From NCBI GenBank assembly GCA_014905635.1, contig JABVCE010000003.1, positions 1,178,001 through 1,242,000 on the forward strand: a stretch of DNA of 64,000 nt, given 5' to 3'. Under the pieces are notes generated by a model that did no database searches, had not been told where the DNA came from, and saw nothing but the letters and a program-made list of their open reading frames with translations. Position 1 is the stretch's first letter; each line of letters opens with the position of its first letter. The position numbers and the translations under genes are program-made. Below, piece after piece: positions 1 through 64,000 of the stretch. Origin of the DNA: Scenedesmus sp. PABB004. Taxonomy: Eukaryota.

Positions 1-147
1 TGCCCGCAGAAGAGGCTCAACCACAGACCGCCCACGCGGCGCGGAGGCCACCACCGGTTGGCCGCCGCCGCCGCCGCGCGTCGCCGCCGCCGCTGTCGCT
101 GCCGCCGCGCCGCGAGCGCCTGCGACGCGATCGGCAGCGCCCCCGCG

Positions 148-2022
148 ATGCCGGCGCAGACGGGCGCGCTGGCGCAGCTGGTGGGCCGGCACTTTCCGCC
201 GCTCGCGTACGGCTTTGCGTACGGCAGCGGCGTGTTCGCGCAGCCCGGGCTCTACGCGCGCGGCGGCGCGCCGATGCTGGACTTCATCTTCGTGGTCGAA
301 GACCCCCTCGCCTGGCACGCACAGGCGCGCGGCAGCAGCGGCCGGCGGCGCGCGTGCGCGGCGGCCGGTGCGCGGGCGGGCGCGGCGCGCGAGCCGCTGC
401 GCCGCTCCGCGCCGCCGCCGCCGCGGCGCAGAACATGCAGCGCAACCCCCGGCACTATTCCTTCCTGCGCCACCTCGGCCCCGGCGCGGTGCGGTGGGGG
501 CGCGGGCGCGCGGGGGCGCAACAATTCTGCCGGCGGGCGGTCGATCGGGGCCTGCCGCCGCCGCCGCCGCCGCCGGCGCCGCCGCAGGCGTGCGCCGTGG
601 CGGACCGCGTCGGCGTGGGCGTCTTCTTCAACACCCTGGTGCCGCTGGAGGACCAGGCGCGCCGCGCGCGCGCGGCGGCGCAGGCGAACGCAGCCGAACG
701 CGCGGCCGCCCGCCCGCCGGCTGTCGCGTCGCTCCGCGCCGCCACCACTGAGCCCCGCCCGCCGCGCGCAGCTGGTCAAGTACGGCGTGGTCAGCAGCGC
801 CGCGTTCCAGCAGGACCTGCTGAACTGGAGCCACCTCTACGTCGGCGGCCGCCTGCACAAGCCGGTCGCGGTGCTCGCGGCGGGCGACAAGCCCGCCGCC
901 GCGGCCGCGGCCAACCTGCAGTCGGCGCTCGCGGCGGCGTTGCTGCTGCTGCCGCGCGCCGCGAGCCTCACGGTGCGGCGGCGGCCCGGCCCGGCCCGGC
1001 CCGTGGAGGCGCCGCCGCCCATGCGCGCCGCCTGCCAACGCGCCCACCGACGCTCCCGCCGTGCGCCCGTCCGCCGCCCGCCTGCCCTGCCTGCCCCGCC
1101 TCCCCCGCCCCGCCCACGTTTGAGCCTCAGGACCTGTTCAAGCGCATCGCCAGCCTCTCCTACCTCGGCGACGTGCGCATGGGCCTCGCCGAGGACAGCC
1201 GCAAGGTCCAGCGCATCGTCGCGGGCAGCCGGCAGCACTTTGAGCACCTCTACCTCCCGCTGCTGCAGGCGCGGCGGCGGCGGCGCTGTTAGTTGCGGCT
1301 GCGGCGGCTGCAGCGGGGATGCGGCTGCGGCGGCTGCTGCTGCGGCGGCGGCTGCGGCGCGGCGCCGAGCGCGCACACGGCACTGCGGCGCGGCCGCCGC
1401 AGGCGCCGCCGTGGCGGGAGCTGGGCGTCGTTGCGGGCGCGGACGGCGTGGAGCAGGGCGGCGGGCGCGACGCGCAGCTGGCCCTCCTCGCGCGCCTGCC
1501 GGCGGTGCGCGCGGCACGCGGGGCAGCACGTGCAGCACGCGCAGCGCGTGCAGCCGCTGAGAGCCCGTCGCGCCGCGCCTTACAGGTGCTGCTCGCGCGC
1601 GTCGCGGCCAAGCTCGGCCCCGCGCTGCCAGACGCGACGGCCGCGGCGGCGGCGGCGGTCGCGGCGCGCGCCGCAGCGAGCGTGGCCGCGCCGCTGCCGG
1701 CGCTGCCGGACGCGGCGCGGCGCGACATTGCGGCCGCCGCGCTGTCGGCGCCACGCTACCAGCGGCTGCTCAAGTCGGGGCTGCACGCCATCGTCGCCGG
1801 CTCGAGCAGGCGCGGCCAAGCGGCGGCGACGCGGCGCGGCGGCAGCGCGGGGCGGCAGCAGCGCGGGGCGGCGACGGCGGCCGGGGTCGCTGAGCGGGCG
1901 CCGCCGCGCCGCGCTCTGCCCGCCGCCCCCGCAGGCGCCAGGCGGTGGCGGGGCTGCTGTACGCGGGGCCGGTGCGCTCGCTGCGGTACCTCGGTGCTAA
2001 GCTGGCCAAGGCGTGGCGGTAG
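148..2022 (+). CDS. TAM41: Mitochondrial phosphatidate cytidylyltransferase Tam41/Mmp37 (multi-exon)
   Basis: Spliced exons give FAYGSGVFAQ, MLDFIFVVEDP, WHAQ|NMQRNPRHYSFL, GVFFNT, VKYGVVS, DLLNWSHLYVGGRLHKPV, IASLSYLGDVRM..AEDSRKVQRIV, ending LRYLGAKLAKAWR-TAG. These are Tam41 motifs. Confidence 0.9.
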
Positions 2023-2125
2023 CGGCGGCCGCGGCGCTGGCGCTGCGACACGCGCCCGCGCTGCAGCCGCGCAAGGAAAGGGGGGGGGGGGCAACACCAT
2101 TTTGCAACAATTGCATGTTCCGGCG

Positions 2126-2902
2126 TCACCGCGCCTTTGCCCGCTCGTGCTCCGCGATCGCCGCCGCCACGCTGGCCTGCAGCTCGCGCCGCAGCTGCGG
2201 GCGCAGGCCGAGCACAAAGAGAAGCTCATACCACACGAACAGCGGCGCCAGCGTCAGCGCCTGCGACAGGCTGTCGAGCAGGGCAGGCTTGCGACCTTCG
2301 AGCAGAGCGTGTCCGGGGTGGATCTGTGTGTGCGCGCCGCGGCGGCGCGGGGTGGGCGCGGGGCTCACGCGCCGCGCGCGCCGCCCGGGGGCGCAGCCGG
2401 CCGGGGCGCACCTGCAGGTACCACGCCAGGATGTGCACGCCCAGCGCCCAGCGCCCAGCGTGCGGCACCTGCGCACGCGGCGGCGGGCGCCCGCGCGTGA
2501 GCGCCGCGCGCGCGCCGGCGCCGCACGCGCGGCGGCGCGCTGCGCCGCCCCGCGCGCCTGCGCGACCGCCGTGGCCGAGAGCCAGACTGGCAGCCCGACG
2601 CAGGCCGCCCAGCTGAGACCGGCGAGGGCGTCGAGGCGGGTGTAGAGGGCAGCGTAGGCCGCGACCGCGGCGGCCGCGGCGTTGAGCTGCGCGCCGCGCG
2701 CGACCCAGGCCGGCAGCGCCGCCGCCGCGCCGGCCGGCAGCGCGGCGCCGCAGCTGCCGAGCCCGGCGAGCCAGACGGCCGCGGACCACATGATCGCCGG
2801 GACGCAGACGAAGTGGATGAGCTGGTTCCAGGGGTTGGCGTGGTACGCTCCGTAAAACGCGAGCGCCTCGAGCAGCCGGCCGCGCGCCGCGGCTAGCGGC
2901 AT
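2126..2902 (-). CDS. DUF962/Mpo1-like ER membrane protein (2-hydroxy fatty acid dioxygenase-like)
   Basis: [64 protein letters not shown] match DUF962/Mpo1 His motifs. Confidence 0.85.
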
Positions 2903-3407
2903 CGGGCGCCGCTCCCGGCGGCGGCGGGCTCGGGCGCAGCAGCGGCGGGACCAGGCGGCAGGCGCTGGGCGCGGCGGCGGCGCGACAGCAGCGGCAGCAG
3001 CGGCAGCAGCGGCGGCGTGGCGCGGCGCGGCGCGGGGGTAGCGTGCCGGCGCTGCGACGTGTTTGGCGAGCGCTGTGGGCGAGTGTGGGCGCGATCGGAG
3101 GGGCTGCCAGCGACTGCTCGCAACATGGCAGTCAAGCGAACACAAGCCCCGAAACCTCTCCCGTCGCAGCCCCGCGCCTGTTCGGCGCGCCGCAGCTCGG
3201 GGAGGCGTTCAAGCTCACTACATACACGCCGCGACCACGGCCGCGCTGCGTTTGACGGAACCTTTCCGAGCAGCACGCCCTCGCGCACGCGGCCGCGGTG
3301 TGCCGCGCGTGGGCCATCCGGCAGCCCGCCGCGCGGCGCCAGGCGCTTCTCCGGATCACCACCTTCATCACCGTCACCCCCGCCGCCAGCTGGCCGCTCG
3401 CTGCGCG

Positions 3408-4674
3408 ATGCAGTGCCTGCGGCAGCGGCCGCGCTGCTGCGCCGCCGGCGGCGGCGCCCGCGCGGCGCCCCGGCCCGCCGCCGTGGCCGCGCTGCCGGCT
3501 CGCAGCCACGGGCAGGTGCAGCCGGCGGGCGCGCAGCCGCGCCGCGCGGCGCCCGTGGCCGCCGCGCCCGGGCGCGGCGCGCGGCGGCGGCCGCTCGCCG
3601 CGGCGGCGGGCCCGCCCGACGCGGCCGGCGCGCCGGGGCCGCGCAAGAAGCTGGCGGTGTTTGTCTCGGGCGGCGGCTCAAACTTCAAGGCCATCCACGC
3701 GGCCTGCCTGAGCGGCGCGATCAACGCAGACGTCGTGGTGCGCCCTCTTTGTCGCGAGCGCGCAGCGCCGCGCGGCCGCGCGGCCGCGCGGCTGCCCAGC
3801 GCGCGCCGCGCCGACGGCGCCGACGCCGGCGCCGCGCCGCAGGCCGTCGTCAGCGACGTGCCGAGCTGCGGCGGTGTGGCGTACGCCGCGGCGGCGGGCA
3901 TCGCGACGCTCACCTACCCCGCGAGCAGGAAGGGCCTGTTCCCCGGGCTCACGCCGGACGAGCTGGTGTCGCAGCTGGCGGCGCTGGGCGCCGAGTACGT
4001 GGTGCTCGCCGGCTTCCTGAAGGCGCGGCAGCGGCGGCGGCGGCGGCAGCTGCGGCGACGGCGGCGGCCGCAGCGGCGGCGGCGACCGCGCGCACCGCCT
4101 CAGCCGCGCCCGCGTCCGCCGCCGCCGCCGCGCAGCTGATCCCGTCGGAGCTGTGCCGCGCGTACAAGCGCCGCATGCTCAACATCCACCCCGGCCTGCT
4201 GCCCAGCTTTGGCGGCAAGGGCTTCTACGGCGGCCGCGTGCACGCCGCGGTGCTCGCCTCGGGCGCGCGGTGCGCGCCGCGCCGCCGCCTTGCGTGCCCC
4301 GTCCGCCCCGCGCGCGCACGCACCCCGCGCCCCCGTGCCCGCGCTCATGCGGCCCGCGCCGCGTGCGGCGTGCAGCTTCTCGGGCCCCACCGTGCACTTT
4401 GTGGACGAGGAGTACGACACCGGGCCCATCCTCGCGCAGCGCGTCGTACCCGTCTTCCCCACCGACTCGCCCGCGCAGCTCGCGGCGCGCGTGCTCGAGC
4501 AGGCGCGGCGCGCGGACGCCGCCCGCGCCGCGCACGCCGGCCCCGCCGCCGCGGCTGACGCGGCGCCGCCGCGCGCAGGAGCACCTGGTGTATCCTTACG
4601 CCGTGTCGGCGCTCGTGGACGGGCGCATCACGTGGCGCGAGGACGGCATCCCCATCATCTGGGAGGCGCGCTGA
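3408..4674 (+). CDS. purN: Phosphoribosylglycinamide (GAR) formyltransferase with probable plastid transit peptide
   Basis: [72 protein letters not shown]. Start codon is inferred. Confidence 0.93.
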
Positions 4675-4970
4675 GGCGCGCAGGCGCTGCCGTGATCCCC
4701 GTGGCTGAATGCGGGGGGGGGGGGCACACCCGGATTTCATTCTGTGCAAACGGTGTACGCCCGGTGCGCGTTGACCGCGGTTTGCCCGTCACTGAACCCG
4801 CCCGCTCGCGCGGTTGCCGCAGCGCTGGGCGTGGCGGCGCCGCTGCCCATGTGCAGACTGACGTGTGGAGCCCCGCGCCCCCGCGCGCCCACACAGCCGC
4901 GAGCCGCAGCGCCAGCAGCGGCAGCAGCAGCACGCCGCACCCGCCGCCGGTCGCACGCACGCGCGCGAGC

Positions 4971-6265
4971 ATGGCCCAAATGGTCGCGCTGGGCGGGCGC
5001 GCCGTCCTGGCAGCCGTCCGCAGCAGCGCGCCCGGCGCCTGCCGGCCGCGCGTGGCGCCGTTTGGGGCGGCGCGGCCATCCAGCAGCAGCGCGCCCCGGC
5101 GCGCCAGCAGCAGCTCTTCGAGCTGGGGCACGCCCGAGCGGTGCGTGAGCTGCCGCTCCTTCGACGGCGACGCCGGCAAGGCGCTCAAGGAGGCGGCCGC
5201 GCTGGACGAGCTCATCGACCTGATGCTGGAGGCCAAGACGCAGCCCGAGGTGCGGCCAGCGGCCAGGGGGCGGGCCCCCCACCTGCATGGACGCGACTGC
5301 CACCCAAAGCCGCCGCCAGCGCGAGCAATTGAGCGCGCGCGCCGCCGCCGCGGCGGGCAGCGCGCGGCGGCGCGGCAGCGGCGGCTCGCGCGCGCCCACG
5401 CGCCCGCGCCCGGCCGTCCGCACGCGCAGCTGTCGCGGCTGGTGGCGGAGAACATATTCAGCTTTGACGCCAAGTTCTGGATGCGCATCGCCACGCGCAA
5501 CGACAGCCTCGCCAGCCAGGTGCGCGGGGGCCGCCCCGCTTGCCGGCCTGCCGCTGCGCGCCGCAGCGGGCGCTGCGCGGCGGCCGCAGCGCCGCGCCGA
5601 CGCCTGCGCCCGCGCACGCGGCCCCAGGCCGACAAGGAGAAGCTCAAGGGCGTGGCGGACACCGTGATGCTGCTGGTGGACGCGATGGTCCGCCAGACGG
5701 AGCAGTCGCTGAACGACTCGGCCGCGGTGCTGCAGGAGGTGCTCAAGGCGGCCGCCGACGACAAGGGCGAGTGGTACGTCCCGCTCGACTCGGCGCAGGT
5801 GAGGGGCCGACCAGGGGCCCGGCCAGCGGGCGCCGCCGCGCGCATTCCGCGGCAGCGCGGCCGCCGCGGCGCGCGGGCGGCGCGCGAGCCGGGCCGGCCG
5901 CGCCCCGGGCGCGCGCGCCGCAGGTCGCCGCGGTGCGCGCCGCGCTCGAAAAGCACGCGTCGCGCCTCGACGAGGCGCTGCTGAGCAACTGCTTTGCGTG
6001 GATGAAAAAGTGCGCCGACGACGGCATGGTGCGCGGCGTGGCGCAGCAGGCTGCCGGCAGCGCGCTGGCTGGCCGACCGTGCCCCGTGCCTGGCTCGCCG
6101 CGCCTGGCTCACTGCGGCGCCCGCCCGCCGCAGGACACGATGGTCGCGCTGCTCCAAAAGGTCCTCCAGCTCTACGCCGCCGCCGCGCTGCGCGGCGCGG
6201 AGACCGAGGTGCGCCGCGCCGCGGCCGCGGCCACGGCAGCAGCAGCAGCAGACGGCGGCGGCAGC

Positions 6266-6301
<36 letters not shown>

Positions 6302-6838
6302 CGGCGCCGCCGCGCGGGGGCGCCGGCGCGGCGCTGCGGCCAGCCGCGCTGGTTGCCGCCCCCACCACGCGCCCTGCGTGCTCCCCGCCGTCACCTGCTG
6401 TCCCCTGCTGCCTCCCTGCCCCCCCCCCCCCCCGGCCCGGCAGGGCGCTGAGGGCGTGCTGAACGAGGTCATCTACGCGGAGGAGGCCGACTGGGAGCCC
6501 ATCCTGCGCAAGCACGCCGCCGCGGGTGCGGCGCACGCGCCGCCGCCCCCGCCCCGGCGCCCGCCCGCCGCACGCGCCCGCCGCCGCCGCATGCGGCCGC
6601 GCGCGCGCGCCGCGCCGCGCGCTCACGCCGCGTGCGCCCGCCGCGCCCGCCGCGTGCGCGTCCAGGCGGCGTGGCCGAGGCGGGGTTCATGGACGCGCTG
6701 CAGCGCCGCATGGAGGCGACGGTGCTGGGCATGCAGAGCGGCAGCTACGCGCAGCGCGTGCAGGCAGAGTACCTCAAGGAGGTCGAGGCGCGGGCCAAGA
6801 CCGTCTTCCGCGCGCTCGCCGCCGCCGCGGGGCCGTGA
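4971..6838 (+). CDS. Uncharacterised helical protein with probable chloroplast transit peptide
   Basis: Ser/Ala/Arg-rich N-terminus, then clean spliced exons (ALDELIDLMLEAK, ENIFSFDAKFWMRIA, LDEALLSNCFAWMKK, GSYAQRVQAEYLKEVEAR). Family not recognised with certainty. Confidence 0.75.
6029..6133 (+). mobile_element. Introner-like intron, copy A (105 nt, GT-AG, phase 0)
   Basis: Near-identical to the intron at 16081-16182 in an unrelated gene. Splicing it out joins DDGM|DTMVALLQK. Confidence 0.7.
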
Positions 6839-7226
6839 GCGCGAGCGCGCGTTCCGCGCGACGGCGTGTTACGTTGCCCGTGCCACGAGCGTGCCGCGCG
6901 CCCGCGCCGCGCACCTCTCCCGCCGCCGCCGCCGCCGCCGCCGCCGCGTGCGTCGTCGCAGCACGCGCGTGCCAGCCCATGCACACAACCCTTTCCCGTT
7001 CAAACCACCGGCAGCGCTGGGTGTTGCAGCAGCGCGCCCTCCCGCCCACGCGTCGGTTGCGCCCCCTCGTCAACAACGCGCGCGCGAACGGTGCCCCTGC
7101 CCGTTCCCTCAGCACAAGCTCCCCAGAGTTTTGTCTTCTTCTGTTTTTTCTCGCAGCTCCCACGCCCCGTGCTCTCCGCCCTTGCTGTTGTTGGTACACG
7201 CGCGCGCGGCGCCTCCGGGCGCCGCC

Positions 7227-8197
7227 TCACCACAGCGCGTCGGGGCTGGCGGCGCCGCGGCGCTGCTGCTGCTGCTGCTGGCGGTGCTGCTGCTGCTGCT
7301 GCGCGCCGGGCACGAACGCGCCGGGGTGCCACGCGCCCCAGCGCTGCGGCGGCCTGCCCGTGCCACCGGCGCCGGCGGCGCCGGTGCTGGAGCCGCCGCC
7401 GCAGGCCGCCGCGCCCCCGTCCTCGCCGTAGTCCTCGGCGGCCAGCCCCCGCAGCGCCTGGCCGTCCAGCTGCTCCAGCAGCTCCAGCGCCTCCTGCATG
7501 CTGCCAAAGCTCTCCAGCACCAGCGCGTGCCGCTCCAGCAGCGCGGCGCGCAGTGCTGCGCGCCCATGCCGCGCCGCGCCAGCGGACGCGCTGCCGCCCG
7601 CCGCGCGCACGGCCGCCAGCTCGCCGCCGCGCCACGCCGCCAGCGCGCCAGCCGCCAGGCCGCTGCTTCCCCCGCCTGCGGCGGCGGCCGCCGCTGCCGC
7701 CGCGTCCGGGGGCGGCTGCCCCCCGGCGCCGGGGTGCCACCAGCGCTCCTGCTGCTGCTGCTGCAGCCCGCTCGCGTGCGCGTGCGCGCCGCCGCCGCCG
7801 CCGGCGCGCAGCGCGTCGTACTCGCGCCGCGCGGCGCCGTCGCTGAGCAGCTCATACGCGAGGCGGCAGCGCAGGAACGCGGCCGCCTGGCCGCCCGCGT
7901 CGGGGTGGTGCAGGCGCGCGAGGCGCCGCCACGCGGCCTTGATCTCCGCCCCGCTCGCCGTCGACGCGACGCCCAGGACGGCGTACAGTGTGCTGCCCTC
8001 TGCGGCGGCGATGGTGGCGCGGGTCGGCGCGAGGCGCTCTGCAGGTGTCGGTGCCGGCCAGCGCGCGGCAGCAGCGGCGCGGGCACCGGCAGCGCCGCCG
8101 CGCGCTCACCGCCGGGCGCCGCCCGCGGCGCGACGGCCCTGCAGCTGCGCCGCCCGGCGCTGACCGACGGGCCGGCGCGCTGCAGGGCCATGGCCAT
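7227..8197 (-). CDS. DnaJ (J-domain) protein, probable plastid type III
   Basis: Exon 2 reads [56 protein letters not shown] (HPD motif). Exon 1 ([12 protein letters not shown]) is transit-peptide-like. Confidence 0.85.
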
Positions 8198-8701
8198 GGC
8201 GCTCGGCGCAGCGGCAGGCGGCGCGCGAGCAGCGCCTCCAACCGGCAGGCCGGGGCGGCGGCGCGCTGCCGCCGAGCGGCTCGGTCGGTTGCCGGTCTCC
8301 GGGCGGCTGGTTGGGGGAAGTCGGTGGCAGGCCGCACTGCAGCGAGGCCGGTAGCGCGCCGAACTCGCTCCGCTGCAACCGCCGCTGGCGGGGGTTCTGC
8401 GTGTGCCTCTCTGGGTGGCTGGCTCGCTCCCTGAGCTCAGCGGCAGCACACACGCCGAGCGCCACCACGCACGCACAGCTCAGCACCGCCGCCCGCCGCC
8501 CGCCGCTCGGCGCGCCGCCCTTCGTGGCCCGATCGCGGCCCCGCCGCCGCCTGATCGGTCACGCCACACACGCCCAGCGCACAACAACCGCCGCCAGCGG
8601 TCCTCGTGCCACCGCCGGCGATGCGCGGCGCGGCGCCGTGAGCGCGAGCGGCTGGCAGCAGCGGCGGCCGCGCGCTGCTCGCTGCTCAGTGAGCGGCGGC
8701 G

Positions 8702-10551
8702 ATGGCGGTGGACTGGGCCTGGCTCGCCGTCCACTGGGCGGCCGCGGCGGCGCTGCGCCTGGCGCTCGCGGCGCTGGGCGCGGGCGAGGCGCTGCTGTGG
8801 CGGCCCGAGGTCTCCACGCCCGCCAACACCGCGCTCAAGGCGCGCGAGGGCGCGCGCCTGCTGCAGCTCGGCCTGCCGCCGTACGGCGGCGCCGCCTGCC
8901 ACGCGCCGCCGCTGTGGCTCGCCGCCGCGGCGCCGTGGCTGGAGCGCGGTGTGCTGTCGGCGGTGCCGGGCCTCGCCTGCGACCTGGTCGCCGCGGGCGC
9001 GCTCCTGGCGACCGCGGCCGCGCTGCACGCGCCCGGCGCGCGCGCGTCCGGCCACGAGCGCGGTGCGCGGCGGCGGCGCGCGCCCGCCCCCTGCGCGCGC
9101 CCGCCCCCTGCGTGCGCCTGGCGCGCCCCGCCGCCGACCGCCCCTCACGCCCGCCGCAGACGCGCCGTGGCTCAGCCCGGAGGCCCTCTCGCTGCTGTAC
9201 CTGCTGCACCCGTTCACGCTGCTCACGAGCGTCGCGGGCGCGAGCACGGCGGCGGAAAGCATGGCGGCGCTGCTCGCCGTCGCGGGCGGCGTGACGGGCA
9301 GCGCGCCGGTCGCGGGGCTGGGCCTCGCGCTGGGGACGTACCTGGGCCTGCAGCCCGTGCTGCTCGCAGTGAGCGGCTGCTCACCACAGCAGCACGGGGG
9401 CCCTGTTGGGGGGCGTGCGACGCTGCGGCCGTGCCGCCAGCGCTCCGCGCGTCGCGCTCCCTGCCGCGCGAGCCCACTCGGCGCGTCGCGCCGCGCGCCG
9501 CACGCAGGCGCCGCTCGCGCTGCTGCTGTGGCGGGGGCCTGAGGACGTCCTGGAGAGCGTGCCGCCGCCGCCGCCGCCGCTGACGGCGGCAGAGGCGGCA
9601 GCCGGCAGCGAAGCGGCGGACGGCAGCGGGGCGACGGCCGGCGCCGACGGCGCGGAGCCGGCAGCGGGCGCGGACGGCGCGGCAGCCGTCAACGGCGCGG
9701 CGCGCGGCGGCAGCAAGCCCAGGCAGCGGCGGCGCGGCGCAGCGGCCGGCGCCGACGGCGTCGAGCAGGAGGCGGCTTCGCCAGCGGCCCCGGCGGCCCC
9801 GCCGCGCAGCGCCGCGCGCGTGGCGGCCTTTGCCGCGTGGGCGCTCGCGTGCGGCACCGCGCTGGTGGCGCTCAGCGACGCGGTGCTCGCGGCGCATCCG
9901 GGGCAGCAGTGCCTGCCCGCGGCGGCGGCCTGGGCGCGGCGCGCGCTGCGCTCCGGCGGCCCCGGCGGCCCCGGCGGGCCCGGCCCCGGCGGCGCCGCTC
10001 GCGCGCGCGGTTGCTGGGCGGCGGCGGTGTACGGCTTTTCGCTGCAGCTGCGGGACCTCACGCCCAACATCGGGCTGTTCTGGTACTTTTTCACTGAGAT
10101 GTTTGATGCCTTTCGCCCCTTCTTCCTCTTTGTGCTGCACTCGTTCCCCGCGCTGCTCGCGGCGCCGCTCGCGCTGCGCTTCCCGGCGCGCCCGCTGCTC
10201 GTCGCGTGGGCGCAGCTGCTCGTCGGCGCCGCGTTCCGCCCGTACGCGTGCGTCGGCGACATGGCGCCCTGGATGGCGCTGCTGCCGCTGCTGCAGCAGC
10301 AGCTCGCCGCGCTGCGCCCCGGGGTGTTCCTCGCAAACGCGCTTGTGCTGCTCGCCGTGCTGGGCCCCGCGATGTGGACGCAGTGGATCGTCGCCGACGC
10401 GGCCAACGCCAACTTTTTCTACTCCATCACGCTCCTGCTGGGCGTGTGGACCACGCTGCTGCTGGTGACGGCGCTGCGCGCGACGGCGCTGGTCGACCGC
10501 CGGCTGCGTGCGGCGGCGCGCGCGCGGCGGCGGCCGCCGCCGCGCCAGTGA
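8702..10551 (+). CDS. PIGU: GPI transamidase subunit PIG-U (Gab1/Cdc91)
   Basis: WRPEVSTP..REG....GLPPYGG...HAPPL, LRDLTPNIGLFWYFFTEMFDAFRPFF, FRPYACVGD, ANANFFYSITL; multiple TM segments. Confidence 0.92.
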
Positions 10552-11165
10552 CGCCGGGCTTTTGCAACACGAGCGACGACGCGGGGGACGTGGGACTTGG
10601 CTCGTGCGCGCCGTCGCCCTGCGCCCGCGGCAACGCGGCCGCACGCCGACCGTGCGCGGCCGTCGTTCCTGCGCGGCCGTCGTTCCTGCGTCGTTCCTGC
10701 AGCTGCGCGGCTGCCGTCGTCGCCTGTGCCGCCGCCGCGGCCGCCCCGCTGCCGCCCACGCCTCGTCCAGGCGGCCAGTGATCTCCGACGCCCACTCGAC
10801 CGAGCGCAGTGCAGCGCCCTGCACAAACACACACGGCTTGTCAGTATAAACCATTGCGCCCCCACAGCGGCTCGCGCGAGGGGCTCGCACCGCCCGATTG
10901 CTACCAGGCACGACGCCGATCACACTCGCGCAGCTCCAGGGCCGCCCGGAACGGCGCACTGCGTGCACGTCGCGGCAGTCCCCGGCAAGCGGCCCAGCCG
11001 CTGCCAGCGCTTGACCGTCCCCAGCGCAGCGCGTCTCGGCAGCTTGAACACAGCCTGCATGACGCCCGCGAGCGGCGCCAGAGCCTGACGCCGCCGCCGC
11101 ACGCGCGGCAGCAGCGGCGGCCGCGGTGACGCCGCGCCCACGGAGGAGCGGAAAAGCCGCCAGCC

Positions 11166-14100
11166 ATGCGGCCGCGGCTTCTTGCGCTCTGCGCTGCAGC
11201 GCTGCTGCTGGCGCGCGGCGCCGGGGGCCAGGGCCTGGACGCGAGCGCCGAGCAGCTCGGCGCCGGCGAAGCTCTGACGGCGAGCCAGTTTGATGCCTTC
11301 GAAGAGGCCCTTGCCCTCGCCGCCGGCTCGACTGGCGGCCGCGGCAACGGCGGCCGCGGCGGCTCCCTCACGGGCAGCACCGCGTTCACCGACGCGCAGC
11401 GCCTGGGCGACCTGCAGGTGGGCGCGCTGCCGCGGCTGCCGGCGGCCCGCCAGGCGCCGCCGCTCAGCTGCCCCGCCCCGCCGCCCCGCCTCGCTTCCCA
11501 CCTCGCCCCGCCCCGCAGCGCGGCGTGTACTACCTGGCGGCCGCGCCCAAGGACTTTGGCGTCTGCGACAGCCTCAGCGTGCGCTCCGAGGGGCCGCTCC
11601 GCGAGCCGCTGCCGCGGCGGCACGACTGCAACACGCACGTGCCGCCGCCGCGCGACCAGCGCGAGTGCCAGACCTGCGTTGCCGAGGCCGTGGCGACGGC
11701 GATCGGCATGTCTGTGGCGGCGACGCTGCAGACCGACCCGCGCGACTGGAACGTCAGCGCTGCGTCGCTGTTTTACTGCAGCGCGGGCGGCAGGACGTGC
11801 AAGACTGGTGGGTGGCGCCGCGTGCCGCGGGCTGCAGCGTGGCCTGCCGCCGCCGCCTGGCCTGCTGCTGCCCTGGGCTGACACGCGCCTGGCCGCGTGC
11901 GCCGCGCTGCAGGGTTCGACATCCAAGAACAGCTGCACCTGGTGGTGAGCGCGCCGCCCCGCTCGGCAGCAGAAGCCGTGCTGCCCCTCTGCGCGGGCTG
12001 ACGCTGCCGCCACGTTGCCGCCGCGGTGCTGTGCACAGATTGACGAGGCACCGGAGCTGATCCGGCCCGTCAGCTGCCTGGCAAACGACAGCGCGCTTGT
12101 CGACGCGACCGAGCAGGCGCGCGTCACGAGCTGGGGCCCTGCCTGTGACGCCGCCGGGCGGTCGTGCGCCTACGACGCCACACAGCCCTACCTCAAGTGC
12201 AGGTACAAGTCCCTCAGCACCTTCTGGCAGATCCAGCAGCACATCCGCAACCACGGCGCCGTCATCAGCCGCATCACCATCTACGACGACTGGGAGGTCC
12301 AGTTCAACTCGAGCGCGCGCAGCGCCGCGGGCGAGGAGTGGCCGCCGTACAGCTTCAACGCAAGCGCCAAGCCCGCGTTTGGGCACGCGGTCGTGATCGT
12401 CGGATATTCCAACACAAACTACACGTGGTGTGCGCGTGCGCGCGTGCGCTGCCGGCGAGGGGCGCGGCAGCGCGGCTGCCGCTCACGCCGCCGCGTCCCG
12501 CGGCCGCCGCAGGCTGGTGCAGAACAGCTGGGGCGCCGCCGCCGACGCCGGGCAGTTCCGCACGCGCGGCATCACCGCCGACGGCCTGGTGCGCGTGAAG
12601 ATGGGCCTGGCAGGTGCGGCGGCTCGGGCGCAGCGCGACGCGGCGCGGCATGCAGGCTGCAGCGCATCATCAGCTGCTGCACGCACTGACCCGCGCCGCG
12701 CGCCGCTGCTGCCCGGCCGCGCCGCAGGCGTCGGCACGCCGGACCAAACGTTCGGCGTCGAGTGCGTGCCGTTACCTGGCTCAGAGCACGACCCGCACCA
12801 CGTGCAGCCCTGGCTGCGGCCGCGGCGCGTGGAGCTGGAGCGCCGTGACCAGCTGCTGGACCTGAACACCTCTTGCGTGATCTATCGCGCGAGAGCCGAC
12901 GACTCGGTGGCGTCCATCGTTGACGCGTTTCGCATTGACATGGTTGACTTTGTCCGAGTGAACAGCAACCTGTGGGGGGCGCGCGTGAACATGAGCTACG
13001 CGCTGTCCTCTGCCGCCCTGGCCCAGGAGTCGCTGCAGAAGGTGCTCGACGCGGCCGCAAGGGTGCTGTGGCAGGAAGGTGAGCCACTCCCGTTTGTGAG
13101 CTGCACGCACTACGACGCGGCAGGCACCGCCACGCGCGTGACCTGCGACAACAGCACCGGCGCGGCGGCGTGCCTGCGGCTGAGCGTCAACGGCACCGGC
13201 AAGGGCACCGTGGGGTGCCGGCTGAATTACGCCAACGCAAACGTAACGGCCGGCCTACAGCCACGCAAGCCGGTCAAGATCTGCGGCCTCTCCCAGCTGC
13301 AGCGCCCGCGTGAGTTTTATTCAGTGGCTGCGTTTGGCGATCCCGAGGTTGCGCAGATCCGTGCGCTGCTGGGCATCGTCAAGGCGCTGGCCCCCAAGTT
13401 TACGCCGGACGCCTCCAAGGCAGGCAGGCTGAGCTGGTGGCTGTGCGAGACATATGCACACCCAGTTGCCGCCTACCTCCCCGACCGGGCTGGCAAGTTT
13501 CAGCTGTGGGTAGAGGCCGTCGACAGCGACCATTCACCCCAATCTGTGAAGGAATGCATCGCGCACATGGGCAAGGAGGCGCGCGCTGGCAAGCTCGCCC
13601 TCTGGGGAAGCGTCCCTGCCTCTTTCCCGGCCTTCAGCGATGCGCTCCTCTATCCCTTGCTCAACCTCACGGGCCTGGTGGAGATTGAGCTGCGAATGTT
13701 TGTGAGTGACGGGCTCGCCAAGCTGCCGCCGCAGCTGGGCGCGCTGCAGCACCTGGAAAAGTTGGCGATCCTCCATTGCATGGAGGGCGCGCTGCCCCCC
13801 AACTGGCTGCCAGGCTGGCCAAGCATGAGATACTTGTCACTGACTAGCTCATCGGACGACTCGAGTTGTGGGCTGACCGGCACCATCCCGAGCGCCTGGC
13901 TGGAGGCGCGTGCCCCCCACCTGTGGTTTCTCCGCTTGGCCAGGCAGCGTCTGAGCGGCGAGCTGGGCGCTGAGTTTGCCACGGCGTTCCCAGCCCTGCA
14001 GGCGCTGTACCTAGGCAACAACACATTCACAGGGGCGCTGAGCCCGGACTGGGCGAAGCTGGCCAACCTGGAGTGGATTGATGTGTCAGGAAACGACCTC

Positions 14101-16572
14101 AGCGGCATCGTGCCGCCGTCCTGGGCGTCCCTGGCGGCGCGGGCAAAGATCGTTCTGGACGACAACCCTCAGCTGACCGGCTGCCTACCGTTTGGCGCAG
14201 ACCTCGCGCGACGCGTGTCGTATGCGCACACCGGCATCACGAGCGCGTGCGGGCAGGGCCCCGGCGAGGGCGCGCAGTGGCGTGCTCTTAACACCACGCT
14301 GCGTGCACTGCTGCTGGCTGGTGACGTCAGCGCGTCCGCCCAGAGCGCGTTTGATGCCCTGCTGACCAAACTGAACCCGCTGGGGGTAGCGCTGCGGGCG
14401 CGTGAGACGTATGCTATTCGCGACCGTTCGACCTCCATTCGTTTGAGGATCACCCTGCGCGATGTCGGAGGCGTGGCAAGCGTTGGGCGCATCCAAGGTT
14501 CGGCCCTGGGCCTCAACCTCACCCACCTGCCCGCGCTGGCAGCGCAGCTGCCGAGCCTGGACTGGTTTGAGTGTGTTTCATGCACGCGCAATGCTCCCGG
14601 CACGCCTGGCCACGGCCCGCGCGACCTGGTGCTGCCGCCGAACCTGTCGCAGTACGCGCGGCAGCTGCATTGGCTGGTTCTTTCTGGCTGTGGGCTGCGT
14701 GGCCCGCTGCCGCCCGAGTGGGGCAGCGACTGGGCGCCCATAAATACCATGCGATTGGACCAAAACTCTCTCACTGGCAGCTTGCCCACTGCGTGGAAGG
14801 ACCTCAGCGGGTTGTTTCAATTGTTTTTGGCAGACAACCGGCTCGAGGGCACCCTCCCCGCTGAGTGGGGCGCAGCCGGTGTCATGTCAACAAGCGTTTG
14901 GATGAGCCTGAGCAACAACCTCAAGCTGAACGGCACCATCCCGGCCTCGTGGACGCACTTCACTTCCCTCATTGACGTGGGAGGGACGAACATCACCGGC
15001 TGCGTGCCTGGGAGCTTGTGGGTCATCACAGGGTATTTGCGGCTGCCACCATGCTCGTCGCCCGATGCGGTCGCCATGGCGGAACTGCGAGCCCTGCTCA
15101 CCAACAGCAGCAGCCACGGCTCTGCCGGCCCGTTGGCGTCGTGGTCCGGCATCCCCGACGGTGCGGCGTGGCGGGGCGAGGGGGGCGCGCGCGCAGCGCT
15201 GGTGCTGGCGCCAGCCACCGCTGCCGACCGCCCACCTGCCCCGCGCGCCGCCCTCCGCGCTGCCGCAGACTCCAGTGCCAAGCCCGCTCACTGCGCAGGC
15301 TGGGCGGGCGTCACCTGCAGCGACGCCTTTCGCGTTTCCGGCCTGGACCTGGCGAGCCTGGGGCTGCGCCTGGCGCTGCCGCTCACGCTGCACGAGCTCA
15401 CCGCCCTTGCCGCCAGGCTGCCCGACCTGCAGACGCTGGAGCTGGCGGGGCTGGGGCTGCAGGGCAGCCTTGAGGAGGCGGCCGCCGACATTGCCGGGCT
15501 GTCAGGCCTGCGCACGCTCAATGTGAGCGGCAACCCCAGGCTCAGCGGCCCGCTGCCTGGCGCGCTGGCGGGCGCCACGGCGCTGGAGGTGCTGGACGCG
15601 TCGGGCTGCGCCCTGGCCGGCCCCCTGCCCGAGGTGTTTGCCATGCTGCAGCGGCTGCGCGTGCTGAGGCTGGCCGGCAACAGCGGCATCAACGGCACCG
15701 TCCCGCTCGCCTGGGGCATAATGCGGGCCCTGGAGGAGCTGGACGCGTCGGGGTGCAGCCTCACGGGGCCGCTGCCGGCGGCCTGGGCGCAGGCGGGCGC
15801 TGCAGCGGCGGCCGCGCGCGAGGCGCTGGCCGCGTCCGGGGCTGCTGCAGCCGAGCTCCCTATGGCAGCGGCAGCCGTGGCTGCTGCCGAGGCGCAGCCG
15901 GCCGCCAGCGGCCCGCTGATGGCGCGGCTGCGCGTGCTGCGGCTCGCGGGCAACGCCGTTACTGGCGGGCTGCCGCCCGAGCTCAATGCGTTCACGCAGC
16001 TCGCCGTTGTCGACCTGTCGCACAACCCGCGGCTCGGCGGCAGCCTGCCGCCGGCGTGGGCCTTCCTGGCGCAGCTCGCGGTGCGCGGCGCGGCGCAGCA
16101 GGCTGCGGGCGGCGCGCTGGCTGGCCGACCGTGCCCCCTGCCTGGCTCACCGCGCCTGGCTCACCGCGCCCGCCTGCTGCAGGACCTGGGCCTGGCCAAC
16201 TGCAGCCTCACCGGGACGCTGCCGTTTGCCTGGTCGTCGCTCATCGGCCTGACCCGCCTAGACGTTTCGGGCAACGCGCTCGGCGGCGCGCTCGTGCCCA
16301 CGTATGGCGCGCTGACCGCGCTGCAGCGCCTCGGCCTCGCGTCAAACACATTTGTCGGCGCCGTGCCGCGTGAGTGGGCGGCGCTGCGGCGCTGCCCCCT
16401 CGGGAGCATTGACCTGCGAGACAGCCCCTGCATGGACGCTGCGGCCCTGAACGCCAGCGTGGTCGCGGCGGGGCTGGGCGGTGTCGTGCTGATTGATGGC
16501 AGGCCCGGCCCGGCGCGGCCGTGCCCTGGCGGTGGCGGCGGTGGCGGCGGGCGCCGCCGCCTCCGCGCCTGA
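11166..16572 (+). CDS. Large secreted multidomain protein: signal peptide, papain-like (C1A) cysteine protease, LysM-like module, several plant-type LRR blocks
   Basis: N-terminus MRPRLLALCAAALLLARGAGG; DQRECQTC (Cys codon 11675), FGHAVVIVGY (His 12384), WLVQNSWG (Asn 12523); CVIYRARADDSVASIVDAFRIDMVDFVRVN; many LxxLxLxxNxLxGxLPxxW repeats; no C-terminal TM. Confidence 0.85.
16081..16182 (+). mobile_element. Introner-like intron, copy B (102 nt, GT-AG, phase 0)
   Basis: Near-identical to 6029-6133. Removing it restores the LRR register AFLAQLA|DLGLANCSLTGTLP. Confidence 0.7.
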
Positions 16573-16783
16573 AACTGCGAACACTGCTGCGGCGATGCTC
16601 CGCACCTCGCACACAATTTCTTCGGCCTGGTGTGTGGCATTGCAACAGCTGAGTTGCTGTCCTTTGAACTGCTGGCGGGAGCTGACCCCCCTCGATTCGC
16701 TGCGGCTGCCGCACTGCACTGAGCACACAACGCATTGCGGCCCTCTCAGAGAGTTAAGAGCACAGGGCTCCCCTCCCGCCGCC

Positions 16784-17298
16784 TCACGCCGCGCCGGGCT
16801 GCCGCAGCGCGCCCAGCTGCCGCAGCAGCTCCGCGCCGTTCGCGTGCGAGACCTTGAGCCAGATGAGACCCGCGCCGCCGTCGCCCGGCACGATGCTCAG
16901 CGCGGTCACGCCCGCCGCGCGCACGCGCCGCGGCGTCGCCGCATCGGCGGGCACGCCGCGCAGCGGCGCGCCGGTGTGCTCGCCCTGCGCGCGCGCAGCA
17001 CGGGTCAGTCGGTCGGCCGCCGCGCGTGCGCGAGCGAGCGCCGCGCCCGCAGCGCCGCGCGCGCGGCCCCCGCGCGCGCCTGCAGCACCCAGCGGAACAC
17101 CACGCGCCCGCCCTCCGCGGCGAGCAGCCACTCGTGGCCGATGGAGAAGGGCGCCAGCGCGGCGCGCCAGCCGTCCATCATCGCGTGCATGCCCGCCACG
17201 CCGGCCGCGCCGCCCAGGTCGATGAGGCCGTGATAGCGGTAGCCCGGGTGCACGATGCCAGGCAGCGCCGCGTAGTCGCCTGCCGCACGGCGGATGAG

Positions 17299-17329
<31 letters not shown>

Positions 17330-18214
17330 GTCGTGGGGGCCGTCGCCGGCCGAGCACGCGCCGCGGCGGCCGTCGCATGCCCAGGCCGCGCGCGCCTGCC
17401 GGCCCAGCCAGCACTCGGCCCACCGCTGTTGTAAATCTCAAAGTAACGCCGCACCACCGCCTTGCACGCCTCGGGCGACAGCTGGCGCGCCGCGCCGGGC
17501 GGCGGCGCCGGCGGCGCGCCGCCCGGCGCGTGCGGCGGCGCGCGCGGCACGCCGCCCGGCGCGGCACCGACCTGTTCGCACAAGAACAGCGGGTCCCACG
17601 AGTGCCACGCCGCGGCCGCGCGCACGCCGCCTGCCGTGTCGCCGCCGCTGCGCGCGTCGTCGACCAGCCGCAGCACGAGGCTGCCCGTCCACCGCACCGG
17701 CCGCCCCGTCGCCGGCGCGGCGTGCGGCGGCAGCGGCGGCGCGAGCGGGCCCGTGTGCGTGCCGGAGGCGGTGTAGTAGGCCAGCACGTGGCGCTGCTCC
17801 AGGCACACGACCTCGTCGACCGCGACCGCGAGGTCACCCGCCGCGCCGCGCAGCGCCGCGGCCAGCGCCGCCACGCCCGCCGCGCCGCCGGCCAGGGGCG
17901 CGCCGGGGACGAGCGCGTCGTGCCAGGTGGTCTGGGCGCCGCGGCAAGGTTGGCGGGGGGGGGGGGGAGCAGGGCGGGAGGCCGCGGCGGGCGCAGCAGC
18001 GGCGGCGACGCCGTCGCAGGCCGCGGGACTGGCCGCTGCTGGCTGGCGCGATGGCTGGGAGACGCATCGCATCGCAGCCCGCGCCGGGAGGCCCCCGCAC
18101 CTGGTCGTCCAGCAGCGCAGCGGCCGCGGCGCCGCTGAACACGCCTTCGACGAGCGCCGCGACCGCCGCCCTGACGCCGTCTGGCAGCCATCCCACGTCG
18201 GCGTCGTCGGGCAT
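16784..18214 (-). CDS. Tandem SnoaL-like (NTF2-fold) ester/polyketide cyclase domain protein
   Basis: Domain 1: [43 protein letters not shown]. Domain 2: [43 protein letters not shown]. Confidence 0.8.
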
Positions 18215-18345
18215 GCCGGTTCACGGTGCTGGCTGCGCTGGCTGCGCTGGCGCGGGGCGGACGGGCAGCGGCGCCGACGGGCCCGGTTGCGGCGCGCCGC
18301 CGCTGGCTCGGCACGCACAGCTCACGCCCGCCGCCGCCGCCCTGA

Positions 18346-20240
<1,895 letters not shown>

Positions 20241-20929
20241 TCAGCCCGCGCCGACATCTCGCTCCATCCCCCTTAGCACGGCACGACCGTTCGCTCACGC
20301 GGAGCGACGCCGTGCGCCACAACCGTCCACTGTTCGCAGCACGCCCCCCCCCCGCGCTCCCAAACCCCGTCCGCCAATGCGCGCGGTCGCGAGCCACTGC
20401 TTCCGGCGTGCCGCGGCGATGCGCGCCGCGGAGCGCTGCGCGCCGGCGCTGCAGGCGCCCGCCATCATCGCTGCCTCGCCGACCGCCCGGCCGGGCGCGC
20501 GCGTGCCAGGTGTGGGTCCGGGCGGTTCCGGGGGGTCGCGATCCTCGTCCCGAGCGGCGCGCCGGGCCGCTGCGACCGCGCTCCGTGCCGGAAAGGGGCG
20601 GCGGGTCCACAGCGATGCCGCCAGTTTATACTCGCGAACGCGCTGCAGCGGTCCGTGGCGGCTGGGCGCGGCGCCCTCCGCCCCCGGCCATCGGCCCCGA
20701 CGCGCCGCGCCGCGCCGGCAGTGGCTCGCGCCGCAGTCGGCCGCGGCAGCGCGCGCGCGCGGCGGCCGTCCCGCGGGGCGGGCGGCCGGCGGCGTTTGCT
20801 TGCCCGCGGGCGGCGCCGAGCGCCTGGACGCCTGCGTGCTCAGCAGCTTGGGAGGCAGGGAGGGAGGGAGAAAGCCTGTTGCGCACCCCCCGCTGACCCG
20901 CGCGCGCTCCGCCCGCCGCGCGCCCGCAG

Positions 20930-21450
20930 ATGTCGCACAGCCCCCGCAGCAGCAGCAGCAGCCGCCGCGCGGCCCGGCGCCGCTGCGCGCGGCGGCGCTC
21001 GCGCCCGCGCTCGCGCCCGCGCTCGCGCCGCTCGCGTCGGCGAGCCACACCGCCTGCCTCGCGAGCATGCCGCTCGGCGCGGTGGCGCTGTACGGCAACT
21101 ACAGCGTGGTCGGCCCCGCGGTGCTACGCAAGGTCGCGGGCGGCCTCGTCGCGCTCGTGCAGCCGGGCGGGTTTGTCAGCGTGCTGCAGAGCCCCACGGC
21201 CGGCCCCACGACGCTCAGCTCGGCGTCGCTCTCGCGCGACGACGACGAGGGCGGCGCGGTCCTGCGGCTCGTGGGGCACCACCTGCAGCTCGACGGCCGC
21301 TTCGTCGCCGCCGGCGGCGCGCCGTGCGGAATTGAGCACGACGGCACGACCATCCTGTCGGTGCCCCGCCTGCCCGCCGACCAGTGCATCACGCTGCTGC
21401 CCGGCGCGTCCGTGAGCCACCCGGTCAACGTGCACCCGCGCGCGCGCTGA
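20930..21450 (+). CDS. Hypothetical protein (terminal exon; 5' end uncertain)
   Basis: Coding-like stretch MPLGAVALYGNYSVVGP..VGHHLQLDGRF..GIEHDGTTILSVP..HPVNVHPRAR-TGA, preceded by a branch-point-like GCTGAC and a CGCAG acceptor ending at 20929. Confidence 0.5.
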
Positions 21451-22529
21451 CGGGAGCGCCGCGCGGGCGCGCGGGCGGGCCAGGCCAGGCCAGGGTCGGG
21501 CGGGCGGGCGGGCGCGCGTAGGTAGGCACCTACGAGAGGCTGACGAACGCACACACTCTCTGGGCGCGGGGGACGGCCCGGACTCCGGCGGCGCCGGCTA
21601 GCTAGCTGGCAGCCGGGGCGTTTGGCGCATCGTCAACCAACGCACAACACTTGCGCGCCGCCGCCCGCCGGTCGGTCGCGGCCGCGGCGGCGCCTGGAGC
21701 CTGGTGCGCGCTGCGCTTGCAGCGCCAACGCACTCTCTATTAGTAGCTCGCGCGGGGCGGCACCTGCTTGTTTCGCATAATACACACACGCCGCTGCCTC
21801 ACAACCCAACCCATGGTTCCGACGCTGCTGCACTGCTGCTTGTGGGCGCCCTCGGGGGGCCACGGACGGGCGCGCGCGCGCCCCGCTGCCCGGGGCGCAG
21901 CGGCGGCGGGGGGGGGGGGGGGGGGGCAGGAGGGTCTGCGCCTGGGGGCGCAGAGAGAGGGCGCGGGGCTGCGTTTTCCCATCGTCAACAACGGCAGGGC
22001 GAGACCGCACTGCCAGCTGCCTGCGGCAGCACTTTTTGCTCGCGCGGCGCGCGCCCTGCTGCTGGGGCGCGCGCCTTTTTTCCATGGTCACTTGCCACAC
22101 GGGAGCTTGTCCGAAGTGCGAGGCTGGGCGCCCGGCTGAGAGCGTCTGAGAGCAGCACTGCATCTGTGTTTGCGCGCACACGATCGACCGCACCGCCACC
22201 TCGCCGCACCGCCACGTCTGCTTGTCGTCTCATGCGCATCGCGTCCCTGGTGGAGAGCCCCTGCTCCTGCACTGCATGGCGCCTGGTCCGTGGTTCGCCC
22301 CTGCCTGCCGCGTGGGTGACGCCTTGCTGCAACCCCGGCTGGTCAACGCCCGCGGCGCGGTGACGCCGCAACCCCTGCGCCTCCCCCCGCCAGCCGAAGG
22401 ACCCGCACGCCTCCCGCCGATGCGCGGCGCACCGGCACGCTCGGTTGCGAGCCGCCTGCGGGCCGTCCGCCGCAGGCGATAAGGCAGCACCCGCCCGCAC
22501 CGCGCGGCCGATGGCTCCCTAGCGTCGCG

Positions 22530-25520
22530 ATGGAGGTGTTCCACACCACCCTGCTGGGCGGGGAGAGCCCGGCGCCGGCGGCGTGGGCCTGGTCAGCAGC
22601 GGTGCGCGCCCCGCGGCGCAGAGGCTGCAGCAGCCGCTAGGAGGCCCTGCCGTCTTCGATGCGCTCCTCTAGACGCAGCTCACGCCGCGACGCCGCGCCG
22701 TGCGCTGCGCCGCCCCGGCCGGGGCGGGCGCGGCGCTGCTCTCGCGCGCAGGCGCCGCACGCGCAGCCGCTGCTCGCCGCGGCGTCGGCCGGCGGCAATG
22801 CCGTCGACATCTACACTGCCCAGGCGAGCCCCTGGGGCGCGGGACGCACCGCCAGCAGCCAGCGGCCGGCGCGCGCGCGCCCACCCGCCCGCTGCGCCGG
22901 CCGCCGCACGCGCAGGGCGCGCCCTGGCCGCCCGCGCGCGGCGGCGTGCGCAGCGCGCGCGGCGGCGTGCGCAGCGCGCGCGGCGCCCCGGGCGCCACGC
23001 TGGCTTGGCACCCGGCACAGCCGCTGCTCGCGGTCGGCTGGCAGGACGGCGCGGTGTCGGTCTGGGACGCGGGCGCGGCGCGCGCAGAGGAGGACGGCGG
23101 CGCCCACCGCGCCGCGCTCGCGCACGTGGCGTGGGCGCCGTCGGGCGCGCCGCTGCTGGCCACGGCCGACGCAGACGGCAGGCTGGTCATGTGGCGCGCC
23201 GAGCGCGGGCGGCAGCTTGCGATCCTTGCGCGCGCGTCGGCGGCCGAGCGCGGCGGGGCGCGCGTCACGCACGTCGAGTGGGGCGCGGCGGCGCCGCACG
23301 CCACCGTCTTCTACGCCGCCGCCACGCTCGGCAGCGCCACGGTCACGCTCAAGTGGCTGGACGAGCGGGGCGGCAGCGGCGTGGTGCAGGTGCGACCGCT
23401 CGTGGGGCGCGGCGCGCGCCGGGGCGGGCGCGCTGAGCTGCCGCCGCCGCCGCCGCCGCCGCCGCCGCTGAGCTGCTGCCGCCGCCGCGCAGGACGTGGG
23501 CGAGCCCCTGGCGGCGCTGCTGTTCTACGCCGAGCGCCAGCAGCTGGTCGCGGTCGGCGCCAGCGGCGCGGCGCTCGTGCTCGCCAGCAGCGGCGGCGAG
23601 TGGCGCGTGGTCATGCGCATGCGCTTTGCTGGCGCCGGCGGCGGCGGCGGCCTGTGCGTGTGCTGGGCGGGGCCCACACGCTCGCGACCGCGAGCGGCGG
23701 CGCGCCCGGCGTGCGGCTGCTGCAGCTGGACACGGACGACAACTGCGCCCTGGACCTCGGCGGGTGCGCGGGCAGCGACAGCGGCGGCGACGCCTCCGGC
23801 GCGCCAGCAGCGGCGCCGCGCGGCGCGGGCGGCGTCGCGGCGATGGCGTACGAGCCCGGGCAGCGCGTGCTTGCGGTGGCCACCGCCGGCGGCCGCGTGT
23901 GCCTGTTCCGGCGCTGCGACCGCGGCGACGCGGCCGAGGCGGGCGGCGCCGAGCCGTCCGGGCAGTGGGAGCCGCAGCAGAGCTTCCAGGTGGGCGGAGC
24001 GCGGGCCCGAGGCGTGCGCGCGCCGGCGCGGGCCGCGCGCGGCGCAGGCGCGGAGCCGCCCGCCGCCCCGCCCCGCAGGTCGGCGCGTCGCCGGCCGCGC
24101 TCGTGTGGGGCCCGACCGCGCAGCTGCTCGCGGCGAGCTGCGCCGACGGCCTGCACCTGTGCACGCGCGCCCAGCTGCACGCCAAGGTCCGCGAGGGCTA
24201 CGTCGCGGTCCAGGAGGCGGCGGGCCGCGTCGTGGTGGAGCAGGCCGACGCCGCGCCGCGCCCGCCAGGCCGCATCAGCACGCGGCTCGCGCTCGCGGGC
24301 CTCGACGTCACGGCGCACGCGCTGCTGCTGCACGACGGCCGGCGCGCCGAGGTGTACGGCATCAGCCCCGCCGACAACGTGCTCACGCTGCTCTCGCGGT
24401 TTGAGGCTCCGCCCGTGGCGCTCGCGGCAGCCGCGGCGGAGCCGGCGCCGCCGCCCGGCGGCGGCTGCGGCGGCGGCGGCGGCGCGGCCGCAGGCGGCGG
24501 TGCCGCGGCGCAGCAGCCGGTGGTGTGCGGCGGGCCGCAGGGCGGCTGCTCCATGGCGCTGCACGGCGACTCGGTGTTCCGCACAGCGCCGCAGCGCGTC
24601 GAGGCGTGCAGCCAGTCAGGTGCGCGGCGAGCGCGGCGTGGTGGGGTGCGGCGCTGCCTGTGGCGAGGGGCGCGTGGTCACGTGCGAGCCGCTCCGCTGT
24701 CGCGCCGTCGCCGGCGCAGGCGTGGTGAAGCAGACGCTGGCGTTTGACGAGGCCCAGGGCCAGCCGCTGCTGCTGGACGCGCAGGGCGAGTACCTCGCGG
24801 TGCTGACCAGCCGCGGCCTCGTGCGCGTGTTCAAGCTGACCGGGGGCGAGGCCAAGCCCCACGCCGGGCCGGGTGCGGCGGCGGCCCGCGCGGCTCTCCT
24901 CTGCTGCCCTCTCTACACCCTAAACACACGCCCACGCACACTCACACCTGCGCCCCGCGCAGGCCCGCTGCTGCCGCACGGCGCGGGTGGCGGTGCGCTG
25001 CAGGTGGACGCGATCCGCGTCAACTGCGCCGGCACGATGGTCGCCGCGCTCGCGCGCGCGGCGGGCGGCGGCGCCGCCGACCCCCGGCTGCTCGTCTTCT
25101 GCGCCGAGCGCAGCGCGCCGCTCGTGCACAACTTTTCGGGCGACGGCCTCGCGCCGTGCGGCGCGGCGTGGGACCTGCACGACCCGCGCCTGCTCGCGGT
25201 GTCCACCGCGCCGCTGCAGCGTGCGCAAGGCACCGACGCCGGCGCGGGCGACGGCGGGGACGGCGACCGCGCACCCAGCCCCGCAGGCGCCGGCGCCGCG
25301 GGCGCCGGCGCCGCGGGCGCGGGCGCCACGGCGCCAGCAGGGCCCCCGCCGCGGCGCCAGCGGGGCGTGGCGCTGATGTTTGCGACCGCCGAGGCGGGCC
25401 TGCTGCTGCAGGAGCACCAGGGCCTCGGCGGCACCGCCGGCGACGGCGGCGCGTTCCTCGGCCTCGCCGCGCCGCACCTCCTGCTGCACCGCCGCGCGCC
25501 GCCTGGCGCGGCCGCGCCGT

Positions 25521-25589
<69 letters not shown>

Positions 25590-28500
25590 TCCTGGCGCGC
25601 GCGCCGCTCGCGTGCTTTGCGGGGCTGGAGGCCGCGGACGCGCCCACGCGCGCCGCGCTGCTGGACTTTTCCTACCTCCTGGCGCTGAGCCGCGCGGAGG
25701 AGGCGTTCCGCGCGGTCGCGGCGCTGCGCAGCCCCACGGTGTGGCGAGCTATGGCGCACGCGGCGATCAAGACCAAGCGCCTCGACGTCGCGGGTGCGCG
25801 CGCGAGGGGTGCGGGGGCGCAGCAGGCCGGCAGGCCAGCCACGCCGGCGCGGCGCGCCCGCCCCGACCGCGTCGCTGCCTGAGAGCCACGGGCGCTCAAC
25901 TGCAGTCACACCCGGCACGCCTCGCGCACGCAGAGCACTGCCTGGGCAACATGGAGCACGTGCGCGGCTCTCGCGCGCTGCGTGCCGGCGCGGCGCTGCC
26001 GGAGCTCGACGCGCGCGTGGGCCTGGTCGCGGTGCAGCTGGGCCTGTCCGACGACGCGGCGCGCCTGTTTGCGGTGTGCGAGCGCTGGGACCTGCTCGGC
26101 GCGCTGCACGCCGCGGGTGGCGCCTGGGACGCGGCGCTCGGCGTCGCGGCGTCGCAGGACCGCATCCGGCTGTCGGCGGCGCGGCACGCCGCGGCGCGGC
26201 ACCTGGAGGCGATCGGCGACCTGGCGGGCGCGCGCGCGGCGTACGCGGCGGCCGGCGCGGGCGCGACCGAGGTGCCGCGCATGCTGTGGGAGGCGGGGCA
26301 GCTGGCGCAGCTCGAGGCGCTCGCGCTGCAGAGCGGCGACCCCGGGCTGCTGACCTGGTGGGCGCGGCACTGCGAGAGCACCGGGCAGTTTGACAAGGCT
26401 CTCGACTGCTACCAGCGCGCGGGTGCGGCGGCGCCGCAGCGCGCAGCCGGCCGCGCGGCCGGGCACACGCACGCGGGCACTGCTCCCACCTCGCCTGCCG
26501 CGGGGTGGGACGAGCCCGGCGCCCGGCCGCCCGCCCTCTGGCGGCGCGCGCGCAGGCGACCGCCTGGCGGCGCTGCGCATCCACTGCGCGACCGGCGCGT
26601 GGGACGCGGCGGAGGCGCTCGTGGCGTCGGGCGCCGACCCGGCGTGCGCGTTCCTCCTCGCGCGTGCACACGAGGCGCAGGGCCGCTTGCCCGAGGCGAT
26701 TCGCTGCTACAGCGCCGCGGGGCGCCACGGCCACGGCGCGCGCCTCGCGCTCAGGTGCGGCGGCGCGCGGCGCGCGCGGTGCGCGCCGCGGCGCTGCGTT
26801 CCCGAGGCCCCAGCGCACCCCGCCATCCGCCCGCTGGATGGCCGCGCAGGTGCGGCATGGACAATGAGCTGCTGCTGCTGGCGCTCAAGAGCCCGCCGGC
26901 GGTGATGCTCGAGGCGGCGGAGCACCTGCTCGCGGCCGGCAACGCCGAGGCCGCGGCGCTGCTGTACCAGAAGGGCGGCAAGCTCGGCACGGCGCTGGAC
27001 ATGGCGCTCGCGTCGGGCCTGCACGGGGTGCGAGCAGCGCGCGGTGCCTGTGCGGCGCGTGTGCGGGCCGCGCGGCTGCGCGGGCGCGGGGTCCGCGCGC
27101 CGCCGAGCGGGCGCCGCGGCGCGGCGCCGCAGGTGCTGGAGGCCATCGCAGAGCAGCTCGACCCGGAAGCCGACGTGGGGCTGCTGGCGCGGTGAGGCGG
27201 CGGGCGCCGGCACGGCCGTGGCCCGGCTCGCCCCGCCTCGCCGCGCGGCCGCGTGCCGCCGACGCGGCCGCCGCCGCGCCGCACGCGCGCGCGCCCCAGG
27301 TGTGCTGACGCCCTGCTGGCGGCCAGGCAGCACGCCAAGGCCACCGCGCTGCTCGTGCGCGGGGGGCAGCGCGCGCGTGCGCTCGACCTGGTGCTCGCGC
27401 ACGATGTGCCGCTGACCGAGGAGCTCGCCGAGGCGCTCACGCCGGAGAAGGCCCCCGACGGCAGCGGCGGCGGCGGCGGCGGCGACGCGCGCGCGGCAGT
27501 GCTGCTGCGCATCGCGCAGGTCGGCGGCCATGCCGCGCGCGCGCGGGGGCGCGGCGGCCGCGGCGGCCGCAGCCTGCGAGGCGCGGGCTCAGCTCCGCGC
27601 GCCGCGCGGCGCAGGCGGCCAAGCGCCAGGGGCTGTACCACCTGGCCTGCAAGAAGTACACGCAGGCCGGCGACCGGCTGCGCGCGATGCGGGCGCTCGT
27701 CAAGAGCGGCGACACAGACAAGATTGTCTTCTTCGCCGGTGCGCGTGTGCGCCGCTGCAGCCTGTGTGGGCGGCTCGAGGCGCCCCGCTGGGCCCCGCCC
27801 CGCCCGCGCGCCGCCGCCGGTGGCCCACGCGCTCCCGGGGCGGCCGCCCGGGGCGCGCGCGGGGCCTCGCAGGCGTGTCGCGGCAAGCGGAGGTGTACGT
27901 GATGGCGGCCAACCACCTGCAGACGCTCGACTGGCGCGCGCGCCCCGAGCTGCTGCAGCAGCTGCTTGGCTTCTACGCCAAGGCCCGCGCGTCCGACAGC
28001 CTCGCCGCGTTCTACGGGCGCTGCGCCGCGGACGAGGTCGCGTACGGCGAGTACGGCAAGGCGGCCCAGGCGCGGCGGCGGCAAGCGGGGCGGCGTGCCC
28101 GGCGGCGCGCGCGGCGGCGCGCGCGGCGGCGCGCGCGGCGCGTGCCCCCTCTCAGCCGCGCGGCAGTGGCCCCATTCTCTGTGCAGAGGGGCCCACGCCC
28201 CGCGCCCCGCCCGGCGCGGCCCACAGGCGCTGGAGGAGGCGGCGCGGCACCTCGCCAAGAGCCGCGCGTCGGACCGCGACGCGCAGCTCGCGGCGCTCGC
28301 GGTGCGCGCGGGCCGCGTGCGCCGCTTTGCGGCGGCTCAGGCGCAGCTGGAGACCGACCCGCGCGCGGCGGCGGTCGAGGCGTGCCAGGAGCTGCTCGCG
28401 ACGGCGCCCGAGGCACAGGCGCGCCGCGGCGGGGCGGGTCGGGGCGGGTCGGAGCGCCGCGCGCGGGCGCCACGCCGTCGACCTCCGTGCTCTAACCGCC

Positions 28501-28998
28501 GTGCGCGGCACGTGCGCTGGCCGCCGCCGCCTGCAGGACGGCGAGGCCGACGTGCGGCCGGGGGACGTCTACGCGCTGCTGGTCGAGTGGTGCGTCGCGC
28601 AGGGCAACGCCAGCCAGGCGCTCGCGCTGCTGCAGCAGATGGCCGGCCGGGGGCTGCCGCCGCGCGTGTTCGTGGCCGGCGACACGCTCGCGGCAATCGC
28701 GCAGGTGCGCGGCGCGCTGGTCAGCGCACGTCGCGCTGGTCAGCGCCCTCCGAGTCAGCTCATGAGCTGACTCTGTCTCAGTGCGCGAGTCACGCCGCAC
28801 GTGCGCGCGCTAGGGCAGCGGAGGGTGCGTCAACTTTACACGCGCGCGCGCGCGCCGCCGCCGCAGGCGACCGGCGCCGCGCTGCCCGCCGCGGCGACGG
28901 CTGTCCCGGGGCGGCGGCACGGTGAGGGCGACGACGAGGTGCGGGAGGAGCTGCCCTGCATGGCGGACGAGCAGCAGCAGTCGGACGACGACCGATGA
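22530..28998 (+). CDS. IFT140: Intraflagellar transport complex A protein IFT140 (WD40 + TPR); apparent 1-nt frameshift near 23673
   Basis: [117 protein letters not shown]. Confidence 0.93.
25523..25588 (+). repeat. (GGC)22 perfect trinucleotide repeat encoding poly-Gly in an IFT140 exon
   Basis: 66 nt of uninterrupted GGC between PY and VLAR. Confidence 0.9.
28752..28773. repeat. Perfect 22-bp palindrome GAGTCAGCTCATGAGCTGACTC in the last IFT140 intron
   Basis: The sequence equals its own reverse complement. Confidence 0.9.
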
Positions 28999-29105
28999 AG
29001 AAAGGGCGGCGCGCTCCAGTGTTGTTGTACATGTGTGCGGCGGGCGCGTGAATCACGCAGAGCTGACGGGCGGTCAACGCGGCCGCGGGCAGCCCCTGCG
29101 CGGCG

Positions 29106-30054
29106 TCAGCAGCTGACGTACAGCGTCTTGCCGGCGGTCCCCCGCTCGTCCTCCAGCGCCGCGACGATCTGTGCCGCCAGGTCGGCGCGGTCGACGCAGA
29201 AGCAGGCGCCGCGCGGCAGCAGGCCCTCGCCGACGTGCAGCGCGCGGCCCGGCAGCGGCGCGCTCTCGAGCTTGGTCGGGCGCAGCACCGTCGCACTCAG
29301 CGTGCCGGGCGCGCTGCCGGCGATGGCCGCCTCGAGCCGCCGCATGTCGGCGTACCTGTTTCGCAGGGGGCGCAGGGGAGGGGCGGCGGCAGCGTGGCGG
29401 AGGCGGCGCAGGGCAGTCACGTGTTCTGCGCTTGCACGCGAGTCCGGCGGCAAAGCAACAGCAACAGCCCGCTCACATGTCGCGCATGAGCAGCGGCTTG
29501 ATGAGGTACGAGTAGAGCCAGGGCGCCGAGGGGTCGTGAACGCAGCCCTGGGACGTGACTGCGATGAGGCGCTTCACGCCGGCGGCGCGCATCGCGTCCA
29601 GCATGTGCCGCCCGCCTGCGGCCGGCGTGGCGGGCACGTCGCGGGGCGGGCGAGGCGCGGGCGCGGCGCCGCGCTCGGCCCTGGCCGCCCTGGCACCCCT
29701 GGCAGCCCTGGCAGCCCTGGCACCCCTGGCAGCCCTGCCGCCGCCCGGCCCCGCACCGACGCTGTAGACGGTCGTCCTCTGAGTCGCGGCCTGCTTGATC
29801 GACGCCACGCCCGCCACGAACACCACAGCGTCGGCGCCCTCGACGGCGGCGCGCACGCTGTCGGCGTCAAAGAGGTCGCCGCGCAGTACCTTCAGGCGCG
29901 CGGCGGCGTCGGGGCCCAGCTCGGCCGTCAGCCCGTCCAGCGCCTCCGGGCGGCGCGCGAGCGCGACGACGGTGTGGCCCTCTTTGCTGGCCAGCAGCAG
30001 GCGCAGCGTCGCGCGCCCCGACTCCCCGGTCGCGCCGAACACGGTCACGCGCAT
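29106..30054 (-). CDS. NAD(P)-binding oxidoreductase, flavin reductase/BLVRB-like atypical SDR
   Basis: MRVTVFGATGESG..VVALARRP, LRGDLFDADSV..VEGADAVVF, GVKRLIAVTS, Y.DMRRLE, TVLRP, VDRADLA. Confidence 0.88.
29679..29736. repeat. Intronic 9-bp tandem repeat (CCCTGGCAG-like, ~6 copies)
   Basis: ccctggccg ccctggcac ccctggcag ccctggcag ccctggcac ccctggcag. Confidence 0.8.
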
Positions 30055-30494
30055 CGCGCCGCCCCTGGACCCGGTGGAGTAAACGGGGGCGGTGGCACCG
30101 CCGCTGCTCGGAGATGAGGAACGGCCGCTACGGCGAGGGGCGGTGCTGCCGCTGCCGTCACTGCCTGGCCGTGCCGCTGGTGCTGCTGCGGTGTGTCGGG
30201 GATGCCGCCTGGCGCGGCTGATGGCTGGTGCGCTGCGGTCGCCGAACAGCGCCGCCGCGTCGCGGCGCTGAGCCCTCGCCCGCGCCGGCGCCGCCGCCGC
30301 TGAAGCCCCCCGGTCCCGCCGGCCGCCCACGGAGCAGACGGCGCTTGGGGCGGGGTCAGGAGACGGCCACACGACGACGCGGAGCGCGCCGCGCAGCAGC
30401 AGGTCGCGGAGCAGCTCCTCGAGCTGCTCGTCCCCGCTCGCGGCCTGCTGCGCCGCCGCGCATGCCTGGCGGGGGGTCGTAGCTTAGCCCGCTC

Positions 30495-31688
30495 ATGGCG
30501 CCGCCCACGCCCGATCGCGTGCGGGAGCGGCTCTTCCTCGGCGCCCAGGCGAGCGAGGCCTGCGCGGGCGTGCTGGACGGCCTGGGCATCACGCACGTCC
30601 TCCAGGTGCGCCCCGTGGACGGCGCGCGCGCGATCCCCGCGCCTCGGGGGCCGGGGCGGGATGCTGCTGGCGGACGCTGCAGCGGCCCCCGCCTCTCCTG
30701 TGGCCCGTTGCCCAGTGAGCCGGACCGACGGTCCGGAGGAGCAGCCGCGGCGGCGCCGACCGCCGCCCGCCGCCCGCCACCGCCACGGCTGACCGCGCCG
30801 CGCCGCCGCCGCCGCTCGCCGCTGGCCGCCCGCCGCGCGCAGGTGGGCGTGGAGCTCGCGCCGAGCCACCCGGGGCGCTACGCCTACCTCTCGCTGCCCG
30901 TGTACGACGTGGTCGAGCAGGACCTGGTGTCGCTCTTCCCGGCCGCCTTTTCCTTCATCGACGCCGCGCTCGCGTCGGGCGGCGCGGTGCTCGTGCACTG
31001 CGCCGTCGGCGTGAGCCGCAGCGCGAGCGTGGTCGCCGGGTACCTCATGGCGCGCGAGGCCGCGCCCGCGGCGGCCGCGGTCGCGGCCGTCGCGGCGGCG
31101 CGGCCGTCGGTGCGGCCCAACGCCGGCTTTGCGTGCCAGCTGCGCGAGTACGGCGCGCTGCTCGCGTCGGGGCGGCCCGAGAGCGCGTGGCCGGGGTGGT
31201 CGATGGACCGCTTCCTCGCCCTGCAGTACGGCGACGAGAGCGTCGGCTTCATGTCCGGCATGCTCGGCGGCGCGCCCGCCGACCGCCTGCGCAGCCCTGG
31301 CGCGACGCTCGCGGCCGAGGCGGCCGCCGCGATCGCGGCCAAGCGCGCGGCCGCCGCGGCGGGCTGCGCCGGCTGCGCCGCCGCCGCGGGCGGCGCGCGC
31401 GTGGCGCACACGTGCGGCGCCGCGCGCGGCGGCGGCGGCGGCGCGGCCGGCGGCGCCGGCGCCAGCCCGCGCCGCCCGCAGCGGCCGAGCGGCGGCCGCG
31501 CCGCGGCGGACGCGTGCGCGGCGGCCGCCGCGGCGGCCGGCATCTCGCCGCTGGACGTGCCGGCGAGCGCGGCGCCGCGGCGCGGCAGCGGCAGCGCCGG
31601 CGCCGGCGCCGGCGCCGGCCCCGGCGCCGGCAGCGGCAGCGGCGGCGGCTGGGTCAGCGAGGAGGCGGCCATCATGATGGCTGGCTGA
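30495..31688 (+). CDS. Dual-specificity protein phosphatase
   Basis: RLFLG..LGITHVLQ|V, YLSLPVYD, VLVHCAVGVSRSASVVAGYLM (HCxxGxSRS), VRPNAGFACQL. Confidence 0.92.
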   Translation: MAPPTPDRVRERLFLGAQASEACAGVLDGLGITHVLQVRPVDGARAIPAPRGPGRDAAGGRCSGPRLSCGPLPSEPDRRSGGAAAAAPTAARRPPPPRLTAPRRRRRSPLAARRAQVGVELAPSHPGRYAYLSLPVYDVVEQDLVSLFPAAFSFIDAALASGGAVLVHCAVGVSRSASVVAGYLMAREAAPAAAAVAAVAAARPSVRPNAGFACQLREYGALLASGRPESAWPGWSMDRFLALQYGDESVGFMSGMLGGAPADRLRSPGATLAAEAAAAIAAKRAAAAAGCAGCAAAAGGARVAHTCGAARGGGGGAAGGAGASPRRPQRPSGGRAAADACAAAAAAAGISPLDVPASAAPRRGSGSAGAGAGAGPGAGSGSGGGWVSEEAAIMMAG

Positions 31689-32623
31689 GCACGTGCGCGC
31701 GAGCTGTGCGCTGCGGCTGCTGCTGCGCGGCTGTGGGGGATGATCATCGGGTCATCCGCGTCCCCTGTACACTGGACTCGTTCGGCGGCATTGGTGTCAT
31801 TGTGCGGGCAGCGCCGCGGCGCCCTTGGTGTGATCGTGATGTGGGGTGCCGTCCGCACGGCGGCGCCGCCCCTGCGCGCGGCGCGCGCCGCGCACGCCCT
31901 GTGAACGTGCCGTGCGCGCGCGCGCCGCTGCGCGCAGCGGGGCGGCGGCGCCCAGGTTTTGGGGTGAATGCGCTGGTGATCGGCGGCGCCGCGGAGGCAT
32001 TGGTTTTTGGCCGCGGCCGCCGCGGCCGCCCAGCGCCGCGGCGGCGCGCTGCGGCGGCGACGCGCGCGCCCAGCACGCGCGGGTGGCGGCTCCCCGGCCG
32101 CGCACGCCGTGCTGCTGGGTGCGCAGGCTCTCTTGTGTGCGTGTGTGCGGCATCAGGTCGGCCGGACGGCGGGCGGTTGGGTGGTTGGCCGCGGGCGCGC
32201 GCTGACCGACCCTCCGCGGGTTTCGCTTCCTATCTTCTGTCCTGGCCGCCGGGCGGGCGAGCGGTGCCAGCCGCCGCCCCGCCGGCGCGCCCGCCTGGGC
32301 GTCGGGCGGGCGCGGGCGACTGTCGGGGGCTGGCGGCGACGCCCCGCGCGCCGCCGCGCCCGACGAGGTGGGAGGGGGAGCCTGCTCGCCACGGCGCTGC
32401 GCGCGCTCTCGCGCGCGCGCGCTGGGCGCGCGGGCTGCAGGACTGCGCGGTGCTCGGCTGGCGAGGCGCGCGTGAGCGCGGTTTGTGTTTTCGTTGCAGA
32501 GCGGTCGGAGCGAGCGAGCCTGGCGGGGTGCAACAGACACACGCCCCCCCGTCTCCTCCGCGCCCGCGTCCGTCGCGCGCCGCCGCCGCCGCGCGCGTCA
32601 CCCGCTCGCCGCCGCCGCGCGCG

Positions 32624-34672
32624 TCACCCGCTCGCCGCCGCCGCGCCGCCGCCGCCGCTCGGCGCGTCGTCGGCGCGGCGCAGCAGCGTGATCTCCTGCT
32701 GCTTGAAGTAGCGCCGGTCCTCCTCGTCCACGAGCACCAGGTTCAGGAAGTAGCGCACGCTGAACTTGTTGTGGACGTCGCGGTACGTCGGCGTGAGGTC
32801 GTACGGCGACAGGTGCAGCCTTTGGCGGCCCGCGCGGCGCGGCGCGGGCGCGTGAGCGCGCGTGGGCGCGTGGGCGAGTGGGCGTGCAGGGGGGGGGGGG
32901 GGGCGCAGGCGCGCAGCGAGCGCGGCGGCGCAGCGAGCGGGCCGCACCGGATGGGGATGTTTTCGCCCCGCACCGGCGCGCCGTCCATGATCTCATACTT
33001 TGCGATCGTCTCGCTCTCGCTGTGCGCCGCGCTGCCGGCGCCTGGCCCCCGGCGGCGGCGCGGCCCCCGCGGCGCGCGCGTCGGGCGCGCGGCGCGCGCC
33101 TGCGCGCGCGGCGTCGCGGCCCGGCGCCGCGGGCGCGGGCGCGCGGGCGCGCACCCGTCGTCTCGCGGCGCCTGACCTCGACCTCCATGTGCTTGAGCTT
33201 GATGCGCACGAGGAGGAAGTAGATCTTGCCCACGACCACATCCTGAGGGGGGGAGGGGAGGGGAGGGAGCGCAGGAGAGGGAGTGAGAGGGAGGGAGAGG
33301 GAGGGAGGGGGAGGGAGGGGGAAGGAGAGCGCGGGCGAGGGCGCGAGGGCGGCGCGGGCGGGGCCTCCCGCGCGCGTGCGCGTGCGCGTGCGCGGGGCCC
33401 CAGCGGCGCGCGCGCGCCAGCCAGCGGCCGCCGTGCCTTGAGGTGGTACCGGGCCTTGTCGTACTCAAACTCTATGTGCAGGCACTCTTCGATGCCCACC
33501 TGAAGCGGCGGCGCCACGCCCCGCGGCGGCGGCGCGGCGCGCTCAGCGCGGCGCGCGGGTGCGGTGTATCTGTGGGACGCGTCGCCCGCGCTCCCGACCA
33601 GGCGTGCGGCGGCGGGTGCTGCCAGGTGAGCAGCGGCCGGTGCGCACCTCCATCTTGATCGGCGGCGCGTCGTCGCCCTCGGCGGGGGCGTCGCAGTTGC
33701 GCACCCAGAACGGCGCCTCGCGCTTGGTGTCGGGCGCCATGCCCTTGCCGCTCATCGTGACGCGCAGCAGGTACCTGCGCGCCAGGGGGCGGGCGGGCCA
33801 GGCGGGCGGGCGCGCGCTGACGGCGCCGCGGCCGGCACAGTGGCGCAGCCCCCGCCCGCGCGGCGCACGGCGCGCGGCGCCCGGCCGTCGCGGCGCGGCG
33901 CGGCGCGGGGGCCGCCACCCACCGGCAGCGCACTTGCAGGCCGCGGTACGAGTCGTACTGCATCTCAACGTTTTTGAACTCAAACGGCAGCGGCTTCTGC
34001 GCCGCCGACGCCATGTCGCCCGGCGGCGCGAGCTCGCGCACTGCGACGCGCGGCGGCAGCGCGCGGTCGCGGGCAGCTCGGCCGCCGCGCCGCGCCGCGC
34101 GCAGGGCCCGGCCCCGGCGCCGCCGGCGCCCGCCCCGCGGCGCCCGCCTGCCCGCGGCGCGCGCAGCTGCGCGGGCCCCGCCACGGCGCACCGAGGCTGA
34201 CAAAGTCGTGCGGCGAGCCGCGCTCGCTCGCCAGCTCGATCTGGCCCAGCAGCTGCACCTTGATGCCGCTGTGCTCCACGCGCTTGGTGGTCAGCGGCGT
34301 GATGCGCACCTGCGGCCGCGGCGACACCGCGCACGGTCGGCCGCGGCAGCACGCGCGCGAGCAGCAGCTGCAGCAGCAGCGGCAGCGGTTGCGCCCCCGC
34401 CGCCGCCGCCGCAGCTCGCCTCGCCGCAGATGGCGTCGTGGTTTGTGAACAGCGGCAGCTCCTCCGCCTCTCCGCTCTTGCCCTTGACCACGGCGGTCTT
34501 GCGATAGCGGTGGCCGCGCTCATCCTTGAACTCCACGTCTATGCGGCACGGCGCGCCCTGCACCAGGCCAAGGATGTTCTTCTGCGAAGGCGCGGCCACC
34601 TCTGGAGATGGGCGCGCGGCGCGCCGGGCGCGGCGCGCGCGGGGAGGGGCTCACGCAGCTCGCACCCACCAT
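32624..34672 (-). CDS. VPS26: Retromer subunit VPS26
   Basis: M|KNILGL, VEHSGIKVQLLGQIE, FEFKNVEMQYDSYRG, IKMEVGIEECLHIEFEYDK, KYEIMDGAPVRGENIPIR, FSVRYFLNLVLVDEEDRRYFKQQEITL. Confidence 0.96.
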
Positions 34673-35122
34673 CGCGCGCCCGCCCCGCGCTGGTCACGCC
34701 CCGGGCGGGCCCGCGCGGGCCAGACACGTGCTGTACGAGGCCCGCGCGGCTCGTGGAGCGCAGCCGGCAGCGGCGGCGGCAGCGGGCGGCGCGTGCGGCG
34801 GTCGTGCAGCGGCGGGCGAGCGTGCGACAGCGCGTGCACGCGTGCAGCAGCCTGGAGGGGAGGGCCAGCTGAGCGTTGTGTGTGGGACGACGGGCGGCGG
34901 CGTGGGCGGCGGGAGTGATGCGTGAGCAAACGACAGCCAGGGCTCGCGCGCCAAAGCCCAAGTTGCAACTGCACCCTGCGCCGCGGCTCCAAGCAGGCAA
35001 GCAAGGCCTGACCTACGACCTACAACACCGCCATCAATCACACGTCAAGCTCGCGCACGCGCGTGGCCGCTCTCTGTGCCGCGCTCCATAGCCGCGGCGC
35101 GCCGCGCCGGGCACCTCGCTGC

Positions 35123-38100
35123 TCAGGGGTCGCCTGCGGCAGTGCGCGGGGCAGGTGGCGCGCGTGAGCGTCGCGCGCTGTGGAGCTGGGCCGGCCGCCG
35201 CGCCCCGCGGGCGCACCTCGCCCCGTGAGCCAGCGCCACCAGCTGGGCGCCGCCGCCGCGCCCTTGCGGGGACCGCTGCCGCCGCCCTCGCCGCCCGGCG
35301 CGGCAGCTCACCCGCCTGCTCCGCCTTCTCTCGCGCCGCGTCGCGCAGCACGTCAGCGACCTCCTGCACGCCCTCATACTGCGCCTGGCTGGTCGCGCTC
35401 TCGGCGATGACCGCCGCCTCGGCCATGGTCTGGGCCACGGGTGGCGCGCCGGGGCCCTGCGCGGCGCGTGCGGGGACGTCGCGCGCGGGCGTCACGCACG
35501 CACCGCGTGCTGCGCGGGGGCGCGCAGGGCGCGCCGCCACCGCGCGGCGGGCCGGCAGCGGCGCCACCTGCAGCAGCGCGTTGCGCTCGTCCACCGCCTG
35601 CTCGGCCCGCAGCGCCTCCTGCTCCGCCTCCTGCTCCGCCTGCAGCACCTCCGCCTCCGCGCCGCCGGCCGCGAGCCGCACGCCCGCGGCCGCGACCGCC
35701 CCTGCCCCGGCCGCCGCGGCCGCGACCTCCTCGTCGTCGCCCGAGCTCGTCATCTCGGCGTCGGCCGGGCCCTCGCCCTGTGCCGCCAGGCCCAGCGCCG
35801 CGGCCTGCTCCGCGGGCGCGAGCAGGCCCTCGTGCGAGCCCACCTCGGTGTCGCCGCCCACGAGCGCCGCGGGCGGCACGAGCAGGCCCTCGTCCGGGCC
35901 CAGCGCGGCGCCCGAGTCCTGGAACCCCTCGGGCGCCTCCGCGCCGCGCACCGCGGATACCTCTGGCGGGCCAGGCAGGCTCAGCGGGTCCTCGCCGCGC
36001 ATCGTCACCGCCAGCGGCGTGCCCGCGAGCACGCTCACGCGCGGGCTGTGCGACGGCGCCGGCGTGGGCGGCGCGCCGGCGGCGCCTGCGCGCACGGCGT
36101 GGCAGCGGCGGCGGCGGGCGGTGGCGCGGGCGGGCGCGCGCGCGCGCCGCAGGGAGGGGTTGAGTGCGTGAGAAAGATCGCCACAACGGCAGTCGTAGCA
36201 TGCAAACCTGGCAGGCCGTCAGCCCCGTCGAGCGACGCCGCCGCGGCGGCCGTCGCGGCGGCAATGGCAGAGAACGGCCCGTCCTCCGCCCACAGCGCCT
36301 CGCCGCCCCACGCGCCCGGCCCCAACGCGCCCGCCGCCGCCTCGCACGCCGGCGTCGGCGCCGGCGCCGACGGGGCGCCGGCCCCCGGCTCGCCGCGCTG
36401 CGGAGCCGGCTCGCCGTGCACCAGGTGGTGCGGCAGGGGCTGGTCGACGCAGATGGGGTCGGCCGGCGCCAGCCCCGCACCAGCGATGACCTCAACGACT
36501 GCCCTGCCGGGGTGGCCCAGCGGCGCGTCCTCGTCGACGGAGCCCGCTGACGGGCTGGCCGACACGAGCTTGGTGCCGCCCCCCGCCGGCGGCACGCACT
36601 GGCTGCCCGCGCTCGCCGCAAGCGTGCGGGGCGCGTTTCTGCTCGCCGCGCCGCCCGCCGGCGCCGCGTGGCCGCGGCCCCGGCAGCGGCGGCGGCGGCG
36701 CGGGCGCTGGCGCTGGCGCTGGCGACGCTGCCGCTGCCGCCAGCCTCGCCGGCGCTGCCGGCCGGCGCGGACGGCGGGCCGGGCGCCACCCAGTCTGCCT
36801 CGTCCTCAGCAGAGATGTCCATGGCGGCGCTGCTGGGCTCCGGCTCAGACTCGGAAGTCGCGGCGCTGCCGCTGCTGTCGAGCTCATCCAGGCTGGTGAG
36901 CATGCGGCCCTGGGCGGCGGCGCCCTCCGCCGCCGCCGTCGCCGCCGGCAGCGCACCGCCACGCCCGCCGCCGCCGCCCCCTGCGGGGCAAGGGGCGGCG
37001 GCAGCCGCCGTGGGGCGTGAGACGTGCTGGCCGTTGGCGCTGGCGGCTGCTGCCGCTGCTGCTGCTGGCCCGCCCACACCCGCCCGCCCGCCGCCCAAAC
37101 CCCAAACACACACACGCGCGCCCCACACGACCGCCGCCGCCCACCTGCTGCCGCCAGGTCGGGCACCTCCTCCGCCATCGACTGCCCCGCCGCCACGTCC
37201 GGCCAGCCAGCGCCGCCGCCGCCGCCGCCGCCGCCGCCAGCAGCCTCGCCGGCGGCGCTGCCCAGCTCCGCCGCCGGCGCGCCCGCCGCCGCCGCGCCCG
37301 CCGCGCCCGCGCCCGCGCCGGCCTCGCCCCAGCGCTCGGCCAGGTCTGCCTGGCTGAGCAGCCCCGCCTCGGCGAGCGCGCGGTCAGTGACCAGGTCCTC
37401 GGCCCGCCCCGACGGCAGGCCCGCCGCGACGGCGCGGCGCTTCTCATGGAAGAACGCCACCGACGCGGGCAGCACGGTCGCGACGTCCAGCCGCGCCACC
37501 AGGTAGGGCGCCGCCGGCGCGGGGTCTGCGCGGCGCGGCGGGCGGGGTCGGCGGGCGGGCCGCTGCGCGGCCGCGGCCGCGGCCGCGGCGTGGGCGCCGC
37601 AGCAGCGCCGCGCACCCGGCGGTGGCGGCGGGTCCAGCGTGACGGCAAACCCGGAGATGCGCTCGTCGCTGGGCGTCACGGTGACGGTGGAGTTGCCGCC
37701 GCCCGCGACGTCCTCGCCCCAGCCCACGAGCTCGCCGCCCGGGCCGAGCGCGACGTGCTTCACGCGCACGGGGCGCCCCACCGGCAGCGCCGCGGCGCCG
37801 CGCCACACGTCGCCCTCGCCCCACTGCGCACCCGCGCCGCGCGGCGGGCGGCGCGCGGCACGCGTGCGAGGCGGGGCGGCGCGCGGGTGGGGGGCGGCGC
37901 AGGCAGGAGGCGGCAGCGCGGGCAGGCGGCGGCAACAGTCGCACCTCGAGCCGCAGCGCGCGCGCGGTGTCCCACTGCCCGAGAGCGTCGCAGTCGCCGG
38001 CGATGGCAAAGGCGTGGCCGAAGTTGCAGTGCTTGTGCAGCTCGAAGATCACCGGCACGCTGTTGCGCGGCACTGCGCGCGCGGCGGCAGCAGAGCGCCG

Positions 38101-38511
38101 CGTTGGTCGCGCCGCAGCGCGGCGCAGCGGCTGCGCGTCGCGCGGCCGCACCGGCGCAGCCGCACACGTCGGCCAGGTCCGCCGCCTCGCCGTCGTCGCG
38201 GGGCATCGCGGCGTCCTCCCCGGCGCCCTCGGCGGCGCGCGGCGCCTCGCGCTCGCCTGCGGCGCACGGCGCGCGGGGCGGCGGCGATCGCCCGCCGGCG
38301 CGGCGCGGCGCGGCGCCCGTCGCGCCACGCGCGCACCCTCACGGAAGCGCGACACGGAGGAGGCGCCGCGGCGCGGTTGGGCGGCCCGGGCGCGGGCGCC
38401 GCCCACGGGCTTGCACGCGAGGCGGCGACCGGCAGCGGCGGCGGTGGCGCACGGCGCGGCGGTGCGCCCCGGGTGGGAACGCGCCGGGAGGAGGGAGCGT
38501 CCAGCCAGCAT
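35123..38511 (-). CDS. CBM20 starch-binding domain protein with long acidic low-complexity C-terminus, probable plastid targeting
   Basis: [44 protein letters not shown] is CBM20-like. Downstream exons are Ala/Glu/Ser-rich. Exon boundaries are partly uncertain. Confidence 0.72.
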
Positions 38512-38706
38512 CGCGCTGCGCCGAGAGCGCGCGCGGCGGGGGCGAGTCGCGGTGCCGTGAGCGCAGGCGTGCGTGCGATCGCGACGCGAGCCGGTGGCGC
38601 GATCGGGCGTGGAGAGGCCTCTGAACGGACGTGCGCGGAGACGCGGCTCGGCGGCTCGCCGCGGCGGCGCCCGCGAGCGGTTTCGTCAGCGTCGGCGCTC
38701 GCGGCT

Positions 38707-41357
38707 TCACCGGCTGAACGCCGCGCCCCAGGCCGCGTACTTGGCCGCCTCCGCGGCCGTGAGGCCCGGCCGCGCGGCCGCACGTGCGGCGGCGAAGTGG
38801 CGACTCGCGACCGCCGACGCGCCGGCGACGTCCTCGCGCAGCGCGGCCATCGCGGCCTCCCTGCGGGGGCGTCCGCGGGGCGCGGTGCGTCAGCGCCGTG
38901 GTCACGGCGCGGCCTGGGCAGGGCCGGGCGCAGCGGCCAGCCCCGGCGCGCGCGCCTGCACAGCCCGGCGAGCTCCGCGCCGGTGAAGCCCTCCGCCTCG
39001 GCGGCGAGGCCGCCCAGGTCCACGTCGTCGGCCAGCGGCATCGCCCTGCCGGCGGGCGCCCGGCGGCGGCGCGCGGGCGCGGCGCGCCGAGTTGCTGGCG
39101 CCGCTGCCGACCGCGCGGCCAACCGGGGTCGAGGCCGCGAGACCCGCACGGGCACCCCGGGCGCCTCCCTGCCGCGCGCGGCCGCCGCGCACCTGGTGTG
39201 CAGCTCCAGGATGGCGCGCCGGCCCTCCAGGTCGGGCGGCGGGACGTAGAGCTGGACGTCGAGCCGGCCGGGGCGCAGCAGCGCGGGGTCGAGCGCGGCG
39301 GGGCGGTTGGTCGCCGCGAGCAGCAGCACTCCTGCAGGACGGCGCGCGCGGCCGCCGGGGGCGGTGGGCTCGGCGGCGCCGCTCGCGCAGCGCGGCACCC
39401 GGCCCCTGCGCACGCGCCCTCCCAGCCTCGGCCGCGCACCCCGCGTCTGCTCCAGGCCGTCAATCTCGGTCAACAGCGCCGACAGCAGGCGCAGCCCCGC
39501 GTCGGGCGCGCCGGCCGCGTCGCCGCCGCCGCCGCCGTCGGCGCGGCGCGGCGCGAGCGCGTCGGCCTCGTCCAGGAACACGATCGCCGGCGCGGCGAGG
39601 CACGCGCGGCGGAACGTGTCGCGCAGCGCCGCCTCGCCCTCGCCGACGTACATTCCATACAGCTGGCGGCGCGCAGGCGGGGGCGTGGGCGGCGCGCGGG
39701 CGGGGGCGTGGGCGGCGCGCGAGCGGGGGCGTGGGCGGCGCAGGGCGTGCGAGCGCTGAGGAGCGGGCAGCGGGCATTGGGCAGCGTGCGCGGCCGGCGG
39801 GCGCGGGGCCGCACCTGCGCGCAGGAGAGGGGGATGAACGTGGCGCCGCTCCCGGTGGCCGCCGCGCGGGCGAGCATGGTCTTGCTGCAGCCGGGCGGGC
39901 CGTGCAGCAGCACGCCGCGCGGCGGCGCGAGGCCGAGGCGCGCAAATGCCTCTGCCGGCGGGCGGGGCGGCGTGGGCGGCGTGGGCGGCGGCGGGGCGGC
40001 AACGCGGGCACCGGCGCCGGCTGCGGCGTGGCGCGGCAGGCCGCTGCGCGGCCGGCGGCGCGCACCCGCGTGGCGCAGCGGCCACTCGACCGCCTGCTGC
40101 AGGCGCCGCTTTATGTGGGCGTAGCCGCCGACCTGGTCCCACGCCACGGGCGACACCTCGACCGCCGCGCCGCGCACGATCGACGGCCCCACGCGCGCGA
40201 GCGCCGCCGCAAAGTCCGCCGGCCCGACCAGGCCGGGCGCGTCGTCGGGGCGCGCCGCCGCCACCGCCGGCGGCGCGGCGGGGCCGAGCTGCAGCGCGGC
40301 GGCCGCGGCCGAGAAGGCATGCATTGCCGCCTCGCGCGCCAGCGCCGCCAGGTCAGCGCCCGAGTAGCCGTGGCAGCTGGCCGCGAGCGCCGCGAGGTCG
40401 ACGCCCGGCGCGAGCGCGAGGCCGGCGCAGTGCAGCCTGCGGGCGGGGCGCCGGCGCCGGCGGCGCGGGTCCAGCCCACACCCTGGCCACGCGCCGTGCG
40501 CGGCGCTGCGGCCGCAGGGCGACCCGCCCGGCGCTGTGCCCGGCGCCGCCGCCGCGGCGCGGCGCACCGCAGGATCTGCTCGCGCGCCGCCGCGTCAGGC
40601 ACGCTGATGGCGACCTCCCGGTCCAGCCGCCCCGGGCGGCGCAGCGCGGGGTCGAGCGCGTTGGGGCGGTTGGTCGCGGCGACGACGACCACGCGCCCGC
40701 CGCCGCCCTCGAGCGCGGCCGCGCCGTCCAGCAGCGTCAGCAGCTGCGCGACCACGCGCGCCTCGTGCTGCCCGCCGCCGCCGCCGCCGCCGCCGCGGCG
40801 CGGGCACAGCGCGTCGGCCTCGTCCAGGAACACAATCACCAGCCGCCCCGCCGCGGCCTCGGCGGCCGCGGCCTCAAACGCCTCGCGCAGCCGGCGCTCG
40901 CTCTCGCCCAGAAAGGCGCCGAATACGGACCCCGGCGAGACGGCGTGCAGCGTGGCGCCAAACTCCTCTGCGAGCGCCGCGGCGCGGCGCGCAGGGGGCG
41001 GCGTCGCGCGCGGCCGCCGCGCGCGAGGGGCGGCGCGGCGGGCGCGGTGCGCGTGCGCGTGCGCGTGCGCCGACCTGCGACCGCCTTGACCAGCAGAGTC
41101 TTGCCGCAGCCGGGCGGGCCGTGCAGCAGCACGCCGCGCGGCCACGCAACGCCGAGCTGCGCGGCGGCGGCAGCATGCTGCACCGGCCAGCCCACGAGCT
41201 CGCGCAGCAGCTCCAGGGGGCCCTCCAGCCCCGCAACCAGCGGGCTGCTGCTGCTGCTGCTGCTGCTGCTGCCGGCCTCCGCAGCGGCGCCCGTGCCGCC
41301 GCCGCTGCCGTCGCCCAGCTGCAGGCCGGCCAGCTGCTGCTGCAGCTCGACTGCCAT
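38707..41357 (-). CDS. Double-AAA ATPase of the AFG2/SPATA5 group, most like AFG2B/SPATA5L1/CDC48B; this ORF lacks an N-domain
   Basis: D1: [45 protein letters not shown]2: [36 protein letters not shown]. Confidence 0.88.
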
Positions 41358-41449
41358 GCCGCCTCCCCGCCTCGACGCTCAGCTGCGCTCTCCTGCTGCC
41401 CTCTCCTGTGCTCCGCTCGCCTCAGCTGTGCAGCCTGCTCGGCGCCGCG

Positions 41450-42538
41450 TCACTCGTCGTCCAGCGCGCCGAGCGCTTCAAACATGCCGCCCGCCGCCGC
41501 GATGGCCGCGCCGCTGGGAGACGCCTTGGAGCTCGAGCCGCCCCGCTTCTTTGCGCCGCTGCCGCCTGGCTTGCTGCTGCCGCCGCCGCCGCCGCTCCTG
41601 GCCTTGGCGCGGGCGCTGCCGCCGCCGCGGTCGGCGCTGCTGCTGCTGCGGCTGCTGCTGCCGGCTGCTGCCGGCTGCGCCCTGCGTGAGCTGCTGCCGC
41701 CGCTGCCGCCGCCCTGAGCGTGGCGGCTGCTGGCGCTCGGGCCGCCCCCGGCGTCGCTGTCGGCGCCGCTCGTGCCGCCGCTGCCGCCACCGCCGGCGCT
41801 GCTCACCAGGCGAATGGCTGTTGAGGGCACCACTCGGTACACGGTCAAGGCCGGGCCCGGCGGCGCGACGTCCAGCAGCTGGCAGCGCACCGACGGCTGC
41901 CGCGGCGGGCGGGGCGAGGCCGGTGAGGCGGGCGTGGGCTGCCGGCGCGGTGCCGGCTGGCGGCGCGGCCGCCGGCAGCGCGCGGCGCTGCGCGCGCTCA
42001 CCGACAGGTGCGCGGTGCACGCCTTCTGCACCAGGCGCTGCTGCAGCCGCGCGGCGGGCAGCGGCGAGCCCAGCAGCTGCGGCGGCACCTGCACCACGAG
42101 AACGGTGGCGGGAACGACCTTGGCGGCGACCGGCCGGGCCGCCAGCAGCTCCACCAGCGCGCCCGGGGCGAACGGCAGCGCGTCGGCAGGTCCGAGCTGC
42201 AGCGACGGGTCGAACGCCGCGTCCGCGCCGCCGCCGCTGGTCGAGCAGTGAGCAGAAGCCGCGCACAGGAAGCGGTGGCGCTCGCCTGCGGGGCAGCGCG
42301 GCCGCCGCGGCGCTCTGCGGGCGCGGGCAGCGGGGCCCCCGCTGCCGCCGCTGCTGCCGCTGCGGCGCCGGCCTGCCCGCGCCGCCGCACCGCCAGCCGC
42401 CGCTTCCACGATCACTGCCTGCCCGTAGGCGACGCCGAGCGACGCTGCCAGGTCCGCGGGCAGGCGGATGCGGCCGGAGCCGAGCTCGCCGGCGTCGCCG
42501 ACCGCTGCTGCTCTCGTCGGGCCGCGCCCGCCGTCCAT
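41450..42538 (-). CDS. Stand-alone ORF resembling the N-terminal (CDC48-N-like) domain of AFG2B/SPATA5L1
   Basis: MDGG..ELGSGRIRLPADLAASLGVAYGQAVIVE..FLCAA..FDPSL..CQLLDVAP..YRVVPSTAIRL, then a basic linker and FEALGALDDE-TGA. The family call is from remembered motif resemblance, not a search. Confidence 0.6.
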   Translation of the reverse strand: MDGGRGPTRAAAVGDAGELGSGRIRLPADLAASLGVAYGQAVIVEAAAGGAAARAGRRRSGSSGGSGGPAARARRAPRRPRCPAGERHRFLCAASAHCSTSGGGADAAFDPSLQLGPADALPFAPGALVELLAARPVAAKVVPATVLVVQVPPQLLGSPLPAARLQQRLVQKACTAHLSVSARSAARCRRPRRQPAPRRQPTPASPASPRPPRQPSVRCQLLDVAPPGPALTVYRVVPSTAIRLVSSAGGGGSGGTSGADSDAGGGPSASSRHAQGGGSGGSSSRRAQPAAAGSSSRSSSSADRGGGSARAKARSGGGGGSSKPGGSGAKKRGGSSSKASPSGAAIAAAGGMFEALGALDDE

Positions 42539-42690
42539 GGGCGGGGAGTCGCAGTGTGGGCGCGTGTGCCGGGTGCGCGCGCACGCGTGTTCTGCACGGC
42601 CGGCACGCGGTTCAGGGCGCCGCGGACGCAAAAACGCGCGAGCCGCTCGGTGACGTGGTCGGCGCGCAACCGTCTTTGCCCTGCAGTCTC

Positions 42691-43930
42691 CTACTGGTGC
42701 CCCCCTAAGCTCTCCTCCTCGTCCTGCGACTGCTGCAGCAGCGGCTCCGCAACGCCATGCTGCGCGCCGCCGCCGCCGCCGCCCTGCGCGCCGCCGCCCT
42801 CCTGCGCGCCGCCGCCAGCGAGGGTGATGCCCGCCACGCCGCCGAGGATCGCGGCGGTCCCCGCCAGCGTGAGCACGACGGAGCGCGCGCTGTCGAGCCA
42901 GCGCGGCTGCCCCAGGACCAGGTCGAGCGCTGTGGCGATGGGGATCTGGATCGTCATCCCGAGCGTCGCCACGGTCGGCCCGAGCAGCAGCACCGCGCGC
43001 GCCCACGTGTAGTCAGCGAAAACGTAGTCCAGCACGCCTGTGGCGGCGGCGGCGGCGGCGGCGGTGAGCCGGTGCCGCGTGCGCCGCTGCCAGCGCGGGC
43101 GCGGGCACTGGCAGACCCCCCCCCCCGTCCCCTCCCCGCGCCCGCGCCCGCGCCGCACCGTTGACGCCGGCGAGGGCGAGCGCGCGCGGCTGCAGGTCGC
43201 GCACGTCGAACGCGCCCGCCGCCTGGGCGGCCGCGAGCGCGGGCGCGCCGAGCGCGAGCGTGAGCACCCCCACGCGGCCGAAGAACAGCGCCGGCGCGTC
43301 GGCGTCGTCCGCGGGCAGCGCCGCGCGCATCGCCACAGTGTACACGCCATAGAGCGCGGCGCTCGCGAGGCAGAGCGCGTCGCCGGACAGCGTGCGGCGC
43401 CCGCCCGCGTCGCCCGCGCCGTCGGCGAGCGCGACGGCGGCCGTGCCGGCCATGACCGCGGCGACGGCCGCGAGCTTGGCGGGCGTCACGCGCTCGCGCA
43501 GCACGAGGGCGCTGCCGAGCAGCACAAACATGGCGGAGCTGCTGCTCAGTATGGTGCTGCTCGTCACGCTCGTGCGTGAGAGCGACGCGGCAAACGCCCA
43601 CTGCGCCGCAAACCACGCCGCCGCGACGCCGGCGACGACGGCGCGCCGCGGCTGCGCCGGCGCCGGCGGCGGCGCCGCCGCGCCGGCGGCCGAGCCCGCC
43701 CCAGCGCCCCAGCAGCGCCGCCGGAGCGCGACTGCTGGCAGGTAGATGGAGAACAGGCTCGTGCACAGCCCCACGAGCAGCAGCGGCGGCAGCGGCGCCG
43801 GCGCGCCGCCCGCGCCGGGGCGGACGAGGCGCTGCGAGATGAACGACGCCGCGATCCAGAGCGCACACGTGGCCAGCACAAAAGCGCCGCCGAGCACGAG
43901 GCCGCCGCGCGGCGCGGACGCGGCCCGCAT
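42691..43930 (-). CDS. Drug/metabolite (EamA) superfamily transporter, SLC35F5/Thi74-like
   Basis: LWIAASFISQ, TSLFSIYLP, SLSRTSVTSSTILSSSSAMF, GDALCLASAALYGVYTV, DYTWARAVLLLGPTVATLGMTIQIP. Confidence 0.88.
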
Positions 43931-44538
43931 GCTGCCGCCGGCCGCTGCTGGCTTGCCCCGCTGCCGGCCGGCAGCGCGCGGCTGGGGCCGCAGTCGCGCC
44001 GCAGCCGCTGCTGGGGGCGACTGGCGCCGCTGGCCCCGCTGGGCCGGTGAGCTGGGCACGCAGGCTGCGCTGGCGCCCACGGCGAGCGGGCGCGAGCGAT
44101 CGGCGCGTGCGCGAGCGCCGCCGCGCGGTGCGAGCAGCGGCGCCGGCTATGAGAGCGCGCGGCAGGGCGCGGCGTCGAGCTGGAGCAGTGGTGGGACTCG
44201 GGCCGAGCCCGGGAGCTGTGCGGGCCGCACGGTGAGGCGGCAGCAGCAGAGGCACCAGCCCCAAACCGCGAGCAGTTGGACGCGCCTGCGCCCCCTCGCG
44301 CACGCCTGATTGGCGCGGCCGTCTTGAGACTTCGACGCGAGCGCAGGCGGGCCGAAAAACGCGTGCGGGCCGCGCCGCCGAGCGCCGCCGGGCCGTTCGC
44401 GACCGGGGCGCGCGCCGCTACAGGTCGACGGGCTCGGTTCCGGATCGGAGGGCGGCCGGCGACAGGGCGGCGGCGCGCCCACAGGCCGGGCCGGCAAGGT
44501 CCATCGCGCCGACGGCTGGTCGCCGTCCCGGCGCCGCA

Positions 44539-45836
44539 ATGCGCGACTCCGCGGCCCCAGAGCGCGTCGTGGAGGGAGCCGAGGCCGACGCGCCCGCGCC
44601 GGGCCCGCCGCGGGGCGCCGCGGGCGGCGGCGGCGCCGCAGCCGCCGGCGGCGCGCCGCCGCGGGGCGCTGCCGCGCCGCTCGCGCCGCCGCCGAGCGTG
44701 GGCTACAGCGTGACGCCCGTCCTCCTGGCGACCGGCCAGCCGCTGGCGCAGCCGCAGGTGCTCGAGGGCGCGGGCGCCGCGGCGCTGCACGGCCTGCTCA
44801 TCCGGCTCAACGCCGAGCGCCACCGCGCGGCCGCGGCGGGGGCGCCGCCGGACGGCGCCGGGCCGTGCCGGCGTCCAAGGCGGAGGAGGAGCCCGGCCAC
44901 GCGGGCGGCGCGCTCGGCGCGGCGGGCGACGTGGGCGCGCTCGCGGCGGACGTGCTGCGCTGCGTCCCGCGCGAGCTGCTGGAGCAGGGCCCCGCGGCGC
45001 TGATGCAGCAGCTCCAGCAGTTCCTGCTGCTGCAGCAGCACCTGGCGCGCGGCGCGGAGCGCCGCAGCGGCGGCGGCGGCGGCGGCGCCGCCGCCGCCAA
45101 GCAGCCCGCGCCAGCGGGCGCGGGCGCGCCGCGCCAGGCGGCGCCAGGGCGGCCGGGCGCGGCGGCGGCGCCGCCGGCGGCCGCGGTGCCCGCGCCGGCG
45201 GCGCCGGCGGGAGCCGGCGGCCGCCACAGCAGCGGCAGCGGCGCGAGCAGCAGCAGCTGCACCGACCCGCTGGAGCCGCCGCCCGGCCGGCCGGCGCCGC
45301 CGGGGCCCAGCCTCCTGCGCAACGCGGCCGCGGCGGGCGACGACGACGCAGACCAGCCGACGCCGCGTGGCAGCGAGGAGCATGCGCCCGACCGCGGCTG
45401 GGGCCCCGGCGGCCGCGGCGGCGGCGCGCTGGACCTGCTGGGGCACATCGTTGAGGCGGCGGCCGCGCTGGAGGAGGGCGGCGGGCGCAAGCGGCTGCTG
45501 AGCGACGGCACGCCGACGTTCGAGCGGCGGTGCGCGCGGGCGCCGGGGCGGCCGCGCAGCGCGGCGCTGCCGGCCCGCGCCGCGGCGGGCCGCCCCGCCG
45601 CCGCCCGGCGCGCCCGACGCGCCTCCGCCGCGCCGCAGGGCCTCCGACGCTGACGGCAGCGGCAGCGACGGCGAGCTGGGCAGCGGGCACGGGCCGGGGC
45701 GGTCGCGGAAGCGCTCGCGCAACATGCCCAGCAGCGGCTACCGCGGCGTGCGGCTGCGGCCGTGGGGCAGCTGGGGCGCCGAGATTCGGGAGCCCAACAC
45801 CGGCTCGCGCGTCTGGCTGGGTGAGGCCTGCTGCGG

Positions 45837-45883
<47 letters not shown>

Positions 45884-46091
45884 TCGCGCGCGGCGCCGGG
45901 GCGTCCGCCGGCGCGCCGCCGCCGCCGCTCGCAGCCCACCGCGCCGGCCGGGCGCCCACCGCTCGCCGCGCAGGCAGCTACGCCACGGGCGAGGAGGCGG
46001 CGCTGGTGTACGACGCCGCGGCGCGCGAGCTGCGCGGGCCCAACGCGCCGACCAACTTCCCCACGCCCGGCGAGGCGGAGCGGCTCAAGTG

Positions 46092-46153
<62 letters not shown>

Positions 46154-47047
46154 GCGCCCCGCAGCGGGGCCCGCGCCCGCGCCCGCCGCCGAGCAGCGCC
46201 GCGTCCGGCCCAACCCAACAGGTACCAGGCGCGCGTGCGGGACATTCTGCTGAAGAACGCCCGCGTCTGTCAGTTCTACAACCCCTCGGCGGCCGACGCC
46301 GCCTTTGCCGCGCGCGGCAGCGGCTCCGGCTCGTACGACGTCGAGCGGCCGGGCAGCAGCGCGGCGGCGCGCGGCCGCGACCGCAGCTGGGGCGGCGGCG
46401 CCGGCTGGGACGACGACGACGAGCCGCGCGGCGCCGGCGCGCGCGCCGCGTCGACGCCGCGCGCCGCGTCGACGCCGCGCGCCGCATCGACGCCGCGCGG
46501 CGCCGGCCCGCGCCGCGACGGCGGCGCCTGGCCGGGCAGCGCCGGGCGCGGCGGCGGCGGCGGCGCGGCGGCGGCGCTCTTTGCCGCCGTCGCGGGCGCG
46601 AGCAGGCACGTGTGCTACGACGACGCCGAGGAGGAGTTTGAGGTGGACGAGGACGACCTGGCGGCCAGCGGCGACGAGGCGGGCGGCGGCGAGGCGGGCG
46701 GCGGCGGCGGCGGCGCCGGCGGCGGCGACCCCGCCGCGGCGGCGGCGGCCGCCGCCGCCGGCGGCGCGGCGGGGCGCGCGGAGCGGGGCCAGGAGCCGGC
46801 GCGGCCGGCGGCGGCGGACGACGACGACGACCTCGGTCGGTATGACGAGCAGGCGGAGCAGCTGGCGCGGGAGCTCGCGCAGCTCACCGGCGACGCGCAG
46901 GCGGGCGGCGGCGGCAGCCCCGCGCGCGCACGCAGCCCGCCAGCGGCCGGGCCAGCGGCCGGGCCAGCGGCGGTCGGCGACGCGGCCGCCGCCGGCGCGC
47001 TGGCGCAGCTGGCCGCGGCGTCCGAGGCGCTCGCTGCGACCAGCTGA
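44539..47047 (+). CDS. AP2/ERF-domain transcription factor (5' part uncertain; possible frameshift near 44862)
   Basis: [59 protein letters not shown] at 45724-46062. Confidence 0.85.
46096..46152 (+). repeat. (CCG)n intronic microsatellite; a second tract lies at ~45838-45882
   Basis: Long perfect CCG runs immediately after GT donors in two AP2 gene introns. Confidence 0.85.
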
Positions 47048-47902
47048 TCAGCGTCTGTCCGTCGACGGGGCAGGAGAGGTCTGGGCTTTGAGTTGAGAAC
47101 AGACCTGCCATGCAAACCGGGCGGTAACCTTGGTGGCGGCCTTGCGTGCGCGCGTGCCGGCGTTTCTCAACGCGCCTCCAGAGGCGAATCCGCGGCCAGC
47201 AGCGATCGCTGCAGCAGTGTGTGGCGCGTCGCTCGATCTCTGCCACACACCGTTCACACACCGTTCACCCAAAAGGCCCCGCAGCACGTGGTGTGCACGT
47301 GCGCTGAGCGTGCCCCTCGCAGCAACCGTGACCGCCCCGGGATGTGTGACCGCCGAACAGACCAGCGCAGCGCCCACCTGAACCGTTAGGTGCTCCGTAG
47401 CCGCAGCGAGGCGGCACGGCGCAGCCGCGTGGGCGGCGGTGCCAGCCGCCGAAGCGAGAGGGATGGCTGGCCAAGTGATGGCGTTGGCACCAGGCGAGAG
47501 ACCGAGACGGCCTGCATGCATGCGTGACCCCCTCATTGGCTCCAGCGGTGGTGGTTCAGCGTGCAGTGCGCGCCCACACGCAGCGCAGCCCGCCACGCGG
47601 GGCGTCGGCGCGCGCGCGCGCGCGCGCTCTCGGCGCCCAGCGCCAGTGCATGCACTCAACAGGCAGTGGTCACAGTCTGATCAGTCGCACCAATCACACG
47701 ATTGCTTCGAGCAGCGTGCATCGCAGTCCTCCTGCTGGCCTCGGCCGCAGTGCCCCCGGGTGCGCGCCGCGCGCCGCGCCGCCAGCGGCGCCCTGCTGCG
47801 CGCGCGGCGGCCTGCTGCGCGCCCGGCCGCCCGGGCCCAGTCCCCCCTAAACTCCCCGCCCCCACCGCGCCGCGCCGCGCGCCCGCCCGCGCCGCTCGGC
47901 GC

Positions 47903-48278
47903 TCAGCCCGGCGGCGGCGCCGGCGCGGGCGGCGCGTGCTCCGCGGCCTCGCCGCTCTCGCCCTCGTGCCCCGCCGACTCTGCGATCTGGGGCAGCACCA
48001 GCGAGCGGCTGCGCTGGGAGTAGGACCCGCTGCGCCCGTCGCCCGGCCCGCCGACCGGCGGCCCGCCGCCGCCAGCGCCGCCGGGCCCGGCGGGTCCCCC
48101 GCCGGGGCCGAAGCTGTGCGCGCCGGTGGCGCCCGGCTCGCTCCACTCGCTCATCGTCCGCATGATCAGCACGTCTGGCGGGCGGGCGGCCGCGGCGCCG
48201 CGGTTTGCGCGGGCGCGGGTGTCGAGCGCGCGTGCGCGGGCCGCGCGGCGCGCGGCGCACGGCCTGCGGCTGCGCGCA

Positions 48279-48310
<32 letters not shown>

Positions 48311-51300
48311 TGCGCGCCGCACCCGAGTCGTCCAGGCTGTGCTCGAGGTAAATCGACTGCTCACGCGCTGCGGCGCCGCCCCGCGCCCCCGCGGCGTCGC
48401 CGCCGGCGCCGCCGCCGAGCAGCGGCGCGCCGTCGGGCGTGCCTGCGGCGCGGCGCGGGGCGCTCAGCGCGCGCGGCTCGCGCCCTCGGCGGGGCGGCCC
48501 GCCACGCCCGGCGCGCCCTGGCGCCACCTGGCGTCCACACACGCACCGGCAAGGAATTCATCCTTGGCGTCGTCCTCGGCGAGCGCCGCGTGCCGCTCGA
48601 TGTGCAGCGCCGGCGTGCGCCGCGGGTCGGCGCGCCGCAGCTCCAGCAGCTCGTTCAGCACTGCGCTGAACGGCGGCCTGCGGCGCGCGCGCGCGGCGGC
48701 GCGGGCGGCGGCGCGCGGTGGGCGGCATGCGGCGCCGACGCGGCCCGCGCGGCGCGGGCGCGGCGCCGGCGCGCCAGCCGGTGCAGGCGCGCCGCGGGCG
48801 TGGCGGCGCCGCGCACCGCTGCTCCCAGTCGCGCTGCCAGCACGCCTCGGCCAGCGCGCGGTAAGCCTTTGGTGTGTCGCTGGGGAAGCGGGGCCGCAGG
48901 TTCTCGCGCGTGATCTGGTGCCCCAGCAGCGCGCGCGGGACGCCCTCAAACGCGCGCCGCCCGCTGTACAGCTCCCTGGGAGCAGCGGCGGCGGCGGCGC
49001 GGCGCGGGCGGGCGGCACGTGGGCCGGCGGCGCGCGCGCACAGTGGCGGGGCGCCGGGCCGGCGAGGCGGCGCGGCGAGGCGGCGCGCCGTGCGCGCGCG
49101 GCGCGTGCGCGCGCTGCGCCGCACCACATGGTCATCCCAAACGCGTACACGTCCGCCGCCTTGCTCACGCGGCCGCTGAGCATGATCTCTGCGCGCCAGC
49201 ACGGGGCAGGGCGGGCGCCGTCGGCGGCGGCGGGGCGGGCGCGTCGCGGCGCGTGCGCGGCGTGTGCACGCGGCGGCTGCCGGGCGCGGCGCGGCGCGGC
49301 ACCGGGGGCCATGTGCGTCATGGTGCCCTGGTAGACGCTTGAGATGTGTGTGTCGGTGTGGTCCATCTTGAGGCTCAGCCCAAAGTCGCCGACCTTGGCC
49401 ACCACGCCGCGGCTGTCGTTGCCGGTCGCGAGCATCACGTTCTGAGCCTTGCTGCGCGGCGCCGCGGGCGGCCAGCGCGCGCAGCGCGTGGGCGGCCGGC
49501 GGGCGCAGCGCACACGCGGCGCCGTGGGCGTGCGGCGGGCGCGACGCCGGTGCTACGCGAGCGCGGCGCGGCGCGGCGCACAGGTCTGAGTGCAGGACGT
49601 TGAGCGAGTGCAGGTGCAGCATGGCCTTGGCGACGTCGGCGGCAGTGTCGAGGATTGCCAGGTAGTTGACGCCCCCGCCGGCGCCTGCGGCAGATCACGC
49701 CGCGGTGTGTGGTTTAGCAACGCGCGTTCATCCACGGCGCGCGCACACCGCCGGGAGCCGCCCGGCCGCGGGCCGGCGCGGGGCGCGCGGCGGCGGCCAA
49801 GCGGCCGCCGCGCGGCGGCGCGGCTCGGCTCACCCTTGGGCAGGTTGAACGCGCCCGCGTCGAGCGCCTCGCGCAGGCAGCCCTTGTCGCAGTACTCGAG
49901 GCACAGCCGCACCTCGTAGCTGTGCAGCGACGGCAGCGAGCTGGCGGACAGCGCCGAGCTCTGCATGCGCCCGCTCTCGGACGCGTCGCTGCGGCCGCGG
50001 CGGCGCCGCGGCGCGTGAGACGCGTGGGAGCGCGTGAGACGCGGTGGGGCGGGGGCGCTGCCGCCGGGCCGGGCCGGGGCCGGGCGCGCGGCGAGGCGCG
50101 GCTCTCACCCCGAGTCCGACACCGAGCTCTGCTGCGGCAGGCTGTCCCGGATCGGCCGGATGGCGTACGTGTAGGTCTGCGTGGCGGCGGCGGCGGCGGG
50201 GCGCTCGGCGGCGGGGCGCGGCGCGCGCAGCGTGGCGCAGCACGCGGCGCAGCGCGGGCGGCGCGGCGCAGCGCGGGCGGCGCGGCGCAGCGCGGCGCGG
50301 CGCGGGGGCGCGCGCGCCTGCACGACGTTGGGGTGGCTGAGGCTGCTGCTGATGGCGGCCTCCATGACGCACATTTTCTCTCGCTTCTCGCTCCCGCTCA
50401 TGTTGCTGGGCAGCAGCATCGTCTTCACCGCCACGACCGTGCCGCGCCAGAGGCCCTTGTACACCTGGCGCGCCGCGGCGCCGCCGCGCGGGCGCGGGGT
50501 GAGCCCCGCCGGCGCGGCGGCCAGGCGCAGGGCGCGTGGTGCGCGACGCGCGGTGCGCACCTTGCCAAACGTGCCGCGTCCGAGCAGCTCGATGGTCTGG
50601 ATGCTGCCGATGTCCTGCAGGCTCGTGTTGCTGTTGACCGCGAGCTGCTTGCGCATGCTCTCGATGCGGTCTGCGCGCCGGCGGCGGCGGGCGGGCGGGC
50701 GGGCGAGGCTTCAGCAGGCGCGTCGGCCGCGCGTCGGCCGCGGCGCCTGCGGGCGCAGCGCGCCCGCGCACCGAGCGTGAGGCCCTCGCGCCCCGAGCCG
50801 GTGCTGTTGTCGGGGTTGGAGTCGTCCTTGTCGCCGCCGCCGCTGCCCTTGCCGTTGGCGGCCGCCTTGGCGCGGCCCTCGCTGCGGCCCTGGCCCAGCA
50901 CCGCCATGAGATTGTACTGCCGCACCTGGCCGGTTCAAGGGGGCGGCAGAGCGGCGTCAGCCGGAGCGGGCGCGGGGCCGCGCCCCGCGGCGGCGGCGGG
51001 GGCCGGCGCCGCCGCGGGCAGCGCGTTGGGTGCGTGTGGGCGGGCGCACCAGCAGCGCGTCCAGGCGCAGCTTCTCCTCCTGCAGCTTGCCGGTCGTCTC
51101 CTCCAGCCGCGCGTTGCTCTCCTGCGGGCGGGCGGCCGGGCCGAGGCGGTGCGCGGTCGCCCCCGAGCGCCCGCCTCCGCGCGCCGCGCGCCTGCCGCGC
51201 CGGCGCCGCCGCCGCGCGCGTGGCGCCGGCGCCGCGCGGCACGCACCACCATGTCGCTCAGCAGCTTCTGCTGCTGCGCCCAGCTCGCGAGGATGGTGCC

Positions 51301-53197
51301 GACGAGCAGCGCGATGAGCGCGCTGCCGAGCACCGCCGCGGCGTAGAGCCCACGCTCCCAGCTCGGCCGCCAGCCGGCCTGGGGCTCCAGGTAGATCTTC
51401 CACGCGGCGTTCGCGATGAAGATGTCGCTCTCGACCGCGTCGGCGCCGGGCCAGGTGCTCGAATTCGAAAAAACAAACTGGTCGTTCCGCCAGTATGTGC
51501 CCTCGGGGGTATAGAGCTTGGCGTTGGTGCGCTCGGTCGCGGTGTACGGCCGCGTCATGCTGCGTGGGCAGCGCGTGCGCGGCGGCGGCGCGTGAGCGGC
51601 GGCGCGCGAGCGGCGGCGGCGGCGACGGCAGCAGGGCAACGGTGGCTGCGGGCGCGCGGGCGGCACGCACATCCAGTTGTAGCGCCCCGCCTTGAGCGGC
51701 TCGAGCCGCGAGTCGTTGCCGGCGCGCAGGTCGTCCATGGGGCTGATCGCCGTGGCAAAGCCCCAGAACTTGCTGCCGACCGCGTCGGGCGTCGTCGCGT
51801 TGAAGCAGAGCGCGATCGGCGTGCAGTTGGTCGGCACTGCGGCGGCGGCGCGGCGCGGCGCGGCGGGGAGGTCGGGCCGCGGCGCCGCGCACGCGCGCGC
51901 GGTCCGCGTCGTCCGCGTCGTCCGCGCCGCGCCGCGCCGCCCGCTCACGGCTGCGGTTGGTGCCGAACGTCTCCTCCAGGCTCGCGTTCCGGATGTAGAT
52001 GGGGATGCGGGCAATCGATGCAAAGTTGTTGGCCACGAGCTGCAGCGGGCCGTTGAGCACGACGTCGTGCGCCTCCAGCGTGCGCAGCGCGCCGCCGCGC
52101 AGCGCGGGCTGCGCAAAGATGTCCAGCCCCAGGCCCTTGGCGGTCTTGTTGTTCAGCGGGTACACCATCTCCACCACGCCCATCGGCGACACCTGCGCCG
52201 CGCCGGCGTGTGGCGCGGCGCGTCGGGCGCAGCGCTGCGAGCAGCCCGCCGCTGCCCGCGCGCGCGTGGCCGCGCGCGCGCGTGCGCACCTGCAGCTCCT
52301 GCACCGTCGTGCGCTCCTTGTTGATCGAGCGCAGCAGCTGCGCCGCGGTCTCCGGGAAGACCTCCTGCAGCCTGCGCCCGCACCGGCGGCGGCGGCGGCG
52401 CGCCGCGGGCGTGGGCGCCGCGCGGCCGCGCGCCGCCGCTGCTGGCCGCTGCCAGCCGCCGCTGGCCGCTGCGCGCTCACCCCCCGCCGCCCGGCCGCGC
52501 GCTTGCAGGACGTTGCGCGTGCGCGCGCGCTTGCAGGACGCTGCGCACCGCGTGATGTCCGGGTTGAGCTGGATGATCATCGACAGCGTGACCAGCGGCG
52601 TGAAGACGCGCTCCGCGGAGAGCCAGAACGAGGTCGCCCAGTCCTGCGCCGCGTACTGCGCGCGCGTGCGCGTCTCCGCCTCGTAGTTGTCGGCGCCGAG
52701 GCGCACGCCGACGATGCCGAGCGCGCAGAGTGCGGCAAAGACGAGCAGCGGCACGAGCAGCATGAACGCCGGCCGCGCGTGCACGTTGCGGGCGTAGTCC
52801 TGCGGGGAGGCGGGGAACGGGGAGGGGAGAGGAGCGGAGCAAGGGCGGCGGCGCCGGCCAGCTCGGCGGCGCGCGCGCAGCAGCGGCGGCGGCGGCGGCA
52901 CCGGCCAGCATGGCGGCCGCCGACGCCAGCGCGCCGCGGGCGGCTCTGCAGGCGCGCAGCAGCTGGACGCCCCGCTCGCGCGCCCCTGGGCCCGCCGCGG
53001 TGGCCCTGAGCGGCCGCCCGGCAGCAGCAGCAGCGCATCCCCGGGTGCCCTGCTCATCCTGGGGCATCGCGCTGCCCTGGCGCTCTCCTCCCAGCGCTCA
53101 CCGTCATGCAGCCGCGTCGTCGCTTGGTCTTGGCCGCCGCCTGAGGGCCCGGCTCCACATCGAGCGCGACGTGCTTGGCCGCCTCGGTCGCCTCCAT
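47903..53197 (-). CDS. Membrane receptor-like Ser/Thr (TKL/Raf-like) kinase with CHASE-like sensor domain between two TM helices
   Basis: TM1 FMLLVPLLVFAALCALGIVGV; sensor VSPMGVVEMVYPL..GLGLDIF..VVLNGPLQLV..IARIPIYI..FWGFAT..WKIYLEP..GW; TM2 LYAAAVLGSALIALLVGTILA; kinase LLGRGTFGK|VYKG..VAVK, LHSDL|KAQN, KVGDFG, GTMTHMAP|E, DVYAFG. Confidence 0.85.
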
Positions 53198-53651
53198 GCC
53201 GGCCCGCGAGCGCGCTGCCACAGCGGCGCGGCGAGGGCGCTGTGTCGGTGCCGCCCGCCGAGCATGCGCGGCCCGCCACGGGCGCCGCCCGCCACCGGCA
53301 GCTCCGCGACGCGTGCTCCTTCACGCCGCGATCAGGGACGCGCGGCGGAGTCGCGACGGACTTGCGCGGTGTGTCGCGCAGCGCTGGCGCGCGTCCGCGT
53401 GCGGCGGCGGCGGCGGCGGTGCTCACCGCCGCCGTGCGTTACGTACCGTCGCTGCGCCAGCGCTGCTGCGCTGGCGGGCGCCGGGTGACGCCAAAGGTTG
53501 AGTTTCCCGGGCACGCAGCTTGCGGCCTCAACGACGCAACTCACCGCCGACCGGCACGCCGCCGCCGCGCCGCGCACGCTGCCGCGCGGCGGCACCCGCG
53601 CTGTGCACCACGCCGCCGCCTGGAGCCGCCGCACGCGCAAGAGCGCGGCGC

Positions 53652-55777
53652 TCACTTCTTCTTGCCGATCGGCGCCTTCTTGCCGACGCCGCCCTTGGCG
53701 CCGAGCGGGCCGGCCTTGCCCTTGCCGCCCTTGGCCTTGGCGGCCTTGGCCGCCTCGGCCGCCTTCGCGGCCTTGCCGGGCGCGGGCTTGACCGTGACGG
53801 GGCCGAAGAAGCTCTCCAGGCGCCCCTGGTTGGCCTTGCCCTTGGCCGCGATGATGCGCTTGCAGGCGCTGCGGATGCGGTCCTCGTTGAAGCCCTTCTC
53901 GCCTGGGCAGAGGAGCGGCAGCGGCAGCGGCGGCGGCACGAGAGTGGGGCGCGGGCGGCGTCGGCACCGCGCGGCGCGGGCGGCAGCGCGGCGCGCGCGG
54001 CGCGCCGGCCGGCAGCGCGGCGGCGGCGCCGCACCGACGAGGAACGCGACGAGGCCCTCCACGTCGGGCTGCGTCCACTTGAGCGGCGGCAGCTGCTCCG
54101 GCGGCGTGACCTCGGGCGACGTGAAGAACGCGGCCGCCTCCTTGTAGGGGTAGGGCTCCGGCAGCGGGTACTTGGCGGGGTCCAGCGACTGCCGCGCGGG
54201 CGGGTGGCGTGGCGGGCGTGGTGGGCGCGGCGTGGTGGGCGGGTGGGCGGCGTGGGCGAGGGACCGCGGGCGAGGGACCGCGGGCGTGCGGGCAGGCGGG
54301 CGCCGCCGCCGCGCCGCGCGAGCGCGCAGCACGCGCCTGGATCGCGGCCTCGATGCTGCCGTGCTGCCGGATGAGCCCCAGCGCGCGCACCGCGCCGATG
54401 CCGCGGATGTTGGACGCGTAGTCGCAGCCGCAGAGGATGCACAGCTCCACAAACTGACCCATGCTCAGCCCCAGCTCCTGTGGCGCCCGCGGCGGCGGCG
54501 GCGCGGCGCGGTCGGGCGCGGGCGCGAGGGCCGCGGCCGCCGCGCCGCCGCCGCCGCGGGGCCCCTGCGCGCGCGCGCTCGCGCGGCGCGCCACGCGCAG
54601 GCGCGCACCTCGAGCGCGGTCGCGAGGCTGAACTCCTGGATCGCCACGTTCTGGCTGCTCGGCGCCATGAGGTGCCGGATGAGCGTGGGGCAGCCAAAGG
54701 TGAGGCAGTCCATGTCCTCCGTCGCCGCGCCGTAGACGAGGCCGCCGGCCGCCATCGCCGCGCACTGCGCCTCCGCCTCGCTCGGCGCGTCCACGACCGG
54801 CACGCCCATGAGGCGCAGCAGGCGCTTGCAGTCCTCGTTGTGCTCCGCCGTCACCTGCGCGACGCGCGGCGCGGCGCACGCGGCGTCCGCGGCGCGCGGG
54901 CGCGGTCAGGAGCCCGCCGCCGCCGCTGCCGCCGCGCGCCGCGCTCCAGCGCGCACGCGCCCCGCGCCGCTGGCGTCGCCCCGCGCCGCCCCACGCCGCG
55001 TCTGCGGGGGCCTCGCCGCCGCCGCGCCTTGGTCGTGCGCTTGCTGTACTTCTCAATCGCCGCCTGGTCGCCCGCCTCCTTGGCCGCCGCGAGGCCCTCC
55101 GTCGCCTCGTCGCGCTTCTCGCGCCGCTGCTTCAGCTGCGCGAGCTTCAGCTCCGGCGGCTTGCCCTCAAAGACGTAGACCGGCTTGATGCCTGCGCCGG
55201 CGCGCGGCGCGGCGGCAGGCGGCGGCGGCGCGCGGCGGCGTGACGAGCGCGCGGGCGCGCGGGCGAGGGCTCGTGCGCTCGCGCGGTCGTGAGCGCGCCG
55301 CCGCCCGCGCGTGCTGTGCCACGGCGCGCCCCCGTTGCCAGGGGCATCGCTGCTGCTGCCGCAGCATCGCTGCCGGCACCCGCGCGCGCGCCGGCGGCGC
55401 CGCAGCAGCGGCAGCGGCGCCGCCGCGCGCTGCGCGCGGAGTGCGGCGCGCGGGCGCGTGCGCCGCGCGGCGCGGCGCGGCGCGGCGCCCCCGCGGCTGC
55501 CCCCATCGCTGGCGCGGCGCGGGGCCGGGCGGCGGCGCGCACCGGCCTCCAGCATGCGCGCGGTGCGGTAGAACATGCCCTGGAGGTGGGAGGTGACCTC
55601 CCCCGCCTCGTTGGACAGCAGCTGGTCGCCCTGCCGGCCCACGACGGCGAGGAACTGGTAGATGTGCATGCTCGCGTCCACCGCGATCTTGCGGCCGAAG
55701 TAGTTGGCGAAGGCCTGCTCCTTGATGGCCCGCGGCGCGTTGTCGCCCAGGAGCTTGGTCAGGCCCTGGATGCCCAT
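53652..55777 (-). CDS. FEN1: Flap endonuclease 1
   Basis: [70 protein letters not shown]-terminal PIP box QGRLESFF. Confidence 0.97.
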
Positions 55778-56149
55778 CGCGGGGCCGCCCGACCAGGCCC
55801 CCACGCGTTCCCTGGCGGGCCCTGGGCCGCGGGCGGCGCGCCGGGGGCGCGGGCGAGCGCGGGCGCGGCCGGGATCGTCGCGGGGCGCGGCGTGAGGGCG
55901 CTGGTCGCGTGTGGGGCATGGCAGTGGCACGGCCTGTGGGGCGCGGCGGCGGCGAGGCGGCGGCGCACGGCGGCGGCGCGCGAACGGACGCTGCTCAAAA
56001 ACGCGACGCTCGCGGCGCGCGCAGGACGCCCCTCAGTGCGGCGCCAGCGCCGCGCCACACCCTCCGTCCAGCCGGGCCGACTCGCTGCCGCCAGGCAGCC
56101 GGCAGCCGCCGCCGCCGCTGCTGCCGCGCTCGCTGCTGCCGCTGCCGGC

Positions 56150-59100
56150 ATGGCGCGCTGCCGCTGGGCGCCGGGGCGCGGCGTGGCCGCCGACCTGCGC
56201 GCCCGGTGGCCGCACTACGCTGACGACTGGCGGCAGGGCGCCAACTGGGGCGCCAGGTGCGCCGGCGGCGCCGCGCTGGGGCTGGACGGCACTGCCCAGC
56301 GCGGCGCCCAGCCGGCGGCGACTGCAGACGCGGCGGCGGGCCGACGCCCTCCGCGCAGGATCCTGGCGCCCTCCTGCTACATCTTCTTCGCGTCGGTGCT
56401 GCCCGCGCTGGCGTTTGGGCAGCAGCTCGCCATGGAGACGGGTGCGGCGCGCGCGCGGGGCGCGGCGCCCGCCGCGCGCAGGCGCAGACGCCCACACGCA
56501 GCCGGCGCGCCGCGCCGCGCAGACGGCGCGCTGACCGTGGTGCACCTCCTCGTCGCGACCGCGCTGGCGGGCCTGGTGCAGGCGCGCCGCGCCGCCGGGC
56601 GCCGTCCTGCCCTGCCCGCGCGGGGGTGGCGGCTGTGCTGCGTCGAGCTGCCGCCGCACCGCGGCCGCCGCAGTCGGTGGCGGGCGGGCAGCCGCTGCTC
56701 ATAGTCGGCGTCGCTGAGCCCATTGTGTTGATTTACAGCTTCCTCTATCGCTTCGCCGCGGCGAGCCCCGCGCTCGGCCCCGGGCTCTTCCTGCCCTGGG
56801 CGGCGTGGGTGTGCGCCTGGACGGCCGTGCTCTGCGCAGCGCTCGCCCTCAGCGGCGCGTGCGCGCTCATCGGTGCGGCGCGCACGCGCGCGGCCGGCGG
56901 CGGCCCGGCGGCGGCGGCGGCGGCAGTGCGAGGGCCCCGCCCGCGCGGCCTGCAATCTGCGCAGACAAGTTCACGCGCTTCAGCGGCGAGGTCTTCGGCG
57001 CCCTCATTGCAGTGCTGTTCCTGCAAGTGGGACTCAAGGTGCGCGGGCGCGCCTGGCTGCCCGGCCGGCCGCCCAGCCGCCTGCCAGCTCCGGCGAGCTC
57101 GGCGCCCCGCCCCGCCCCGCCCCGGCCAGGGCATCGTGCAGGAGTTCCGGCCCGCCGGCGGCGGCGCGGCGTCAGCGGCCGCGGCGGGCGCGCCCGGGGG
57201 CGGCGGCGCCGGCGGCGGCCTGCTGCTGCTGGTCAACGGCCTGTGGGGCCTCCTGCTCTCGGCGGGCGTGCTGCTGACCTGCCTCGCCGTGCTGCGCGCG
57301 CGGCGCTGGCTGCTCGGGCGCGCGTGGCTGCGGGGCCTGGTGGCTGACTATGGCGTTCCGCTCATGATCATTGCATGGAGCGGCCTCTCATACGCGGTCA
57401 CGCCCGCCCCGGGCGTGCCGCGGCGCGTCGCGACGCCCAACACCTGGGAGGTGCGCGCCGCGCGCCGCCGCCGCGCGGGCGGGCCGGCGCCGGCCGCCGA
57501 GCGCCGAGCGCCCTCCGCGCCCCTCCCCTCCTCTCCCTCCCGGCGTCGCAGGCCGGCGCCAACTTTGCGGTCGCGCGCCGCATGCGCGAGGTGCCGGGCC
57601 CGATGGTCGCCGCGGCGCTGCTGCCCGCCGCGGTCATCGCGGCGCTCTTTTTCTTCGATCACAACGTCTCGGCCCAGCTCGCGCAGCAGCCCGAGTTTGG
57701 CCTGGCCAAGCCGCCGGCTTTCCATTGGGACTTCCTGCTGCTGTCCGGCCTGGTGCGCGCGCCGCCGCCGCGCGTGCGCGCGCCGCCGCCGCGCGTCGGG
57801 CGCCGAGTGCCCCGCCGTGCGCCCCGCCGTGCGCCCCGCCGCCGCCGCGGCCGCCGCCGCAGTCGCTGGCGTGCGGGCTGCTCGGCGTGCCGCCCGTCAA
57901 CGGCGTGCTGCCGCAGGCGCCAATGCACACGCGCAGCCTGGCGCACATCCGCAAGCGCCGGCTCTCCAACGGCGGGGCTGCAGCCAGCGCCGACGGGGGG
58001 CCGCAGCTCCCAGCGACGGCGGCCAATGGCGCGGCGCCGACGTCTGCTGCGCCGGCGGGCGGTGACGCGGGCCGTAGGGGCAGCGGCGAGCTGCGCCACC
58101 GCCACGCCTCGCCGGAGCGCCCAGGCGGGCGCAGCCCCCGGGCCCCTCCGCAGCCGCCGCTGCCGCCGCCGCCGCCGGCGCAGCAGCAGCAGCGGCTGGA
58201 GGCGCCTGAAGCGGACGGCCCCACGCAGGCGGGCTCGCGCTCCGCGCTCAACACCCTGGTCGACTCGGCGGCAGGTGCTGCGGCGCCGGGCGCGGGCGGG
58301 GGCGGCGGCGCTGAGCAGTGCCCCGACGGCGACTTCCTGCGTCTGGAGGCGCGACGCTGCCCGCGCGCCTGCTGGCCCGCCTGCTGCGCTCGCTCCCCTT
58401 CCGGACGCTGCGCGCCCCCCGCGCACGCCGGCCGCCGAGCGCCGCCCGCCTGCGCACCCGCGCGCCGCGCCGCGGCCGCGCGCAGGTGCGCGAGCAGCGC
58501 GTGAGCAACCTGCTGCAGTCGCTGCTGGTCGCGCTCTGCCTCGGCGCCACGCCGGCAATCCAGTGCATCCCCACCGCGGTGGTTTGGGGCTATTTCATCT
58601 TCCTCGCGGCCCAGAGCCTCACCGGCAGCCAGCTCGCGGAGCGCGCGGCGCTGCTGCTCACCGACCCAGCGCGGCGCGTGGTGGTGATGCAGCGCGAGCA
58701 CGCCGCGTACCTGCAGGTGCGGGCGGGCTCCCCCTGCCAGCTGGCTGCCTGCCGCGCCGCGCCGGGGCGTCACGGCCGCGGCTGGCCGCGCCCTCGAGCC
58801 GCGGCGCGCGCGCTGCGCGCCAGTGCCGCCGCCCACGCGCCGCGCCCCGCCTGCGCCGCCGCCCGCGCGCCCGCGCCGCCGCCCGCGCGCGCAGCTGGTG
58901 CCGTTCCGTGCCGTTGTGCGCTTCACGCTGCTGCAGCTGGCGTGGCTGGCGGGCGTGTGGGCGCTGACGACGTGGGCCGGCGTGGGCGGCCTGGCCTTCC
59001 CGCTGCCGATAGTTGCGCTCGTGCCGCTGCGCCAGTTTGTGCTGCCACGGCTCTTCGCGCCGGCGCACCTCGCACAGCTCGACGCCGCGAGCTGGGAGGA

Positions 59101-59468
59101 GGCGCCGGCGCTGCCGGACCGCCGCGCCGCCGCGCAGGTGCGCCGCTGCTGGGCGCGGCGGCCCGCGCGGCCTGATGAGGCCCGCCTGCGCTCGGCGCGG
59201 TCGCGGCGAGACTGCCTCTGCCCCGCGGCGCGTCACTCACACCAGCCGCCGCGCTCCGCGCCACCGCCGCCGCCAGGAGCTGTTCTTGGTGGGCGCCATC
59301 GCGGAGGCGCCCGCGCCCGCGCTGCCGGTCGCCGCCGGCGACGCCGGGGGCGTCGCTGCGCCGAGCGGCGGCGAAGACGAGCGGTCAATAATTGAATCCG
59401 AGTTCCGCGGCAACCAGCTGAGGCACCACCTCACGCGGGAGGAGCTGGAGCAGCAACGTGCGCACTGA
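56150..59468 (+). CDS. BOR1-like boron transporter / SLC4 anion exchanger
   Basis: YIFFASVLPALAFGQQL, GGQPLLIVGVAEP, FTRFSGEVFGALIA, LVADYGVPLM, FFFDHNVSAQLAQQPEF, GVPPVNGVLPQAPMHTRSL, VREQRVSNLLQS. Confidence 0.93.
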
Positions 59469-60344
59469 GTCGCGGCGGGCCGGCACGACGCGCGCTGCTT
59501 GCAGCGCAAACCCAACCCCGTTTTGTCAGTTGAGAGTGAGCGGCGCAGCAGCAACTCAACACACCGCAGCTCGGGGCTGTGTGGTGCGCGGCGCCGGAGG
59601 CAATGCACTCAGGCGTTGAACTCACTCTTGCGCTGTGCGCGAGGCGGCTGGCCCTGAGCACCCGCGCTTTGTGGGTCGCGCGGCCGCCGGAGCTGGGGCG
59701 CTGGACTTGGAGGCGCCGGCCCGCTGACTGCCTCCGGCGACGGCCACCAGCGGCGGCGGCACCCCAGCGCGCGGGGCGCCGCGCTGCACTCAGGGGGCAG
59801 CGCCCGCCAGCAGCGCGCCCGCCTAGATGCGTGTTGTGGGTCCCAGGGTGACGTGCGAGGCGCCTCTGCAGAGGGTGAGCGTGGCCACCAGCCTGCGCGA
59901 TGGCCTCTATGATCGGCGCCCAGGCGCGCGTGGGCTCAGATTCGTGGGACTCCTCTGGTTGTCTGATTGCCCTCCTCCATCATTGAGCAGCGAGCGGGCC
60001 GCCAGCATGCCGGCGCGGCGCGAAACCGGGCAAGGTCTTTTATATATTGAGAGCAGGCCGACCGCCGCGCTCCGCGCCGGCGCCATGGCGTCGCCGGCGG
60101 TGGGCGCCTGCAATCACGGAGCAACCGCGCACTGGTGCGCGTGCGTCGCACATAGCCTAGCGCTGCGCGACCTGCCCCTCCCCGAGGGCTTTTTCCGAGC
60201 AGCCGCACCGCGAACAACAGGCCTGCGCCTGGTCACGCCGCCCCCCGCGCAGGCCTCCCGCTCACAGGACCCCGGCCTAGCAGGAGCACGGGTTGAAAGC
60301 GCTCGGAGCGGGCAGGCGACGCCCAGGGCTGGAAACAGCCCGCG

Positions 60345-62810
60345 ATGGCGCGCGCCGCCCGCGCCCTCCTGGCGGCGCTGCTGCTGGTGTCGAGCGCGTC
60401 TTGCGTCACGTCGAGGTCCCTGAGCGCATCACGCACCACGGCAGCCGTCGCAGCAGGTGGGTCCGTGAGCTTCCCCGCAGCCCTGCCGCGCCGCGCCGCT
60501 GCGCCGCTGCCAGGCGCGCGCATTACGCTCCTAGACCTGCTTCAGTGTGCCCTGCCGGGCCAGAGGGCCATCCGCATCCCTGGATGCGCCACTCACCGCG
60601 CCCTGCTGCTCGCGACCGCAGGGCCCGCCCCGGCGCAGGACAGCGCCCAGGCGCCCGGCAGCCGAGACGACGCTGATGTGACACCTCCCTCGAGAGGTGG
60701 GGGCACCGCGACGCGGGCTGGGGCGCGCCACAGGCGCCGCTGCCCCGCGCCAGCCCGGTGCTCGGCATCCAGCGCTGGGCGCGCTCAGCCTGCCGCCGGC
60801 CGCGAGCGCTCGGCTCGCCTGGTTTGTTTGTTGCGCTGAAGCCGCCCCGCCCGCGCCGCGGCCGCAGGGATGGAGGTGATCGAGGGCCGATACATCGTGT
60901 TCTTCAAGGACGGCGCCGCAGACGCGGCGCGCTCGGCCGCGGCGCTGGTCGCCGAGGTGGCCGCCGCCCTCCCGGCGGCGCCGCGCGTCGCCGCCGCGGC
61001 CGGCGCGGCCGGCGCCAGCATGCAGCTGGTGCGCACGCTGGCCACGGCGGCGCCGGACGCCGCCGGCGCGGCGGCCGGCGGCGCGCGCGGCGCCGCGGCG
61101 GCGGCCGCCGGCGCGGCCGCGCCGCCGCGCGGCGTGTCGGCGGCGGTGCTCAACGCGCCCGCCGAGGCGGTGCCGCTGATGCGCAAGTCGGCGCTCGTCG
61201 CGTCGGTCGTGCCCGACTTCAAAGTGTACAGCCAGTCGCGCGCGCTCGCGCAGCAGCCGGCCGTGCCGAGCTGCGTCGAGGCGTCCGCGCTCACCGGCGG
61301 CGTGAGCACCGCGCCGTCGCCGAGCTTCCGGTGGCCCGGCTGCTGGAGCGCGACGTCGGGCGCGCGCCTGCTGTGGCTGGGCAGCCCGTGCAGCCCCACG
61401 ACCGCGGCCGCGGACACGATGAGCCGCGTCGCCTTTCTCGAGCTGCGCGCGGTCAACGCGACCACCGGGGCGGTGCTGAGCAGCTCCGTCAACGGCCGGC
61501 CCTGCGTGCTGACCCCCAACCGCGCGCGCGCGGGCTGGACGCGGCAGCGCTTCGGGAGCTGCGGCGTCGCGCCGCTCTTCGCGCGCGCGCTGCCGACCTC
61601 CATCTGTGTCCTGCTCGGCGGCGCGCTCGACACGCTGGCGCCCATGGAGAACCTGCTGCCGCGCGAGCCGGTCGCGGGCGGCGAGGAGGTCCCCGCGGGC
61701 GTCACGCGCGTCGAGGCGGCCACGACGCGCCTCGGCGGCGGCGCCACGACGGTCGTCGACCTCTCGGGCCTGCCGCAGACGCAGCAGGTCGTGCTCGGCG
61801 TCCTCGACAGCGGCATCGACGCGACGCACAAGGACCTCAACTACGCCGGCGGCCGCGCGTGGGTCACACCCTCGACCGTCGTGCCCGGCGACGTCGCCGA
61901 CGCCGGCGTCGACCTGTACGGGTGCGCGCCGCGCGCGCGCGCGCCGCGGCCGCGCGGCCCCTTGCGCGGCGCGCGCCCGCCCGCGCCCCGCGCCGCCGGC
62001 CGCGGCGCCGCGCTCACCCGCGCCCGCCGCGCGCGCAGGCACGGCACGCACGTCGCGGGCATCGCCGGCGCGGCGAACAACGGCGCGGGCGTCGTCGGCG
62101 TCGCGCCGGGGCTGCCCGTGTTCAGCCTCAAGGTCCTCAACGGCGAGGGCAGCGGCAGCATGAGCGACGCGCTCGCCGCCGTGCTCTGGGCGGCGGGCCC
62201 CGAGGGCGTGGCCGCCGGCATCAAGGTCATCAACCTCAGCCTCGCCGGCATGCTCGACCCGGCGCGCCCCGACCACGACGAGACGCTCTCGAGCGTGTGC
62301 GGCGTGTTTGCGTCCGCCGCGGAGGGCCCCGCGGGGCTGCTCATCGTCGCCGCGGCGGGCAACTACGGCGACTCCATCTACAACGTCCTTCCCGCCGCCT
62401 GCCCCGCCGTCGCGGCGGTCACGGGCGTCGACGGGCGCTACAACGAGGCCGCAAGCTTCTCCAACTTCCTACCCAGCACCGCGCCCGAGGCGGAGCGGGG
62501 CCGCGTCATCGCGGCGCCCGCGGTTGCGGTGGTGTCGACCATGCCCTACTCCAAGGACCCGACCGGCTACCGGGCGCTCTCGGGCACCAGCCAGGCCGCG
62601 CCGCACGTGTCGGGCATCGCCGCGACCTGCCTCGCCGCGGGGCCGTGCGCCGTGCCGACGACGGGGCTCGGCAAGCTCGCGGTGCTGCAGGCCGCGGCGC
62701 GCGAGCGCGTCGCCGCGCCCGACGGCGCGTCGTACGCGTTCACCGGCGACGCGTCGCGGCCGGGGCTCAGCAGCCGCTACTATGGCCTCCTCACATGGGC
62801 CAAGTACTGA
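60345..62810 (+). CDS. Secreted subtilisin-like serine protease (S8) with I9-like propeptide
   Basis: Signal peptide MARAARALLAALLLVSSASC; propeptide GRYIVFFKD..VVPD; triad VLDSGID / HGTHVAG / GTSQAAPHVSG; oxyanion AAAGN. Confidence 0.92.
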
Positions 62811-64000
62811 CGGCGGCCTGCTGCTCACATGGTCCAAGCACTGGCGGCGCGGCGCGCGCCCCCGCTGCGGGGCGCCGCCGCGCCGGCGCAGGCGCCCCGC
62901 GCTGCTGCTGGTGCTGCTGCCTGCTGGAGAGCAGAGCCGAACTGCACGCTCCGCACCCACACTGCACATTCACAGCCGCTCGCGGCCAGCATGCGTCCCT
63001 CCCACCGCACCGCCCTGACAGGGCGGCGGGCACGCGCCCGCCGCCCGTCTCCACGCGCTCCCCCGTCCCTGGTTTGACTGATCTGATCCCTTGCTCACGC
63101 GTGCTTGAATCCGTACGGCCCAGCGCGCCCGCGGGCCGATTGGCCTGGGCGCGCTCCGGCTGCTCCGCAGGCCGCGCTCGTCGCTGCGCGGTGGCGCGGC
63201 CCGTGATCAATCCTCACGCCAGTCTGCCGGGACCCACGCATCCCTTTTGCTTCTCGACCCCTGCGCACGCATCAGCTCCTGCCCGCGCCCCGGATACGCA
63301 CTGCACCCCTGCACCCTGGGGGTTGTACATTCTCGCGCGCCAAGGCGCAGAGGGAGGGGACGGAGGATAGGGTTGTTTGAGGGTGGCGAATAGGGGCCAT
63401 GGTTTTGGGAGGGCGCCGGCGGCGCACAGCCGATTTACTCACTGCTGGCCGGGTTTTTTCACTCGCTCGCGCGGCCGGCTGCCCGCGTGGGCGCGCGTGA
63501 CGCGGCCTGCGGCCTGGCCGCGCCGCTCCGCACCTGCTGTGCTCTGTCATCGTGGGCCTCTGCGTGTGTGAACGCCAGCGCACGCGCTCGGCCGCATTCT
63601 TCTTCGCCTCACCTCCCTGCGTGGCGGCTCGCCCGCGCTCACGCATTCCCAGACCGACTTTCATTGATTCGGGTGCCTCCACAGACAGACACTTGCGCAA
63701 CGGCAGCGGCATGGGGAAAAGGATTTTTGGGCAGTTGGGTGTGTGGGTGCTGGCTGTGCACGGATGGACGGGATAGGGTGGGAGCGCGTGCGTGCGTGCG
63801 CGCACCGCAGAACGATGAGGCTAGGCCAGGCCAGGCCTGGGCCTCGAGCTCGGCTCGGTCGCAGCGCCTGCTGCGCTTGCGCCATGTCGCCATGTCAAGG
63901 GCGGTGGCGTCTCTCTCGGCAGCCTTCTCACACCTCTCACACGCTCTGTCGACAAATGTCGCGGAGCATGCTCAAACGGGGGTTGGAAGAGGGCTGTGTG

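What the first reader, a model, noticed from the sequence alone, without database searches (positions are those of the whole stretch)
6029..16182. Two near-identical introns in unrelated genes: a candidate introner (mobile intron) family
Seen: intron 6029-6133 (plastid-type unknown gene) and intron 16081-16182 (LRR region of the papain-LysM-LRR gene) align end to end, with 8 substitutions and one 3-nt indel over 105 nt by my hand alignment. Similarity runs from the GT donor to the AG acceptor. The flanking exons are unrelated apart from a G before and GAC after each copy, and both introns are phase 0. I found no other intron in the window with this sequence. Established: introner elements, described in Micromonas and several fungi and algae, create new spliceosomal introns with this signature. 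Inference: a recently active intron-generating element in this lineage. I see no clear terminal inverted repeats or target-site duplication, so the mechanism is open.
Basis: partly seen in the sequence, partly recalled or inferred. Interest (0 to 1): 0.88.

Follow-up and report, generated by a model that had tools for sequence, protein, structure and literature searches.

The report
Two sibling introns in unrelated genes
Two short introns 10 kb apart in unrelated genes of an extremely GC-rich green alga are about 90% identical copies of one sequence, which is the mark of an intron that copied itself; whether a larger mobile family exists could not be tested.

Summary
Window 6029-6133 (105 nt) and 16081-16182 (102 nt) are 90% identical from GT to AG. 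Their flanks (59-62% identical) sit at the window's background of 64.6 +/- 4.1%. No third copy lies in the 64 kb.

The window matches Scenedesmus sp. PABB004 (78% GC). Copy A is very probably an intron that the public gene model reads through as 35 amino acids. All 31 aligned green-algal homologues lack exactly those 35 residues, and two unspliced-looking ORFs of relatives cross the site uninterrupted. Removing copy B restores a 24-residue leucine-rich repeat. Both copies are sense, phase 0, a multiple of 3 in length and stop-free. I found no terminal inverted repeats, no informative target-site duplication, no Rfam match (copy A only) and no unusual fold.

Family size could not be measured, because no genome or RNA data were reachable. 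Peptide searches in all three sense frames found no further read-through copy, which argues weakly against a large young family.

Verdict: an introner-like intron duplication, at least one copy a lineage-specific gain. Splicing, mobility and family membership are unproven. Interest is moderate.

The parts
6029..6133 (+). Copy A: 105-nt intron (GTGCGCGG...CGCCGCAG), phase 0, in a conserved green-algal gene of unknown function. The public model reads it through as 35 amino acids.
   Evidence: The public model P0001 contains its frame-0 translation. All 31 aligned homologues have a gap over exactly these 35 columns.
16081..16182 (+). Copy B: 102-nt intron (GTGCGCGG...TGCTGCAG), phase 0, in the LRR region of a large + strand ORF (12397-16569).
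   Evidence: Pfam LRR hits in the ORF. Removing residues 1229-1262 joins LAQLA to DLGLANCSLTGTLPFAWSS, which makes one 24-residue LRR.
5927..6028 (+). Exon sequence upstream of copy A (...LSNCFAWMKKCADDGM).
   Evidence: Exact-match mapping of P0001; conserved in homologues.
6134..6208 (+). Exon sequence downstream of copy A (DTMVALLQKVLQLYAAAALRGAETE). It is followed by the annotated intron 6209-6443.
15919..16080 (+). LRR units upstream of copy B (24 + 25 residues, plus the first 5 residues of the split unit).
16183..16383 (+). LRR units downstream of copy B (the last 19 residues of the split unit, then two 24-residue units).
6084..6111 (+). Internal 14-nt tandem duplication in copy A (86% between units). 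The second unit holds the branch-site-like CTCAC, 22 nt from the 3' end.
16140..16167 (+). The same 14-nt tandem duplication in copy B (GCCTGGCTCACCGC twice, identical), with CTCAC 33 and 19 nt from the 3' end.

Best explanation
The two segments are sibling spliceosomal introns. One intron-sized unit of about 105 nt carries its own 5' splice site (GTGCGC), a duplicated branch-site-like CTCAC motif and a CAG 3' site. It was copied and inserted in sense orientation at a G|GAC site between codons of a second, unrelated gene 10 kb away. Splicing then restores the host reading frame.

This is how introner or introner-like elements behave. At least copy A is a gain in this lineage. The family is probably small or old, from two to a few tens of copies, and not a large, currently active one.

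Shown: the similarity and its sharp bounds, the unrelated flanks, the absence of the copy A segment from homologues, and the restored LRR period at copy B. Inferred: that both are spliced, which copy came first, and the copying mechanism (DNA transposition or reverse splicing).
For: - Identity is 90.5% against a background of 64.6 +/- 4.1%, and the flanks are at background. BLAST E is 6e-35 and the bounds lie within 1 nt (5') and 3 nt (3') of the splice sites.
- Copy A: 14 of 14 and 17 of 17 aligned homologues (31 of the 120 listed, 254 found) have no residue in the 35 columns, and the gap edges coincide with GT and AG.
- P0107 and P0108 visibly read into other introns, so they look like unspliced genomic ORFs. 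Both cross site A uninterrupted.
- Copy B: excision gives exactly one 24-residue LRR.
- The 5' end GTGCG is shared with 5 of 9 annotated introns of the neighbouring model. CTSAY lies 19-33 nt from the 3' end in both copies.
- Small family: no third copy in 64 kb. Read-through peptide searches found only the window's own protein in frame 0 (1 hit of 91 candidates), nothing in frame 1 (0 of 241) and only 35-55% identical multi-stretch repeat proteins in frame 2 (8 hits).
Against: - No RNA evidence of splicing: no RNA run was listed.
- The public annotation treats copy A as coding.
- Both copies are 3n and stop-free, and they differ by a 3-nt indel. This also fits a translated insertion.
- Family size was never measured on the genome.
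- Two copies within 10 kb of a 39.8-Mb genome could be a one-off local repair event and not mobility.
- The peptide searches would miss copies that are correctly annotated as introns, so they bound the family only weakly.
- I found no TSD or TIR that would mark a transposon.
Confidence: 0.55

Rival explanations
1. One reading: these are two members of a large, recently active introner family (hundreds or more copies) that is making new introns across this genome.
For: - Two copies in 64 kb of a 39.8-Mb genome would extrapolate to roughly a thousand copies if they were spread evenly (genome size from PMC12571836).
- The pair meets three of the four published introner screening criteria.
- Green algae are the group where introners were mainly found (PMC9860276, passage).
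- This genome was not found in that survey's stored genome table, so a family could have gone unreported.
Against: - No third copy, even a diverged one, appears among the window's other introns.
- The copies are 9.5% apart.
- One of the two local copies is read through in the public proteome, yet no other protein holds the peptide in any of three sense frames. With hundreds of copies, many such read-throughs would be expected.
- The reported repeat content is only 1.31%.
Confidence: 0.2
2. The segments are not spliced. They are in-frame insertions of 34-35 codons, a small mobile or repair-derived insert, that are translated as the public gene model of copy A assumes.
For: Both copies are multiples of 3, have no stop codon in frame, and differ by a 3-nt indel. 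Model P0001 includes copy A as coding. Only 2 of 9 neighbouring annotated introns are 3n. phmmer can thread the copy B peptide loosely through LRR structures.
Against: - Both start G|GTGCGC and end CAG|G, like the local intron consensus, with a branch-like motif at the usual distance.
- Between the copies 2 changes are synonymous and 5-6 are not, so there is no sign of protein-level constraint. I read this by eye from the alignment.
- At 78% GC a 35-codon stretch is stop-free more often than not. This is my estimate from base composition.
- The insert breaks an otherwise exact LRR period, and 31 of 31 homologues lack it.
Confidence: 0.1
3. A one-off local event, not a mobile element. A break in one gene was repaired using the nearby intron, or its excised RNA, as a template. 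Alternatively, ectopic gene conversion homogenised two pre-existing introns.
For: The two copies lie only 10,052 nt apart on the same strand. For two randomly placed copies in 39.8 Mb this has a chance of about 5e-4 (my arithmetic). No further copy was found anywhere I could look.
Against: - Copying exactly from GT to AG is not expected of templated repair of DNA.
- Conversion needs prior similarity, and the flanks show none.
- Site A carries no intron in the relatives examined, so at least that intron is new and not converted.
Confidence: 0.1
4. The similarity reflects a conserved functional RNA housed in both introns, such as an intronic snoRNA or another small RNA, and not intron duplication as such.
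For: Intron-hosted small RNAs often occur as paralogues in different host genes (general knowledge, recalled).
Against: - There is no Rfam match inside copy A at E of 1 or less; only 5900-6300 was searched and copy B was not.
- The folds are no more stable than shuffles: z +0.50 for copy A and +1.96 for copy B.
- Similarity runs through the splice sites themselves instead of stopping at an internal core.
- I saw no C/D box motifs on reading the sequence.
Confidence: 0.03

Closest known systems
Micromonas introner elements, especially the short E2-IE type 1 of strain CCMP2099 (Simmons et al. 2015, PMC4540971; passages seen)
   Same: These are short introns (74-75 nt there, 102-105 nt here) in a GC-rich green alga. 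They lie in sense orientation, have canonical splice sites and are often phase 0. That family was first noticed as two introns 89% identical, against 90% here. Relatives show intron presence and absence.
   Different: The two Micromonas introns lay in one gene and were confirmed as a family by many further copies in metagenomes and genomes. Here no further copy was found. The host is a freshwater chlorophycean (Sphaeropleales), not a marine prasinophyte. There is no sequence relationship.
Introner families as defined in the survey of 3,325 genomes (Gozashti et al. 2022, PMC9860276; passages, section 15 and supplementary table seen)
   Same: The pairwise E-value, the similarity reaching both intron boundaries and the non-paralogous hosts are all met. 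Families without TSD or TIR exist there. Small families exist too: M. commoda has two families with 44 introners in total.
   Different: That definition needs at least four introns per family, which is untested here. Many families there show 3-9 bp TSDs (49 of 130) or TIRs (72 of 177). Here nothing goes beyond an ambiguous G or GG.
Aureococcus introners (as described in a figure legend of PMC9860276; original paper Huff et al. 2016 not held)
   Same: GC-rich algal host. The element carries both splice sites.
   Different: Those add 12 nt (4 nt from the element plus an 8-bp TSD), so four residues, to the transcript. Here excision leaves no extra codon in either host: the homologue alignment and the LRR period are exact.
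Fungal introner-like elements of Dothideomycetes (as summarised in PMC9860276 and PMC4540971; originals not read)
   Same: No TSD and no TIR. Confined to genes in sense orientation. Proposed RNA-level copying by reverse splicing would give exactly GT-to-AG bounded copies, as seen here.
   Different: The fungal elements form multi-copy families and are reported to fold stably (recalled). Here there are two copies and no excess fold stability.

Membership tests
Introner / introner-like element (screen of PMC9860276, section 15) | Intron-to-intron BLAST similarity with E of 1e-5 or less within one genome | tested here: met
   E 6e-35, 89.9% over 109 nt; 90.5% in a global alignment.
Introner / introner-like element (screen of PMC9860276, section 15) | Similarity begins within 5 exonic or 10 intronic bases of both boundaries in both introns | tested here: met
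   Similarity starts 1 nt before GT and ends 3 nt after AG.
Introner / introner-like element (screen of PMC9860276, section 15) | Host proteins are not paralogues | tested here: met
   Flanking 100 nt are 59% and 62% identical against a background of 64.6%. One host is an LRR protein; the other is a conserved algal protein with no LRR and no Pfam hit in that part. The survey's own diamond test was not run.
Introner / introner-like element (screen of PMC9860276, section 15) | Family of at least four introns in the genome | not testable with these tools
   No genome is held. Only 2 copies lie in the 64-kb window. Indirect searches found no more.
Introner elements (three properties quoted in PMC4540971) | Lies in a transcription unit in sense orientation and is removed by the spliceosome | tested here: inconclusive
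   Both copies are sense to + strand hosts and carry consensus-like signals. Removal is inferred from homologues and the LRR period. No RNA data exist, and the public model reads copy A through.
Introner elements (three properties quoted in PMC4540971) | Intron presence or absence against related taxa, indicating gain | tested here: inconclusive
   Copy A: unspliced-looking ORFs of relatives (P0107, P0108) cross the site without an intron while reading into other introns. They are distant relatives (61-70% identity over that exon), so loss there is not excluded. Copy B: not tested.
DNA-transposon-type introners / MITEs | Target-site duplication with a locus-specific base, or terminal inverted repeats of 6 nt or more | tested here: not met
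   Only G (or GG across the junction) recurs at both ends and in both copies, which the survey's own rules call ambiguous. The termini share TGC(G)...(C)GCA only, which is part of the splice consensus. With two copies this test has little power.
Intron-hosted small RNA (snoRNA and the like) | Match to a curated RNA family, or a fold more stable than chance | tested here: not met
   No Rfam match inside 6029-6133 at E of 1 or less; copy B was not searched. Fold z-scores are +0.50 and +1.96.

The most novel reading that the evidence does not exclude
This is the first glimpse of an unreported introner family in a freshwater chlorophycean alga (Sphaeropleales) with one of the most GC-rich nuclear genomes known. 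Its unit is built to be harmless when splicing fails: 3n long, stop-free in every sense frame, and inserted between codons. It can therefore spread even where splicing is inefficient. It can also hide from gene predictors as coding sequence, as copy A does in the public annotation.
Probability: 0.25. Interest if true: 0.6.

Novelty: new member of a known kind. Interest (0 to 1): 0.4.

Why it matters
How new spliceosomal introns arise is a long-standing question, and introners are the best documented source. A clean GT-to-AG intron duplication with a demonstrably non-ancestral position adds a case from a lineage and a genome type (78% GC, 39.8 Mb, 1.3% repeats) where I found none reported. PABB004 is absent from the survey's stored genome table. 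The top 15 listed papers of my text search for 'introner' with Scenedesmus, Tetradesmus, Sphaeropleales or Chlorophyceae never use the word 'introner'.

There is also a practical point. In such genomes an in-frame, stop-free intron is easily annotated as coding. The public model here carries 35 spurious residues and fuses two genes. If only two copies exist, the pair is still a rare, datable example of single intron transposition.

Tried and rejected
- **Whole-genome copy count.** No genome is held for the window.
- **Metagenome scan with an 18-nt core.** All are chance matches in unrelated, mostly bacterial-looking contigs: the longest alignment to copy A is 68 nt at 73.5% and none runs end to end. 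A longer pattern would have been wiser.
- **Viral contigs with a 26-nt core.** 0 matches.
- **Prokaryote genomes with a 22-nt core.** 1 match, in an Acetobacteraceae MAG at 63% GC. It is a chance hit.
- **Sequencing runs.** Only two DNA metagenome runs were listed (X1, X2, one study, shares 0.25 and 0.21), and no RNA holder was listed.
- **Laying the contigs of X1 and X2 on 5700-16500.** None of the 16 pieces shown (385 more not shown) covers either intron. None of the 15 joints shown (2 not shown) matches an intron boundary. One relative's contig skips 15985-16291 (305 nt, content between unknown), which I could not interpret in a repeat array. This is no evidence either way.
- **Earlier notes of this scan.** There is nothing on this genome or this sequence. 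The word search returned only cases from other genomes.
- **Solved LRR structures.** phmmer threads the copy B peptide loosely as a degenerate repeat with about 10 surplus residues, so this does not decide between intron and insertion.
- **Weak BLAST hits at 20437-20510 and 50225-50256.** They are not copies.
- **Shared splice signals plus composition as the cause, as in ordinary strict-consensus introns.** Rejected: identity is 6 SD above background, and none of 9 neighbouring introns resembles the pair beyond GTGCG and CAG.
- **Assembly or adapter artefact.** Rejected: the copies differ at about 10 positions and have the genome's own composition.
- **Huff et al. 2016.** The paper is not held.
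Full report
**What is in the sequence.** Window 6029-6133 (105 nt, copy A) and 16081-16182 (102 nt, copy B) align end to end with 8 substitutions and one 3-nt gap. Similarity starts at G|GTGCGC and stops at CAG|GAC. A global alignment gives 90.5% identity. The 100 nt upstream are 59% identical and the 100 nt downstream 62%. That is no better than copy A against 983 random 105-nt windows of the same sequence (64.6 +/- 4.1%, maximum 77.1%). The window is 78.4% G+C, so such a control is needed.

In a filtered self-BLAST of all 64 kb this pair is the strongest repeat (E 6e-35). The only other pairs of 50 nt or more lie in the two AAA domains of one ATPase gene, which is coding paralogy. A profile of the two copies finds nothing else with E below 3. 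The best weaker BLAST hits are not copies when aligned.

**Where the window comes from.** The genes are eukaryotic and split between frames: IFT140, PIG-U, Tam41, XPG and LRR. A peptide search returned one protein, named PUR3 of Scenedesmus sp. PABB004, on a 1.84-Mb contig. All 718 of its residues map exactly onto the window in ten blocks. A comparative paper lists this genome as 39.8 Mb, 77 contigs, 78.5% GC, 7,092 genes and 1.31% repeats (PMC12571836, passages).

**Are they introns?**

Copy A: the public model reads it through as 35 residues inside exon 5927-6208. The host part of that model (residues about 430-718) has many stand-alone green-algal homologues. 254 were found with E of 0.001 or less, and 120 were listed. 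I aligned 31 of them, 14 and 17, including transcriptome-derived proteins. All 31 have a gap over exactly the 35 columns, flanked by conserved ...KKxxDDxM and DTMVxLLQKVLQLY.

Two of them look like unspliced ORFs called on genomic contigs. P0107 carries a 66-residue Pro/Arg/Ala-rich insert ten codons downstream. P0108 begins with unrelated residues at or near the position of the window's intron 5799-5923. Both cross site A without interruption. So the segment is not conserved coding sequence, and the intron position is not shared with these relatives.

Copy B: taking out residues 1229-1262 of the ORF joins LAQLA to DLGLANCSLTGTLPFAWSS. This gives one regular 24-residue unit between units of 25 and 24 residues. 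The frame-0 peptide search that found copy A's read-through did not find one for copy B.

Both copies begin GTGCGC, as 5 of 9 annotated introns of the neighbouring model begin GTGCG. Both end CAG, sit between G and G, and hold CTCAC 19-33 nt from the 3' end inside a 14-nt tandem duplication.

There is no RNA evidence. No RNA run was listed. Splicing is therefore inferred.

**The translated-insertion rival.** Both copies are multiples of 3, open in all three sense frames, and differ by a 3-nt indel. Only 2 of 9 neighbouring introns are 3n. phmmer against solved LRR structures threads the copy B peptide loosely, so this test does not decide.

Against translation:
- The splice signals are present.
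- The insert breaks the LRR period.
- It is absent from every homologue.
- Read by eye from the alignment, 2 differences are synonymous and 5-6 are non-synonymous, so there is no protein-level constraint.
- At this G+C content, stop-free stretches mean little: there are 143 stop-free stretches of 250 codons or more in 64 kb.

**Is there a family?** This is the crux, and it could not be measured.
- Within the window there are two copies only.
All 120 loci are unrelated.
- Scans of viral contigs found 0 matches.
- The scan of prokaryote genomes found 1 chance match.
- Contigs of two freshwater metagenome runs that hold close relatives did not cover the introns in what was shown.

As a proxy I used the fact that the public proteome reads copy A through, and searched the intron's translation:
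- Frame 0 found only the window's own protein, among 91 candidates in 5.8 billion proteins.
- Frame 1 found nothing among 241 candidates.
- Frame 2, against 1.84 billion representatives, gave 8 hits of 35-55% identity with 5-12 stretches each. I take these for repeat proteins and did not inspect them further.

If hundreds of copies at about 90% identity existed and even a tenth were read through, hits would be expected. This argues weakly against a large young family. It says nothing about correctly annotated copies.

The 9.5% divergence also argues against very recent activity.

**Mechanism.** I found no terminal inverted repeats beyond TGC(G)...(C)GCA, which is part of the splice consensus. 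I found no duplication of flanking bases except G, or GG across the junction, which is the same in both copies. The published rules call such a pattern ambiguous. The folds are no more stable than shuffles (z +0.50 and +1.96). No Rfam family matches inside copy A; copy B was not searched.

Exact GT-to-AG bounds with no added codon fit two mechanisms. One is an element whose ends are the splice sites, the TSD-less and TIR-less class of introners. The other is RNA-level intron transposition by reverse splicing. The shared G|GAC site and phase 0 may reflect a target preference or chance, since there are only two copies. The 10,052-nt spacing suggests local copying.

**Comparison with what is known.** The pair meets three of the four screening rules of the 3,325-genome introner survey: E-value, boundary-to-boundary similarity and non-paralogous hosts. 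The fourth rule, four or more introns, is untested (PMC9860276, section 15).

The pair resembles the first sighting of the short Micromonas E2-IE introns. Those were two introns of 74-75 nt at 89% identity, and they became a family only when more copies turned up in metagenomes (PMC4540971).

It differs from Aureococcus introners, which add 12 nt to the transcript.

PABB004 does not occur in the stored part of the survey's genome table (the file was cut when stored). Monoraphidium neglectum and Raphidocelis subcapitata are scored there without introners. In my text search for 'introner' together with Scenedesmus, Tetradesmus, Sphaeropleales or Chlorophyceae, none of the 15 listed papers uses the word 'introner'. 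This is not an exhaustive claim.

**Verdict.** The best reading (0.55) is an introner-like duplication of one intron-sized unit, with copy A a lineage-specific gain and the family probably small or old.

Rivals:
- A large active family: 0.2.
- A translated in-frame insertion: 0.1.
- A one-off local repair or conversion event: 0.1.
- A hosted small RNA: 0.03.

This is a new member of a known kind and of moderate interest. A single genome-wide BLAST and one RNA-seq library would settle it.

Noticed in passing
window 3408-6835 (+): The public gene model P0001 ('PUR3', 718 aa) looks like a chimera. A GAR-transformylase part (Pfam PF00551, residues 142-301) is fused to a conserved green-algal protein of unknown function (residues about 430-718) whose homologues are stand-alone proteins of 250-390 aa. 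It also carries intron A as 35 spurious residues.
   Followed up: partly
protein P0107 (relative; JGI contig up to 61 kb), aligned to window 6134-6208: A Monoraphidium-like relative has a 66-residue Pro/Arg/Ala-rich in-frame insert between LLQKV and LQLY, ten codons downstream of site A, and nothing at site A. It looks like a different, unspliced, stop-free intron gained at a neighbouring position in another GC-rich alga.
   Followed up: no
window 4023-4135 and 4503-4578 (+): Two introns of the public model appear to start with GC instead of GT (GCGCGG...CAG). They are either real GC-AG introns or model errors.
   Followed up: no
window 39258-39319 / 40621-40682 and 39873-39943 / 41092-41162: These are the only other non-simple repeats of 50 nt or more in the window (87% identity). 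They lie in the two AAA domains of a CDC48-like ATPase gene on the minus strand, so they are coding paralogy and not mobile DNA.
   Followed up: partly
whole window: At 78% G+C all six frames stay open. There are 143 stop-free stretches of 250 codons or more in 64 kb, with long GCG/GCC/CAG triplet runs (for example 25520-25590 and 46090-46150). An open frame is no evidence of coding here, and in-frame introns can pass as exons.
   Followed up: partly
window 16068-16115 (+): The 13 exon bases before copy B plus its first 11 bases resemble the next 24 bases of the intron (GGCGCAGCTCGCGGTGCGCGGCGC vs GGCGCAGCAGGCTGCGGGCGGCGC, 79%). This is probably chance in this composition, and it is not seen at copy A.
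   Followed up: no
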